The notes beneath the pieces were generated by a model, which saw only the letters and a list, made by a program, of their open reading frames with translations, did not search any database and was not told where the DNA came from. From contig CBDCEW010000097.1 in NCBI GenBank assembly GCA_965215885.1, positions 32,001 to 96,000 of the forward strand: 64,000 bases of DNA, in the 5' to 3' direction. The translations under genes were made by a program, and so were the position numbers. Source of the DNA: Candidatus Moanibacter sp. (GTDB taxonomy: Bacteria > Verrucomicrobiota > Verrucomicrobiia > Opitutales > UBA2987). How positions within the stretch are numbered: the first letter of the stretch is position 1; every line of letters starts with the position of its first letter. Of this stretch, positions 1-64,000 are shown in pieces.

Positions 1-852
1 CTCCTCTGTGCCGAGATCGATCTCTCCGTCGCACTTGTGGCGACGCTATCGGCCTGCCAAATGGGTGTTCTTTATAAGTGGATCCTTGACCACGGCCCGA
101 CCATTCTATCCACGATCTCATCCGATGGCACGATCGAGATCACCTTTCCGGGCATCCTGCTCGTCCTCGTTCTCCCTCTCATCTCCGGTCTGCTAATTGG
201 TGTTCTAAACGGCCTGCTTACGGTATGGTCAAGGTTGCCCAGCTTCATCATTACCCTGGCGATGATGGAAATCGCGAGGGGCCTCGGTAGCTACATTACC
301 AGGGGCGCCCAATATCCCGAGATGCCGGGAATTCTTCCAAAGATAGCAAATGAGGGTATCCCTATGGGAGCGACTTTCGAGTTGCCCTACTCCGTATTTG
401 TTTATGGGAGCATCATGATCGCCGCTCATATCATCCTTACCTACACTCGATTCGGTCGTTATATTTATATGACCGGTGGAAATCGAGAAGCGGCCCGGCT
501 TGCCGGAGTCCGCACCGGATTCATCGCCGTTTCCTGTCTCGCCATCTGCGGAATGACCGCAAGCATCGGTGGGCTCATGAACGCGGGCTGGCTCAATAGC
601 GCCGGGATAAACCAGAACCTTCACCTCCTTCTCGAAGCAATCGCTTGCGTTGTCCTGGGAGGCACAAGTCTTTTTGGCGGTGAAGGGGGCATAAAAAACA
701 CCCTTATCGGCGTCCTGGCCTTTACCGTCCTTGACGTCGGGCTCGGCTATGTCACATGGGTGGACGAGTTTCTCCGCCGTTCCGTCATGGGGCTCGTCCT
801 CCTCTCAGCGCTCCTCCTCAACGGAGAGCTCGCAAAAATTCGAAGCGACTGA
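1..852 (+). CDS. Sugar ABC transporter permease (RbsC/BPD_transp_2 family), 5'-partial
   Basis: Frame is open from base 1 (LLCAEIDLSV). Motifs LPSFIITL, TRFGRYIYMTGGNREAARLAGV and IACVVLGGTSLFGGEG; hydrophobic throughout. Confidence 0.9.
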   Translation, partial: LLCAEIDLSVALVATLSACQMGVLYKWILDHGPTILSTISSDGTIEITFPGILLVLVLPLISGLLIGVLNGLLTVWSRLPSFIITLAMMEIARGLGSYITRGAQYPEMPGILPKIANEGIPMGATFELPYSVFVYGSIMIAAHIILTYTRFGRYIYMTGGNREAARLAGVRTGFIAVSCLAICGMTASIGGLMNAGWLNSAGINQNLHLLLEAIACVVLGGTSLFGGEGGIKNTLIGVLAFTVLDVGLGYVTWVDEFLRRSVMGLVLLSALLLNGELAKIRSD

Positions 853-1260
853 TTTACCTCGACGAATCCATTCACGCTCCGCTTCGAAACTGAGCTTGAA
901 AAGAGCCTCATCAAAGGTGATCCAGCGGGGCTCGAATTCCTCTTCTCCGATTCCTTTCGATCCGACGTCTTTTTCTTCCAAACCCATCAGAAAATACACT
1001 TCTGTCCTTTGAATTGATTTCCCCTCCCAGGAGAACTCGACCCGCTGCGAACCTAAATCGGCCAAGACATTCAGATTCGCATATCCACTTTCTTCCGTAA
1101 CTTCCCGTTTCGCCGCCGTCTCGAAATCTTCCCCTTCGTCGAGGTGGCCTTTCGGAAGCCTTACCTCATTGCGTGAAGGCCGGTACAAAACCAACACTTT
1201 TCCACCGTAAACAACAACTCCTCCGGCGGCTGTGTATTCGACCTGCTTCATGTTCCGCAT
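805..1260 (-). CDS. NUDIX hydrolase
   Basis: Nudix box GHLDEGEDFETAAKREVTEESG and AAGGVV N-terminus. Convergent 3' overlap with the permease. Confidence 0.9.
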   Translation of the reverse strand: MRNMKQVEYTAAGGVVVYGGKVLVLYRPSRNEVRLPKGHLDEGEDFETAAKREVTEESGYANLNVLADLGSQRVEFSWEGKSIQRTEVYFLMGLEEKDVGSKGIGEEEFEPRWITFDEALFKLSFEAEREWIRRGKSVASNFCELSVEEER

Positions 1261-1265
1261 TTTAT

Positions 1266-1364
1266 AGTAAAGATCCTCGGGGCAAGCCCCGAGGCATTTG
1301 ATATTAGACTTTATGAATTAGAAACGAAGCAAGCTTCGGGGAATTAAACCCGAAGCGATTAAAA
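1266..1364. repeat. 99-bp two-hairpin dispersed element, copy 1 (REP/IS200-IS605-end-like)
   Basis: Hairpins CCTCGGGGC-AA-GCCCCGAGG and GCTTCGGG-GAATTAAA-CCCGAAGC. Exact reverse-complement copy at 45359-45457. Confidence 0.9.
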
Positions 1365-2744
1365 CTCAGCGTTGCCGGGAGTTCGTGGGAAGGGAATGAC
1401 GTCTCGTATGTTTGCAACCCCGGTGACGAACATGAGCATTCGCTCGAATCCGAGACCAAACCCGCTGTGGGGGACGGAACCGTATTTGCGCAGTTCGAGG
1501 TACCACCAGTACTCCTCCTTACTGATGCCGTGCCGATCCATATTTTCTTCGAGGACGGAGAGCCGCTCTTCGCGTTGACTGCCGCCCACGATCTCTCCAA
1601 TTCCAGGCACAAGCACATCCATGGCTCGGACGGTGGCGCCGTCGTCATTCGCTCGCATGTAGAAAGGCTTTATCTCCTTGGGGTAGTTGTAAACGGTAAC
1701 AGGGCATTTGAAGTGCTCTTCCGTGAGATAACGTTCATGCTCCGATTGCAGATTCGTTCCGTAGACAGGCGTAAACTTGAAGTCGCGCTCCGATTTATGT
1801 AAGATCTCCACGGCCTCGGCATAGGTTATGCGGCGAAAAGGTCGCTCCAGGACAAACCGCAGCCGATCCATCAGCTCTCGGTCAACGAAACGCGCAAAGA
1901 GGGCCAGGTCCTCTGCGCAATTCTCAATCGTATCTCTGATAAGAAACTTTACGAATTCTTCGGCGAGATCCATGTTACCGTCCAAATCACAGAAGGCCAT
2001 CTCCGGTTCGATCATCCAGAATTCACTGGCATGGCGGGAGGTGTTGGAATTCTCCGCCCGAAAGGTCGGACCGAAAGTATAGACGTTGGAAAAGGCGGAG
2101 GCGAGTATCTCCGCTTCGAGCTGTCCGCTCACCGTCAAATACGTGGGTCGCGCGAAGAAATCGTTCTCAGGACCCCCTGTTTTTCCACCGTCAGACGGGG
2201 CGCCGGAGTCAAGCGTGGTAACCCGAAATAGCTCCCCTGCTCCTTCACAGTCGCTAGCCGTGATAATTGGCGTGTGGACATGAAGAAAGTCTCTCTCCTG
2301 AAAGAAGCAATGAATTGCATACGCCAGGCGACTGCGTATGCGAAAGACGCATCCGAAAAGATTGGAGCGTGGGCGCAAGTGGGCAATTTCCCGCAGAAAC
2401 TCCTGCGTGTGACGCTTCTTTTGTAAGGGATAAGACTGCTCCGAAGCACCAATCAACTCCACTGACTCCGCCGCAATCTCCCACTTCTGTCCCTTTCCCT
2501 GCGATGCTACTATCCTTCCCCGGACCGCAATCGCTGCCCCTGTCGTAATCCGGTCGATTCCCGCATAATCCGGGATCGAAGCGTCGACCACAATCTGGAT
2601 GTTACTCAGGCAGGAACCGTCGTTGACTTCGACGAAGGAGAAGCCCTTCGCATCCCGGCGCGTTCGAACCCAACCCAGAACGTAAACGGAGTCCCTCTCC
2701 GATACGCTACGCAGCGCCTCTTTTACCAGGGTCCTTTCAATCAT
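1359..2744 (-). CDS. asnS: Asparagine--tRNA ligase
   Basis: OB-fold GWVRTRR, YLTVSGQL, GPTFRAENSNTSRH, EIVGGSQRE and GFGLGFER...IPFPR. Confidence 0.97.
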   Translation of the reverse strand: MIERTLVKEALRSVSERDSVYVLGWVRTRRDAKGFSFVEVNDGSCLSNIQIVVDASIPDYAGIDRITTGAAIAVRGRIVASQGKGQKWEIAAESVELIGASEQSYPLQKKRHTQEFLREIAHLRPRSNLFGCVFRIRSRLAYAIHCFFQERDFLHVHTPIITASDCEGAGELFRVTTLDSGAPSDGGKTGGPENDFFARPTYLTVSGQLEAEILASAFSNVYTFGPTFRAENSNTSRHASEFWMIEPEMAFCDLDGNMDLAEEFVKFLIRDTIENCAEDLALFARFVDRELMDRLRFVLERPFRRITYAEAVEILHKSERDFKFTPVYGTNLQSEHERYLTEEHFKCPVTVYNYPKEIKPFYMRANDDGATVRAMDVLVPGIGEIVGGSQREERLSVLEENMDRHGISKEEYWWYLELRKYGSVPHSGFGLGFERMLMFVTGVANIRDVIPFPRTPGNAEF

Positions 2745-2746
2745 CT

Positions 2747-3094
2747 CTAGAAATCATAGATGATTCTTCGACCATTGACGATGGTGGCTATTCGCGTTGT
2801 GTCCGTGTTTATTGTAATTACGTAAGTCTCGTCGGCCACCTGATCGAGGGTGCTGATATGGAGTTCCGTTCCGATTATTTTCGCGGTCGTCACCTGGGAC
2901 GCCCCTTCATCGAGCATGTACTGTTGCGCTGCCGAAGCGATCTGGCGCAGGTTATTCGTCACCGCTTTGTCTTGGGACGTCGCTCGCACCTTGTTAAATG
3001 CTGGTATCGCCATGGCCGCCAACAAACCGATAATAACGACCACAATCATAATTTCGACAAGCGTAAACCCTTTCAGTTGAGATACTGATTTCAT
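2747..3094 (-). CDS. Type IV pilin-like protein
   Basis: Prepilin cleavage/methylation motif KG|FTLVEIMIVVVIIGLLAAMAIP. Confidence 0.92.
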   Translation of the reverse strand: MKSVSQLKGFTLVEIMIVVVIIGLLAAMAIPAFNKVRATSQDKAVTNNLRQIASAAQQYMLDEGASQVTTAKIIGTELHISTLDQVADETYVITINTDTTRIATIVNGRRIIYDF

Positions 3095-3117
3095 GGTTTG
3101 GAACTTATTCTAAGACT

Positions 3118-4972
3118 CTAGTCCTAAAATAAGCGCGTTTAAAGGTTGAACAGGAAACTTCGTTATTCCTAACGTTATTTGCCATGCTGGCGGTAGTTTT
3201 GCCGCCGCCACCCTTGGGCTGGTTTCATGTTTTGCTTTTTTTGAGTCATATCCGTTCTGTTTTAACGTTAGTTCTGTCCCCTTTTTTGGATACGCCGACA
3301 GTCCTTCCGTTGTGGCTGTGCGTTCGCGGTTACTTGATCTGCTACCCAGGCGACATAGATCGGAATCGCTCCCAGGTGCTGATAAAATCTCCCATCCACT
3401 CGTTCCAGCTTAAAAGCCGATAAACAATTCGGCGCCCGCTTCGGATGATTTGCGCGGGGAGCAAGATGATGGCGTGAAGGAAGCGCCGAAACTCCATCTT
3501 CACGATCTCCAACCCCCGCTGGCGGTTGGGCATGAGTAATCCATACCACGCCTTCAGGTTCCAGGCCAATGCTGTCATTACCATATAGGCCCAATTGCTC
3601 AAAAGATCATCCACGGGCATACGCATCGCATTAACCCCGTTTTTGAGTTGCTCAATAACGTTCTCCTGATCGCAGCGTTGATTCGCAAAGGCGACCACCT
3701 GCTCCTTAGTCAGGTCCCTACGATTTGTGATATAAAAAAAGTAGCGGATCTCATCAAAGAGCACTACTTCGCCCTTTTGCACACTGATGTTCTTACGCAC
3801 CACCACCATCCGATAGGTCTTTTTGCACTTGTTGGGCCGATAGTCCAACTCGGCCACACTTTCTGCCTCCAGCACCTTGTTTTCAAAACCCTTCTGGTGC
3901 ACGATCCCTTCCTTCACTCGCGGCGCTTTAGCTCTCGATTCGGTCGCTATTTCATGCTTGGGCAACCGCTCCAGTTCGCTCCAGGCCGTCTCTCTGAACT
4001 CCTCGGCCAGTCCCACCACTTTGGGATGCGCATCCATTCCGAAGATAAATCCCGTTCCTTCTTCATCCCACCGATCGAAGTTTTCTGTCAACGAAAAGTC
4101 CGTATCCCCTCGCAAGCAGATTTTCCCCGCATGCGCACGCACAAGTTCCACCGCCCGATCAATCCACTTTACGCATCCCTCATGGCTAGTCTCATTGCCC
4201 GGTCGATTCACCATGTAGAGCACTTCCCTGGTATTTGCCAAACTCACGATCAGCGGTGCATAGCCCCAGATCCCCTTATAGCTTATTCCCATACCCCCTT
4301 TGCACTTCCCTCTCGTCTGCGCTATCGTCCCGTCCACATCGATGAACGCCTCCTCCATGAATCCTTTTGCCTGCTTGTTCCACACCCCTTGCCGTATCCG
4401 GTTGATCCCTTCCATCAATTTTTCGATCGCGCCTTCATCAAAGCGTCGGGTGAAGTCTCCACTGGTCGTCGGATCCGGTATCCTCTGCGCTCCTAAGGCA
4501 TTCAGAAAAACCTCGTCCTTGCGGCGCAATTCGATGTCTTCGAGCCGGATCCCTCCCAATAATGCGTTGTAGGCTATGTTGAGCACATGATCACTCTCAT
4601 GATACGGCAGGTGGCGCTTGAGCAACTGCACGCTCTGGTCGAGCTCTTCCACCAACCCCAGTCTCTTCACCATCAGGTGAATCGCTCCTATCCCTCCACA
4701 ACTCACCCCTTTGCCTCGTTCGGCCGTCTCGTAGTGGATGTTGCTCGCTTTGAACATCGGTTTGGCCTGTTCAGGCCAGCCCCGATTTCTAAGCCGCTGC
4801 TTTATTCTTCTCTTGCTATTGTGGAGGTTCTTGCGGTATCTTCTTTTCACTCGAAACGTCCTTTTTTTCTGGGTGGTTTTTTTGGTCGATTAACAGTTTT
4901 CCCAGTATCTAAGCGCGTTTCGAGCTTTTTATTGCGTTAGGTATATTCCAATCACACTTGTTCGAGGTCTAG
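3118..4972 (-). mobile_element. IS1380-family insertion sequence
   Basis: Imperfect IRs ctagtcctaaaataagcg and (rc) ctagacctcgaacaagtg, with CTAG at both ends, enclosing a transposase gene. Confidence 0.8.
3342..4850 (-). CDS. IS1380-family DDE transposase
   Basis: DVDGT, RGDTDF, RCDQENVIEQLK and WAYMVMTALAWNL motifs. Confidence 0.9.
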   Translation of the reverse strand: MKRRYRKNLHNSKRRIKQRLRNRGWPEQAKPMFKASNIHYETAERGKGVSCGGIGAIHLMVKRLGLVEELDQSVQLLKRHLPYHESDHVLNIAYNALLGGIRLEDIELRRKDEVFLNALGAQRIPDPTTSGDFTRRFDEGAIEKLMEGINRIRQGVWNKQAKGFMEEAFIDVDGTIAQTRGKCKGGMGISYKGIWGYAPLIVSLANTREVLYMVNRPGNETSHEGCVKWIDRAVELVRAHAGKICLRGDTDFSLTENFDRWDEEGTGFIFGMDAHPKVVGLAEEFRETAWSELERLPKHEIATESRAKAPRVKEGIVHQKGFENKVLEAESVAELDYRPNKCKKTYRMVVVRKNISVQKGEVVLFDEIRYFFYITNRRDLTKEQVVAFANQRCDQENVIEQLKNGVNAMRMPVDDLLSNWAYMVMTALAWNLKAWYGLLMPNRQRGLEIVKMEFRRFLHAIILLPAQIIRSGRRIVYRLLSWNEWMGDFISTWERFRSMSPG

Positions 4973-5246
4973 TGTCGTGTGTCACAAATAGGCATATCCA
5001 ATGTGGAGGCGCCATGGGGTCGATAGCAAGGCGGGACAAACCGGGAATGCCCGTCGGCCTTGCGGGTTTGTCCGAACGCCGCTAGCGACCCGATGCCGCT
5101 CCACCCTTGGGGCTAGGCTCTTTTCAACCTCAGCCGCGTTGCCCGCGCCGGGCGGGGCCGCACGGGCCCAGCATCGGCGCGGCCGCCTTGCTGAGGCTGA
5201 AAATGGCTCTGGCATTGGGATGCTTATTTGTGACACACGACACGAG
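4969..5246. mobile_element. MITE with long terminal inverted repeats and internal hairpins
   Basis: Left gtgtcgtgtgtcacaaataggcat versus right (rc) gtgtcgtgtgtcacaaataagcat. Ends are CTAG and CGAG; no credible ORF inside. Confidence 0.85.
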
Positions 5247-5393
5247 AAGCTGAAGCGACGCTCGGCCAAACCGAGGGAAGCTCGTCCGAACATTATTTCG
5301 CTAATTTTTGCGCAAATATGCCGATAACTATACCGGTTGAGCCACTTCCACGCAAAAGAAAAATCGAGGGAGATATATCAATACGAGACGTCT

Positions 5394-6284
5394 ATGAAGG
5401 ACTACTATCGCGTCTTGCGAATTTCCCATAACGCATCAGAAGAGCAAGTCAGGAAGGCCTTTCGCAATCCGTTGCTTTCCCGGCTCAGCGACGCTTACCG
5501 AAACGAACACAGGAACCTGGATGATTTCATCGAACTGCGTGAAGCATATGAGGCACTGAATCGCTCCGATAAGCGTGAGATTTACGATTCGGCCCTGAGA
5601 GCCTACCGGACGAATGGACGAAAGTATCGGTGGAAAACGGTAAACGGAAGCAGCCCAAACGGCCAAATCCGGAAGCATCACCACGAATCCGGAATTCTCA
5701 CCAGTCACCCGGGCGTCTACTCCCGAGGGGTCGAAGCCCATATGATCAACGGTCCCGCTTTTGCTGCTTGCCCTCGCAATCGAATTACACCCCTGAAAAT
5801 CACCCTGGAACAATCCATTACCGGTTTCTGCCTGCGTTTTCGGGGGGACCACCCATCAGAATTCCCGTCCTCATTGATTCGAATCCCGGGAAAACTCTGG
5901 GAAGGCGCAACCATCGCTGTCCCCGGGTTCGGTTACACGCACCCTTCCTCGCAAGCCGCAGGGGACTTGCACATTATGGCAACCCTCGCCAAACATGATC
6001 TTCTTCGGCTTTACGGTTCCAACCTTTACTTTGACGTCAAACTTAAGCCTTGGGAAGCGGCTGGAGGCACAACGATTGTGGTCCCAACTCTCGAGGGAAG
6101 GGAGATAATCGAGATTCCCCCGAGTCTCAACGGAAGATCCCTTAGACGTCTTCCCAATCGAGGTATCTATAAGAAGAGCGGAAAACGAGGTGACCTCTGG
6201 GTCAATATCGATATCGAAATGGCACCCGCCTGCAGAATTCGAGCCCATAGCCGCCTACTGCCCGGCTGGAAAGCCGGGGCCTAG
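5394..6284 (+). CDS. DnaJ/CbpA-like protein with degenerate J domain
   Basis: MKDYYRVLRIS...F.ELREAYEAL...R..YD J-domain; DnaJ C-terminal motifs GDLHI, PWEAAGGTTIVVPTLEG and RGDLWV. HPD motif absent. Confidence 0.8.
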   Translation: MKDYYRVLRISHNASEEQVRKAFRNPLLSRLSDAYRNEHRNLDDFIELREAYEALNRSDKREIYDSALRAYRTNGRKYRWKTVNGSSPNGQIRKHHHESGILTSHPGVYSRGVEAHMINGPAFAACPRNRITPLKITLEQSITGFCLRFRGDHPSEFPSSLIRIPGKLWEGATIAVPGFGYTHPSSQAAGDLHIMATLAKHDLLRLYGSNLYFDVKLKPWEAAGGTTIVVPTLEGREIIEIPPSLNGRSLRRLPNRGIYKKSGKRGDLWVNIDIEMAPACRIRAHSRLLPGWKAGA

Positions 6285-6372
6285 CGCAATGTAGCCGCAT
6301 CTGGAAAGTTGGCATCCCACTCTCCCTACCCGAGTAGCGCATGCAGGTTTTGGAGATACGGAGGCATTATCC

Positions 6373-6869
6373 ATGAAAGCGATGAAGGCCACTGCGGCGG
6401 TAGCGGTGGAGGAAGCAATGGTCGATTTCGACGCCATCGAACCGGAACCCGAAGCGACTTTTGTCCAGGCCGAACAGCACGAGCTTCCCCACGCATTTGA
6501 ATACGCCCTCCCACAGCGTATCACCGCGACCTCGGGTAGCGGCGAGACGCTCCTGCCACTCCATACGCGAGAAACGGAAACCAATTTCTTCGTATACTCT
6601 GTGCCCAAACTTGACCCGATGCCTTATCTTGTTTGCGGCACGACGGCTGAAAGCACCCTGCTTTCCGGCAGATTAAACATCCATTTCGGCGGGCGCTTTG
6701 TCGGCGGATCTACTCTCTCCGAAAAAAGGGCCGGAGAAGACCTCATGGCGAATCTCGGCGTAGAGAGAAAAGTCAAGGTGCTACGTGAGAAGATAACCGA
6801 CAAGCGGACGGAGACTTTCTTCGGAGTGGTTGACCGCCAAAGCGTCGCCCGAGAGCTCGAATATCGCAA
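6373..6869 (+). pseudogene. Internal fragment of a DUF4139/MuiA-family protein
   Basis: AFEYALP...SG...YSVPKLDP.PYL...LLSGRLNIHFGGRFVG...NLGVERKVKV. Similarity stops abruptly at RELEYR, where the convergent gene ends; no N-terminal half. Confidence 0.65.
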
Positions 6870-7367
6870 CTACCAGCCGCGCTCGAACATACCGAACTTT
6901 CGTTCGGGCCCACGCATTAATCGACGTTTCGCTTCAACTTCCCTGAGCCGTAAGACCTGATCGCCTTGATTGATGCCAGGACAATGCTCGCCGGTCTCGT
7001 TCCATGTTTCCTCACTCTCGAGAATAGACGGCCAGAAAGGCCACGCCTGACATTGAAGCGGCTTGGCGCCATGCACCGAACAGACTGCCTTTCCCGGTAT
7101 CCGATTTCTATCCAGGAAAATGCAATCCGAGTTTCCCTCATCATCCTGTGTCGGCTTCATTTTGAGCACTCGTTTTCTCCCGTAGAGGGAAAGCGTAGTG
7201 TAGCGCCGTTGAAATTCACGGTGTGACAATTTCAGATGCTTCGCCAACTTTCGGGAATCTTTAACCAGCAGGGTTATCTCGCCATTGGGTCCCGTACAAC
7301 AATTGCCGCACATCGTGCACTGGAATTTCAAACCCTCCGCATACCAGGACTGTGCTTTCTTCAACAT
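6870..7367 (-). CDS. YkgJ/UPF0153 cysteine-cluster (Fe-S/Zn) protein
   Basis: FQCTMCGNCC, CIFL, CSVHGAKPLQCQAWPFW and CPGI. Confidence 0.88.
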   Translation of the reverse strand: MLKKAQSWYAEGLKFQCTMCGNCCTGPNGEITLLVKDSRKLAKHLKLSHREFQRRYTTLSLYGRKRVLKMKPTQDDEGNSDCIFLDRNRIPGKAVCSVHGAKPLQCQAWPFWPSILESEETWNETGEHCPGINQGDQVLRLREVEAKRRLMRGPERKFGMFERGW

Positions 7368-7442
7368 GTGCTACAATTCCACTTCCTTCCCAAAGTTACC
7401 TCAATTATACGGAGACTCTCCCCGACAGCAAGAAGCCATTCA

Positions 7443-7484
7443 CTTCTAATAACCTGTCGGACCTTGCCGACAGGTTATTAGAAG
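7443..7484. repeat. 18-bp perfect-stem hairpin (collapsed MITE of the CTGTCGGAC family; possible terminator after hydA)
   Basis: cttctaataacctgtcgg-accttg-ccgacaggttattagaag. Confidence 0.7.
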
Positions 7485-7597
7485 CGAAGCGGAAAAACAG
7501 AAGCTTCTTAAGGGCATGACCCCGAACGGCGGATAAATCTGCAAAAACTTTAAGACCAAGAGCCTTCACGCTAAACGCGTAGCAAAAGAATTCCGGG

Positions 7598-8980
7598 TTA
7601 GAAATGAGTCGGTTCTCTCTCGAGGAACCGTCCCCGGCCTGGCTCTCCCACGAACTCTCCGTCGCGCACTGCCACTTTTCCGCGCACCGTTACTATTTCC
7701 GGCCGGCCTTCGATTTCAAATCCTTCGAATCCGCTATAGTCGACATTCATGTGATGGGTCTTCACTGAGATTACGCCTCTAAAGTCGGGATCATAGACCA
7801 CCAGATCGGCATCGCTGCCGACCTGAATCGTCCCCTTTTTCGGAAAGAGTCCGAAGATCTTCGCCGCCCGGGTGCTGGCCACATCAACGAATTTGTGAAT
7901 ATCGAGCTTCCCCTTCTTCACCCCATACGAATACAGGATTTTGACCCGCTCCTCAACCGACGGCACACCGTTTGGGATTTTTGTGAAGTCGTCCTTCCCC
8001 ATTGGCTTCTGCCCTTCAAAATCGAAAGGCGCATGGTCAGTGCCGACCGTGCTGATAAATCCATTGCTCAGCCCGTTCCACAAAGGTTCCTGGTTGCTCT
8101 TCTCACGAATGGGGGGCGACATTACCCATTTTGCGCCTTCAAAATCGGGCCGTTCCGCATATGAACTATCCAAGACGAGATATGGAGCGATGGTTTCCAC
8201 AAAGATCTTAATACCACGATTTCTTGCTGACTGCGCCACTTGCAATGAAGCCTCACAACTCGTGTGCACGACATAGACATGAGCGGCGTGAAGACCGGCG
8301 AAAGTGCAGAGATGATAGACACCGTATGCCTCCACTTCTACCGGCCGGCTCTTTTCATGCCATTCCGTTCCCGTTTTTCCCTCAGCGATAAACTGTTTTT
8401 GCCGTTCTTCCACTGCGGTGGGGTTTTCGCAATGCGCTGTCGTGATAATCCCGTGGGCCTTGGCAAACTGCAGAGTCTTGTAGAGTTCGATGTCTGTGAC
8501 TCCGAAGGCGTCCTTGTAGGCGAGGAATATCTTAAACGACGCAATCCCCCGATCGATGGCTTCCTTTAACTGGGATTCAACCGATTCATCCCATCGCGTT
8601 ACGCCGAGGTGAAACGTCCAGTCGCAGGCAGAGATGCCGGTTGCCTTTGAGCTCCACAGTTCGAATGCTTCGAGCGGCTCATCCGTCCGCGCGGGCACAA
8701 CCATCTCGATATATGTGGTGGTACCACCGCAAAGAGCCGCCTGACTACCCGTGGCATGGGTGTCCTTCGCAAACGTTCCCATAAACGGGAGATAGAAATG
8801 GACGTGCGGATCGATGAACCCGGGAAAAACCTGTTTGCCGGTCGCGTCTATGATATCAGCATCGGAGGGCGCATCCAGATTTTCCCCGATGCGGGTAATC
8901 TGTTCATCTTCGCAGAAGATGTCGGCGAAGAAGCGCTCGCTCGCCGTGATGACCTCACCATTCCTGATCAGTAGCGACAT
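7598..8980 (-). CDS. hydA: Dihydropyrimidinase / D-hydantoinase
   Basis: PGFIDPHVH, SFKIFLAY (carbamylated Lys), AHCEN, VHTS, SPPIR, GTDHAPF and IPNGVP. Confidence 0.93.
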   Translation of the reverse strand: MSLLIRNGEVITASERFFADIFCEDEQITRIGENLDAPSDADIIDATGKQVFPGFIDPHVHFYLPFMGTFAKDTHATGSQAALCGGTTTYIEMVVPARTDEPLEAFELWSSKATGISACDWTFHLGVTRWDESVESQLKEAIDRGIASFKIFLAYKDAFGVTDIELYKTLQFAKAHGIITTAHCENPTAVEERQKQFIAEGKTGTEWHEKSRPVEVEAYGVYHLCTFAGLHAAHVYVVHTSCEASLQVAQSARNRGIKIFVETIAPYLVLDSSYAERPDFEGAKWVMSPPIREKSNQEPLWNGLSNGFISTVGTDHAPFDFEGQKPMGKDDFTKIPNGVPSVEERVKILYSYGVKKGKLDIHKFVDVASTRAAKIFGLFPKKGTIQVGSDADLVVYDPDFRGVISVKTHHMNVDYSGFEGFEIEGRPEIVTVRGKVAVRDGEFVGEPGRGRFLEREPTHF

Positions 8981-9005
8981 GGAAGTCTATCTTACTCGGA
9001 TGCTT

Positions 9006-10521
9006 TCACTTCCGCCAGACATCGCCCTCCCCCTCGGCGAACCAGCGTGAAGTCACCACTCTTTGCTGGGTATAGAAGGCGATCCCCTCCTTTCCCTGGA
9101 TATGCATATCGCCGAAGAAGGATGCGTTCCAACCCGTGAAAGGGAAAAGTGCAACGGAGGCGGGCACAGCGACGTTTAAACCGACCATCCCTACATTCAC
9201 CCGGTGTTTGAATTCACGTGCTGCCTTTCCGGAATTTGTATAGATAGCCGTTCCATTGCCAAAAGGCGAACGGTTGGCCAATTCGACCGCAGCATCAAAA
9301 TTCTCAACGCGTATGACGTTTAATACCGGCCCAAATACCTCCTCCCGGGCAATCGTCATACCCTCTTCCACATGGTCGACCAGCGTAGCGCCAACGTAGA
9401 ATCCGTTCGGCGCCTCTTCCACCTTGACCCCGCGACCATCACTCAAAACCTTCGCTCCCTGCTCTTCGGCATCGGTAACGAGGCCGTTAACCCGATCTCG
9501 ATGCTCGCCCGTGATGACCGGCCCCAACTCGGGCTGAGCTCGCCCATGCGCCCCAATCCGTCGTCGGACCCAACTTGATCCCATCAGTCGCCTCTTTGAG
9601 AACCGGGATGAGACGATCGGCGGCCTCACCCACCGTCACAGCGGTCGAACTCGCCATGCACCTTTCCCCGGCGCATCCGTAAGCGCCGCCCGCCACGCCG
9701 TCCACCGTCTTCGCGATGTCCGCATCCGGCATAACGATGATAAGATTCTTGGCGCCTCCGTTGGCCTGAACTCGTTTGCCGTTCTTCGTCCCCGTCTCAT
9801 AGATATAACGTGCCACCGGTGTCGAACCCACAAACGAAACGGCCTTGATATCGGGATGCGTCAGGATGCTATCGACACTCTCTCGAGCGCCGTGCACGAT
9901 ATTCAGGACACCCTTCGGGAGGCCCGCTTCGACCAACAATTCAATGATGCGCACAGCGGAGAGAGGAACCTTCTCGCTCGGTTTCAGTACAAAAGTATTC
10001 CCGCATACCAAAGCTAACGGAAACATCCACATCGGTACCATGACGGGAAAGTTAAAGGGCGTAATCCCGGCGCAGACGCCGACAGGCTCGAAATACGTCT
10101 CACAGTCGATACCGGCAGCAATGTTCTTGATTGAATCTCCCGTCAGAAGTGCAGGAACACCACAGGCATATTCGACATTCTCGAGACCCCGGTAAAGGCT
10201 CCCGCGCGATTCGCCGAGTGTCTTCCCGTGCTCTCTCGTGATCTGCTCAGCAATCGCATCAAAGTTCTCCTCAAGCAGCGCGCGATAGCGGAAAAAGAGA
10301 CGGGCTCGTTCAAGCGGGGGCGTGTCGCGCCAGGCCGGCAAGGCATCGATAGCGGACTGGACCGCCTGATCTACCGTCTCTTTGTTACCGAGGGGCACCT
10401 CGGCGATCACATCACCGGTAGAAGGGTTGTGCACCGGCAGGATATCCAATTCGTTGGCTTCGATCCACTCGCCATCAATGAGCATCGGGCACGGGGCCAT
10501 ATCTTTAACAGTGGAGTTCAT
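9006..10521 (-). pseudogene. mmsA: CoA-acylating (methyl)malonate-semialdehyde dehydrogenase, frameshifted near 9550
   Basis: ITPFNFP, KPSEK, FVGST, GAKN and GERCMA lie in one frame; EEVFGPV, FGNGTAIYT and SFFGD lie in another. The switch falls between KLGPT and QPELGPVI. Confidence 0.85.
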
Positions 10522-10616
10522 TATTCTTAGTAATCTTTTCACATACGAAACTCTTCCGCTTGACCCGAATGGCACTAACTTAAGGTACCGTTCCCGTGAT
10601 CACCGATGTTCCCGAA

Positions 10617-10688
10617 TCGGCCGCAAGCGACCTTCCTACAAAGACTTATCCCGGCTAGCCGGGATAGGAAGCTCGCTTGCGAGCGATT
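10617..10688. repeat. GTAG-type REP-like pair around a 20-bp perfect palindrome
   Basis: tcggccgcaagcgaccttcctac, tatcccggctagccgggata and ataggaagctcgcttgcgagcgat. Related units at 34405-34472. Confidence 0.75.
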
Positions 10689-10980
10689 CTTGCCCTAATT
10701 TATCGCCATTCCAGCTTGACCCCTCTTTCGCACTATAAGCAAAAAGAAACCGTCGTTCTCCCAACAGCCCCTTCCGTTCAGGTCCGTTCTTCCCAATTGG
10801 GGCGCTTCCTATCTTGCCTGCTTGTCTAATAAGATTGCGATGGGCGAATGAAAAGGTTCAAACTATCCGCTCTCCCTACTGATGATTAGACCCGAAAGGG
10901 CTATTGCAAGCAAAAGTACGCCCGAGCGCCCCAACCCCCCATTATTCCACCATCGGGTCAATCCATAAGAGGAGGTAACC

Positions 10981-12969
10981 ATGCCAGACGAAGGGAATAT
11001 TGAAGAGGAAGCGACGTTCGAGTCCTCCGATCTCGAGGAGTTGGCTTCGCGGGTAAAAGGCATCCTTGACATCCAGGATCGTAAATACGGGTTTCCGCCA
11101 AAGACTTACGAAAAGTGCTTTGTCGGAAATGAGGCGGTCAAGCAGTTCGTTGAGTGCGAGATCGCGAGCGATGGAGAGGATGCAGTACGAATCGGTAACA
11201 TACTTTTGAACGCCGGCCTTTTCCATCACGTCCAGTTCGCTCACCCCTTTAAAGATGAATTCCTCTTCTATCGCTTTGCTGAGGATGAAGATCACGGGAG
11301 CGTCGCCGAGAGACCGGATGGCAGCGCCGTCAGCTGGTCCGACTTTGTCTCGCCGCTTTCTGCGGACCAGGAAGGTCTGGTTTCGCTTCAGCCCAGAATT
11401 CCGGAACGAGATTCGGAATTGGCGAAACTAGCCCAGGATGACCTCGCATCCATCGGCGTATCGCCGCTGGACGAGCACAACACCAGACTTCTCGACCACA
11501 CCCATCCAAAAGAGTGGGTCAACCCGGAACCAAAGTCAAAATACAATCTGGTCGTTATCGGCGGAGGCACCGGTGGACTCGTCTCGGCCGTGTCAGGGGT
11601 CGGGGTGGGTGCTCGGGTAGGCCTGATCGAGACGCACCTATTGGGCGGAGACTGCCTCAATGTCGGCTGTGTGCCCTCTAAGGCGCTCTTGCGTTGCGCG
11701 AGAGCAGCGGTGGCAATGCGCGACTCCGGAAAGTACGGTGTTAAAATAGACGGTAAAATCTCGGTAGACTTCGGAGTGGTGATGGAGCGAATGCGCCGCA
11801 TTCGGGCCAACATCGCGCCTCACGACTCGGCTCAGCGTTACTCTCGAGAGCTCGGTGTGGATGTATTTATAGGCAAGGGAAGGTTTACTGGGGCCAACAC
11901 GGTGGAAGTCAAAGGGAAAACGTTGACCTTTTCGAGAGCGGTCATCGCTACTGGGGGAACGGCTGCCATTCCCGGAATTTCCGGTCTCCGCGAAGCCCCG
12001 TATTTGACAAATGCAAGTATCTTTAACCTGACGGAGCTGCCCGCGCGGCTCGGGGTAATTGGTGCGGGGCCTATCGGTCTCGAACTTGCCCAAGCCTTTC
12101 AGCGATTTGGATCAAAGGTCTCGGTATTCTCCCGTAGCGGAAAGATTCTGCCTAAAGAAGACCCGGAAGCGGCCGCCATCGTGGAACAGTCGTTGCGTCG
12201 CGAAGGAGTTCAGATCGAATTCAATGTGCGCTATCAACGTGTTGAGTGCGAGGCGGGTAACCCTCCTGTAACGCTGGTTCTGGAGAGTGAAGGCGGTGAA
12301 CGTCGCCTGGAATTCGATGCTCTCCTTGTGGCTGCGGGGCGTAAACCAAATGTGAAAGGACTCGGTCTCGAGGAGGCGGAGGTGGAATACGACGAACGTA
12401 TAGGTATAGTGGTAGACGACAGACTTCAGACCACAAATCCCGATATCTATGCCGTCGGCGATGTCGCCAGCCGGTATCAATTCACCCATATAGCCGATTT
12501 CATGGCTAGACTGGTCATTCGTAATGCGCTTTTCCTTGGGCGCGACAAGTTCTCAGATCTTCTCATACCCTGGGCCACCTATACCGATCCGGAAGTGGCT
12601 CATGTCGGTTTATACGAGAGAGATATGCGGGAGCGAAAGCTGGAATTTCTGACATTTGTGCGTGAGTTTTCAAAGGTCGACCGGGCGATTCTCGATGGCG
12701 AGACCGAAGGTTTCGTGAAAATTCACGTCAAGAAGGGAACGGACCAGATCCTGGGCGCTACTATTGTCGGCTCCCATGCAGGCGATCTCATCAGCGAGGT
12801 TTCTGTAGCCATACAAGGGGGCATGGGACTCGGCAAGCTGGCAAATGTTATTCACCCCTATCCGACGACCGCTGAGGCAATCAGGCAGTGTGGCGACGAA
12901 TACAACCGAACGCGTCTCACCCCAACGGTAAAGAAGATCTTCTACAGGCTAATGGCTCTCCAGCGTTGA
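10981..12969 (+). CDS. DEP-domain-fused pyridine nucleotide-disulfide oxidoreductase (MerA/LpdA-like)
   Basis: N-terminal DEP signature DRKY..KTYEKCFVGNEAV...DAVRIGNILLNAGLFHHV..HPFKD..FYRF, followed by GGGTGG, GGDCLNVGCVPSK, GAGPIG and HPYPTTAE. Confidence 0.88.
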   Translation: MPDEGNIEEEATFESSDLEELASRVKGILDIQDRKYGFPPKTYEKCFVGNEAVKQFVECEIASDGEDAVRIGNILLNAGLFHHVQFAHPFKDEFLFYRFAEDEDHGSVAERPDGSAVSWSDFVSPLSADQEGLVSLQPRIPERDSELAKLAQDDLASIGVSPLDEHNTRLLDHTHPKEWVNPEPKSKYNLVVIGGGTGGLVSAVSGVGVGARVGLIETHLLGGDCLNVGCVPSKALLRCARAAVAMRDSGKYGVKIDGKISVDFGVVMERMRRIRANIAPHDSAQRYSRELGVDVFIGKGRFTGANTVEVKGKTLTFSRAVIATGGTAAIPGISGLREAPYLTNASIFNLTELPARLGVIGAGPIGLELAQAFQRFGSKVSVFSRSGKILPKEDPEAAAIVEQSLRREGVQIEFNVRYQRVECEAGNPPVTLVLESEGGERRLEFDALLVAAGRKPNVKGLGLEEAEVEYDERIGIVVDDRLQTTNPDIYAVGDVASRYQFTHIADFMARLVIRNALFLGRDKFSDLLIPWATYTDPEVAHVGLYERDMRERKLEFLTFVREFSKVDRAILDGETEGFVKIHVKKGTDQILGATIVGSHAGDLISEVSVAIQGGMGLGKLANVIHPYPTTAEAIRQCGDEYNRTRLTPTVKKIFYRLMALQR

Positions 12970-13144
12970 TCGCAAATTCCCCGAAACGATCTTGCTTGTC
13001 GATCAATCTTCCAGACTACATGCTTTTAAAATTCAATCAAACCGCTAGGAATTTGTCGGACTTAGTATTCCTAATCCCGGCACGCCGGGAGTGACCGATC
13101 GATATTCCGACCCAGATGAGACCGACAGATTCCTTCTAGCAGCC

Positions 13145-14038
13145 ATGGCTATGACAGTGAAATCAACTCCAGGTGGCCATTTTCGAAAGGCCGTCGAGGA
13201 GGAGTTTCCTCTCCAGGTCGTCGGGGCGCCAAATGCCTATTGTGCCCTCCTCGCGGAGCGTGCAGGGTTTCGCGCCGTCTATCTCTCGGGCGCCGGAGTC
13301 GCCAATGCTTCCTTCGGCCTTCCCGATCTCGGTCTGACATCTCTTAACGACGTAGTGGCAGACGTTCGCCGCATTACCGCCATTACAGAATTGCCCTTGC
13401 TCGTCGATGCCGACACCGGCTGGAGTGACACTTCGACAATCGGCCATACCGTAGACGAGATTAACCTTGCCGGCGCCGCCGGTCTTCATATCGAGGATCA
13501 GGTAGAGGCCAAGCGGTGCGGCCATCGTCCCGGAAAAGCGTTAGTTCAGGCTGACCAGATGGTCGATCGTATAAAGGCAGCCGTCGACGCACGAAGCGAT
13601 CACGACTTTGTCATCATGGCGCGCACCGATGCCCATGCCGTTGAAGGCTTGGATAGCGCCATCGCCCGTTCGCTTCAATACCTCCAAGCAGGTGCCGATA
13701 TGATTTTTGCGGAAGCCCTCGAGAGCCTGGAAGAATACAGCCGGTTTACCCACGAGGTCCCTGCCCCCATACTGGCAAATTTGACCGAGTTCGGGAAGAC
13801 CCCTCTCTTCACCATCGAAGAACTGCGAAGAGTCGGAATCCGTCTGGTCCTCTACCCACTATCGGCGTTTCGAGCGATGAACGCCGCCGCCCAGAAGATT
13901 TACGCAACTGTACGTGACGCAGGCACGCAAAAGTCTGTTGTAGAAATGATGCAAACGCGCGATGAGCTTTATGAAATACTCAACTATCACGAATACGAGA
14001 GAAAATTGGACACCCAAATTGAGGAGGAAATTCGATGA
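13145..14038 (+). CDS. prpB: 2-methylisocitrate lyase
   Basis: YLSGAG, GLPDLG, DADTG, IEDQ..AKRCGH, ARTDA and NLTEFGKT. Start at 13145 or 13151. Confidence 0.95.
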
Positions 14039-15168
14039 GTGCTAGAAAACTGGTCCAAATGTCAGGGGTCATCGCCGGTACCACGGATATCGCTACGGTC
14101 GGAAAAGAAGGCAGGGGTTTAACCTATCGGGGTTACTCGATTGAAGATCTGGCTGAACACTCAACTTTTGAGGAGGTCGCCTATCTGTTACTCAAAGGGC
14201 AATTGCCGCTGCAGGACGAGTTGCGCGATTATCGGTCAGAACTGAAAAGCAAACGCGGCATCCCCGAGCGTCTCAAGACTGTGCTTGAGCAATTGCCGGC
14301 TGCCACACATCCGATGGATGTTCTGCGTACCGGCTGTTCCGCCCTCGGTTGTCTCGAACCGGAGAACGGAGAGAACGACTCAATGCAAGTCGTGAACCGA
14401 CTCATGGCGTCCTTTCCGTCCATCTTGCTTTACTGGCACCACTTTAGCACAAAAGGGGTGAGGATCGAAGTTGAAACCGACGATGAATCCATCGCCTCGC
14501 ACTTTCTCCAACTGCTCCTGGGACAGGAGCCAAGCAGCGCAATCAGTCGAGCCATGGACGTCTCCCTCATCCTTTACGCCGAACATGAGTATAATGCCTC
14601 CACTTTTGCCTGCCGCATTACCTCAGCCACACAATCAGACATCTATTCCGCAATCACCAGCGGGATCGGCACGCTCAAGGGACCGCTTCACGGAGGCGCC
14701 AATGAAGCGGCCATGGAAGTCATCGAGCGCTACGAGAATGCCGACCAGGCGGAAAAGGGAATTCTTGAGGGACTAGCCCGCAAAGAAAAATTCATGGGCT
14801 TCGGGCACCCCGTCTACACGGAACGCGATCCGCGATCCGATATCATCAAATCGTGGTCCAGTATCTTGAGCGACGATGCTGAAGATAGACGACTCTATTC
14901 CGTATCGGAGCGGATTGAAGAGGTAATGCGGAGGGAGAAGCGCATGTTTCCAAATCTCGACTTTTTCAGCGCCTCCGCCTATCATTATATGGGTATACCA
15001 ATACCTATGTTCACGCCGGTTTTCGTGATTTCGAGAACCTCCGGGTGGGCCGCACACGTTTTCGAACAGCGCGCAACTGGAAAGATCATCAGGCCCAGCG
15101 CTGAATATATCGGTCCCGAGCCGCGTCATTACGTGCCCATCGAGGAGAGGTCAACCGCTTCCCACTGA
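14035..15168 (+). CDS. prpC: 2-methylcitrate synthase
   Basis: [34 protein letters not shown] and FPNLDF. ATGA overlap with prpB. Confidence 0.93.
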
Positions 15169-15346
15169 ATGACGTTTTTCACCTGAATTCGATCTCTCAT
15201 CAAGGGGCTTTCTTGAAGATCGATTCTTTTTTCTTTTCGGCGGAGTCCATTCCTCATGAAGTAACCCCAATGTTTCAAAAAATCGAGAAGTGACGAAGAG
15301 CACTTGTCACGGCACAGGCGTCTGAGACAATTGGGTTAATACGGCC

Positions 15347-16795
15347 ATGCCTGACGAAACATTTACTGAAGGACAATCGCCGGACGAAGTCCTCACAGAC
15401 ATCGCCGACTATGTCTGCGATTATCAGATTGAGAGTGCCCTCGCCTATAATACCGCCCGCCTCTGTCTCATGGACAGCCTTGGGTGCGCGCTCCTCGCGC
15501 TTCAACACCCGGCCTGCTCCAAGCTGCTCGGTCCCGTAGTGCCTGGTGCGGATATGCCCGGCGGCGCTCGGGTGCCGGGCACTCCCTACGAGCTCGATCC
15601 GGTTCAAGCAGCTTTCAACATCGGCTGTATGATCCGCTGGCTCGACTACAACGATACCTGGCTGGCCTCAGAATGGGGCCACCCCTCCGATAACTTCGGC
15701 GGTATTCTTGCGGCGGCGGATTTCCAGTGCAGAAAGGGGCTACGCGGAAGTGCACCGTTATTGCTTCGCGATGTGCTGTCAGCTGCCATCAAAGCATACG
15801 AAATTCAGGGAGTCATCGCTTTGGAGAACTCCTTTAATCGCGTCGGTCTCGACCATGTCCTCCTCGTGCGAATTGCCAGTACGGCGGTGGTTGTCCGCTT
15901 GTTCGGAGGCACAAAGCAGGATGTGGTCAACGCCCTCTCCAATGCCTGGATAGACGGCGGAGCCTTGCGCACCTACCGGCACGCCCCCAACACCGGCTCG
16001 CGCAAATCCTGGGCTGCCGGCGACGCTACCAGCCGGGCCGTCAGGCTCGCCCTCATGACACTTCAAGGCGAAATGGGCTATCCCACTGCTCTGAGCGCTC
16101 CCAAGTGGGGTTTCAGTGATGTTTTCCTTGAAGGTAGAGATTTACGAATGCCCAAGGGCTACGGGAGCTATGTCATGGAAAACGTCCTCTTCAAAGTGTC
16201 GTATCCGGCCGAATTTCACGCCCAAACTGCGTTGGAAGCGGCTATCCAATTACATCAAGAGGTGATCAACCGACTTGAATCTATTGAGCGCATTTCCATT
16301 GAGACACAGGAAGCGGCCATTCGCATAATCGATAAGACAGGCCCCCTCCAAAATCCGGCCGACCGGGATCACTGTCTCCAATACATAACTGCAGTTGGTC
16401 TCATCAACGGGACGCTAATGGCCGAACATTATGAGGACGAGGCAGCCCGGGACCCGCGTATCGATTCACTACGGGAGAAGATGGAAGTTACCGAAAACAG
16501 ACAATACAGCACAGACTACCTCGATCCCGAAAAACGGTCCATCCCGAACTCCCTGCAAGTGTTTTTCGCGGACGGCTCCCATACAAAGAAAATCGAAGTG
16601 GCTTACCCGATCGGACACCGTTGCCGACGCGAAGAAGCGCACCCTCTGCTCATGGAGAAATTCAGGAATTGTCTGCTTACGCGCTTTTCTCTCGAGAAGA
16701 CAGATCTTATCTTCAAACTCTGCGCCGATCCGGACCGTTTCGATAACACTGCCCTCGACAAGTTCATCGACCTGTTTGTAGCTACCGAACTGTAG
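15347..16795 (+). CDS. prpD: 2-methylcitrate dehydratase
   Basis: [41 protein letters not shown] and DRDHCLQY. Confidence 0.96.
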
Positions 16796-16885
16796 AACTC
16801 TGCTACACTGTAGAGGACGCGTTGCCCGGCAACCTTGATTCCAATTTCAATCAGGCTCTTATTTAACATTTTTGTAAAATGTATG

Positions 16886-18428
16886 GGTCTACAGCAGAAT
16901 CTGTGGGTGGGTAACGTCGCTTACAAGAGGAAATAGAGTCGGTGAGCACAAGGAGAAGTCAGGGCGCTGCCCTGAATCCCGCTCCTCCACAGCCGGAGGG
17001 GCTGGTCGGTGTTTTCTTTGCATATGGGATTGAAAGGTTGAAGCACCGGGCCGTTCCGAGGATGAAAGTAGTACCGAAAATACATCCTGAACACGGAGGA
17101 CCCAGTGCTCATCAAAACGCTACTGAATCGGTGCTATTGGCTCAAGAGCTTTGTTTACGCAAAGGCGAGTATGGAAATGGTGAAATCGGAGGAGGCGATT
17201 GTGGTGCAGATTGAGCCGCGCAAGAATAGAGCGGGTGTGCTGTTCGGGGTGTGGCCGGACGGCCAGCTGGCTACGACCACATGAGCGAGGCGAGGCATTT
17301 TGAATTTGTGCCCTTGTGGGGGATGAAGGTGTATTTTCGTTACCGCATGCGGCGGGTCAATTGCCGGCGGTGCGGGGTGAAGGTCGAAGAGGTGCCCTGG
17401 GCCAAGGGCAAGAGTCATCTGAGTTGGCCAATGCAATGGTTTCTGGCCCAGTGGGCGAGGCGCTTGAGCTGGGAAGAGACGGCAAGGGTTTTTCGCACGA
17501 ACTGGCGCAACGTCTTCGAGTCGGTCGAGGCGATGGTGCGTTGGGGGCTCAAACGGCGCGATATGAGCGGGATTGAGGCGATCGGAGTCGATGAGGTGCA
17601 GTATCATCGAGGCCATCACTATCTCACCGTGGTCTACCAGCTTGACGAGGGGCGGCGGCGGCTATTGGGCGTATTCAATAAGCGCAACGTAAAATCGCTC
17701 TTGCGTTTTTTCTGGGAATTGGGAGCGCAAAAGAGCAGCCAGATCCTCTACGTCTGCTCGGATCTGTGGAAGCCTTACCTCAAAGTGATCAAGAAAAAGG
17801 CACCCCAGGCGCTGCACATCCTCGATCGCTTCCACTTGGTAGCCAACCTGAACAAGGCCCTCAATGAGATTCGTGCTGCGGAAGCCAGGCGATTGCAACG
17901 GGGCTGATCACGGCTACATCTGGTGACAAAACGCGAACCAGTTGTGGCTTGTACCCGATCACTGGATTGCGGCTGCTGATGTCAAAAGCTCAAATAGCTG
18001 TTTCTTGAAACATCCGCAAAATCTCACCCCCACCCAACAGATCCGCCTCAAGGAGGTGCTCCAATACGATCTGAAGAGCGTGCGGGCCTATCTACTAAAG
18101 GAGAGCTTTCAGCTCTTGTGGCATTATAAAAGTCCCTACTGGGCCCAATGGTATCTGAAAAAATGGTGCACGCGCGCCATGCGTTCGCGCCTCAAACCGA
18201 TCAAAAGGTTCGTGCGCTCGGTGCGCAAACGAGCCGCTCATCCTCAACTGGTTTCGGGCCAAAAAGGCCTTTTCCTGCGGCATTGTGGAGGGCTTTAACC
18301 GCAATATAAATCTCACTATCAGAAAAGCATACGGCTTTAAGAGCTTCGAAGTGCTTAAGATCGCCCTATTTCATACCATGGTCCGACTTGCCTGAACCCG
18401 AAATAACCCACAGATTCTGCTGACGAGA
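16886..18428 (+). mobile_element. ISL3-family element with degenerate transposase
   Basis: 17-bp perfect IR core cagcagaatctgtgggt (16892-16908) and its rc (18406-18422). Transposase starts at GTG 17105 (MLIKTLLNR) with IGVDE, CSDLWKPY, LDRFH and VEGFN split over frames; foreign segment near 17905-17995. Confidence 0.88.
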
Positions 18429-18502
18429 GAGGTTGCAAATGTATAATGAAGAACGCTCCAAGATCAGAAAAGCGAAGGTCGGTTACCCGTTTCGAATGGC
18501 CT

Positions 18503-20833
18503 CTATTTAATCAGGACTTCCTCTTTCTCATCACTCTCTGGTTTTTTTCCTTCTTTGCGGAGCCCACGCGAAGGAATGGCGTCCTTATGCAACTCCATGA
18601 GGACACGCTCAGGAGTCATGGGAGAGTGGAATTTGAAATCGGTATCGGGAGCAAAAGCCTTCATGGCGTTGCGAAGAGCGAAGAAGACACCGATGCCGTA
18701 CATCAGGGGTGGCTCCCCCACAGCTTTGGTGCCTAACGGTCCATACCGATTATCGACGTCCTCCAGAAACTTCACTTCCATGTCGTCCGGCATGAAGTAG
18801 ACATCCGGCGCCTTGTAGGTGGAGAGTGCATGTGATATACAGAGACCCTGCTCGTCCCACTGCAGGTCCTCCATCGTCATCCAGCCCAAACCTTGAGCGA
18901 GACCGCCCTCAACTTGGCCGAGATCGATAGTCGGATTGATGGTTCGGCCGAGATCGTGAACGATCTTGACTTGATCCACCTCATAAATACCTCGCAGGCA
19001 GTCGACCGTTACCTCAATCACCGCCGTACCGAAGACATGATAGGCAAACGGTCGACCCTTCCCTCTCTTTGAGTCGAAATAAATCCCGGGTGTCGAGTAA
19101 AACCCGTGCGCGGAAAGGCGCTTTCGCGACTGGTGCGTCTTTATCACCACATCCTCCCAGGTAAGGCTTGTTTCGGCGCCACCGTAGTAAACGCGCTCAT
19201 CTTTAATCTTTGGTGTCGAGCTGCCGCTCACTTTCAACTCCTTAATGATCACTTCTCTCATCCCTTCGAGGATGGAATTGATGGCGACGATAGTGGCGTT
19301 GCCGTTCAGATCAGTCGTAGCGCTCGCAGCGCTGGCGGACATGTTGGCGATACGGGTAGTGTTGGTGCTCTCGACTCTCACCCGCGACTCTCGGATACCG
19401 AAAGTCCGAGCAGCGATCGCCGCGATATTGCTGCTTATTCCCTGCCCCATCTCAATGCCGCCTGTGCTCACGCCCACGCTGCCGTCCTGATAGACGTGCA
19501 CTAAAGAATTGCCCTGATTGAGGAAAGTCGTGGTAAACGAGATGCCGAAGCAGACGGGCATAAGCGCGTATCCTTTCTTCTTCTCAAAATTAACCGCGTT
19601 GAACTGAGCGACCCTCTTCTTGATCTCCGCGACCCGGTAACCCTCGCTCAATTCGTCCCAAGTCCTTTCCATCCGACAACATTCGACTGCCTGGCCATAA
19701 TAGAAGTGGTCTCCCTCCCGAAGGAGGTTCCTCCGCTGAATATCCTCGGCAGGCATTCCGAGATTTTCGCCTGCCTTATTTATTGCGGACTCGATCACGA
19801 ACATCCCTTGCGGACCACCAAAACCGCGAAAGGCGGTATGGGGTTGCAGGTTGGTTCGGCAGGGCACTGCGGTAACACGAACATTGGGAATATAGTAGGC
19901 GTTAGTGCTATGCATCAGTGTTCTCTCGAGAATAGCCGGAGATAAGTCCGCAAAAGCACCGGAATTCTGATAGTGAGTCGCCTCATAAGCCAGAATCTTT
20001 CCTTCATTGGTCACACCGATCTTAAAATCCGAGGAATAGGGATGCCGCTTCCCCGTCATCTTAATGTCTTCGAGTCGATTGAGCACGAGTTCGACCGGTT
20101 TTCCCAGGAGGGTGGCACAAAGAGACGCCATCGCCGCCCAATGCGCACCTTGCTCCTCCTTACCGCCAAAGCCACCTCCAAGCCGTTTCACATCGACTTC
20201 GATCTTGTGTATAGGCTCTCCTAAAAGAGTTGAGATAGCTATTTGCAACGTAGTCGGATTCTGGGTAGAGGGGAAGACCAAGAGCCTCCCATCCTCCCTC
20301 GGAATCGCCCTCGCCCGGTGGGTTTCCAGGTAGAGATGCTCCTGGCCGCCAATGTCGCACCGGCCTTCCACTACGAGGTCGCAAAGCTTCCAAGCTGAAT
20401 CCACATTACCCATCTCGACGGTGCGTGGTGGATGAATAAAGTCTTTCCTCTTGAAGGCTTCACGCGCATCGATCACAACCGGAAGATCCTCAATCTCCAC
20501 CCGTATCATGTCCCTCGCCTTCCTCGCTAAATCCACCCTCTCGGCCACGACGATTGCGATGGGATGGCCGACAAAACAGACCTCCTTTTCCACCAGGAGC
20601 TGTTCATCCTGAAAGATTGGTCCAAAGCGATTCACGCCTGGAACATCCTTTGCCGTAAATACGGCTACCACACCTTCTGAATCCTCTGCCTCTTTAAGGT
20701 CCAGTTTCTCGATCAAGCCGTGTGCTTTCGGCGACCCGAAGACGGCCGCTTCCAGAATTCCTGTGCGAGGAGGGACGTCGTCGACAAACTGCGATTCACC
20801 TCTTACATGCAGATATGAATCAATGTGCTTCAT
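18503..20833 (-). CDS. xdhB: Xanthine dehydrogenase molybdopterin subunit
   Basis: GQEHLYLE, RLGGGFGGKE, TAFRGFGGPQG, GQVEGG and KAVGEPP. Confidence 0.94.
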   Translation of the reverse strand: MKHIDSYLHVRGESQFVDDVPPRTGILEAAVFGSPKAHGLIEKLDLKEAEDSEGVVAVFTAKDVPGVNRFGPIFQDEQLLVEKEVCFVGHPIAIVVAERVDLARKARDMIRVEIEDLPVVIDAREAFKRKDFIHPPRTVEMGNVDSAWKLCDLVVEGRCDIGGQEHLYLETHRARAIPREDGRLLVFPSTQNPTTLQIAISTLLGEPIHKIEVDVKRLGGGFGGKEEQGAHWAAMASLCATLLGKPVELVLNRLEDIKMTGKRHPYSSDFKIGVTNEGKILAYEATHYQNSGAFADLSPAILERTLMHSTNAYYIPNVRVTAVPCRTNLQPHTAFRGFGGPQGMFVIESAINKAGENLGMPAEDIQRRNLLREGDHFYYGQAVECCRMERTWDELSEGYRVAEIKKRVAQFNAVNFEKKKGYALMPVCFGISFTTTFLNQGNSLVHVYQDGSVGVSTGGIEMGQGISSNIAAIAARTFGIRESRVRVESTNTTRIANMSASAASATTDLNGNATIVAINSILEGMREVIIKELKVSGSSTPKIKDERVYYGGAETSLTWEDVVIKTHQSRKRLSAHGFYSTPGIYFDSKRGKGRPFAYHVFGTAVIEVTVDCLRGIYEVDQVKIVHDLGRTINPTIDLGQVEGGLAQGLGWMTMEDLQWDEQGLCISHALSTYKAPDVYFMPDDMEVKFLEDVDNRYGPLGTKAVGEPPLMYGIGVFFALRNAMKAFAPDTDFKFHSPMTPERVLMELHKDAIPSRGLRKEGKKPESDEKEEVLIK

Positions 20834-22271
20834 AGTAATCCCTCGCTTTGAATTCTTCCGGAAAGAGCCTTATAAAATGTGCGATCATGAGCTGCTGGGC
20901 CAAAAGGCGTTTGTATTCGGCACTCCCCCTGATATCGGTGATCGGCGAGATCTCCTCCTGGGAAATCTCAACCGCTTCCCAGACGGAATCCCAGTTCAGC
21001 GGTCGACCGATGAGATGCTCACAGGTCTTATGCAGGAACAGTGGAATCGGCGCTACGCCTCCGAGTGATAATTGTGCGTTCTCAATGAGACCGTCGTCCC
21101 TGTAAATCTTACAAGCGCTATTCACCGTTGCGATATCGAGGCAGGTCCGTTTAGATACCTTTTCAAAATTGATCTTCGTGCCTTCAGGAGGATCCGGAAA
21201 TACAATCTCCGTCAGAATCTCGTTCTCCTTTCTATCCATCTGCTTGTAGCCTTTATAGAAGGACTTCATGGGAACCGTTCGCTCCGATTTTCCATTCTTG
21301 AATCTCAGCTCGCATTCGAGAGCGAGGAGCAATGCAGTGAAATCCCCGATCGGTGAAGCATTGATGATGTTTCCCGCCAAGGTTGCACGGTTGCGAATCT
21401 GCCACGAAGCTATCAAATGATTAAAAGACTGAATATCCGGGATTATTCGCTGCACATCCGCGTGCTCACCGAATTCTTCAAATGTCGTCAGGGCGCCTAC
21501 CCGAAAAGCTCCATCATCGCGCCGGATCCCTTTCATCTCGGGGAAGAGATTAAGCACCTTAACCGGTGAATCCGGGATGCTCTCGCCTACCTGCACGTAA
21601 AGATCGGTTCCTCCAGCAATGAGATATCTTCCTGCGTTCTTCCCATTACCGGTATGCTTCCCTCCGTCACCGGGAGTTTTCCCCGCAATTCTTTTCAGAC
21701 GTGCCGGAACGTCTTTGAAATACTCCGGAATGGCTTCCGCTTTGACGAGGTCCTCGATCCGGTTTCTCGAGCCCAACCGAGGGCCCACCTCCTTATTCAA
21801 AATCTCCGCACAGTTTTTTAGCGATCGGTATCCTGTGCAGCGGCACAGATTGCCGCCCAAAGCATATTTCACGTCTTCGAGTGCAAGGCCTTTTGTATCA
21901 TCCATCAAGAGTCCGTGCAGCGATACAACGATACCTGGCGTACAATAACCGCACTGGGTCCCTCCTTCATCAACAATTGCCTGCTGCACCGGCGTAAGAT
22001 TATCCATGCGAAACCCTTCAACCGAAACGACGTGCTTGCCCTGCATCTCCCCGAGCGGAACAAGGCAGGAAGTCACAGGTTGGTAGCGAACCGAATCGCC
22101 TTCCAACTCACCGATGAGTATGGCACAGGCCCCACAATCGCCCTCTTTGCACCCCTCCTTGGTCCCTGTCAGACGCTCATTCTTGCGCAGGTAGTCCAAG
22201 ACCAGTAGACCCGCAGGGCACTCCGTCTCTACCTCTCGATCATTTAAGAGGAATCGTATGGTCTCAGACAT
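20820..22271 (-). CDS. xdhA: Xanthine dehydrogenase Fe-S/FAD subunit
   Basis: GTKEGCKEGDCGAC, QCGYCTPG, GNLCRCTGY, AGGTDL and IRNRATLAGN..NASPIGD. Confidence 0.94.
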   Translation of the reverse strand: MSETIRFLLNDREVETECPAGLLVLDYLRKNERLTGTKEGCKEGDCGACAILIGELEGDSVRYQPVTSCLVPLGEMQGKHVVSVEGFRMDNLTPVQQAIVDEGGTQCGYCTPGIVVSLHGLLMDDTKGLALEDVKYALGGNLCRCTGYRSLKNCAEILNKEVGPRLGSRNRIEDLVKAEAIPEYFKDVPARLKRIAGKTPGDGGKHTGNGKNAGRYLIAGGTDLYVQVGESIPDSPVKVLNLFPEMKGIRRDDGAFRVGALTTFEEFGEHADVQRIIPDIQSFNHLIASWQIRNRATLAGNIINASPIGDFTALLLALECELRFKNGKSERTVPMKSFYKGYKQMDRKENEILTEIVFPDPPEGTKINFEKVSKRTCLDIATVNSACKIYRDDGLIENAQLSLGGVAPIPLFLHKTCEHLIGRPLNWDSVWEAVEISQEEISPITDIRGSAEYKRLLAQQLMIAHFIRLFPEEFKARDYYEAH

Positions 22272-22634
22272 TTCGAAGTATATACGATTTAGACTGGGAA
22301 TTCAACTCACCTTCCTGCCGACGGCACTCGGCTGGCACCAATCGAGGCAACTTTCTCCAGTATGCTATTTGCTGATAATGAAGAAGTTAAAGATCAGAAG
22401 GCAAATCTGGATAGAAGCGTGTGTGGTTTCCCACAGTATAACATATTCTCCCTCTCATTTACCGCCGTCAAACAATTTGTGACAGCCTTCACCCGTTTCG
22501 ACCGAGTCTCCGCTCTGCCGCTTCCCGGCAAGCCGGGATTAGAAATATGTCGGTAGTCGAATCCCCCAAACGCACCATCACCCCCAGATATCGGAATAGA
22601 TCCGCAAACTCCGAAAGCTAAGTCTGACAGATTC

Positions 22635-23612
22635 CTAAAGGAATTTCCCCATGACATTACGTTCCTGCAGAATCTGGGCCGCCACGCTGATCGCAATCTC
22701 CTCAGGAGTATCGCTGTCGATCTGCAGACCGACAGGCGCGTAGATCGGATCGAGCCTTTCCTGGGGAATACCTTCTTCTCGAAGCTTGCTATAGATACTC
22801 GCGATCTTTGCTTTGCTTCCCATCAGACCTAAAAAGGGAATTGGAAGCTTTACGGTTCCCAGCAACCCGCGAACGTCGGAGAGAAAATCTGTCGTCATAA
22901 TCAATACCGCTGTCAATTCCGGGTATCGAATCAACCCTCCCGCCTCAATATAGTCGGAGACGATATGAATCTCCCGCGCATCCGTAGCTCTCTCCAAGGT
23001 AAAGACATCTTTCCGCCTATCGACGATGAAGACTTCGTACCCCAGTTTCGCCATTACCTGACAGAGGGCTACAGAACAGTGACCGCCCCCCACAATGGCG
23101 AGCCGCTTGCGGTTAAGAAGCTGCTCCGCATACAACCATTCTCCATTTCTTTGAACTAGTGAAATCCTTGGCTCTTCGAAGTCCGGTTCAGTGTCTTCGA
23201 CGCGGAGACCATTGACATCGATGGTCAACCGGCCCGATTGATCCTCCTGCAGAATTCCAATCAGACGCTCGACCGACTCTATCTCTTTCTCCGGATCGCA
23301 GACGCAGTATATATTCGTCTGGCTTCCTGAGCAGATCATACCCGACTTCTCTCCCTCCCCCGTCTTTCTGTGTTGCAACGTTTGAACTTCTGGAGAGAAC
23401 CCTCTGCCCCCAAGAATTGCCTTCGCGCGGTCGATTAAACGGTACTCCATGGCGCCACCGCCTATTGTGCCATGTAGATCGCCCCCTTCGGTAACGAGAA
23501 ATTTCGCGCCTGGTGTTCCCGGCGATCCCTTAGTATTCTCCGCCACCAGCGAGATGAACGTCTTACTCCCCTGCTGAAGGTGCGACCGAAGAGTTTTCCA
23601 AAAATCAATCAC
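22635..23612 (-). CDS. xdhC: XdhC/CoxI molybdenum-cofactor chaperone
   Basis: GSPGTPGAK, GTIGGG, GMICSG, GGGH, GLMGSKAK and PVGLQIDSDTPEEIAISVAAQI. Confidence 0.9.
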   Translation of the reverse strand: MIDFWKTLRSHLQQGSKTFISLVAENTKGSPGTPGAKFLVTEGGDLHGTIGGGAMEYRLIDRAKAILGGRGFSPEVQTLQHRKTGEGEKSGMICSGSQTNIYCVCDPEKEIESVERLIGILQEDQSGRLTIDVNGLRVEDTEPDFEEPRISLVQRNGEWLYAEQLLNRKRLAIVGGGHCSVALCQVMAKLGYEVFIVDRRKDVFTLERATDAREIHIVSDYIEAGGLIRYPELTAVLIMTTDFLSDVRGLLGTVKLPIPFLGLMGSKAKIASIYSKLREEGIPQERLDPIYAPVGLQIDSDTPEEIAISVAAQILQERNVMGKFL

Positions 23613-24119
23613 TTCTAAAAGCTCCTACACATTCTCTAATGAGAATAAATCAGTGCTCGGCCAAAAATCAATCGTCAACGATAAAGAAGACAAGGCTCCA
23701 GGGACCTCTCGGCCTATATTCGTTTTTCGGCGTAATACGAACAATAGAGCTTCTCGAGCAAAACAGGGGTCAAGCTTTGTGACTTTTTCGAGCTGGAAAT
23801 ACTCCTCCCACCTGCACCTGCACCTGCCCTGCACCTGCCGTTGACCGATGTGCTCCGGAATACACTTAAATAATAGGCCTGACCCCTTAGTCATCCCGTG
23901 GTGCTTTTTTCTCTGAGCTTCAAAGCCTTAGTTCCAGCCTTTCAGTATGATGCGGCAGAAGTAGGAAAAAGTTCTTACCGCATTTAGTGCAAAACTTTAA
24001 TTGAACATGTCCACTGCACATAATCCAATTGCTGATACTGAAAAACGGAGCGTTAGACACCTCTTTTATGGCCGGCGCCAGCTTGGATTAATCCTGGTGC
24101 AAAATCGAGCTTTAGATAG

Positions 24120-25991
24120 ATGTCTGAATCTTATACGGAAAAAGACATAAAATCGCTGGACTGGCGTGAGCACATTCGGCTTCGCCCGGGAATGTATATC
24201 GGAAAACTGGGTGATGGTTCAGCAGCTGACGATGGGATCTACGTGCTCCTTAAGGAAGTGATCGACAATTCCATCGACGAATACGTTATGGGTCAGGGCA
24301 AGAGTGTAGACATTACGCTCAAGGATAATACCCTCACGGTACGCGACTATGGCCGCGGGATACCATTGGCAAAAGTGTACGAATGTGCCGCCGGTATCTT
24401 TACCGGGGCCAAAGTTTTTCTTGCGCCTTTTGCGCCTCTTTACGACTCGGAAGCATTCAAAAAATCGGTCGGTCTCAACGGTATCGGCCTAAAGGCGGTG
24501 AACGCGCTTTCCTCTCAATTCCAGATCGAAGCGTTTCGAGAGCAACAGACACGAGGCTGTGTGTTTTCTCAGGGTAAAGTGAGAAAACAGCACAAGAAGA
24601 ATCGACCTTCCAAGGAAGGGAACGGAACCAGGGTCTGCTTTTATCCAGATGAGGAAATTTTCGGTAGTTTCAAATTTCGCCAGGAGTACATCGAAAATAT
24701 GGTTTGGAACTACGCCTACCTCAACGCCGGCCTCACCCTGAAAATCAACGGGAAGCGATACAAATCCAAGAACGGCCTCTTCGATCTTCTTACCGAGAAT
24801 CTTAATACGGAACCTCTTTACCCAATTATTCACCTAAAGGACCGGGATATTGAAGTCGCATTTACGCACGGCAATCAATACGGCGAGGAATACTATTCAT
24901 TCGTAAACGGCCAGCACACCACTCAAGGAGGTACTCATCAGGGCGCTTTCCGCGAAGCCATTGTAAAGACAATCCGTGAATTCTACAAAAAGAGCCTCGA
25001 AGCGATCGACGTGAGGACGTCGATTATTGCGGCGATCAGCATTAAAATCGAGGAACCTATTTTCGAATCGCAGACGAAGACTAAACTCGGCTCTCAAAAC
25101 ATGGCGCCGGAGGGCCAGTCAATTCGGGCCTTTGTAAACGCCTTTATGCAAGAACACCTGGACAATTTTCTGCATCGTAACCCGGAGACAAGCAAAGCCT
25201 TACTTCAGAAGATTCGACAGAGTGAACGAGAACGTAAGGAGCTGAAAGGCATTCAAAAAATTGCCCGGGAACGCGCAAAAAAGGCGAATCTCCACAACAA
25301 GAAGCTGAGGGACTGCAGGATCCACTTAAACAAGACCGACAAACGCAAACTGCAATCGACACTATTTATTACGGAAGGCAATTCCGCCAGCGGTTCCATA
25401 ACAAAATCGCGCGACGTTAACACGCAGGCAGTGTTCAGCCTGAGAGGAAAGCCGTTAAATTGCTTCGGTCTTTCAAAAAAGGTGGTTTACGAGAATGAGG
25501 AGTTCAACCTGCTACAAAACGCGTTAAACATTCAAGACGGCCTGGATAACCTGCGTTACAATCGGATCGTCCTCGCCACCGACGCCGATGTCGATGGTAT
25601 GCACATCCGTTTGCTCCTGATCACGTTTTTCCTCCAGTTCTTTCCAGATCTCGTAAAACAGGGTCACCTCTACATCCTTCAAACTCCACTATTTCGAGTA
25701 CGCAACAAGAAGCAAACCCTCTATTGCTACACGAAATTGGAGAAAGATGCCGCTCTCAAGAAACTGAGCGGCCGGCCGGAAATCACCCGGTTCAAGGGTC
25801 TCGGTGAGATATCATCTGACGAGTTCAAACACTTCATCGATGAGAACATGCGCCTCGACCCCGTTGTGATCCGAAAACATGCATCGTTAGATAAAACGCT
25901 TAGCTTCTACATGGGAAAAAACTCCCCGGAAAGGCAGAAATTCATAATCAGGAATCTCAGAATTGATCAGGATCTCGCTGAAGTTACGTGA
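24120..25991 (+). CDS. parE: DNA topoisomerase IV subunit B, carrying a 9-aa insertion in the ATP lid
   Basis: [58 protein letters not shown] and RFKGLGE. Confidence 0.92.
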
Positions 25992-26131
25992 GAGGGCTGT
26001 TCCGGAAGTGGGCCAACCTGTCCAGTCGTAATTGAGGAGGTAAGCGGGGCGGAGGTTGTGTGGGACATAGAGAGCCGCCGGTGATTGCCATTCCCCAAAG
26101 CCTCCTTAACAACCCTCAATCCAAAAGATTC

Positions 26132-27085
26132 CTAATTGGTTATCCGAGTCCCCGTTTTGCCATCTAACGCATTCACAATATTCTCCGGATCAGTGATAAT
26201 GGCCTCCTTCCCGCCTCCCTCCAGATAGTTGATGACTGCCTGGATTTTCGGGCCCATGCTTCCCTCCGCAAAGTGGACACCTTCCGCCAGGTAGGCTTTC
26301 GCCTGCGCCACGGTCATCTGATCTATCCATGTCTGGTTGGGCTTGCCGAAATTCAGTGCGACCCGCTCGACCGCCGTGCTGATAATGAGCATCTCAGCTC
26401 CGATCACGTTAGCGAGCAAAGCTGAGGCGAGGTCTTTGTCGATCACCGCAGCGACACCACTGAGATTGCCGGTTCCGTTTCTCACCACCGGAATGCCTCC
26501 GCCACCGACCGTGATCACGACAAAACCGGCTTCGATCAGCTCGGCGATCGATTTCTCTTCGACAATTCGAATGGGCGTTGGAGATGCCACGACCCGCCGC
26601 CACCCACGACCGGCATCTTCGACAACATCCCAACCCTCCCTCTCGCGCCGTTGCTCCGCGTCCTCTTCATCCATGAACGAGCCAATCGGCTTACTTGGAT
26701 TCTCAAAGGCGGGATCATCGGCCGCCACTTCGACTTGTGTTACCAAGGTAACCGGATGTCGATTGAGTTTGAGCCTCTGGAATTCATTACAGAGGTTCTG
26801 CTGCAGAGCATATCCGATCGCACCTTGTGAATCCGCTCCGCAGACATCGAGAGGCACTTCATGGAGTTCATGGGCTGCCAATTCTGAACGTCGCAAGATG
26901 AAGCCCACTTGAGGTCCATTGCCATGACCGATCGCCACGTTCCATCCATCGTCGATCATCGACACGATATGACGGCAGGTCTCACTCGCGGCAATATACT
27001 GATCCCGTACCGTCTGGTGCGTTTTGTCCCTGATCAAGGAATTCCCTCCGATCGCTACGACTGCTTTGCGTCCTCCCACAATCAC
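26132..27085 (-). CDS. arcC: Carbamate kinase
   Basis: VAIGGNSL, HGNGPQVG, PSKPIG, RRVVASP, GGGGIPV, AVIDKD and GSMGPK. Confidence 0.94.
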   Translation of the reverse strand: MIVGGRKAVVAIGGNSLIRDKTHQTVRDQYIAASETCRHIVSMIDDGWNVAIGHGNGPQVGFILRRSELAAHELHEVPLDVCGADSQGAIGYALQQNLCNEFQRLKLNRHPVTLVTQVEVAADDPAFENPSKPIGSFMDEEDAEQRREREGWDVVEDAGRGWRRVVASPTPIRIVEEKSIAELIEAGFVVITVGGGGIPVVRNGTGNLSGVAAVIDKDLASALLANVIGAEMLIISTAVERVALNFGKPNQTWIDQMTVAQAKAYLAEGVHFAEGSMGPKIQAVINYLEGGGKEAIITDPENIVNALDGKTGTRITN

Positions 27086-27232
27086 CCCCCTCCCCGATCG
27101 TTCATCTGCCGAACTTCAATGGCTTGATCGATTCAAGGGCCCAATTCCGAAGGAAACGAGCTTCCCTGTTGAACACGAGCCCTTCGACTCTTCTCAGGAT
27201 CTTCGCTTCCTGAACTCTGAATACTTCCCGCG

Positions 27233-28210
27233 TCATCGCATAGTCAACGCCATCACTGCTTTCTGAACATGCAGCCGATTTTCCGCTTCATCAAAGACGA
27301 CCGACTGCGGTCCGTCGATGACACCGTCCGTCACTTCGACATTGCGATCCGCCGGTAAAGGATGCATGTAAACAGCGTCTTCGGATGCGAGTTCCATCCG
27401 TCGCTCATCCGCGATCCAATCGCTATACTTGCTAATTATCTTCGCACCCTCCTGGTCGTCGGTAGTCGTATTCATGGCTCCCCAGCTTTTTGCGTAAACG
27501 ACATCAGTTCCCGTAATCCCGGCCTCGAAATCGTCCATCAATTCAAGACTTCCGTGATGGCGCCGGGCGTTGTCTCGAGCCTGTTCGACAACATCGGGCA
27601 TAAGCTTGAACTCCGGCGGATGCACCAACCGCACATTCATGCCGAAGCGCGTCAAGAGTAGAATGAGGCTTTGCGGCACACTCATCGGCTTCTGATAGCT
27701 GGCCGCATAGGCCCAACTCACTGTAATCGTCTTGCCCCGGGGATCACCCTTCTTCTCAATAACAGTCAGAAGGTCGGCAAGAACCTGAAAAGGATGATAA
27801 GTCTCGCACTGCATATTCAGCACGGGCACCCGACTCGCCTCCGCCGTCCATCGAAGATACTGCGTCCCGACACCCCAATCGCAATGTCGGATAGCGATTC
27901 CGTCATTATAGCGACCGAGGATCTCTCCGATCTCCTTGGTTGTATCTCCATGGGCGATTTGCGTGGCTCGACTCTCAATGAACTGCGCGTGCCCACCCAG
28001 CTGAGCCATGCCCGCCTCAAAGGATGCGCGGGTGCGAGTGCTTGAGAAGAAAAAGAGCATGGCGAGCACCTTATCTCGAAGGAGTGCATGCGAGACTCCC
28101 AGCGCCCTCTTCCTTTTCAGATCAAGGGCGACATCGATGACTGTTTCAATCTCCTCCTTCGTCCATTCCTGCGTCGTGATCATATCACGACCCCTTAAAT
28201 ACGTCTGCAT
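27233..28210 (-). CDS. YgeW-like (knotted-type) transcarbamylase
   Basis: SSTRTR, HPFQ, SWAYAASYQKPMSVPQS, YAKSWG and MHPLPADR. Confidence 0.85.
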   Translation of the reverse strand: MQTYLRGRDMITTQEWTKEEIETVIDVALDLKRKRALGVSHALLRDKVLAMLFFFSSTRTRASFEAGMAQLGGHAQFIESRATQIAHGDTTKEIGEILGRYNDGIAIRHCDWGVGTQYLRWTAEASRVPVLNMQCETYHPFQVLADLLTVIEKKGDPRGKTITVSWAYAASYQKPMSVPQSLILLLTRFGMNVRLVHPPEFKLMPDVVEQARDNARRHHGSLELMDDFEAGITGTDVVYAKSWGAMNTTTDDQEGAKIISKYSDWIADERRMELASEDAVYMHPLPADRNVEVTDGVIDGPQSVVFDEAENRLHVQKAVMALTMR

Positions 28211-28346
28211 GATAAATACCTCTCTTATATAACCTATCTACAAATTCTCAAAGACCCTGGAATCTGTCGGACCCAAAGTCCGACGGATTCCTTTCTAGCA
28301 GCCTGATCAAAACAGTTCGAATAAGTCCGATCCCGGCTTGCCGGGA

Positions 28347-29306
28347 CTAGCCCTCGACCGCACCCAACACCAACGCGAGCAATGCCATGCGCATCACGAC
28401 CCCGTTAAAGGCTTCCACCCAGTATCTCTGGTGGCGAGTGCTGTCGACATCCGTTGGTAGCTCGTCCATACGCGGCAGGGAATGCAAAATGATCGCATCG
28501 CTCTTCCCTTTTTCGCGCATCATCTCACGCGTTACCTTATAGGCGGCCGGGGTCGTTCCCTTCTCCTCATCCGCCGCTTCATCGCGCGACTTCGTGTAAT
28601 CGGCCTGGACGACTGGTTCCATGTAAATAACATCGGCCTGATCGATCACTTCCTCGGCCGTTTCCACTTCGCGATACTGCACGTTGCGCTCATCGATCTC
28701 CGCCTTGAATTCGTCGAGTAAGGACATCTCCGGCGGGCCTACCACGAATGCTTCAATATCAAATTGCGACAGGGCATACAGAATCGAGTGCATCGTCCGC
28801 ATTCGCATGTCCCCTACGCAGAGCATCTTCAAACCATCCAGCGTTCCCTTCTCCTTATAAATCGTATACAGATCTGTAAGGACCTGCGTGGGATGTTCGC
28901 CCCAACCGTCGCCGCAATTGATCACCGGTACCGATGCCCACTTCGCTGCCTCGTGAGGAGCCCCCTGCTGGTAATGGCGCATCGCGATGACATCGCCGTA
29001 ATACTCCAGCATGTTTATCGTGTCCTTCATCGACTCCATGTAAAAGTCGCCCGCCCGCGTCATCTTGGCGTCAGAGAATCCCAGCACATGCCCGCCCAGT
29101 CGATGCATCGCCGCCTCTGTAGCAAGGCGCGTCCGAGTGCTCGGCTGGTAAAATGCCGTCAGCAGCGTCTTATTCTTGAGCAGGTCGCCATTTCGCCGAT
29201 CGCGCGCATACGGCTTCAAGTCATCACAGACTTGAAATACTCTCATGAATTCGTGTCGCTCAAACTCTTTGAGCGATAGGATATCGCGTCCTAGAAAACT
29301 TCTCAT
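28347..29306 (-). CDS. Aspartate-carbamoyltransferase-like transcarbamylase with altered substrate pocket
   Basis: PSTRTR, HPTQ, GD..MRTMHS and LHSLPR are present; YMEPVVQAD replaces the RxQxER motif. Confidence 0.85.
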   Translation of the reverse strand: MRSFLGRDILSLKEFERHEFMRVFQVCDDLKPYARDRRNGDLLKNKTLLTAFYQPSTRTRLATEAAMHRLGGHVLGFSDAKMTRAGDFYMESMKDTINMLEYYGDVIAMRHYQQGAPHEAAKWASVPVINCGDGWGEHPTQVLTDLYTIYKEKGTLDGLKMLCVGDMRMRTMHSILYALSQFDIEAFVVGPPEMSLLDEFKAEIDERNVQYREVETAEEVIDQADVIYMEPVVQADYTKSRDEAADEEKGTTPAAYKVTREMMREKGKSDAIILHSLPRMDELPTDVDSTRHQRYWVEAFNGVVMRMALLALVLGAVEG

Positions 29307-29468
29307 TTTGCTCCGTTTCCATTAATATTTCTAATCAACTAAAAAGGGCCATGGATGTGTGTCCGTCCCCGTCGAAAAAAGACGCTCTATCTGCCGAAGA
29401 ATCTATAATTATGCAAGTACGAATATGATACAGAACTCCACTCTCACTGCCTTGGTCCGGAAATCTCA

Positions 29469-29714
29469 GAACGTGTTTAGTGGCCTTCGGTTGTTGGCTG
29501 CCCCGGTCTTGTGCCGGGGTTGCGCGCGGTTTTTGCTACATAATGAGTGGCTCCTCCAATCACACCACCGGTCCCTTCTCGCCCGAGTCCCGGCGCGCCG
29601 GGACTCGGGCGAGAAGGGACCGGTGGTGTGCTGTGCCCATCGCGTATACTAGCTGTATATCGCGCGCCACCCCGGCACAAGACCGGTGCAGCCTCAAACA
29701 CGCCAAACAGGTAC
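29469..29714. mobile_element. MITE/REPIN-like element with inverted GGCTGCCCCGGTCTTGTGCCGGGG arms and a central 70-bp perfect palindrome
   Basis: Arms at 29496-29527 and about 29661-29693 are inverted. Ends gaacgtgtttag / ccaaacaggtac; palindrome at 29561-29630; left arm recurs near 49683-49755. Confidence 0.8.
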
Positions 29715-29821
29715 AAATTTCACAGATTTCCGAACCCGGGCGAAACCCGGCTTGCCAGGTTGTAAATCCAGAACCCGCCTCCGTGATATTTCGCTCGGCA
29801 ATGAAATCTTCGGGCTAGGAT
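29650..29821 (+). repeat. Direct repeat A flanking IS copy 1 (partner 31734-31896)
   Basis: 29650-29767 is identical to 31734-31851; the remainder is similar with small indels. Confidence 0.92.
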
Positions 29822-31733
29822 GACCTTATCCGAAAAGCTACTGATTGGCCGCAAAGAGGCGCAAAAGGCGCAAGAAAAACTTGAGAAAAATCATTTTTTG
29901 GCTTGATAAAAAGTGTCGCAACATGCTAGTGTTTAACAACCTAAGATTAAGAAAGGAGTTAAACATGCCAACATGTGCGACAGAGGAGAACAAAAGCGAT
30001 AAGACGCCCCTTAGCAACCTCATTCTGCCGGTTCCAGACACGGATTTCCGTGATTTTCTGGATGAAGTTGAAGAATTGGCCGGGTTCGCGGCGCAAATCA
30101 TCGAGGCGATCGAGAAGGATCTGGACGCCCATGCGCGTGAGAAGAAGAAACTTCGATTGGAAGATCGCAGGTTCTTTGAAGGGCGCACAGCGGAGCTGCC
30201 GGAGCTGGACATCGAGGAGGAGAATATTCTGGCTGCTGAATTGAATCTTGGGGCAGGCCGGCCGCGGATGCCGGCTTATGCGGTATACGTGTTCGTGATG
30301 CTTCGAGGGTTTCTGGGTTCGTTGACCACGAAACCGGCACGGCGGTTTGTGCGCGAGTCGATGAGCTTGTACGGATTTTTGCAGAGCGGGGGACTGAGAA
30401 TGCCGGCGGTGACGACGATTCTGGAGAACGTGAACCTGGTCAGCCATACGACCCGCGAGTTGATCTTTGATAAACAGATTGGGTTTATCCTCCAGGAGCA
30501 ATGGGACGATTTCGGGAAGCTGACGATCGACAGCACCTCGGTGAAAGCAAACAGCTGCTGGCCCACCGATGGGAAGATTCTGAGCGGTCTTTTGATGCGG
30601 GCCAATCGTTTGGGTCAGAAGTTGCATGTCTTCGGGCTGGAGGATTTTCGCAAGGGATGGGTTGGGCGTTGGCTGGAGGAAATGGACAAGCTGGAGTTTC
30701 AGATTTGTCTGGCCGCGGGCAAACCGAAGTCGAAGGGCAAGCTGAAGAAACACTACCGGCGGTTGCTCAAGCGGGGCCGCAAGGCGGCCGACTCACTAAC
30801 GGGGGAACTGAGCCATCTTGAAGAGGGCCTGTCGATGGATTCACTGCCTCCCACTCGCCGGGAGCTTCTGGAGCGGGCATTGAGCCAGATCAGGGGCGAT
30901 ATTGCCGACGCCAAGCGGGTTGTTGAGTATGCTCATGATCGGGTGTTTCACGAAAAGAAGCTACCGTCCACACAGAAGGTCCTGAGCCTCTCGGACGGAT
31001 CGGCGGCCTACATCAAGAAGGGCAGCCGCAATCCAGTGATCGGGTACAAGCCACAACTGGTTCGCAGCGAAAACGGTTTTGTCACCAGCCTGATCGTACC
31101 GCAAGGCAACGCGGCAGACTCCATTGAGCTGGCGCCGGCCATCGGCGATTCGATCAAGCGCACCGGTGTCATTGCTGAACTGGTCAGCACCGATGACGGA
31201 TATGCTTCGGCGAAGGGACGCAAGGAGGTGCTGAGCATGGGGGTAAAGCAGATCAGTATCAGTGGGGCGAAGGGCAAGAAGTTGACCACCCCCGAGGACT
31301 GGGAGAGCGAGGCGTATCGCGAGGCACGCCGCGATCGCTCCGCAGTGGAGTCGCTGATGTTCACGATTAAAGATGGATTTGCCTTTGGCGAACTCGGCCG
31401 CCGCGGCATCGATGCGGTAGGCGATGAACTGCTCGAGAAGGTTCTGGCCTACAACTTCTGCCGCATCATACTGATGAAGAAACGCCGAGGGGAGGAACTG
31501 GAACAGGCAGCCTGAATCTGACCGCTTTGAAGCTCAGAGAAAAAAGCACCACGGGATGAGTATGCCTCCAGACAGCGGCAAATATACGTATTGTGCAGCA
31601 AGCCACGCCGATGGCCGCTCAATACCTGCTCATCGGCAGCGCCGGCAGCCTAAAACCCGAAACCTGCCAGCCATAGGCTGGTCCGCCCGTGGCGGAGAAC
31701 CTTAAACCGCCCGCTCGCTTTTCGAATGGGGTC
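29822..31733 (+). mobile_element. DDE insertion sequence (IS5-like/ISNCY type), copy 1
   Basis: Imperfect IRs gaccttatccgaaaagc and (rc) gaccccattcgaaaagc. Near-identical copy at 58668-60592. Confidence 0.92.
29965..31515 (+). CDS. DDE transposase
   Basis: AAGGAG SD before ATG; TIDST..ANSCWPTD, STDDGY and RSAVES motifs. Confidence 0.88.
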   Translation: MPTCATEENKSDKTPLSNLILPVPDTDFRDFLDEVEELAGFAAQIIEAIEKDLDAHAREKKKLRLEDRRFFEGRTAELPELDIEEENILAAELNLGAGRPRMPAYAVYVFVMLRGFLGSLTTKPARRFVRESMSLYGFLQSGGLRMPAVTTILENVNLVSHTTRELIFDKQIGFILQEQWDDFGKLTIDSTSVKANSCWPTDGKILSGLLMRANRLGQKLHVFGLEDFRKGWVGRWLEEMDKLEFQICLAAGKPKSKGKLKKHYRRLLKRGRKAADSLTGELSHLEEGLSMDSLPPTRRELLERALSQIRGDIADAKRVVEYAHDRVFHEKKLPSTQKVLSLSDGSAAYIKKGSRNPVIGYKPQLVRSENGFVTSLIVPQGNAADSIELAPAIGDSIKRTGVIAELVSTDDGYASAKGRKEVLSMGVKQISISGAKGKKLTTPEDWESEAYREARRDRSAVESLMFTIKDGFAFGELGRRGIDAVGDELLEKVLAYNFCRIILMKKRRGEELEQAA

Positions 31734-31896
31734 TAGCTGTATATCGCGCGCCACCCCGGCACAAGACCGGTGCAGCCTCAAACACGCCAAACAGGTACAA
31801 ATTTCACAGATTTCCGAACCCGGGCGAAACCCGGCTTGCCAGGTTGTAAATTCGAAAAGTTGTGATATTTCGCTCGGGAAATCTTCGGGCTAGGAT
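31734..31896 (+). repeat. Direct repeat B (duplicate of 29650-29821; ssnA upstream region)
   Basis: Direct sequence comparison with 29650-29821. Confidence 0.92.
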
Positions 31897-31938
31897 GGCT
31901 CTCTTGACAGAAAACAACAAGATACCTACCGCTTCTCG

Positions 31939-33264
31939 ATGACAATTCTCATAAAGGACGGTACCGTTGTTACACTTGGAGAGCGTAACACGATCTTGAA
32001 GCAACACTCCCTTCTCTTGCGGGACGACAAGATAGAGCGCATTGCGCCCACTTCCGAATTTGCCGACGTGGAGGCGGATACGGAGATCGACGCGAGTGGA
32101 CAGCTGGTGCTTCCCGGTTTCATAAACACGCACACGCATTTTTACAGCGCGCTTTCACGAGGTCTGGGAAAGGTGCCCCCATCGAAGAATTTCGTCGAAG
32201 TGCTGCAGAACCTCTGGTGGCGGCTGGACCGGCAATTGACACCGGAAGATTGCTACTACAGCGCCCTCGTCAGTTGCATCGACGCCATCAAGCATGGCAC
32301 GACCACGTTGATCGACCACCATGCCAGCGAAGGCCATGTTCGCGGTACTCTCTGGGAGATCGAAAAGGCTGTCCTGGAGACGGGAGTTCGGGCCTCGCTC
32401 TGTTTCGAACTAACAGATCGCGAAGGCTCTCAAATTGCGGAAGACGGTATTGCGGAAAATGTGGCGTTCATTGAGGAAAAACAGAGAGAAAATTCATCCC
32501 GGATAAAGGCGCTATTCGGACTTCATGCAGCGTTTACGATTGAGGATGACACCCTCGCTCAGGCCGTTCAGAAAGGAGCGGAACTCGGCGCCGGTTTCCA
32601 CATTCACACAGCGGAGGATCAGGCGGACCAGGACCACAGCATGAAGAAACATGGTATGAGGGTAGTCCAACGCCTCCATAAATTCGGGGTTCTCGGTCCG
32701 CGGACGATTTGCGCCCACTGCATACACGTTGATGAGAATGAAAGAAACCTGCTCGCGGAGACCGACACCATAGGCGTTCACCTTCCGCAATCAAACATGA
32801 ACAATGCCGTCGGGGTAGCGGATCTGGTCGGCCTCGTGAGCGAAGGGATTCTCTACGGATTGGGCACCGACTCGATGACTAACAATATGCTCGAGGAACT
32901 GCGAGTCGCCCTCTGGGCCCAGCATCTTAGTAAAAACAATCCCAGTGTCGGTTTCACGGAGGTTGTCGACTCGCTTCTTGTGAATAATCAGAAGATCATT
33001 TCGCGTTATTGGAACGACGGAATCGGTGTGTTGAAGGAGGGATACAAGGCCGACATCGTGCTGATGGACTATGCCTCTCCCACACCGTTCAACGAAGATA
33101 CCTTCTACGGGCATATTGTCTTCGGTATTGCTCATTCCTCGGCGAGAACGACGATTGCCAATGGTCGCATCCTCATGCGCGACCACCAACTCGTCGACAT
33201 CGACGAGGAGAGAATCGCGGCCCGCGCCGCGGAGCTGGCCCAAGCGCTCTGGGATCGGTTTTAA
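31939..33264 (+). CDS. ssnA: SsnA-like amidohydrolase
   Basis: PGFINTHTHFYSALSRG, LQNLWWRLD, TTLIDHHAS, GLHAAFT, HIHTAE, SNMNNAVG and GLGTD. Confidence 0.85.
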   Translation: MTILIKDGTVVTLGERNTILKQHSLLLRDDKIERIAPTSEFADVEADTEIDASGQLVLPGFINTHTHFYSALSRGLGKVPPSKNFVEVLQNLWWRLDRQLTPEDCYYSALVSCIDAIKHGTTTLIDHHASEGHVRGTLWEIEKAVLETGVRASLCFELTDREGSQIAEDGIAENVAFIEEKQRENSSRIKALFGLHAAFTIEDDTLAQAVQKGAELGAGFHIHTAEDQADQDHSMKKHGMRVVQRLHKFGVLGPRTICAHCIHVDENERNLLAETDTIGVHLPQSNMNNAVGVADLVGLVSEGILYGLGTDSMTNNMLEELRVALWAQHLSKNNPSVGFTEVVDSLLVNNQKIISRYWNDGIGVLKEGYKADIVLMDYASPTPFNEDTFYGHIVFGIAHSSARTTIANGRILMRDHQLVDIDEERIAARAAELAQALWDRF

Positions 33265-33287
33265 CCGAGAATTCTCACACACTCAAC

Positions 33288-33405
33288 CAATCTTAATTGT
33301 AATCCTAATCGTCGTCGAAAGTCGAGAAGCACTACACGACCATTGACTACGACCTACGCACGTACCAATCTTTGTCGTCAGCTTTGTCGTTATCTTCGTC
33401 GCTTC
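33288..33405. repeat. Degenerate hexamer arrays (AATCKT / ACGAC / TCGT)
   Basis: aatctt aattgt aatcct aatcgt ... actac acgacc ... ttgtcgt. Confidence 0.5.
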
Positions 33406-33817
33406 AGCTTTCCTCCTTCATCGATCGATCACCGCTAGGAACAGTGGTATGGCTACTGCATCAGTGGGCTAACTCTCTGCGGTTTATTTTGCACCGGGGA
33501 CTTCCCAACGTCCCCCTCAATCGTGCCCTCCTGTCGACCTTCTTCTCCTTCGATCTCAGATCGCGACGAAAGATTCAAACAACGGTCCAGTCGATTTCTA
33601 ATGAGTTCTTGACTCAAAATGAGCCGGCAAATCTAATCAGCTGCGCATTGAAATCCGCAAATTGCACTTCCCGTGACGGCGAAAAGTAAATGGCATCCAC
33701 TCAAGCGCCTTTTTTCGAAAAAGAAGCCTTCGACTTTAGCGAACGAAGTGCAATAAGCTCAATAGAAACTGAACAGAAAGTCGCGAAGCAGGTTCTAAGC
33801 GACCACAGTTAGCCGCC

Positions 33818-34315
33818 ATGTCTGAACTTAAGCCACTACGAAAAGAGGCCATTCCGGCCGCTCTTGAGAGAGCCATGAGATACCGGCTTCTCAATGAATC
33901 CCGCGCCGCGGAAAGCATCTGCCTGGACATCCTTGAGGTCGAACCCGATAACCAGGACGCCCTTATCGCTCTCCTCCTCTCTCTCGCTGATCAGTTCGGC
34001 GAGGGGCATCCTGTCAGTAAGTCGAGAATTCAGGAAGTCCTGGACCGGTTTGACGATGAGTACGAGCGCTATTACTATTCCGGGATTGTATGTGAACGGC
34101 GTGCCCGGGCACAGCTCACGCACCCTTCTCCGGGATCCGCTTTTGATGCTTACGACTGGCTCCAGGAAGCCATGGATTTCTATGAACAGGTCGAGAAGAT
34201 TCGCCCCCCGGACAACGATGAAGCGATTCTTCGCTGGAACACCTGCGTCCGAATCATTCAGCGCGATAAACTCAAGCCGCGGCCCAAAGACGATTTCCAG
34301 CCAATGCTGGAGTGA
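33818..34315 (+). CDS. Hypothetical alpha-helical/TPR-like protein
   Basis: Coherent ORF (A.RYRLLNE...AESICLDIL.V.PDNQ, YYSGIVCERRA, DEAILRWNTC); function unknown. Confidence 0.75.
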   Translation: MSELKPLRKEAIPAALERAMRYRLLNESRAAESICLDILEVEPDNQDALIALLLSLADQFGEGHPVSKSRIQEVLDRFDDEYERYYYSGIVCERRARAQLTHPSPGSAFDAYDWLQEAMDFYEQVEKIRPPDNDEAILRWNTCVRIIQRDKLKPRPKDDFQPMLE

Positions 34316-34404
34316 TTCCGTCTTCGTCATGGGAGAGACGGTATCCCAGTTCTTGCAACTCCAATCGATTCGAAGAATCCGTTCCGCCCTGTTTCACCGT
34401 GAGG

Positions 34405-34472
34405 GTAGGAAGCTCGCTCGCGAGCGATCCAAATTTATCGGTGTTCCCTTCGGCCGCAAGCGGCCTTCCTAC
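34405..34472. repeat. GTAG-type REP doublet (REPIN-like)
   Basis: gtaggaagctcgctcgcgagcgat ... tcggccgcaagcggccttcctac. Confidence 0.78.
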
Positions 34473-34582
34473 GCCTGACGGTCTTTCAGATTCCTTTCCA
34501 CGATGACTCATCGTCCACTCCTTACAGCAATTCTCATACGATTCACTGTGTAAAGATCTCGATTCACGGTATCTTGTCCCAG

Positions 34583-35575
34583 ATGCCAAAACGCATTCTG
34601 AAATCGCTGCTTCGTATAGCGCTCGCTATTGGGGTATTCCTCTTGTTCGTATGGACAGTGCTGGCCCAGCCCACTCTCTGGAATAGCCATTCGGAACCAG
34701 CCGTCACGATAGATCCGACCCGACTCGAGACACATGTTCGAATGCTCTCCGAGACACTTCTGCCACGAAACTCGTCAAATATCGAGAATTTGGATAAAGC
34801 AGCAGCCTATATCGCGAGCCATTTCGAGCAGGCTCAGGCTGCTGTCTCCGAGCAGTATTATGAGATCCGAGGTCGAGGATATCGAAACGTAATCGCTCAC
34901 TTTGGCCCTGATAGCGGCGAACGGATAATTGTCGGCGCGCACTACGATGCCGCCTTTGAATTCCCGGGAGCCGACGACAACGCCAGCGGTGTCGCCGGGT
35001 TGATAGAACTGGCCTACCTCCTGAAGGACAAGGACCTGCCCACACCGGTCGACTTGATTGCCTTTACCCTGGAAGAGCCACCCTACTTTTCCGGTCCTAA
35101 TATGGGAAGTGCTGTCCATGCGAAGTCGCTCTTGGACCAAAACATACGAGTGCGATTAATGGTTTCCCTCGAAATGATCGGTTTTTACACTGAGTCGAAG
35201 AAGAGCCAGGAGTATCCAATGCCGATCTTACAGATCCTATATCCATCGAGAGGAAATTTCATCGGAATCATAGGGCAACTCGGTGAATGGTCATTGGTGT
35301 CGACATTTAAAAAGGCGATGCAGGCCGCATCACCACTGCCCGTTCACTCGATCAATGCTCCAAGCTATGTCCCAGGAATCGATTTTTCGGACCATAGAAA
35401 CTATTGGGAAGCAGGTTATCCCGCCATAATGGTCTCTGATACTTCCTTTTTCAGAAACGGTAACTATCATACCGCGAACGATACGCCCGATACCCTGGAC
35501 TACGAACGGATGGCCATGGCAGTGAAAGGCGTTTATAATGCGATTCTTGCAATAGCGCGGCTCGATGATAGCTAG
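34583..35575 (+). CDS. M28-family metallopeptidase (YfbL-like)
   Basis: N-terminal TM/signal; VGAHYD, GADDNASG, FTLEEPP, LEMIG, SDH and YHTAND. Confidence 0.9.
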   Translation: MPKRILKSLLRIALAIGVFLLFVWTVLAQPTLWNSHSEPAVTIDPTRLETHVRMLSETLLPRNSSNIENLDKAAAYIASHFEQAQAAVSEQYYEIRGRGYRNVIAHFGPDSGERIIVGAHYDAAFEFPGADDNASGVAGLIELAYLLKDKDLPTPVDLIAFTLEEPPYFSGPNMGSAVHAKSLLDQNIRVRLMVSLEMIGFYTESKKSQEYPMPILQILYPSRGNFIGIIGQLGEWSLVSTFKKAMQAASPLPVHSINAPSYVPGIDFSDHRNYWEAGYPAIMVSDTSFFRNGNYHTANDTPDTLDYERMAMAVKGVYNAILAIARLDDS

Positions 35576-35753
35576 CCCGAACATTTCACAAACCATCTGC
35601 TGCGACTGCGGATCTCACTGCGCCTCAAAGCCTTCCCTTGCCCGGCGACCTCAGAGGGTTTCAACACGCTGTCACCCGCCGGACTGCGAAAAGGCCTTGA
35701 TCCGCAGCAAGCTACGCATTCTCGCTACGATGTGTGTGAAATGTCCGGGCTAG
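35572..35753. mobile_element. 182-bp MITE with CTAG ends
   Basis: ctagcccgaacatttcacaaac and (rc) ctagcccggacatttcacacac. Its CTAG includes the M28 stop codon. Confidence 0.88.
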
Positions 35754-36014
35754 ATCGACCACAAAGAATCATGGAATAAATAGCTTCCCGTCCCCGACGC
35801 GGTAATTCATAATCACAATTGGAATGCATTGTGTGAATTTGAGTTTAATAGGCATTTGGCCGGAACAGTATTTTAACAGTATTGTCATCCGGCTATTGGG
35901 GTTATGTTTAATTTGGTACTGTATAGATATTCTAGAGGAGGAGGACGAAGTATAGGATATCAGGGGCAAGAGGGAATAGACCTCGGCCGATTCTAAAACC
36001 GAGGGTGAAACGGC

Positions 36015-37097
36015 ATGCTACTTCAGGAGTCGACAAAATCTAACGGGGCAGAGGCCCGGGAAAAGGGGCAGGAGGCGGCTTTCGCCAGGCTCGTGCATCG
36101 GATAAATCGCGATCTCGTTGTCCACAAGCCCTGGATATACTGGACCGATTTATCCATTACAGTGACGGTGGCTCTTACCTTTCTGCTGGTGAGCGTTCGG
36201 TCTCCCGCAGGAAGCGTGCAACAGATTCTTGCGCTCGTCGCCGCCGGCTTCGCCTTTTACCGCGCTTCCATCTTCACGCACGAAATCACCCACATGCCCC
36301 ACGGTTCGTTTCGCACTTTTCGGGTGGTTTGGAATCTGTTCATCGGCATACCCCTAATGACTCCTACATTCCTTTACTGGGACCACAAGTCGCATCACGT
36401 CAATCATTCATACGGCACCAGCACGGATGGAGAGTACTTCCCAATGGGACTCGGTCCGGTGGAACTCATTTATGTTTATCTGGCCCATATCATTCTGGTT
36501 CCCGCCGCAGCCATTTTACGGTTCGTTCTATTGACGCCCCTGTCTTTGTTGCATCCAGGTCTTCGGCGCTTCGTCTGCCAACGGATGTCTTCCATCGCCA
36601 CCATGAATCCGCGCTACCAGCGGCCTTTGCCCCGCAGTCGAGATCGCATCTGGTGGGGATTGCAGGAAGCAGGGTGTTGCCTGTTCGGCTGGGGCCTCGT
36701 TGCTCTCACCGCCTTCGGCACAATAAAGTGGCATGGATGGGTGTGCGTCTACGTCATTTTCGTCATTGTCGCGACCTTAAATTACATCCGGCAACTCGGT
36801 GCGCACCGATACTTGGGCGAGGGGGAGCAAATGACCTATCGCGAGCAAATGCTTGATTCCACGACAATCGCCACCAATCCCATCAGCGGAGAATTGTGGG
36901 CGCCGTTAGGTATGCGTTATCACGCCCTGCACCATCTGTTGCCGTCCCTTCCCTATCACTCCATGGGCACGGCCCACCGGCGCCTCATGAGTCGCTTACC
37001 GGAGGATTCCCCTTATCGCCTCACTATTCGGCCCAGTCTGTGGGCGGCCATCGCGGATGTCATCCGTAATGCGGGAAAAGAGAAAAAGCACGATTAA
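36015..37097 (+). CDS. Membrane fatty-acid desaturase family protein
   Basis: His boxes HEITH, HKSHH and HALHH; TM segments. Confidence 0.9.
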   Translation: MLLQESTKSNGAEAREKGQEAAFARLVHRINRDLVVHKPWIYWTDLSITVTVALTFLLVSVRSPAGSVQQILALVAAGFAFYRASIFTHEITHMPHGSFRTFRVVWNLFIGIPLMTPTFLYWDHKSHHVNHSYGTSTDGEYFPMGLGPVELIYVYLAHIILVPAAAILRFVLLTPLSLLHPGLRRFVCQRMSSIATMNPRYQRPLPRSRDRIWWGLQEAGCCLFGWGLVALTAFGTIKWHGWVCVYVIFVIVATLNYIRQLGAHRYLGEGEQMTYREQMLDSTTIATNPISGELWAPLGMRYHALHHLLPSLPYHSMGTAHRRLMSRLPEDSPYRLTIRPSLWAAIADVIRNAGKEKKHD

Positions 37098-37099
37098 CT

Positions 37100-39100
37100 A
37101 TGTGTGGCATCGTTGGTTTTACCGGACATAACCTGGGCCGGGCACGCCTTGGGAGAGCGGTTCGCTCTCTTCATCATCGGGGACCGGATGGTTTTGGAAT
37201 CTATATCGATCCTGTCGAAAGCGCCGGACTGGGCCATGCACGCCTTTCGATCATCGACCCGAAAAATGGGGCTCAGCCCCTTTTCGCCCGAGACGGGGAG
37301 TTGGTGTTGGTGTGTAACGGTGAGATCTATGAATTCGAACGCCTGAGTGATGAACTGAAGAAACTCGGGCATGAATTCTACACCAAAAGCGATTCTGAGG
37401 TGATTTTGCATCTCTACAGCGAATACGGGATGGATTTTGTCCACTATCTTCGCGGAGAGTTTTCCTTCCTGCTATTGGACAAGTGTAAATGCAGAATGAT
37501 CGCCGTGAACGACCGCTTCGGGATAAAGCCGCTCTTTTTCCACGAAGAGGACGGGAATTTCGTATTCGCGTCTGAAGCCAAAGCGATATTTGCGACGGGA
37601 TGCCTTTTGCCAAAGATTGATGTCGTCGCGGTGCGCGATTTTCTGAGCGGGGTGATTCCGGACTCTCTTTTCGAAGGCATTCAGGTGGTTTCGCCAGGAT
37701 GCTTCCTGAATGTCGACCTCGAGACAGGTGAGCATGAGATGCAACGGTATTGGGATCTGGATCTACCCACGGAGGAGAAACAGCAGAGCGACCCGGGGCC
37801 TGGAATCGAAGAGAACGCGACGGTTGTTCGAACGGCTGTCGATCGGGCAGTTAAACTGCGATTGCGGGCCGACGTTCCGGTGGGTGTATATCTGAGCGGT
37901 GGAGTGGATTCCTCGGTGATTGCGGCGTCGATGGCGAGACAACACCCCGAGGCGATCAAAGCGTTTACGATTGCATTTTCCGATGATGAGAACTTCAACG
38001 AACTCAAAACCGCGGAACGGATGGCTGAAAAGATAGGAGCGGAACTGCACTCCGTCTCCTGTGACCACCAGTCGATGCTGGACCATGCGGAAGATTGCCT
38101 GTGGGTTGCTGAACTTCCGTTTCATAATCTCCACTGTATTGGGAAGTTCCTCCTCTCCCGCCTCGCCCGAGAGCACGTGAAAGTCGTCCTGACTGGCGAA
38201 GGGGCCGACGAGACCTTTCTCGGATACATCTGTTTCCAGCCGGAGAAGGGAGCGATAACGGATCAGATGGGCAACAGACTGAAATCAAAAAAGTTCCTCC
38301 GGAGGTCTCACATTCGAAAGATTCTCGCCGCCATCGGATTCGTGCCGCTACACGAGCACGCTGAGCTCTTCTCTGCTCTCCACCAGAGGGTAATTAACCA
38401 CGTCTTTCACGCGGATTGGCGATCCAACCTTGTCGAAAGCCATCCCTTGACCCGGTTAATGCGTCGGCTCAGGCCCGCCCAGACCGTAAATCGATCATCC
38501 GCGCGCAAGATCCAGTATTTCTGGATCAAGTCGATGCTGGCGACTTATAACCTTACGATTATTGGGGATCGTCAGGAGATGGCACACTCCATCGAAGGAC
38601 GCCCGCCCTTCCTTGACCACAGGCTCTTTGAGCGGATGCGCGGGATTCCGGACGATCAGAAAATACATAATGGTATTGAAAAAGCGGTATTGCGAGAAGC
38701 GTTCAAAGAAGAGATTACGGAGGAAGTCTACAGCAACAAGAAATGGCCATTTTCCGCGCCTCCCCTCTGGCTGAAAAAAGGGCTCTATCCGAAGCTTGAC
38801 CGACTCCTGGATCGCTATCTTTCGAAAGAGGCAATTGCGAAGAGCGGAATCTTTGATTACCGAATGGTCCGCGGGCTTCGCTTCATCGAGCGACTCCTGT
38901 TCTTTGACTCTAAGCTAAAGCGCCGGCTGAACGAACTGTTTACCATTGTTCTGACCGTACAGATGCTTGAGCAATTGTACGTGCAAAATTTCGCGCTCAA
39001 CTCAGAGAGCCGCCAAGCTGATAATTTGCCGCCCATACGTGAAATGACACCGGAAGACTTCGGATCCACGCGAACGGCGGATGAACCTGTCGCGGTGTAG
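37100..39100 (+). CDS. Asparagine synthase (glutamine-hydrolysing)-like amidotransferase
   Basis: MCGI, HRGPDG, GHARLSIID, NGEIY, LSGGVDSS, LTGEGADE and EGRPPFLDH. Confidence 0.92.
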   Translation: MCGIVGFTGHNLGRARLGRAVRSLHHRGPDGFGIYIDPVESAGLGHARLSIIDPKNGAQPLFARDGELVLVCNGEIYEFERLSDELKKLGHEFYTKSDSEVILHLYSEYGMDFVHYLRGEFSFLLLDKCKCRMIAVNDRFGIKPLFFHEEDGNFVFASEAKAIFATGCLLPKIDVVAVRDFLSGVIPDSLFEGIQVVSPGCFLNVDLETGEHEMQRYWDLDLPTEEKQQSDPGPGIEENATVVRTAVDRAVKLRLRADVPVGVYLSGGVDSSVIAASMARQHPEAIKAFTIAFSDDENFNELKTAERMAEKIGAELHSVSCDHQSMLDHAEDCLWVAELPFHNLHCIGKFLLSRLAREHVKVVLTGEGADETFLGYICFQPEKGAITDQMGNRLKSKKFLRRSHIRKILAAIGFVPLHEHAELFSALHQRVINHVFHADWRSNLVESHPLTRLMRRLRPAQTVNRSSARKIQYFWIKSMLATYNLTIIGDRQEMAHSIEGRPPFLDHRLFERMRGIPDDQKIHNGIEKAVLREAFKEEITEEVYSNKKWPFSAPPLWLKKGLYPKLDRLLDRYLSKEAIAKSGIFDYRMVRGLRFIERLLFFDSKLKRRLNELFTIVLTVQMLEQLYVQNFALNSESRQADNLPPIREMTPEDFGSTRTADEPVAV

Positions 39101-39136
39101 GCCAATGGTCCATGGTCTTATGCCGGGCTGGAATTA

Positions 39137-40522
39137 ATGCCTGCGGTTGGGACACAATTGAATCGAAACCCCTGGTGGATTCCCCGCCTGCTGTTTGGTT
39201 TAGCGCCCGAGGTTGAACGCCGCAAGTTGACGCTCCTCGGCTGTGTCGCCATCGCCATGTTTTACGAGAATTACGACCTCTCCCTCTTGAACACTTCGCT
39301 CAAGCACATCGCCGAGTCTCTCCGCGTGGAAGAGACGAATCTTGGATATTTTGTCGCCAGTATCCGGTTTGCCGGGCTCTTCGGATTGCTCCTCATTCCC
39401 GCTGCCGACTTGATCGGCCGTCGACGACTTTTCCTCATATCGGTCATCGGAATGAGCCTAGGCACAGCCCTGACAGGAGTCAGCCAGAGCCCTGAGCAGT
39501 TCGTGCTCCTGCAGATGGCAACGCGCGGATTCATGATCACGGCGTGCGCCATGGCAGTGGTGATCCTGGTGGAGGAGTTTCCCGCGGAACACAGGGGTTG
39601 GGCTATAGGAATGCTCGGCACCGCCTCCGTGGTGGGTCATGGCGCTGGGACGCTACTTTTTGCCTGCATTGATGCGATGCCCTTCGGATGGAGAACACTC
39701 TATCTCCTGGGTTTCATTCCGATAATAAGGTTGCCGATGTTCAGGCGGGGGATCTATGAACCGGAGAGGTTCCAACGCTACCAGCGCGATGATCTCGGAA
39801 ATCGTTCTCTCGGATACTCCTTTACTTCCTGGCTTCGTCCTTATGGCAATCTTATACGGCGGTTCCCGCTTGGCTTCGCCCTCATGGCCGGGGTTGTCAC
39901 GTTGGCCTACGGTGGCTTCGCCGTCGTGTTCAGCTTCATTGGATATTTTGTGCTTGTCTATCGAGGATTGGAACCCTGGCAATTTGCCGCCCTGTTAATC
40001 CTCTCCGGTTCCTTATCCATACCGGGAGCAAGCTTCAGTGGTCGTATGTGCGATCGCTATGGCAGGCGACCGGTTGGCTGTTTCTCACTGATTACTTTCG
40101 CCGTTTGCACCTGGGTCTTTTTCCGGGGTACCGAATGGGCAATGTATGCAGTTGCTGTACCCATGATGTACTCGGCGATCTCTGGATACGTCGTAATCAT
40201 GGCCCTTTCATCGGAACTGTTCCCCACCCCATTGCGAGGAACATCGTCGGGATTGGTAATGCTCCTGGGAGCCACTGGTTCGGGTATCGCCCTGTCGTTG
40301 GTGGGCGCCTTGACCGTGGCTCCGGGTGACATTATTATCTATGTCCCAATTCTCGCGCTTTCGACCGTCTTGAGTGCATCTTTGATGCACTATCTACCAG
40401 AAACGAAAACTCGCGAACTCGAGGAAATCTCATGGCAAAAGACGACACCAAAGGCTAACCGGAATTCGGGCTCGCGCGTGGATGAGGCGCTTGCAGCTGG
40501 CGATGCGAAAATTGAGATCTGA
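39137..40522 (+). CDS. MFS transporter
   Basis: ADLIGRRR, EEFPAEHRG, CDRYGRR, SELFPTPLRG and LPETK. Confidence 0.92.
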   Translation: MPAVGTQLNRNPWWIPRLLFGLAPEVERRKLTLLGCVAIAMFYENYDLSLLNTSLKHIAESLRVEETNLGYFVASIRFAGLFGLLLIPAADLIGRRRLFLISVIGMSLGTALTGVSQSPEQFVLLQMATRGFMITACAMAVVILVEEFPAEHRGWAIGMLGTASVVGHGAGTLLFACIDAMPFGWRTLYLLGFIPIIRLPMFRRGIYEPERFQRYQRDDLGNRSLGYSFTSWLRPYGNLIRRFPLGFALMAGVVTLAYGGFAVVFSFIGYFVLVYRGLEPWQFAALLILSGSLSIPGASFSGRMCDRYGRRPVGCFSLITFAVCTWVFFRGTEWAMYAVAVPMMYSAISGYVVIMALSSELFPTPLRGTSSGLVMLLGATGSGIALSLVGALTVAPGDIIIYVPILALSTVLSASLMHYLPETKTRELEEISWQKTTPKANRNSGSRVDEALAAGDAKIEI

Positions 40523-40605
40523 CTACCTCACCCTCGGTATTCGGAGGCCGACTCGCGTCGCTGACCTTTGTTGTTAGACAGAATTAACAGTATGCTCGAG
40601 GAAAT

Positions 40606-40737
40606 CAGTGATCGGGTACAAGCCACAACTGGTTCGCAGCGAAAACGGTTTTGTCACCAGCCTGATCGTACCGCAAGGCAACGCGGCAGACTCCATTGAG
40701 CTGGCGCCGGCCATCGGCGATTCGATCAAGCGCACCG
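40606..40737 (+). mobile_element. 132-bp internal fragment of the DDE IS transposase gene
   Basis: Identical to 31034-31165. Confidence 0.93.
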
Positions 40738-41337
40738 ATGATGGAGAATTCACGAATCTATATTACTCGAATTTTCGCTGTTTCATTGGTCGTATTAATC
40801 TTGGTGTCCAGCAGTGGATGGGAAGACAAAGCTAGTTTTGTAAGCACAGCTCTGTTTTTTGTTGGTACGGTTTTAGCAGGAATCGCTTCTTTGGGACGAT
40901 TATGGTGCTCTCTCTATATTGCAGGTTATAAGACGGATAGATTGATCACGGAAGGGCCATATTCCATGTGCAGGAATCCCCTCTATTTTTTCAGCTTTTT
41001 AGGGGCACTCGGTCTAGGCTTCGTTTCCAAGACTATTCTTATTCCACTAATCATCATAGTAGCCTTCGCGATATATTATCCGTTAGTTATCAAAAGTGAA
41101 GAAGAGGAATTAGGAAGAATACATAAAAAGGAATATGAAGTGTATCTCGATAAAGTGCCGGGCTTTTTTCCAAAACTATCGTTTCTGACGGAACCCGATG
41201 AATATATCGTAAAACCTCTACTGTTTAAAAAGCACATATTCGACAATCTCTGGTTTATCTGGTTCATCGGGATTATAGAGGTTATCGACGGGCTGCATAA
41301 ACTGAACGTTCTTCCCACTATATGCAAAATCTTCTGA
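40738..41337 (+). CDS. Isoprenylcysteine carboxyl methyltransferase / PEMT family membrane protein
   Basis: LITEGPYSMCRNPLY, IKSEEEEL and Y.VYLDKVP.F.P; locally AT-rich. Confidence 0.85.
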   Translation: MMENSRIYITRIFAVSLVVLILVSSSGWEDKASFVSTALFFVGTVLAGIASLGRLWCSLYIAGYKTDRLITEGPYSMCRNPLYFFSFLGALGLGFVSKTILIPLIIIVAFAIYYPLVIKSEEEELGRIHKKEYEVYLDKVPGFFPKLSFLTEPDEYIVKPLLFKKHIFDNLWFIWFIGIIEVIDGLHKLNVLPTICKIF

Positions 41338-41560
41338 CTGGTTCACACTCGCAATGATTTCGACCGCCTCGCCTCTACAATCGAGACGATGGGCTTTCGG
41401 GCTGTCTTGGCAAAACTCGTTATGGACCAGATTGGCCTGGCGCGCGAGACCGGAGTTATCGATCGGGGAATGCTTGAAACAGAAGGAAAGTCGTTAATGG
41501 AAGCAGTGGCGGCGCTTTCGAAAGGCGAAAGCGGTCAAATTCAATGCCTTAATTTGCTGG
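41338..41560 (+). pseudogene. Internal fragment of an amidohydrolase (SAH/guanine deaminase-like)
   Basis: LVHTRNDFDRLASTIETMGFRAVLAKLVMD...GMLE resembles the G.RA.L.K.VMD segment of this family (recognised by eye). Confidence 0.5.
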
Positions 41561-41647
41561 GCCGATTATTTTGGCCCTACAACCTGGGCACGAGTCAAGT
41601 CATCATACCAGTTACAAAGTAACAGCTGCGATTCCTGAGGTGAGCAA

Positions 41648-41983
41648 TCATACCGACACCAGGAAAAATCCGGCCATGATCGTACCCAATACTGCAGTTC
41701 CGTAACAGGCGAACGCAAGTATGCCAGCCAAATTTTTTAAACCCAAATCGGCAAGCGCATACCTGAAGCGGTGTGCCCAGTGAAAGAAAGACAACGAAAT
41801 CAGCACGAACAGGCACACCCGTGTAAACGAATGTGCGATCAGCTGGCGCAAGCCCTCCGCCTCAATCCAACCCGCCGGGACAACAATGCTGGTCAGGACG
41901 ATGGTAACCGGAATCAAGAATGCAGTGACGACGCCTCCAGCTGAAAAGAGCGACCACAATATCGGTTCGTTGGATCTGGCCAT
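41648..41983 (-). CDS. frdD: Fumarate reductase subunit D
   Basis: RSNEPILWSLFSAGG and FFHWAHR. Confidence 0.92.
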   Translation of the reverse strand: MARSNEPILWSLFSAGGVVTAFLIPVTIVLTSIVVPAGWIEAEGLRQLIAHSFTRVCLFVLISLSFFHWAHRFRYALADLGLKNLAGILAFACYGTAVLGTIMAGFFLVSV

Positions 41984-41988
41984 GTCTT

Positions 41989-42366
41989 TTACCTATGAAG
42001 AAACGCGATCCACATAATGACGATTGAGACACCTGCCCATATGACGTAGTTGGCGCCGGCAATCAGGAGCGGGCTGACCCGTTCCTCACCCCGCCAGAGA
42101 ACCATCACTTTCGGCGTCAAGTTTATCCATGTGATGCTGTGATACAAGACCATCGGTAGCGCAATGATCTGCAGGGCGATCAGCAGCGGAGAGTGTAACA
42201 ATGCGGCGAACGCCTGGGGATCGTCATGCCGCATCGCCAGCATCAGCAGGAAAAGCGCGTAGCCGCCGACAAACACGCATGTCAGTTCACGGACCATGAA
42301 CAGAAAATACGTCTTCTTCTTCAACCACCAGTTGGCTGGCATGGACTGAGTGTACTCCTTGCTCAT
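41989..42366 (-). CDS. frdC: Fumarate reductase subunit C
   Basis: Y..SM.ANWW.K...FMVRELT and HSITWINLTPK. Confidence 0.9.
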   Translation of the reverse strand: MSKEYTQSMPANWWLKKKTYFLFMVRELTCVFVGGYALFLLMLAMRHDDPQAFAALLHSPLLIALQIIALPMVLYHSITWINLTPKVMVLWRGEERVSPLLIAGANYVIWAGVSIVIMWIAFLHR

Positions 42367-42368
42367 CT

Positions 42369-43136
42369 TCACTTCTTTCCCCATGGCACCAACATTGACC
42401 GGAACCAATCCTTTGTTGCAGCGACCTTTGCTTGCTGGATCGCTCCGGCCGGATCCACGTCCTTTGGGCATACTCGCGTGCAATCGTCCACGAATGTGCA
42501 TTTCCAGATTCCTTCATGACCGAAGATCACCTCCGCCCGCTCGTCCGCGGCGCCGTCACGTGAGTCAAGGTTGTAGCGCTGAGCGAGGGCAATGGCTGCC
42601 GGTCCGATGAATTCCGAATCATGGCCGAACACGGGACAAGCAGAATAGCAAAGCATGCAGTTGATGCACATACTGAACTGTTTGTAGTGGGCCAATTCGG
42701 CCGGTGTTTGCAGATATTCTCCTTCAGAAACGGGCTTTTCCTCCTTTGGCACCAACCACGCCTTAACCTCCTCGAGCTTGCCCATGAAGTCGTCCATGTT
42801 GATCACGAGATCGCGGATGACGGGAAAATGACTCAGAGGCTCGACTCGAATCGGGTTGGGATAGTAGTCGCTCAGGAATGCTGCGCAGGTTAGCTTCGGT
42901 TCGCCGTTGACCATCATCCCACAACTGCCGCACACGCCCATCCGGCAGGACCAGCGGTAGCTGAGCGTGCCGTCGAGCTCGTCCTTAATGTAATTCAATG
43001 CGTCCAGAACGACCCAATCAGCGCGGTAGGGGACCGCGTAACGCTGGAAGGTGGCTTCCTCTTCCTGATCCGGCCGATAACGAAAGACTTCCAACTCGAT
43101 CATGGGCTTAGTCTGGTTCGTCTTACTTGCTTCCAT
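42369..43136 (-). CDS. frdB: Fumarate reductase Fe-S subunit
   Basis: [23 protein letters not shown] and [12 protein letters not shown]. Confidence 0.94.
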
Positions 43137-44883
43137 AGACTCGTTCTCCAGGCGGCCAACGGGTGATGACCACTTCCTGATATTCGATGCGTGGGTCGCC
43201 CTCAGTCCGATAGGCGAGCGAATGTTTCAGGAACCGCTCGTCGTCACGCTCGGGGTAATCAGTGCGCTGGTGGGAACCGCGAGACTCGGTGCGCGCCAGA
43301 GCGCTGTGAGCCAGCGCCTCCGCCACGTCTAACATAGTTTCCAGCTCCAGGGCCATGGTCAGTTCCGTATTGAAGGTCAGGCTGTGATCCGCCAGCTCGA
43401 TCTGGTGGAACCGTTTCTTCAGCTCTCGAATCTTATCACAGTTGGCCCGCAATGATTCCTCGCTTCGGTAGATACCCGCCCCGCTTTCCATAGCATCAGT
43501 CAGTTCCCCGCGCAGCCCGGCAATCGATTCTTTACCACGCCCGGGTTGGAAGAATTCTTGTCGAATTCGCCGCTGTTCTTCTTCCGCCTGGGCGGTGATC
43601 TCTTGTTTGGCAATATTGCCAGCCTGCACGCCAAAGCGAACGGCCGCCCGAGCCGCCCGTGCACCGAACACTAACAGTTCAGTGAGCGAATTCGAACCCA
43701 GGCGATTGGCCCCGTTGATGCTCACGCACGCGCATTCGCCAGCCGCAAACAATCCCGGCAGCAGCGTTTCACCTTCAATGTTCGTGTCTACGCCGCCCAT
43801 CAAGTAGTGAACCACCGGCCGCACCGGAATGAGTTCGTTCACGGGATCAATGCCCACGTAATTCCGACACAACTCGCGCACAAACGGCACTTTCTTGTCG
43901 ATATTCTTTTCGCCCATGTGCCTGATGTCCAGGTGCACGTAATCGCCGAACTCTCCCGGGATTGTGCCCCCCTTTTGCCGTTCCTTCTCAAAGGCCTGTG
44001 ACAATCGGTCCCGTGGTCCCAGCTCCATCGACAGTTTCAGCGGGTGTTTCGGATCCTGGACATCCAGCGGTTGGCCTAAATCGTAATCCTGCAGGTAGCG
44101 GTAACCGTCTTTGTTGATCAAGATACCACCTTCGCCTCGCGAAGCCTCAGTGATCAGTATTCCCGTACCCGGCAGACCGGTGGGATGATACTGCACGAAT
44201 TCCATATCCTTCAATGGAACGCCAACCCGATAGGCCAAAGCCATTCCGTCACCGGTTTTGATTCCCGCGTTGGTAGTGAAAGGAAAGATCCGCCCCGCTC
44301 CCCCCGTGCAGAGGATTGTCCCTTTCCCGGCGATAGCCCGGATTTGGCCAGTGCGCAACTCCAGTGCCGCAACCCCCTGACACCATCCGTCGTGAACCAG
44401 CAGCTTGGTGGCAAACCATTCGTCGTAGCGCGTGACGTTGTTATACTTTAAGAGCGTCTGAAACAGCGCGTGAAGCATGTGAAACCCAGTCTTGTCGGCG
44501 GCAAACCAGGTTCGTTCGATCTTCATGCCGCCGAAGGGCCGCACCGCTACCGTTCCATCAGGATCGCGACTCCAGGGACAGCCCCAGTGTTCCAGTTGGA
44601 CCATTTCTCGAGGAGCCTCGTTGACGAACACCTCTACAGCGTCCTGGTCAGCCAGCCAATCCGAGCCCGAAATCGTGTCGTAGATGTGGTCCTCGAGGCT
44701 GTCGTTTGGCTTGATGACCGCGGCGGCCCCACCTTCAGCGGCCACCGTGTGTGAGCGCATCGGATATACTTTTGAAACGACACCTACACTTAGATTCGGG
44801 TTTTCCTCCCCGATCGCGATGGCCGCGCGCAAACCGGCCCCTCCGCCACCCACAATCAATATATCGTGGCTTAGCAATTCCAC
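43123..44883 (-). CDS. frdA: Fumarate reductase flavoprotein
   Basis: [16 protein letters not shown] (covalent FAD His), [14 protein letters not shown] and [10 protein letters not shown]. Confidence 0.95.
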
Positions 44884-44989
44884 CGCTGGGGTCTACCTCG
44901 AGATTTCATTCTTATGAAATGGCCTCACTCCGCATTGCATGATCGCAGATACATTTCCTAGAAAGCACGGCCGGATGACGATTTCAAGA

Positions 44990-45142
44990 TCCATCTTCGG
45001 CAGGAAATCAATGAAGCCGACGACGATCAGAGCACAATGCTCCCTGACTGGGCGAAGATACCCGCTCAATGGGAGAAATCCGCTGTCGAATCCCAACGCG
45101 AGGCGGAGCTTCGCGTCCAGGTCCCCCCACGTTCTTCTCCAT
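44990..45142 (-). pseudogene. Possible frameshifted DUF2892/YgaP-like small membrane protein
   Basis: MEKNVGG then, after a frameshift at a G-run, LDAKLRLALG. The 3' end is uncertain. Confidence 0.4.
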
Positions 45143-45358
45143 GCGATTCGCCCTCGCTTGTCGGCCCTGGCCATAACGTTTAGTATATAGGTAGACTGAA
45201 CGCACTACCCATTAGGTTCATTGAACAAAATACTGAATTATCAGTGGGAACAGGATAATCTCTTGGTACCAGCAATCAGGTGTTTAACCCGTTAGGATGC
45301 ACCTCATTTTATAGCTGCGTTTATGCTGCCTAATGCGAAGATTTAGTGCAATCTAATC

Positions 45359-45457
45359 TTTTAATCGCTTCGGGTTTAATTCCCCGAAGCTTGCTTCGTT
45401 TCTAATTCATAAAGTCTAATATCAAATGCCTCGGGGCTTGCCCCGAGGATCTTTACT
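45359..45457. repeat. 99-bp two-hairpin element, copy 2 (inverted relative to 1266-1364)
   Basis: Exact reverse complement of copy 1. Confidence 0.9.
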
Positions 45458-45499
45458 GAACGCAGAGTCGATTTACGACGCATCCCGCCTCGCTATCGC

Positions 45500-45792
45500 G
45501 AAATTGCTGAGCAGTGGGACTCGAGGATCAGATCGGCTCCATCGAAGAGGGAAAACGCGCCGACATCATCCTCATCGGCCGAATCGGTTTGCACAATCAA
45601 CCCATGGTTGAGTGCAACCCGTATGTTCAGCTCGTCTACCAACACCGCTCCAGCGATGTGGATACCGTCATTGTCGATGGGAGCGTAGTCTACAGCTTTG
45701 GTGAACTATCAAAATTGGACACCGAAGAGGTGCGAATCCAGGTGAACAAATCCATCGAGCGTGTGCTTAAACGGGCGAATTTACGCGGGTAA
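45500..45792 (+). pseudogene. C-terminal fragment of an amidohydrolase
   Basis: GLEDQIGSIEEGKRADII...LVY....DVDTVIVDG; no upstream body. Confidence 0.75.
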
Positions 45793-45948
45793 CCCGTGGT
45801 CGATCCTCCGTTTATCAGGAATCGGCTGATCCGACCGTAGGACCGCGCTCTGCCGTAGGGCAGAGAGCGTGGCTTGCCGAAACCCGCTTTTCAAAGCCAT
45901 TCTGGAAGTTCGCCGCAACCGTCACCAGGGTGCTTGCAAGGACAGCCA

Positions 45949-47187
45949 TCATCTCACAAGTCTGGTCCGGCGCTTTGTATACTTCCGGATCACGCCTTCA
46001 TCGAGTTTGACGGGCTCCTCTTTCATACAATCGACAATGCCACGCTTACTCATTTCCAGATAGGGGCTCACAATATCGGATTCCAGGTAATTCTGGGGCG
46101 GGCTAAGATCATGGATCGTGGTCGAGGGAAGGCGACTGGCATAACGCAAGCTCGCCCTCCGTCCGACCCCGGTTTCGAACATACCTCCAATCCAGGCAGG
46201 GAGTTTCCTCGCAGCGCAATAATCCATAATTGCCAAAGTCTCCAACATACCGCCGACTCTGCCTGGTTTTATATTCACTTCGTCAACAGCGCCCAAAAGG
46301 TGCGCTGTATTCAGATCACCTAAACCGCTAATACTCTCGTCAAGGCAGATCCTAATAGAGGGGTATCTTTCTTTCAGAGCGACGCACCAATCCAAACAGT
46401 CAGAGGGAAACGGCTGTTCGACGACGATCGGACGTAAGGCGGCGAGCTCCTTGAGGATATGCCCGTCACTTTCACGCAGCGAACCGTTGGCATCGAAACC
46501 GAGAGGAGCATCAGGATAGGCTTCGCGCAGTTCCATTAGAATATTGATATCCGTTCTGTTCGCGAGTTTCAGTTTTATCCTGCGGCAACCAGCAGCGACC
46601 GCTTCTCCAACTTGAGAAATTGCCGCCCCCCGATCCGTGAACTCACTGAGGACAACTCCCACGGAGACTTCCTCTACACGTCTAACAGGCCAACAATCGA
46701 GTGGATCATCCCCTCCCCTACGCCGGATCAGGTCGCATAGCGAATCGAAGAGCGCCCCAATAGCGAACCTCCAGCCTCTTATCTCGTTAAAAACCTGAAT
46801 GATTTGGCCTACTGAACTTCGTTGAGGTAATCTGGGAAACAGTTGGTCTTCGATCAGCACGACCGCGCCTCTCAAGTATTCGGACGTGTAGCTTGGCTCC
46901 TCCCAGCAGGCACACTCCGCAATTCCCCAATTGTCTTCGACGTCATTCCAGCGGATCAGTAGTGTTCGCCTCTCATTGCTATTCGATATAGCGGAACGGT
47001 GTGCCTCCCGACGAGGAATACTGAGCTCACGAATCTCGAGGGATTTGAGGGAGACTTCCCTTGCGAGGAATTCCTCTAAGAAACCAACGAAAACCTCATC
47101 CCGACATTTCAAAAGGCTTTCCAAAGCCCTCGTGGATGATCGTTTATCCATTGCCTTCAAGAATGATCGGAAAACCCACCCTCGCAA
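45949..47187 (-). CDS. OSBS/N-acylamino-acid racemase-like enolase-superfamily protein (start uncertain)
   Basis: KLK, DANG, EQPF, LDES, NIKPGRVGG and WIGGMFETG. Confidence 0.82.
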   Translation of the reverse strand: MRGWVFRSFLKAMDKRSSTRALESLLKCRDEVFVGFLEEFLAREVSLKSLEIRELSIPRREAHRSAISNSNERRTLLIRWNDVEDNWGIAECACWEEPSYTSEYLRGAVVLIEDQLFPRLPQRSSVGQIIQVFNEIRGWRFAIGALFDSLCDLIRRRGGDDPLDCWPVRRVEEVSVGVVLSEFTDRGAAISQVGEAVAAGCRRIKLKLANRTDINILMELREAYPDAPLGFDANGSLRESDGHILKELAALRPIVVEQPFPSDCLDWCVALKERYPSIRICLDESISGLGDLNTAHLLGAVDEVNIKPGRVGGMLETLAIMDYCAARKLPAWIGGMFETGVGRRASLRYASRLPSTTIHDLSPPQNYLESDIVSPYLEMSKRGIVDCMKEEPVKLDEGVIRKYTKRRTRLVR

Positions 47188-47319
47188 GCTGTACCGCGAT
47201 GGAAGTTTCAGTCAGCAACGAATGAATGGAGAGCAACGAATAGGAAGAGGGTTCCCCAAGGGATACGACAGGACTTCGACGAGACAGTCGAGTCGCTCGC
47301 CGCAAGTGGATTAGGAAAG

Positions 47320-47387
47320 AGCATCGAACGCTGAACGTCCAACATCGAAGTAAAGAACTTCGGCGTTCGATGTTCGATCTTCAATTC
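47320..47387. repeat. Inverted heptamer arrays (AACATCG / CGATGTT type)
   Basis: agcatcg aacgctg aacgtcc aacatcg ... tcggcgt tcgatgt tcgatct. Confidence 0.7.
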
Positions 47388-47407
47388 TTTGTCCTACGAG
47401 TTTGGCT

Positions 47408-48307
47408 TTAGGTATCCAGCGCCTCTTTCGCCGCCGCCTCCATGATGTCCGCCGGCACCGCGCCCTGACTCCATATCTCAAGCGCCCGCGCTCCCTGCCA
47501 AACAAGCATCGATAAACCGTTAGCCGCTCTCAACCCACGGTCTAAAGCCGTGCGAACGAGCGACGTCTCGTCCTGATGGTAAACCATATCGAAAACCTTT
47601 AGATCCTTGCCAATTTTCCCGAGTGCAATGGGTGCCGGATCTCCACTCTTGAGTCCCAGGGAGGTCGAGTTGATCAGTATTCCCTTGAATTCGAGCGTGT
47701 CCTGCGGGCTCTGCAGGTCGAAACCGCAAATTTCTGAAACACCATATTGCTCTTTCAGATCCCTCAGTAAATCGTTCAATCTATCCTGGCTGCGATTTCC
47801 AATTTTCAGCGAGCGACAACCGCTTTCCAAACACTGAACGGCCGCGGCGCGAGCGGCGCCGCCTGCCCCTAAGAGAATCACCTCCGAATCTTTGAGATCG
47901 ACATCCAGATCGCACTTCATAGCCCGCTCCAATCCGAATCCGTCTGTGTTGGTGCCCCAATATCCGTTCTCCTTCCATACCAGGGTATTCGCGGCGCCGA
48001 TCCTTCTGGCGGCGTCGTCGACCTCATTTACAAGACCCAGAATATCAACCTTATGAGGGAGCGTAAGATTGAGCCCCACAAATCGCTTTTTGTGAAAGAG
48101 AGCCGCTGCTTCCGCCAGCCGTTCCGGCGGGACCTCGAACCGAAAATACTCCCAGTTCCGAAAACGGCTATCCCTTTCAGCCATCTTTCGAAGAGCGGCA
48201 TTGTGCATCTGCGGACTGATGGAGTGCCCGATGGGATGACCGATAACCGCCAGTGAAGTCCCCGCGAAAGCCCACTTCTCCAGGTCGGCCAAATCGTAGG
48301 TAGCCAT
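47408..48307 (-). CDS. aroE: Shikimate dehydrogenase
   Basis: GHPIGHSISPQMHN, NLTLPHK, AANT, NTDG, GAGGAARA, NSTSLG and GLSMLVWQG. Confidence 0.95.
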   Translation of the reverse strand: MATYDLADLEKWAFAGTSLAVIGHPIGHSISPQMHNAALRKMAERDSRFRNWEYFRFEVPPERLAEAAALFHKKRFVGLNLTLPHKVDILGLVNEVDDAARRIGAANTLVWKENGYWGTNTDGFGLERAMKCDLDVDLKDSEVILLGAGGAARAAAVQCLESGCRSLKIGNRSQDRLNDLLRDLKEQYGVSEICGFDLQSPQDTLEFKGILINSTSLGLKSGDPAPIALGKIGKDLKVFDMVYHQDETSLVRTALDRGLRAANGLSMLVWQGARALEIWSQGAVPADIMEAAAKEALDT

Positions 48308-48771
48308 TGAATCGGATAGCCTGGAAATTCCTTGAAGATTCTTTTTGAAGAAAATGAAACTGAATTATGGGTCCAAATGACTCACTTTACCCGTTTCAAA
48401 TAATCAACCGGCAAGGAAAGCGAATGCTTTTCTCTGTCACCGTAGCATATTGGTCCTGATTTTCGCACCTTAAGCGCTCTTGAGGTTTTCTTCCACCAAG
48501 ATTCAGTTTCATTTTCTTGTTTCTAGTCCCGCTGAGCGGGATCGGAATGAAGCCGACTAACTCTTCTGAAAAAGGCATAAAGTCCGGCAGGCTGCTAGGG
48601 GTTTGCGTGCCGTTGGTAGTTCCGATCGAACTGGTCGAGTGCTGTCGGCAATGAGAACCCGTTCAAAGCTCCTCATGCAATTTGGAACAGCTCTGCCCAC
48701 AGGCCCAAATTCGTCTGCGTGCTCCAAACAGGTTCAACTTAAGATTCAGGCCTATTAAGGTATACTGGTGG

Positions 48772-49641
48772 TTAAGATCCCTCAAACAGTCGTGCGTGGG
48801 AAAGATCGCTGCTTAAGGTATACTGGTGGTTAAGATTCATACAACATCTGCACAGCACCTCACCAACTGGAGTGGGTGCCAGATGGCAAGTCCGCGGCTT
48901 GATATTGTTCTTCGAAAGTACCTCTTTCAGTTCGTCAGCCGTCCGGAATCCGCCGCGCGCAAACGCATCAATATAAAAGGGAGTTTTTTCGAGGAAACAG
49001 CCAACCATAAAATGGCGCGGCATGGCAACCGGTTCGAGAACCAGCTCGCAGCGCTGGCCCACAAGAATATACAGTATTGATAGTGTTATCGGTATCCCCT
49101 TGCGCCGCTTCAGTAGCTGGGACAGGAAGCTATTCAGCGGATCGTAATAGTTCTCCGTATTTCCGCGAAAATCCCACTCATGGAAAATCACCCTATTGAG
49201 CACTTTGCATTTTTCCCAGGGCGAACTGGGTAAGACCATGAGTTCCCGGCATCGAGCTGCAATAGCATCAAGTGTCATACAACACTCAGATGGATCGATA
49301 TCCGGATAAACGGTGCGGTCTAATAAGAGACACCCGGTTTCGAGTTCGTAATTCAAAGAGCGAATGAATTGGACAAATCGCTTTATGGTATCGGGCCCTT
49401 CAATCTCCTCCAGATAATCCCTTGCGTGCGAGGCGAGGATGCGATTTCCGCTTCTGCCAAGTTTTTTCAGGAATTCAACCCCCAGACCCTCCAAGCGCTT
49501 TAGTTCGTCCCGTATTGCCGCCTGCACAACCGGTGAATCGTCATCCAACAATCCGATTATCGCTCTTTCTCTCTGTGCGCTGAGGATTCTTTCCGCCACA
49601 AGATTCATTGAAGCTATTTTAATGCCTTGGGCAATCCTCAA
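48772..49641 (-). CDS. SirB1/transglutaminase-like protein; C-terminus cut by a local duplication
   Basis: F.GNTENYYDPLNS.L..LL.RRKGIPITLS and MPRHF. Ends at a copy of its own 24-nt segment. Confidence 0.82.
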   Translation of the reverse strand: MRIAQGIKIASMNLVAERILSAQRERAIIGLLDDDSPVVQAAIRDELKRLEGLGVEFLKKLGRSGNRILASHARDYLEEIEGPDTIKRFVQFIRSLNYELETGCLLLDRTVYPDIDPSECCMTLDAIAARCRELMVLPSSPWEKCKVLNRVIFHEWDFRGNTENYYDPLNSFLSQLLKRRKGIPITLSILYILVGQRCELVLEPVAMPRHFMVGCFLEKTPFYIDAFARGGFRTADELKEVLSKNNIKPRTCHLAPTPVGEVLCRCCMNLNHQYTLSSDLSHARLFEGS

Positions 49642-49682
49642 TTCGAATATTTATGAAGACTCTCCGTCCCGGCGGGCCGGAG

Positions 49683-49755
49683 GACGTGTCTAGCGTGCCT
49701 TTGATTGCTGGCTGCCCCGGTCTTGTGCCGGGGTGGCGCGCGTTCCCTGCTATAA
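49683..49755. repeat. Solo left arm of the 29469 element (REP-like hairpin)
   Basis: ggctgccccggtcttgtgccggggtggcgcgcg, with flanks similar to 29470-29545. Confidence 0.78.
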
Positions 49756-49775
49756 ACCGTGTGCCTCTACCAAGA

Positions 49776-50474
49776 TCAACCCGGCCTCGCTCCGAAAAGC
49801 GCTGTTCCTACCCGCAGGCAGGTGCTACCCGCCTTAACCGCCTCCTCCACATCACCGGTCATACCCATCGATAACTGCGGGAGCAGCACCTGGTATTTGC
49901 TCGCAAGACTGTCTCGCAGCTCTCGCAGACGTCGGAAAGCTGCCGCCGCTACACTTGAATCTTCGTCTAAAGGTGCGATCGTCATAAAACCCTCCACTCG
50001 CAAGTGTGTGAAACATAGAGCGGCCTTAAGAAGATCGGGCGCTTCTTCGCAGCTAACGCCCTGTTTCTTTGGATCATCGCCCGCATTTACTTGAAGCAAT
50101 ATTGGTAGAACCTTACCATCCTCGCCACAGTAACGGTCCAGGGTCCGCAAGAGTTTGATACGATCGACGGACTGAATACGGTCGAACAGAGAAACCGCCA
50201 TTCGTGCCTTATTCGACTGCAGATATCCGATCATCTCCCACCGAATCGCGGCGTCGCATTCCTTCTTCTTCGCATACGCTTCCTGCACCCGGTTCTCCCC
50301 AATACTCTTTAGTCCGTATCTCGAGGCAAACTCAACAGCCTGAGCGGAATGAGCCTTAGTAACGGCCAGCAGTTCAACCTCGTCAGGATCTCGGCCACAG
50401 GATCGACAAACATGGGCAACTCGAGCTTTAAGCGCGTTTGCCCTTTCTGCGAATTTGCTGTAGCTGAGTTTCAT
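49776..50474 (-). CDS. yggS: PLP homeostasis protein YggS/PROSC
   Basis: LLAVTK, GENRVQE, IGYLQSNK, QSVD, GFMT, LSMGMTGD and RVGTALFG. Confidence 0.93.
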   Translation of the reverse strand: MKLSYSKFAERANALKARVAHVCRSCGRDPDEVELLAVTKAHSAQAVEFASRYGLKSIGENRVQEAYAKKKECDAAIRWEMIGYLQSNKARMAVSLFDRIQSVDRIKLLRTLDRYCGEDGKVLPILLQVNAGDDPKKQGVSCEEAPDLLKAALCFTHLRVEGFMTIAPLDEDSSVAAAAFRRLRELRDSLASKYQVLLPQLSMGMTGDVEEAVKAGSTCLRVGTALFGARPG

Positions 50475-50635
50475 AACCGGTGCGTTATTAAACTCTTCAG
50501 ATGCGTTGGGAAAGAATTTCCGAGAGGCCGTTAGGAAGACCGGCCCCAAGCCCAGCGAATCTGAAGTCGGATCATGGCGAAAATGTGATACACGTCTTGC
50601 AAATTCGCTTTCCCCTTTCTATATTCTAATTTCCA

Positions 50636-51043
50636 ATGGCGGATTGTCTACGTAATTCGATCGCGGTTACCTTGATCACGGCTTTTAGCTACCCTCTTTG
50701 TTGCTGTCTAGGACAATCCACTATTCAGACTGTTTCTCAAAGCGAAGTGGAAGAGGGTTCTTCCCACCCCTGTTGCGATTTCCCGATTGAGGATCCTGGA
50801 AAAGACGACCAGAGTCCCGAAACGTGTCCCCATAATGACGCGGATCCTCTTTATTCGATCTCGAAAAAATCGGATGAGATTGCGAAACCCGCGCTTTCCA
50901 CAATGACGCATCGGACATTTCGCGAGGCATCTAGGCTTGTCGAATTACCGGTCTCTCTCCAAGCAAAATATAGCCGGCGAAGAGACCAATTGCGAACACC
51001 GAACCTGTCGTTTCAACAGGTATACTGTGTCTACATAATTTGA
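50636..51043 (+). CDS. Cys-rich exported leader-like protein upstream of the cus operon
   Basis: Signal-like N-terminus with CCC, then HPCC, CPH and a C-terminal VYCVYII. Confidence 0.65.
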   Translation: MADCLRNSIAVTLITAFSYPLCCCLGQSTIQTVSQSEVEEGSSHPCCDFPIEDPGKDDQSPETCPHNDADPLYSISKKSDEIAKPALSTMTHRTFREASRLVELPVSLQAKYSRRRDQLRTPNLSFQQVYCVYII

Positions 51044-51065
51044 GGCGACAACGGTCTCCCCTCAG

Positions 51066-51130
51066 TAGCAGCTTGTCGGACTTAAGCCCTTCCTCAGTAG
51101 GTTTACTCGGTTTTCGTCCGACAGGCCGTA
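51066..51130. repeat. Small CTGTCGGAC-family inverted-repeat element
   Basis: tagcagcttgtcggactt ... gtccgacaggccgta. Confidence 0.6.
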
Positions 51131-51164
51131 TTTACCAATCCTCAATCATCAGCGAAGAAGACCA

Positions 51165-52502
51165 ATGGACACAGTAAAAAAACATGATACTTGCTCGAAC
51201 CGCAGGCCTCGGCGCCGCTATCGGGCTCCCTCTATCGCTTCTATCTTGATTTTGGTATCAGGGTTGCCCACGGAAGCAGAGCGCTCACCCTCCTTTTTCG
51301 AAGAGACGATCGAACTTCCAACCGAACCGTCTTTAAAGGATTACATTGCCTACGGCACCCATCGCAATGCGAGGCTACAAGCAACCTATCTCGAGTACTC
51401 GGCCGCGTCCCAGCGCATCATTCAAGCAAAGGCGCTACCCGACCCGGTAATGCGCATAACTCACTTCATCGAGGCTATTCAAACCAGGACCGGTCCACAG
51501 GAAAATCAATTCTCGCTCACTCAGACGATTCCCTTGTTTGGTAAGCTTCACACAAGAGTATCCATCGCCAGTGAAGAGGCGAAGTCATTCTGGTGGCGCT
51601 TTGCCGAAGAAAAGCTCCAGCTTATCCGGCAAATTGAGACGCTCTATTACGAGTACGCATATCTTGGAAAGGCAATAACGATCAATCGCAAAAGCCTCGA
51701 GTTGCTTCAAACGATCGAACCAATCGTCGAAGAGCGTCTACGCACCGGGGGCGACCTTAACTCCCTCCTGCGCCTGCAGGTGGAAATCGGAAGGACGGAC
51801 GACGCGCTCCGATTGTTGGAGAAGGATGGACCCGTTCTGAAGGTTGAGTTTAACGTTCTTCTCAATCGCGATATGGAAGCCCCTCTTCCCTGGCCTAAGA
51901 TGGCCGAAGATATATCAAATACTGCACTACCATACGCCACCTGGTTAAAAGTAAGAGAGAGGAACCCAAAGCTCGTTAATCTTCGGCATCGACGTGAAGC
52001 CGGCGACTTTGGCACCAAACTCGCACGCCTGCAGAGATTTCCCGATCTCACCCTTGGGTTCAATTACCTTCAAACGGGAAGCTCTTTCATTCCAGGAACA
52101 CGAAATAGTGGAGAAGATCCATTGGGTTTCACCTTCGCTTTTAACCTCCCTCTCTGGAGGGGAAAATACAGGGCTGCCGAACTGGAGGCAAGAAACTCCT
52201 CAGACGCAACCGCATCGCTCCTCCAAGACACCGAAAACCAACTCTATGCCGACTACAAAGATATCGTGGAGAGCCTGACTAATAACGCGAGGCGAATCTC
52301 TCTCTACGGCCAGGATCTCCTTCCCAAAGCTCACCAAGCCCTGGAATTGACGGGCGCGGATTACCGCTCCGGCCGAGCCACCTTACTGGAGTATATCGAC
52401 AGCCAACGGTCTCTTCTCGATTTGGAACTGATCTATTGGCGCGTCATGACCGATTACCGTGTCAATTACGCAAGACTCAAAGCGCTCTATACGGAGGACT
52501 AA
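51165..52502 (+). CDS. TolC/CusC-family outer-membrane efflux protein
   Basis: ALPDP, Q.IPLFGKL, FPDLTLG, NLPLWRGK and Y.SG....LE.ID.QR. Confidence 0.88.
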   Translation: MDTVKKHDTCSNRRPRRRYRAPSIASILILVSGLPTEAERSPSFFEETIELPTEPSLKDYIAYGTHRNARLQATYLEYSAASQRIIQAKALPDPVMRITHFIEAIQTRTGPQENQFSLTQTIPLFGKLHTRVSIASEEAKSFWWRFAEEKLQLIRQIETLYYEYAYLGKAITINRKSLELLQTIEPIVEERLRTGGDLNSLLRLQVEIGRTDDALRLLEKDGPVLKVEFNVLLNRDMEAPLPWPKMAEDISNTALPYATWLKVRERNPKLVNLRHRREAGDFGTKLARLQRFPDLTLGFNYLQTGSSFIPGTRNSGEDPLGFTFAFNLPLWRGKYRAAELEARNSSDATASLLQDTENQLYADYKDIVESLTNNARRISLYGQDLLPKAHQALELTGADYRSGRATLLEYIDSQRSLLDLELIYWRVMTDYRVNYARLKALYTED

Positions 52503-52504
52503 CG

Positions 52505-54514
52505 ATGAAGAAAGCGAATTGGACATTACCCAATCTTAGAAAGAGTAAGTATATTCTCCCAGTCGCCGCAGTTATTCTACTGATAATCGGTATATTCATT
52601 GGCTCGCGATTCCCATCCAGTCGATCTCTTCACAAGGAATACGGACGCTCTCATGAGCCGGGCGAATCCGGAGGGCACGCCGCCGAGACCCTCTACACCT
52701 GCTCGATGCACCCTCAGATTCAAGCATCGGAACCGGGTAAGTGTCCGATCTGCGGTATGGAACTCATCCCGGTGACTCACAGAACACGCCCAATCGAAGA
52801 GGGGCCGCCTGTGCTCACCCTCTCTCAAACGGCGAAGAGGTTAGCCAGAATCGAAACTGCTCCAGTGGAAAGGCGTTTCCTGCAGGCGGAAATCCGAATG
52901 GTCGGAAAGATTGAATACGATGAAACGAAATTACGCACCATTACCGCCTGGTTTCCTGCCCGCATCGACCTGCTCTATGTCGACTTCACCGGTATTGAAG
53001 TCCGCCGGGGCGATCATTTGGCCAGAGTTTACAGCCCGGAGCTGGTCACAGCTCAAAGCGAATTGCTTACAACCTTGAGATTTCCCAACAACACTGCGGC
53101 GATTGAAGGAGCCCGTGAGAAACTTCGTTTATGGGGTCTGTCCGCTGAGCAAGTAAAGGCTATCGAAGAACGCGCAGAACCCTCCGATCTGGTCGAGATC
53201 AACGCACCCATAGGCGGCATCGTTATTCACAAGAATGTAAATGAAGGTGAATATGTCGATACCGGCTCGGCCCTTTTCAAGATTGCCGATCTGAGTAACG
53301 TGTGGGTCTTTCTCGATGCTTACGAAAGAGACCTGCCGTGGATTCGGTACGGACAGAAAGTCGTATTTCGAACGGAGGCATATCCGGGGGAGAAATTCGA
53401 AGGAAACGTTGTATTCATCAATCCTACCGTCGATTCCAAAACGCGAACAATCAAAGTGCGGGTGAATCTGCCCAATCCGGATCGGAAGCTCAAACCGGGA
53501 ATGTTTGTTCGAGGGGTCATCTTCTCCGAGATTGCGGAAAGCGGGAAAGCGATCACGCCCGATCTGGCGGGCAAATGGGTCGGTCCCATGCACCCCGAGA
53601 TTATCCGGGAGCAGCCCGGAAAATGCGACATCTGTGGAATGGACCTGCTCCGTGCGGAAGATCTCGGTTACGTGCCCGCCGTGAGGGAGTCTCCACCGTT
53701 AGTCGTTTCCGCCAGCGCCGTCCTCAAGACCGGTAAACGCGCCGTCGTCTATGTCGAGTTACCCGATCGGGACGATCCCACCTATGAGGGCCGCGAGATC
53801 GAATTGGGGCCGCGAGCCGGTGACGCCTACATAGTTGTGGCCGGGCTTGAGGAAGGGGAACGCGTCGTTGTCAACGGAAATTTCAAGATCGACAGCGCAC
53901 TGCAAATTCAGGCTAAGCCGAGCATGATGAATCCTGAGGCGGTCAGGCCGCCGGCTGGACATGATCGTCACGAAACGGAAACTCTGTCGGCCCCGAAAGG
54001 CGCGGCGCAAGACGACCGGTTCATCAGAGAGCGAAAGTCCAAAGACCGAGAGCGGCTCGATGAGCTGCTTGAAGCCTATTTCAAAATTCAAAAAGCGCTC
54101 GCTTCGGATGATCTCGACGAAGCCCGAAATCGGACGAACGACATTTCACGTCTCCTGGGCCGGAGAGAAGACGGGACTTCGACATCTACCGTTGGATATT
54201 ACGGGGAGGAGATCCGAGAGACACTTGAACCTTCTCTCCAGGAGTTTCGGGGGGCAACCGACCTCGGAGTCGCTCGAAGCGCTTTTGGTGCGATTTCTCT
54301 AAATCTGAAGGAACGGGTAGAGCGATCCGGAGAAGCCGGCCGCTTTGATGTGTATCTTATGCACTGTCCAATGGCGCTGCAAGGTGCTGGGGCGGAATGG
54401 CTCCAGCAATATCAGGAAGTGGAGAATCCTTACTTGGGACTTGCCATACATGGCTGTGGCAGCTCCAGGGGAAAATTGACTTCCGCTCAAAACCCAATCC
54501 AAGCGGAATTATAG
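52505..54514 (+). CDS. cusB: CusB-like RND adaptor with heavy-metal-binding domains and DUF3347-like C-terminus
   Basis: YTCSMHPQI..PGKCPICGM, PMHPEI..PGKCDICGM, YSPEL..AQ.E, LKPGMF and CPMA...W...NPY.G. Confidence 0.88.
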   Translation: MKKANWTLPNLRKSKYILPVAAVILLIIGIFIGSRFPSSRSLHKEYGRSHEPGESGGHAAETLYTCSMHPQIQASEPGKCPICGMELIPVTHRTRPIEEGPPVLTLSQTAKRLARIETAPVERRFLQAEIRMVGKIEYDETKLRTITAWFPARIDLLYVDFTGIEVRRGDHLARVYSPELVTAQSELLTTLRFPNNTAAIEGAREKLRLWGLSAEQVKAIEERAEPSDLVEINAPIGGIVIHKNVNEGEYVDTGSALFKIADLSNVWVFLDAYERDLPWIRYGQKVVFRTEAYPGEKFEGNVVFINPTVDSKTRTIKVRVNLPNPDRKLKPGMFVRGVIFSEIAESGKAITPDLAGKWVGPMHPEIIREQPGKCDICGMDLLRAEDLGYVPAVRESPPLVVSASAVLKTGKRAVVYVELPDRDDPTYEGREIELGPRAGDAYIVVAGLEEGERVVVNGNFKIDSALQIQAKPSMMNPEAVRPPAGHDRHETETLSAPKGAAQDDRFIRERKSKDRERLDELLEAYFKIQKALASDDLDEARNRTNDISRLLGRREDGTSTSTVGYYGEEIRETLEPSLQEFRGATDLGVARSAFGAISLNLKERVERSGEAGRFDVYLMHCPMALQGAGAEWLQQYQEVENPYLGLAIHGCGSSRGKLTSAQNPIQAEL

Positions 54515-54565
54515 GAACCGGCGGGAGGACGTCTGTTTTCGGTTATAGGAAAAGAAGATAGATAC

Positions 54566-54751
54566 ATGGAGAAAATCAGATCAATTAGGGACTTAAGAGT
54601 ATATCAGAAATTGAGGGCGCTTCATCTGCAAGTGCACACGGAAAGTCTGACGTTTCCAAAGTTTGAGCTCTACGAACTCGGTTCACAGGTAAGACGCTCA
54701 TCGAATCATGAACGAGCCGAATTGAAGAGCAACCGACAACCGATAACCTAA
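54566..54751 (+). pseudogene. Truncated four-helix-bundle (23S IVS/bAvd-like) protein
   Basis: I.S.RDL.VYQK...FPKFELYELGSQVRRSSN, after which similarity is lost. Confidence 0.8.
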
Positions 54752-54841
54752 AACCTGCAACCTGAAGAGTAACACCCAAGACCGACAACCCAGAACTGAA
54801 AGGCCATGGCCGACCACCGAACACCAAACACCGAACACCCT
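54730..54841 (+). repeat. Heptamer tandem array after the four-helix-bundle remnant, running into the cusA 5' end
   Basis: aaccgac aaccgat aacctaa aacctgc aacctga ... caccgaa caccaaa caccgaa. Confidence 0.8.
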
Positions 54842-57800
54842 GATGCGGAGTCCCCCCTCGCCGATTCGAGCAAAACTCCGGGCGCCGATTCGTCGCCCTC
54901 CCTCCTCGCCCACTACATCCTGTTCTGTCTCAAGAACAAGCTTGTCGTCTTCCTGGTAGCGCTCTTTCTCATCACGTGGGGAATCCTTGTAGCGCCGTTT
55001 GATTGGGAGATTCCGGGTCTGCCGCGCGATCCGGTACCAGTGGATGCTATTCCCGATATCGGAGAAAATCAGCAGATCGTGTTTACCCGATGGCAGGGAC
55101 GCTCGCCACAGGACATCGAAGATCAAATCTCCTATCCGCTCACCGTTGCGCTCCTCGGACTGCCGGAGGTACAGACCATACGAACTTTCTCCTATTTCGG
55201 ATTTTCCAGTATTTATATCATCTTTAAGGAAAGAGCGGATTACTACTGGACGCGAAGCCGCATCGTAGAGAAATTGAACAGCCTGCCGGCGGGCACCTTA
55301 CCCGAAGGCGTTCAACCCACCCTCGGTCCCGATGCCACAGCGCTCGGTCAGGTTTTCTGGTATACGATCGAGGGGCGCGACTCTTCCGGCAATCCTATCG
55401 GAGGCTGGGACCCCCAGGAATTGCGCAGCGTCCAGGACTGGTATGTCCGTTATGCACTACAGGGAGTCGAAGGCGTCGCTGAGGTGGCATCGATCGGCGG
55501 TTTTGAAAAAGAGTACCAGGTCGACGTCGATCCTGACGCAATGCGGGCTTATGAAGTGACGCTGGAAGACGTCTTTAAAGCGGTTCAAAATTCCAATATC
55601 GACGTAGGAGCACGCACCATCGAACTGAACAGGGTGGAATATGTCATCCGTGGTCTCGGATTTCTGACGAGTCTTGACGATCTCCGCAATACAGTGGTGA
55701 AGGTGACCGAAAACGTACCGATTACTCTCGGTCAGATCTCCACCATTCATTTCGGCCCCGCCCTTCGCCGCGGCGTTCTCGATAAGGAGGGCACGGAGGC
55801 GGTAGGAGGAGTTGTCGTTAGCCGATACGGTGACAATCCCCTGGCCGTCATAAAAAGGGTTCAAGCCAAAATCAAAGAGATCGAACCCGGTCTTCCGGAA
55901 AAGGTCCATCCTGACGGCACCCGCTCTAAGTTGAGCATCGTTCCTTTCTATGACCGCACCGGTCTCATCTACGAAACGCTCGGGACTCTCGAAAAAGCCC
56001 TCTATGAAGAAATCCTCGTCTCCATCATTGTAATCGCGGTTCTCGTTCTGCACCTTCGGAGTTCGCTCCTTATCTCATCCATTCTTCCTCTGGCAGTGCT
56101 CCTGACATTTATCGGGATGAAAGTTTTTGGAGTGGATGCCAATATCGTCGCACTCTCCGGAATCGCCATCGCCATTGGCACAATCGTCGATATGGGGATA
56201 GTCATCTGTGAAAACGTCCTCAAACACCTCGAAAATGCCGGTCCCGGCGAGGATCGGCTCAGCATCGTATATCGGGCAACGACTGAGGTTGGGGGCGCTG
56301 TCCTTACCGCGGTGCTCACTACCGTTGTCAGTTTTCTACCCGTCTTTACGATGGAATCGGCCGAAGGAAAGCTGTTTCGGCCTCTCGCTTACACTAAGAC
56401 TTTTGCCCTCGTCGCTTCCATCGTAGTAGCGCTGTCTCTCTTACCGCCCCTTTTACATCTTATTTTTGACACTCGGATACGTAGCGATCGATTGCGAAAG
56501 GGCCTGTTTCTGGTCGTCATTTTAGTGGGAGTTGCCCTTCCCTTCCTCTTCGAATTTGTGTCTTTCTGGGTAGGAGGATTTCTCGCTGCCATAGGGCTCT
56601 TCCAACTCTTCCGAGACGGACTTCCGGAGTCCTCCCGGCGATGGGGCACTCTTGTGTTCAATTTTGTTTTCGCAATCATCCTTGCATGCTTTCTCGCCCA
56701 CGACTGGTTGCCCCTCGGTCCCGAGAAAGGTCGGCTCAACGCCATCTTCGTCATCGCCGTAATTGGGGGCTTGCTCGGGCTGATCTACCTCTTTCTTCGC
56801 TCCTATGCATCCATCCTTCACTTGTGCCTCTGGCATAAGAAGCTATTCCTTTCTATCATCGCACTCATTCTGATACTTGGGGCGAATGCATGGATCGGTT
56901 TTGAATCCACTTTTCAGTTTCTCCCCCGGTTTCTGCAATCAAATCCAGTCTGGACCAGCCTGGAGCGCACATTTCCGGGACTGGGCAAAGAGTTCATGCC
57001 GCCTCTGGATGAAGGTTCCTACCTCTTCATGCCGACAACCATGCCGCATGCATCCATTGGCGAGGCCCTCGATGTGCTTCAAATCCAGGACAAGGCTATC
57101 AGCGCCATTCCCGAAGTAGATACCGTGGTCGGGAAAATAGGTCGCGTTGAGAGTCCGCTCGATCCGGCCCCGATCTCCATGGTCGAGACCATCATCAGCT
57201 ACAAACCTGAGTACATCGTTGACGCAAGTGGCCGGCAAATGCGATTTCGATATGACCGTCGCTCCGGTGAATTTGCGCGGGACGAAGGAGATAACCTCAT
57301 CCCCGACAAAAGAGGCAGGCCATACCGTCAATGGCGCGATCACATTCAGGAACCGGATGATATCTGGAAAGAGATTGTTGAAGCCGGAAGGGTCCTCGGC
57401 TCTACTTCGGCTCCCAAACTGCAGCCTATCGCCGCGCGCCTCGTCATGCTCCAAAGTGGAATGCGCGCTCCCATGGGTCTCAAAGTCTATGGCCCGACTT
57501 TCGAGACCATAGAATCGGTTGGTCTCGACCTCGAACGCTTACTCAAAGAAGTCCCCTCCATTAGTCCCGATTCGGTCTTCGCCGATCGAATCGTAGGGAA
57601 ACCTTATCTTGAAATAGATATTAATCGTAGTGCCCTGGCCCGCTACGGAATGAGCATTCGACAGGTTCAGGACGTAATTGAGATCGCCATCGGCGGACGA
57701 AAGATCACTTCAACGGTCGAGGGCCGCGAACGCTATTCCGTGCGGGTGCGCTACCTTCGAGAGTTGCGTGGCGACATCGAGAGCATTGAGAAAATTCTTG

Positions 57801-58654
57801 TGCCCGCCGCCGACGGTTCCCAGATTCCGCTCGGCCAGCTGGCAACTATTCTCTACGAGAGGGGGCCCCAAATGATCAAAAGTGAGGATACCTTTCTCGT
57901 CGGCTACGTTATCTTTGATAAGCGGGCAGAATATGCCGAGGTCGACGTCGTTGAGGAGGCCGCCGCCTATCTCCAGGAATCACTGGAGAGCGGCAGGCTC
58001 ATCATTCCGCCCGGGGTGAGCTACAATTTTACCGGGTCCTATGAAAATCAAATTCGCGCGGAACAAAAACTTCGGCTCATTCTCCCACTGGCCCTTTTCG
58101 CCATCTTTCTCATCATCTATTTCCAGTTCAAATCCGTCTCTACCACCCTCCTCGTCTTTTCCGGAATTCTCGTCGCGTGGTCGGGTGGCTTTATCATGCT
58201 CTGGCTCTACGGCCAGAGTTGGTTCCTCAATTTCAGCCTCTTCCAGACAAACCTCCGCGAGCTCTTCCAGATCCAACCCGTCAACCTCAGTGTCGCTGTC
58301 TGGGTCGGCTTCCTCGCCCTCTTCGGCATCGCTACCGACGACGGTGTGATCATGGCAACTTATCTCCGCCAGGTTTTTCGCAGTGAATCGCCCACTACCG
58401 TCGCCGCTATCCGAAACGCCACCATCCTCGCGGGACGAAAGCGCATTCGCCCCGCCATGATGACAACCGCAACCACCATTCTCGCCCTCCTCCCCGTCCT
58501 CACCTCCACCGGGCGCGGCGCCGATGTCATGGTCCCATTGGCCATTCCCACCTTCGGGGGTATGACCCTCGCCATCCTCACCGTCTTCGTCGTCCCGGTA
58601 TCATACTGCGGACTGGCCGAACTGCGGCTGAAGTTTAAGAGGGATCAGACTTGA
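54806..58654 (+). CDS. cusA: CusA-family heavy-metal RND transporter (Cu/Ag type)
   Basis: DAIPDIGENQ, LGPDATALGQV; Met triad equivalents in YLFMPTTMP, PISMVET and RLVMLQSG. Confidence 0.94.
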   Translation: MADHRTPNTEHPDAESPLADSSKTPGADSSPSLLAHYILFCLKNKLVVFLVALFLITWGILVAPFDWEIPGLPRDPVPVDAIPDIGENQQIVFTRWQGRSPQDIEDQISYPLTVALLGLPEVQTIRTFSYFGFSSIYIIFKERADYYWTRSRIVEKLNSLPAGTLPEGVQPTLGPDATALGQVFWYTIEGRDSSGNPIGGWDPQELRSVQDWYVRYALQGVEGVAEVASIGGFEKEYQVDVDPDAMRAYEVTLEDVFKAVQNSNIDVGARTIELNRVEYVIRGLGFLTSLDDLRNTVVKVTENVPITLGQISTIHFGPALRRGVLDKEGTEAVGGVVVSRYGDNPLAVIKRVQAKIKEIEPGLPEKVHPDGTRSKLSIVPFYDRTGLIYETLGTLEKALYEEILVSIIVIAVLVLHLRSSLLISSILPLAVLLTFIGMKVFGVDANIVALSGIAIAIGTIVDMGIVICENVLKHLENAGPGEDRLSIVYRATTEVGGAVLTAVLTTVVSFLPVFTMESAEGKLFRPLAYTKTFALVASIVVALSLLPPLLHLIFDTRIRSDRLRKGLFLVVILVGVALPFLFEFVSFWVGGFLAAIGLFQLFRDGLPESSRRWGTLVFNFVFAIILACFLAHDWLPLGPEKGRLNAIFVIAVIGGLLGLIYLFLRSYASILHLCLWHKKLFLSIIALILILGANAWIGFESTFQFLPRFLQSNPVWTSLERTFPGLGKEFMPPLDEGSYLFMPTTMPHASIGEALDVLQIQDKAISAIPEVDTVVGKIGRVESPLDPAPISMVETIISYKPEYIVDASGRQMRFRYDRRSGEFARDEGDNLIPDKRGRPYRQWRDHIQEPDDIWKEIVEAGRVLGSTSAPKLQPIAARLVMLQSGMRAPMGLKVYGPTFETIESVGLDLERLLKEVPSISPDSVFADRIVGKPYLEIDINRSALARYGMSIRQVQDVIEIAIGGRKITSTVEGRERYSVRVRYLRELRGDIESIEKILVPAADGSQIPLGQLATILYERGPQMIKSEDTFLVGYVIFDKRAEYAEVDVVEEAAAYLQESLESGRLIIPPGVSYNFTGSYENQIRAEQKLRLILPLALFAIFLIIYFQFKSVSTTLLVFSGILVAWSGGFIMLWLYGQSWFLNFSLFQTNLRELFQIQPVNLSVAVWVGFLALFGIATDDGVIMATYLRQVFRSESPTTVAAIRNATILAGRKRIRPAMMTTATTILALLPVLTSTGRGADVMVPLAIPTFGGMTLAILTVFVVPVSYCGLAELRLKFKRDQT

Positions 58655-58667
58655 ATGGCGCTAACTT

Positions 58668-60592
58668 GACCTTATCCGAAAAGCTACTGATTGGCCGCAA
58701 AAGGCGCAAAAGGCGCAAAAGGCGCAAGAAAAACTTGAGAAAAATCATTTTCTGGCTTGATAAAAAGTGTCGCAACATGCTAGTGTTTAACAACCTAAGA
58801 TTAAGAAAGGAGTTAAACATGCCAACATGTGCGACAGAGGAGAACAAAAGCGATAAGACGCCCCTTAGCAACCTCATTCTGCCGGTTCCAGACACGGATT
58901 TCCGTGATTTTCTGGATGAAGTTGAAGAAGTGGCCGGGTTCGCGGCGCAAATCATCGAGGCGATCGAGAAGGATCTGGACGCCCATGCGCGTGAGAAGAC
59001 GAAACTTCGATTGGAAGATCGAAGGTTCTTTGAAGGGCGCACAGCGGAGCTGCCGGAGCTGGACATCGAGGAGGAGAATATTCTGGCTGCTGAATTGAAT
59101 CTTGGGGCAGGCCGGCCGCGGATGCCGGCTTATGCGGTATACGTGTTCGTGATGCTTCGAGGGTTTCTGGGTTCGTTGACCACGAAACCGGCACGGCGGT
59201 TTGTGCGCGAGTCGATGAGCTTGTACGGATTTTTGCAGAGCGGGGGACTGAGAATGCCGGGGGTGACGACGATTCTGGAGAACGTGAACCTGGTCAGCCA
59301 TACGACCCGCGAGTTGATCTTTGATAAACAGATTGGGTTTATCCTCCAGGAGCAATGGGACGATTTCGGGAAGCTGACGATCGACAGCACCTCGGTGAAA
59401 GCAAACAGCTGCTGGCCCACCGAGGGGAAGATTCTGAGCGGTCTTTTGATGCGGGCCAATCGTTTGGGTCAGAAGTTGCATGTCTTCGGGCTGGAGGATT
59501 TTCGCAAGGGATGGGTTGGGCGTTGGCTGGAGGAAATGGACAAGCTGGAGTTTCAGATTTGTCTGGCCGCGGGCAAACCGAAGTCGAAGGGCAAGCTGAA
59601 GAAACACTACCGGCGGTTGCTCAAGCGGGGCCGCAAGGCGGCCGACTCACTAACGGGGGAACTGAGCCATCTTGAAGAGGGCCTGTCGATGGATTCACTG
59701 CCTCCCACTCGCCGGGAGCTTCTGGAGCGGGCATTGAGCCAGATCAGGGGCGATATTGCCGACGCCAAGCGGGTTGTTGAGTATGCTCATGATCGGGTGT
59801 TTCACGAAAAGAAGCTACCGTCCACACAGAAGGTCCTGAGCCTCTCGGACGGATCGGCGGCCTACATCAAGAAGGGCAGCCGCAATCCAGTGATCGGGTA
59901 CAAGCCACAACTGGTTCGCAGCGAAAACGGTTTTGTCACCAGCCTGATCGTACCGCAAGGCAACGCGGCAGACTCCATTGAGCTGGCGCCGGCCATCGGC
60001 GATTCGATCAAGCGCACCGGTGTCATTGCTGAACTGGTCAGCACCGATGACGGATATGCTTCGGCGAAGGGACGCAAGGAGGTGCTGAGCATGGGGGTAA
60101 AGCAGATCAGTATCAGTGGGGCGAAGGGCAAGAAGTTGACCACCCCCGAGGACTGGGAGAGCGAGGCGTATCGCGAGGCACGCCGCGATCGCTCCGCAGT
60201 GGAGTCGCTGATGTTCACGATTAAAGATGGATTTGCCTTTGGCGAACTCGGCCGCCGCGGCATCGATGCGGTAGGCGATGAACTGCTCGAGAAGGTTCTG
60301 GCCTACAACTTCTGCCGCATCATACTGATGAAGAAACGCCGAGGGGAGGAACTGGAACAGGCAGCCTGAATCTGACCGCTTTGAAGCTCAGAGAAAAAAG
60401 CACCACGGGATGAGTATGCCTCCAGACAGCGGCAAATATACGTATTGTGCAGCAAGCCACGCCGATGGCCGCTCAATACCTGCTCATCGGCAGCGCCGGC
60501 AGCCTAAAACCCGAAACCTGCCAGCCATAGGCTGGTCCGCCCGTGGCGGAGAACCTTAAACCGCCCGCTCGAAAGGCTTTTCGAATGGGGTC
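58668..60592 (+). mobile_element. DDE insertion sequence, copy 2
   Basis: Same IRs as copy 1; differs by a few SNPs, an extra aaaaggcgc unit and 5 extra nt near the right IR. Confidence 0.92.
58819..60369 (+). CDS. DDE transposase, copy 2
   Basis: Near-identical to 29965-31515. Confidence 0.88.
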   Translation: MPTCATEENKSDKTPLSNLILPVPDTDFRDFLDEVEEVAGFAAQIIEAIEKDLDAHAREKTKLRLEDRRFFEGRTAELPELDIEEENILAAELNLGAGRPRMPAYAVYVFVMLRGFLGSLTTKPARRFVRESMSLYGFLQSGGLRMPGVTTILENVNLVSHTTRELIFDKQIGFILQEQWDDFGKLTIDSTSVKANSCWPTEGKILSGLLMRANRLGQKLHVFGLEDFRKGWVGRWLEEMDKLEFQICLAAGKPKSKGKLKKHYRRLLKRGRKAADSLTGELSHLEEGLSMDSLPPTRRELLERALSQIRGDIADAKRVVEYAHDRVFHEKKLPSTQKVLSLSDGSAAYIKKGSRNPVIGYKPQLVRSENGFVTSLIVPQGNAADSIELAPAIGDSIKRTGVIAELVSTDDGYASAKGRKEVLSMGVKQISISGAKGKKLTTPEDWESEAYREARRDRSAVESLMFTIKDGFAFGELGRRGIDAVGDELLEKVLAYNFCRIILMKKRRGEELEQAA

Positions 60593-60900
60593 GAGCTAGT
60601 TTTAGGCAGTATCGATAATCTGCCCCAAAAGCTTGCCCAGGCTGCACAGAAAGCACCCCCCTTCAGTCACTGGCGGGCGAACAGAAAAACCCTCGCCGTG
60701 GGTCGATTGCCCAAAAAGCTCCTGCGAAAAGAAAACTTCCTTGAGGAACTCTTCGAAGTCTGTAATCGCCAGGATCAATCCTTAAACCCGCAACCCCATC
60801 GGATTGCCTCCTGACAACGACTCCAGTGCCCTCCCTCTGCTCCCCATTTTCTTCATGCTCTAACTAGAGAACTCCACGCAATTTGCGTGCCAACCGAAAT

Positions 60901-61434
60901 TCAGAACGATGGCGCAAGACTCGGGGGAGCCTGTAGCGAGAAAAAGCTCCAGATGCCCACAATCGTGATGACAGTTACGGTACAGGCAATCATGACACCG
61001 TTCGCGTTGAAAAGAGCCGCATCAAAGGGTGTACTGAAGTTGAAATGTGAAGGTACACCGCGCCACTGCTGTATTGAAACCCAGCACACCTCCATGAAGT
61101 TGGCAACGCCGAGTGTGCCCAGCAGTAGCCAACCCCTGACGCGCTTCCTAGGCAGAAAGGTCGTGAACCATGCGACAGACAATGCCGTCAACCCAAATGC
61201 TTCACCGAAAAGGATTGGCTTGCGCCAGGAGACATCCCCTTTCAAAGAGCCACCCGTAACAACGAGCACGCCTGCGTGAAACACTGCGCTGAGGATCAAG
61301 AAGGCCCCAATAATATAGGCGAATTTCTGGTAGCCCTCCGCTTCAGTCCAGTAGCGCCTCAACGTGGTCAGCATGGCGCGGATCAGCATGCCCAGATTAT
61401 TGGCGCCCCTTTGTGGCACAACCAGTTCGGACAT
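60901..61434 (-). CDS. Hypothetical membrane protein, possibly 3'-truncated
   Basis: Four hydrophobic segments; GDVSWRKPILFG and QQWRGVPSHFN. Confidence 0.65.
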   Translation of the reverse strand: MSELVVPQRGANNLGMLIRAMLTTLRRYWTEAEGYQKFAYIIGAFLILSAVFHAGVLVVTGGSLKGDVSWRKPILFGEAFGLTALSVAWFTTFLPRKRVRGWLLLGTLGVANFMEVCWVSIQQWRGVPSHFNFSTPFDAALFNANGVMIACTVTVITIVGIWSFFSLQAPPSLAPSF

Positions 61435-61829
61435 TCTTTGAATCCTCCTTTTCTGTTTCTTCAGCCGTCGCTCTTTCTCGCCTGTCTATTCGCCCCCTGA
61501 ATCGTTGAGTACGGGCGGGATTACAATTGAATTCACACGCGGAACTATGGCCAGCCACATTTCCCGATGTCTTTTTTTAGTGTGGCGGATGAGTTCTCCG
61601 CTCGAATGGCATGCAAGAAATTCCCTGTAGTCATAACCTCCACCTTAGAGAAAGTGGGGATGAGACTTGTGGGTAGCAATTGCGCGAACACTCACATCGA
61701 TGTCACACGTAGAGACCTTGACTTGCTGGTTTTCCTCTGGTCATGATCGCGCGAGCGGTCTTCCGCAAGCGGGTTTAGATTGAGCTTTGAGCCCTGCAGT
61801 GTGGGTGAGCGTTTGCACCGGTTGGGGTC

Positions 61830-63985
61830 TTGGACATGGCAAAGGAATTCCGGCAGTTGGCTCTCGTGGCGGTCTTCAGCCTGACTATTCTCGTGGTGGT
61901 TGTCTCCATTTGGGCAGGTAGCCGAGCCGACGAGATTCGGGGTCCCACGGTGTTCGTACGGGACCACGCGGGGGACCTCTGGATCAGCGTCAACCGCGAT
62001 CTCTACGAGATCAACACCTCGGGTGAAATCTTGCAGACGATCGAAACGCAGGGAGACGAGGTGCTTGAAAAGGGTATTCAGGCGCTCGATGTCGACGCCT
62101 GGGGCGACCTGTTGGTGGGGTACGGAAAGACGGAGAAAATTCACCGCCTCTCGCCCGAGACTGGAGAACTGTTGGAAGTACTGGCGATTGCGTCGAAGGC
62201 GCCGACGAAGTTTCCCGGAGACGCTTACAAGTTCGCCATCGAATCCGAAACCGGTGATCTCTTTCTGGCCGACACGCGCAACCACCACATCCGGATTTTC
62301 AATGCGGAAAGGGAACTCAAAGGGACTTTTGGCGAACAGGGTGAAAACCCGGAGCAGTTTCATTTCCCCAATGATATCCGCTTCGGGCCGGACGGGCTTC
62401 TTTACATTTCGGATACCAACAACCACCGGATCGGAGCGTTCGACCGCGCCGGGGACCATCGGTTTTCGGTTAAGACAATCGACTCGGAAGTCTCCTCGGA
62501 GATGGTCTGGCCGACACGATTCATATTTGCTTCCGACGGCTCGATCTTCGTGATCAACAAGGGGCCGATGTTAGTCGGCGGCGAGATAGTCCGGCTCCAC
62601 CGGGAGGACGGAATTCTCGATCGCATCGAACTGCCACCAGGTGCCGATCCGATGAAATTGTTGCCGGTGGACGGCGATCTGTGGGTGACAGACGAGGCGC
62701 GCTGCCAGGGTTTGCGCTACACATTGGAGGGCGAGCGGTTGGAGAACGTCGAATCAGGCGAATTCGAGGAACTGCTCTCCGCACTCCACTTTGAGCGAAC
62801 CTATTATCGATCGATTACGTCCAAGGCTCAGCGCGGCCTCTTCATTCTCCTATTACTGCTCATTGTCATTTATTTTTTCGAGCGCAGGCAGAAGGCGAAC
62901 GAGGTCGCGGTGGAAGATCCCCTGGCCGGACGGTTGGACCTGCGGGAGATACCGATGATTGCGTTTCCGCTTAAGAAGAAGCTCAAATGCGCGGCGCTGC
63001 TCGTCGGGGTATGGTTTGGCGGGAGTATCCTAATAACGTTGATCGTGATGGGCCTGTCTGTCGTTGGCGAGAGCACAGCAGACGGAGAAGTAGGCTCCCT
63101 GGCTTTCCGAATCGTGACATGGTTGCTCCTGCTAACTCTCGCTGTTGCCATTTTTTTTATATTTGCCGGCGCCGTTCGAGACGGGGCTTTTCACCGAATG
63201 AATCTGAAGAGGGTCGAAAAAGTGTTCGACAAGCAGAAGGGCAACCTCGGCAATACCCTCGCGCCCGACGAGGTCATCCGCCTTCGGGGAACGCCGAGAA
63301 TGCTCGGACGGGGATTTTTATTAACACTCCTGGGGGCCCCTTCTTCTCCGATGTCAACCTCTTCGTCGTCACCACCAGACGGATTCTCCTTCTCACAACG
63401 GACCTCTTCGCCACCGGTCTGCGGAAGATCCAGGAAATCTCCTTCGCACGGATTGAAGAGATGGACATGTCATCCACGCTAACCGTGCAGCGGTGGTTGC
63501 ACCGATGGTTCGGATCCGGTTTCCTTGCCATAAAACTGACCGGCCAGGTCCGCCCTCTCCGCTTCGTGTTCACCGATGCCGCGCAGGCCGAAGCAGCCCG
63601 CGAGGAGATTCTCGATCGCGCTGCGCAGATCGAAGACGGGGATTTCCCCAGCCCCGGACGCATCTGCCTCAAATGTTTCCAATCAGCGCCCGCACACTTA
63701 ATCGCATGCCCAGCCTGCGGCCATGCCGAGCGACCCGCCTGGATCCCGCCCCTCTGCTCGCTCTTATACCCGGGAGTAGGGCAACTCCTCAATCACAACC
63801 TAATCAAAGGTGTGATATTGTTTACCATAGCTTCGTTTGTCCTTCTCAGCGAAGCTTCCCTCACATTGATCGCCGTTACCGGTACCGCGGAAATTCTCGA
63901 CGAAACCCTTAACGACCTTCTTCTCACCCATCTCCTCCTCGCTACCATCGCCACGGCGGACGCGTATTTCTCGGCGAAACGGTGA
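61830..63985 (+). pseudogene. NHL-repeat beta-propeller membrane protein with PH-like, Zn-ribbon and TM C-terminus; frameshift at the G5C4 run near 63335
   Basis: NHL repeats (FHFPNDI....DG.LYISDTNNHRI; LADTRNHHI). Continues in a second frame with VVTTRRIL, CLKC...CPACG and SLLYPGVGQ. Confidence 0.72.
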
Positions 63986-64000
63986 AGAGGAGGATTTTTG

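Follow-up and report, generated by a model that had tools for sequence, protein, structure and literature searches.

A pseudo-ATCase of a variant reductive urate locus as a candidate ureido-diaminopropionate phosphorylase

Described systems and the layout of the locus

In Escherichia coli and Clostridium, urate is reduced, dearomatized and opened by SsnA and HyuA to 2,3-diureidopropanoate; YgeW splits off one ureido group by phosphorolysis, YqeA makes ATP from the resulting carbamoyl phosphate, and YgeY hydrolyses the second ureido group (PMC12507026; bioRxiv 10.1101/2025.04.24.650524). The described set comprises XdhD–YgfM or XdhAC, YgfK, SsnA and HyuA, together with YgeW, YqeA, YgeY and also YgeX (same sources), and a role for an LLM protein has only been proposed (PMC12507026). 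The pathway was solved in 2025, and the two papers differ on the ureido group cut by YgeW, a point listed as open (PMC12990295). UGTCase, a catabolic enzyme, is the only pseudo-ATCase that has been assayed (PMC4016543). Subgroup 2 of the pseudo-ATCases was represented in 2013 by one sequence from Nocardioides sp. JS614, located beside a ygeW homologue and assigned no function (Barba 2013; PMC4016543). The rows of Table 1 in that paper appear shifted against its text, which we resolved with PMC4581275.

The DNA analysed here is a 64,000-nucleotide stretch (the window) of a Candidatus Moanibacter sp. genome (G000). It contains serial genes for an ATCase-like protein (TC1), a YgeW-like protein (TC2) and a carbamate kinase (CK), divergent from ssnA (Table 1), and the open reading frames match the description given in an initial annotation. 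In profile searches both SsnA (NF005540, 540.9 versus 444; TIGR03314, 505.2 versus 455.5) and CK (arcC/PRK12352 models: TIGR00746, 370.6 versus 358.25 bits; NF009007, 396 versus 266) score above the cut-offs. TC1 and ssnA are separated by an ISNCY-like element that is absent from the initial annotation, recurs across the genome in over 100 almost identical copies and is no part of the urate pathway; its transposase scores 259 bits against NF033593, under the cut-off. A divergent arrangement of ssnA and carbamoyltransferase genes is also found in a relative, G301. Promoter and terminator scans remained at chance level (3 versus 4.7; 8 versus 8.6).

Table 1. Features of the window discussed in the text (positions in the window)
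Feature	Position	Strand	Description
hydA, dihydropyrimidinase/hydantoinase	7598..8980	-	Sole D-hydantoinase above cut-off in the genome
xdhC-xdhA-xdhB, aerobic-type xanthine dehydrogenase	18503..23612	-	All under curated cut-offs
CK, carbamate kinase, YqeA/ArcC type	26132..27085	-	317 aa
TC2, short YgeW-type carbamoyltransferase	27233..28210	-	325 aa
TC1, ATCase-like pseudo-ATCase	28347..29306	-	319 aa; YMEPVVQ[A/P]DY / HSLP family
Direct repeat of ~170 bp around the insertion sequence	29650..29820 (copy 1); 31734-31896 (copy 2)	.	Copies 91% identical
ISNCY-like insertion sequence	29819..31732	+	Transposase ORF 29845-31515; CTAG at either end; ends read by eye
ssnA, amidohydrolase that opens the ring in reductive urate breakdown	31939..33264	+	Divergent from TC1-TC2-CK

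G000 shares with the described pathway SsnA, CK, a YgeW-type carbamoyltransferase, a Se-dependent XDH and a D-hydantoinase. It differs in that ygeY (best match 90 bits against a cut-off of 321.5), ygeX (no match at E 1e-8) and ygfK were not found in the genome, and in the addition of the ATCase-derived carbamoyltransferase, an F420-LLM protein accompanied by cof genes, and PLP enzymes of other kinds. Contig C104 carries the Se-dependent XDH, above cut-off, and the F420-LLM gene with cofG/H/D/C/E and npdG; a thrC-like gene and a frameshifted gene for the PLP enzyme PALP503 are also present. The missing ygeY is weak evidence because the genome is 90.3% complete, ridden with insertion sequences and decaying, with both PALP503 and mmsA frameshifted. 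The genes preT, preA, argF and argG were likewise looked for in G000 and not found.

Two neighbours that the initial annotation had offered as context, hydA and xdhCAB, are rejected in that role. The hydA gene lies 17 kb from the TC1 locus, beside mmsA, and its orthologue in G307, the nearest TC1-bearing relative, is 80% identical and belongs to a nitrilase-preT-preA-mmsA-hydA pyrimidine operon, so that proximity is no evidence; the protein may nevertheless double as HyuA. The xdhCAB genes are of the aerobic XdhAB type and are separated from the TC1 module by a topoisomerase B-subunit gene; they are purine-related and only putative members of the module, the cluster-typical Se-dependent XDH being the one on C104.

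Two carbamoyltransferases: retained and rebuilt sites

Judged from its sequence, TC1 is an ATCase-derived paralogue in which the site for carbamoyl phosphate is intact while the second pocket has been rebuilt. It shares with PyrB (ATC II) the fold and the carbamoyl-phosphate site: its AlphaFold model (pLDDT 93) has the Pyrococcus abyssi ATCase 1ml4 as top Foldseek match (TMq 0.88, 40% identity), which confirms no more than the fold. The carbamoyl-phosphate residues S52-T53-R54-T55 and the R105, H134 and Q137 equivalents are kept in all 213 close homologues, and the α-carboxylate arginine is present as R170 (R167 equivalent), as the initial annotation had it. That annotation also correctly recorded the loss of RxQxER (R229/Q231), where EPVVQ[A/P]DY stands instead. 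Its remark that the K84 loop is not evident holds for K84 itself, but the loop is replaced by a conserved TRAGDFY rather than merely missing. Equivalents of R229, Q231 and K84 are missing in 213/213 members, none of which has the ATCase S80/K84 loop. The invariant pocket (213/213) consists of R84 and Y89 from the TRAGDFY loop, R170, E230, P231, Q234, D236, Y237 and S276. E230 aligns with OTCase D231, and a further arginine, R241, is conserved in the 240s loop in 212/213; the register of this loop is ambiguous.

TC1 belongs to a tight family with 586 matching stretches in GTDB and 70–93% identity across several phyla. In a phylogeny it forms its own clade (support 1.0) among the non-RxQ paralogues. 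TC1 is annotated as an ATCase because it passes the TIGR00670 cut-off (254.5 versus 236.95), and the sources label its homologues aspartate carbamoyltransferase; it is a widespread, mislabelled relative of the pyrimidine-building enzyme. The genome has a separate canonical pyrB (RVQKER; C97:113923-114915) in a pyrC-pyrB-pyrF/E group, a finding that runs against the initial annotation's own refuting case of TC1 as the only pyrB, and TC1 itself lies outside the pyr operon in G000.

Compared by published motifs, TC1 resembles subgroup 2 of Barba: STRT, HPTQ and HSLP are invariant, and VXP appears as VQP in 62/213 and VQA in 151/213, the window copy having VQA. The surroundings are similar too, with an adjacent ygeW homologue and xdh and hyuA genes nearby, a layout also found at locus L049 from another Nocardioides. 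The subgroup then held one sequence; the TC1 family, its putative counterpart, comes from hundreds of genomes. UGTCase (Rubrobacter xylanophilus Rxyl_2847), like TC1, is ATCase-derived, encoded beside a carbamate kinase and associated with purine catabolism, and has the R167 equivalent and H(T/S)LP. However, UGTCase keeps S80/K84 and GX[SC] where TC1 has R84/Y89 and EPVVQ, and it accompanies uricase and allantoinase of the oxidative route, whereas TC1 accompanies ssnA.

TC2 is 34% identical to E. coli YgeW but some 70 residues shorter (325 versus 396 aa), and the extra N-terminal, C-terminal and 240s helices are missing. It scores under the curated YgeW cut-offs (189.6 bits against 453, and 179 against 500). 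Five of six second-substrate residues are kept (Q98, Q160, S200, K203 and K270), the D124 position being Cys or Asp-shifted, and a proline-rich loop is present (SWAYAASYQKP). In a tree built without any AOTCase, TC2 is sister to YgeW (support 0.97). TC2 is the predicted YgeW counterpart. The idea that TC2 is the missing argF is unsupported: argG is likewise not found in G000 and G307, and relatives carry an argF-type OTCase together with TC2.

TC1, ygeY and the reductive urate genes

TC1 homologues are firmly linked to ssnA, TC2, CK and Mo-hydroxylase genes; the initial annotation had named the lack of such a link as grounds for refutation. Within 10 kb of TC1 in 80 loci we find PALP503 in 68, a Mo-hydroxylase in 65, TC2/YgeW in 62, PALP477 in 60, ssnA in 53, CK in 52, F420-LLM in 41 and ygeY in 3. 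A UacY-like D-aminoacylase adjoins TC1-TC2 in 7 of the 80, and allantoinase-like genes occur in just 3. TC2 lies directly downstream of TC1 here and in 41 of the 74 loci with downstream room, and is found at 55% identity or more in 39/45 ssnA-positive Chloroflexota. A D-hydantoinase is present in 49/53 whole genomes. A TC2-like match is present in 47/50 TC1 genomes, and two of the other three have a knotted YgeW at the locus; TC1 thus occurs together with TC2/YgeW and does not replace it.

The anti-correlation of TC1 with ygeY that the initial annotation predicted is borne out among the closest TC1 homologues, where 3/50 whole genomes have ygeY, and in ssnA-positive Actinomycetota, where ygeY is found in 0/7 genomes with TC1 versus 18/21 without; the genomes are MAGs and related ones are not independent. 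It is loose in Chloroflexota, where 8/12 ssnA-positive, TC1-bearing genomes keep ygeY side by side with TC1 (OR 0.2, p 0.07), and it fails in G307, which retains ygeY. Strict mutual exclusion as a general rule is ruled out by these co-occurrences, and the two enzymes are therefore possibly non-redundant there. Three states appear within one synteny block of Chloroflexota (ygeY-TC2-CK, ygeY-TC1-TC2-CK and TC1-TC2-CK) and again within the window's own family (ygeY only in G301, G303, G305 and G308; both in G307; TC1 only in G000). On the TC1 tree, which is one ygeY-positive row short because the G307 TC1 was omitted as a duplicate row, ygeY changes state at least six times, three of them forced by starred branches.

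A proposed second phosphorolysis and its alternatives

We read the locus as encoding the lower steps of reductive urate degradation (the 2,8-dioxopurine/yanthine pathway), in which energy is conserved. Upstream steps in G000 would be carried out by the Se-dependent XDH and the F420-dependent LLM reductase of C104, and PLP enzymes would substitute for YgeX. TC2, acting as YgeW, would convert one ureido group of 2,3-diureidopropanoate to carbamoyl phosphate. Our main reading, to which we give a probability of about 60%, is that TC1 phosphorolyses the last ureido group at the YgeY step (mono-ureido-diaminopropionate + Pi → 2,3-diaminopropionate + carbamoyl phosphate), displacing YgeY. R170 would bind the substrate carboxylate, and the invariant E230, at the position of the amine-binding OTCase D231, its free amine. 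CK would pull the reaction forward and the yield would therefore be two carbamoyl phosphates (2 ATP) per purine versus one. The group cut is most likely the 2-(α)-ureido group, with 3-amino-2-ureidopropanoate as substrate, and this would speak for the order given by Liu et al.; it may instead be the 3-ureido group of albizziin, and the α assignment is a plausible one, α and β being inseparable from sequence. ATCases use L-aspartate. The intermediates of the urate pathway have been proposed to be D-configured (PMC12990295), which counts against the reading of TC1. So do the conserved R241, the UacY-like D-aminoacylase adjoining TC1-TC2 and the genomes that keep ygeY next to TC1.

The order of the two cleavages may be reversed, which we consider unlikely. 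TC1 would then start with 2,3-diureidopropanoate, cutting its 2-ureido group to give albizziin, from which TC2 or YgeY would remove the 3-ureido group; two carbamoyl phosphates would still result where ygeY is missing. The TC1 residue S276 corresponds to H(T/S)LP in UGTCase, a motif proposed as binder of a ureido nitrogen (PMC4581275), and diureidopropanoate resembles allantoate (PMC12990295), the UGTCase substrate and its lower homologue. YgeY plus YgeX take albizziin to pyruvate (PMC12507026), and this order would account for ygeY being kept beside TC1 in 8 genomes. It sits poorly with TC1 joining TC2/YgeW without exchange while ygeY is the gene that disappears, with the free amine that E230 suggests on the substrate, and with K270 of N-acyl-ornithine-type enzymes being kept in TC2.

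An equally low likelihood attaches to TC1 complementing YgeY, by acting on a side product or on mono-ureido-diaminopropionate in its other enantiomeric or regioisomeric form, with ygeY lost only where that route carries flux. Intact ygeY occurs together with TC1 in Chloroflexota, G307, L003, L017 and L065, the repeated changes of ygeY state fit such a role, two PLP enzymes travel with TC1, SsnA has two products, and the literature leaves the stereochemistry open (PMC12507026, PMC12990295). Against it, the 47/50 TC1 genomes without ygeY must still clear the main intermediate.

It is improbable that TC1 phosphorolyses another ureide (allantoate, or N-carbamoyl-β-alanine from pyrimidines) or makes or uses carbamoyl phosphate for biosynthesis. 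Its sister pseudo-ATCase is UGTCase (PMC4016543), and TC2-CK in the window's family and TC1-TC2-CK in G307 follow pyrR-pyrB-pyrC in one row; but the scarcity of allantoinase-like genes, the absence from TC1 of the UGTCase GX[SC] motif and S80/K84 residues, and its reductive-urate neighbours all argue otherwise. The β-ureidopropionate substrate suggested by the initial annotation finds no support, since a nitrilase-type enzyme is already encoded in the G307 pyrimidine operon. A second ATCase, whether ordinary or degenerate, would explain the TIGR00670 score, the fold and the name in the sources, but is very improbable given the missing R229, Q231 and K84 equivalents, the canonical pyrB, the separate clade and an identity across phyla that speaks against decay.

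The TC1 locus is a variant of the known reductive urate pathway, and the gene pair was noted earlier in one Nocardioides (PMC4016543). A fuller version of our main reading, for which the balance tips slightly the other way, is that TC1 may be a new 2-ureido-diaminopropionate (N-α-carbamoyl-diaminopropionate) phosphorylase evolved from ATCase by conversion of an acid-binding into an amine-binding pocket, possibly accepting a D-amino acid. It would have displaced YgeY repeatedly in a large environmental variant of the pathway that is linked to F420 and spans Actinomycetota, Chloroflexota, Planctomycetota and further groups, and its specificity would settle the ureido order, with YgeW cutting the 3-ureido group. 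If TC1 replaces YgeY, it offers an independent handle on the order of ureido cleavage; the transcarbamylase family would gain a new activity, a widespread ‘aspartate carbamoyltransferase’ misannotation would be corrected, and substrate-level ATP per purine would be doubled in many environmental bacteria.

Layout of the TC1 locus

The TC1 locus is a real feature. The initial annotation placed three minus-strand genes, the ATCase-like TC1, a short YgeW-type carbamoyltransferase (TC2) and carbamate kinase (CK), divergent from ssnA, and each ORF was found where it had been placed. In a profile search of the window, CK and SsnA exceed curated cut-offs; the top profile for TC1 is ATCase (TIGR00670, 254.5 bits, cut-off 236.95), with NF002032 under its cut-off, and TC2 reaches no carbamoyltransferase profile cut-off. 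The window covers C97:32001-96000 of the source genome (G000, 90.3% complete), which contains three carbamoyltransferases in total. The third, between pyrC and pyrF/E, passes both ATCase cut-offs and carries RVQKER at the aspartate motif of true ATCases, RxQ(xER). It is the canonical pyrB for which a check had been suggested, and TC1 is not the cell's ATCase.

An ISNCY-like element lies between TC1 and ssnA. In its flanking repeat, the first 65 bp are part of a family of short repeats with 39 matches in the genome, and an additional repeat is present upstream of TC1. The divergent layout is older than the element, because in the relative G301 ssnA likewise points away from a gene row that closes with TC2–CK. 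Further IS families are also frequent, an abundance that points to gene decay and a recent spread of IS elements. The topoisomerase A- and B-subunit genes may originally have flanked the purine genes. Elsewhere, the window encodes an oxidoreductase with a DEP domain, which is unusual in a bacterium, and a possible small biosynthetic cluster.

Coordinates of features in the window, on contigs C97 and C104 of the source genome, and in locus L095
Feature	Location	Remarks
TC1	window 28347-29306 (-)	
TC2	window 27233-28210 (-)	
Topoisomerase B-subunit gene	window 24120-25991	adjoins CK
Topoisomerase A-subunit gene	G000:C104:264683-266677	matches B-subunit; adjoins Se-XDH
ISNCY-like transposase	window 29845-31515 and 58651-60369	>100 near-identical copies across assembly
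Direct repeat, ~170 bp	window 29650-29820 and 31734-31896	91% identical; flanks ISNCY-like element on both sides
mmsA	window 9006-10575	split by frameshift
PALP503 (larger PLP enzyme)	G000:C104:110621-112103	frameshifted
pyrC-pyrB-pyrF/E	G000:C97:112820-116925	
Canonical pyrB	G000:C97:113923-114915	
TC1–TC2 frame	L095:8072-9400	486 codons
Pyridine nucleotide-disulphide oxidoreductase	window 10981-12969	N-terminal DEP domain (PF00610)
Desaturase-like membrane ORF (labelled by sequence reading), asparagine-synthase-like amidotransferase, MFS transporter	window 36015-40522	in a row

Substrate-binding residues and relationships of TC1 and TC2

TC1 is predicted to adopt the fold of ATCase (pLDDT 93.2; TMq 0.88 to Pyrococcus abyssi ATCase). 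The earlier reading that TC1 keeps the carbamoyl-phosphate residues and the R167 equivalent, and lacks the aspartate side-chain determinants, holds throughout 213 close homologues (120 from a cluster search, 92 from loci and the window's copy), a set skewed toward >~70% identity. The retained residues are invariant, as are the replacements S80 to R84, K84 to Y89, T228 to E230, R229 to P231 and P266 to S276 (ATCase to TC1) and residues Q234, D236 and Y237; R241 occurs in 212/213. E230 aligns with D231 of Escherichia coli OTCase, a binder of the alpha-amine; beyond E230, the register of the 240s loop varies by aligner. PMC4581275 gives D231 as an ornithine-binding residue.

TC1 forms its own clade (support 1.0) within a wide radiation of non-RxQ paralogues (FastTree, 128 sequences). 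Dozens of others (P0130-P0270) share a TRAG/SRAG 80s loop and each have a different 240s motif; judged by sequence, they are a large radiation of pseudo-ATCases. In the same tree, which contains no AOTCase, TC2 clusters with YgeW (support 0.97). Its identity to E. coli YgeW is 34%, and of six proposed substrate residues it retains five; by overall score, OTCase, AOTCase and YgeW are about equally close. TC2 is the ordinary YgeW counterpart, since it is found at ≥55% identity in 39/45 ssnA-positive Chloroflexota. In the ygeY-positive genome G198 (locus L095), TC1 residues 1-183 and TC2 residues 103-324 share one frame, the product of either a fusing deletion or misassembly.

Gene neighbourhood and co-occurrence with ygeY

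The TC1 family comprises at least 120 clusters at ≥81% identity and at least 586 confirmed stretches in GTDB genomes. Among the best 80 of these loci, the proposed association with ssnA, ygeW and CK within 10 kb was confirmed (53/80, 62/80 for TC2 or YgeW, two being knotted YgeW, and 52/80). Also within 10 kb are the PLP-enzyme families PALP503 (68/80) and PALP477 (60/80), a Mo-hydroxylase matching the Se-XDH marker (65/80), a candidate F420-dependent LLM reductase (41/80), hydA (18/80), ygfK (11/80), UacY-like genes (7/80), ygeY (3/80) and allantoinase-like genes (3/80). TC2 directly follows TC1 in 41 of the 74 loci with room downstream. Whole-genome searches of 50 of the 80 found ygeY over cut-off in 3 and a TC2-like match in 47; with three added genomes, D-hydantoinase occurs in 49/53.

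In most of the 80 loci (L001-L080), two fold-type II PLP enzymes, one cysK-like (~500 aa) and one thrC-like (~420-480 aa), occupy the place of YgeX, the PLP enzyme of the reductive urate pathway. Seven loci (L010, L012, L015, L019, L023, L040 and L073) have a UacY-like D-aminoacylase gene facing away from TC1–TC2, mostly with hydA; in Clostridioides difficile, by contrast, UacY replaces YgeW.

An anti-correlation between TC1 and ygeY had also been proposed, and was examined in genomes picked by ssnA, independently of TC1. It holds in Actinomycetota, where ssnA occurs in 32/401 sampled genomes and 28 were followed, four unpublished ones being left out. TC1 is present in 7/28, and ygeY in 0/7 of these and in 18/21 of the remainder (17 exceed the cut-off and one is divided between two contigs); the other three are small genomes. 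Fisher's test gives p = 1e-4, or 3e-4 without the centre genome, for kin that are not independent. It is loose in Chloroflexota (ssnA in 45/251), where 8 of 12 TC1 genomes carry ygeY (in one of them a shortened TC1 is fused to TC2), 4 have TC1 only, 30 ygeY only and 3 neither (p = 0.07).

A shared synteny block occurs in three states: ade–ygeY–TC2–CK (L105), ade–gntR–ygeY–TC1–TC2–CK (L090-L095) and ade–gntR–TC1–TC2–CK, with ygeY cleanly missing (L097-L099). The three recur in the window's own family, where TC1 is found in 1/60 relatives (G307, 93%). G301, G303, G305 and G308 have TC2 and ygeY without TC1; G307 has TC1 inserted ahead of TC2 and retains ygeY; the source genome has TC1 and TC2 without ygeY. 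A further relative, G306, has ssnA but lacks TC1, TC2 and ygeY. In the TC1 tree (61 rows), the ygeY state switches six times, three forced by strong branches, with no direction readable. Such a pattern would be expected if TC1 was gained and a gene made redundant was then lost. The lasting retention of both genes together would also be compatible with different specificities of TC1 and YgeY.

Predicted role in purine catabolism

In two reports (10.1101/2025.04.24.650524; PMC12507026), YgeW cuts one ureido group from 2,3-diureidopropanoate, YqeA then yielding ATP, and YgeY hydrolyses the other; the order is disputed (PMC12990295). A role for TC1 in purine catabolism is very likely. We predict that it performs the YgeY-type step, the second ureido cleavage, by phosphorolysis (probability about 0.6). 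The predicted carboxylate-binding Arg of TC1 and the invariant Glu where OTCase binds an amine would suit a substrate bearing a carboxylate, a free amine and a single ureido group; either mono-ureido isomer would qualify. We favour TC1 acting on the 2-ureido and TC2/YgeW on the 3-ureido group, given the ATCase ancestry of TC1 (alpha-N-carbamoyl chemistry) and the kinship of TC2 with N-acyl-ornithine enzymes. In either order, two carbamoyl phosphates would probably form per purine. Against phosphorolysis by TC1 stand the proposed D-configuration of the intermediates, the many TC1 genomes that keep ygeY, the retained R241 and gene decay in the source genome.

No ygeY, ygeX or ygfK was found in that genome. 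C104 carries a Se-dependent XDH, an LLM gene with cofG, cofH, cofD, cofC, cofE and npdG, and a thrC-like PLP enzyme with the frameshifted PALP503. G000 yielded no match to preT, preA or the nitrilase-type gene of the pyrimidine operon in G307; whole-genome searches found argF-type OTCase and argG in neither G000 nor G307, and argH in both. Judged from gene decay, the reductive urate pathway may no longer be complete in G000; TC1, TC2, CK and ssnA are intact.

Barba et al. 2013 (PMC4016543) describe a single Nocardioides pseudo-ATCase, its function not given, beside xdh and hyuA genes and a homologue of ygeW, and assay another subgroup as ureidoglycine carbamoyltransferase (UGTCase). TC1 motifs HSLP and VQ[P/A] and the layout of locus L049 agree with the Nocardioides entry. 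Table 1 rows there seem offset from the text; PMC4581275, in which H(T/S)LP is a motif of UGTCase, settles the matter. Substitution by an F420-LLM is already suggested in PMC12507026. Searches of the literature outside subscription journals yielded no paper that assigns the TC1 family a function or proposes replacement of YgeY.

The pyrB type of G000 differs from its family's pyrR–pyrB–pyrC (~34% identical). In family loci L143 and L149-L151, pyrR–pyrB–pyrC is followed in one row by TC2–CK or TC1–TC2–CK, an arrangement in which pyrimidine synthesis might draw on carbamoyl phosphate from catabolism. The reductive urate pathway is already known, and the TC1 family was glimpsed in 2013; what is new is the pathway variant.
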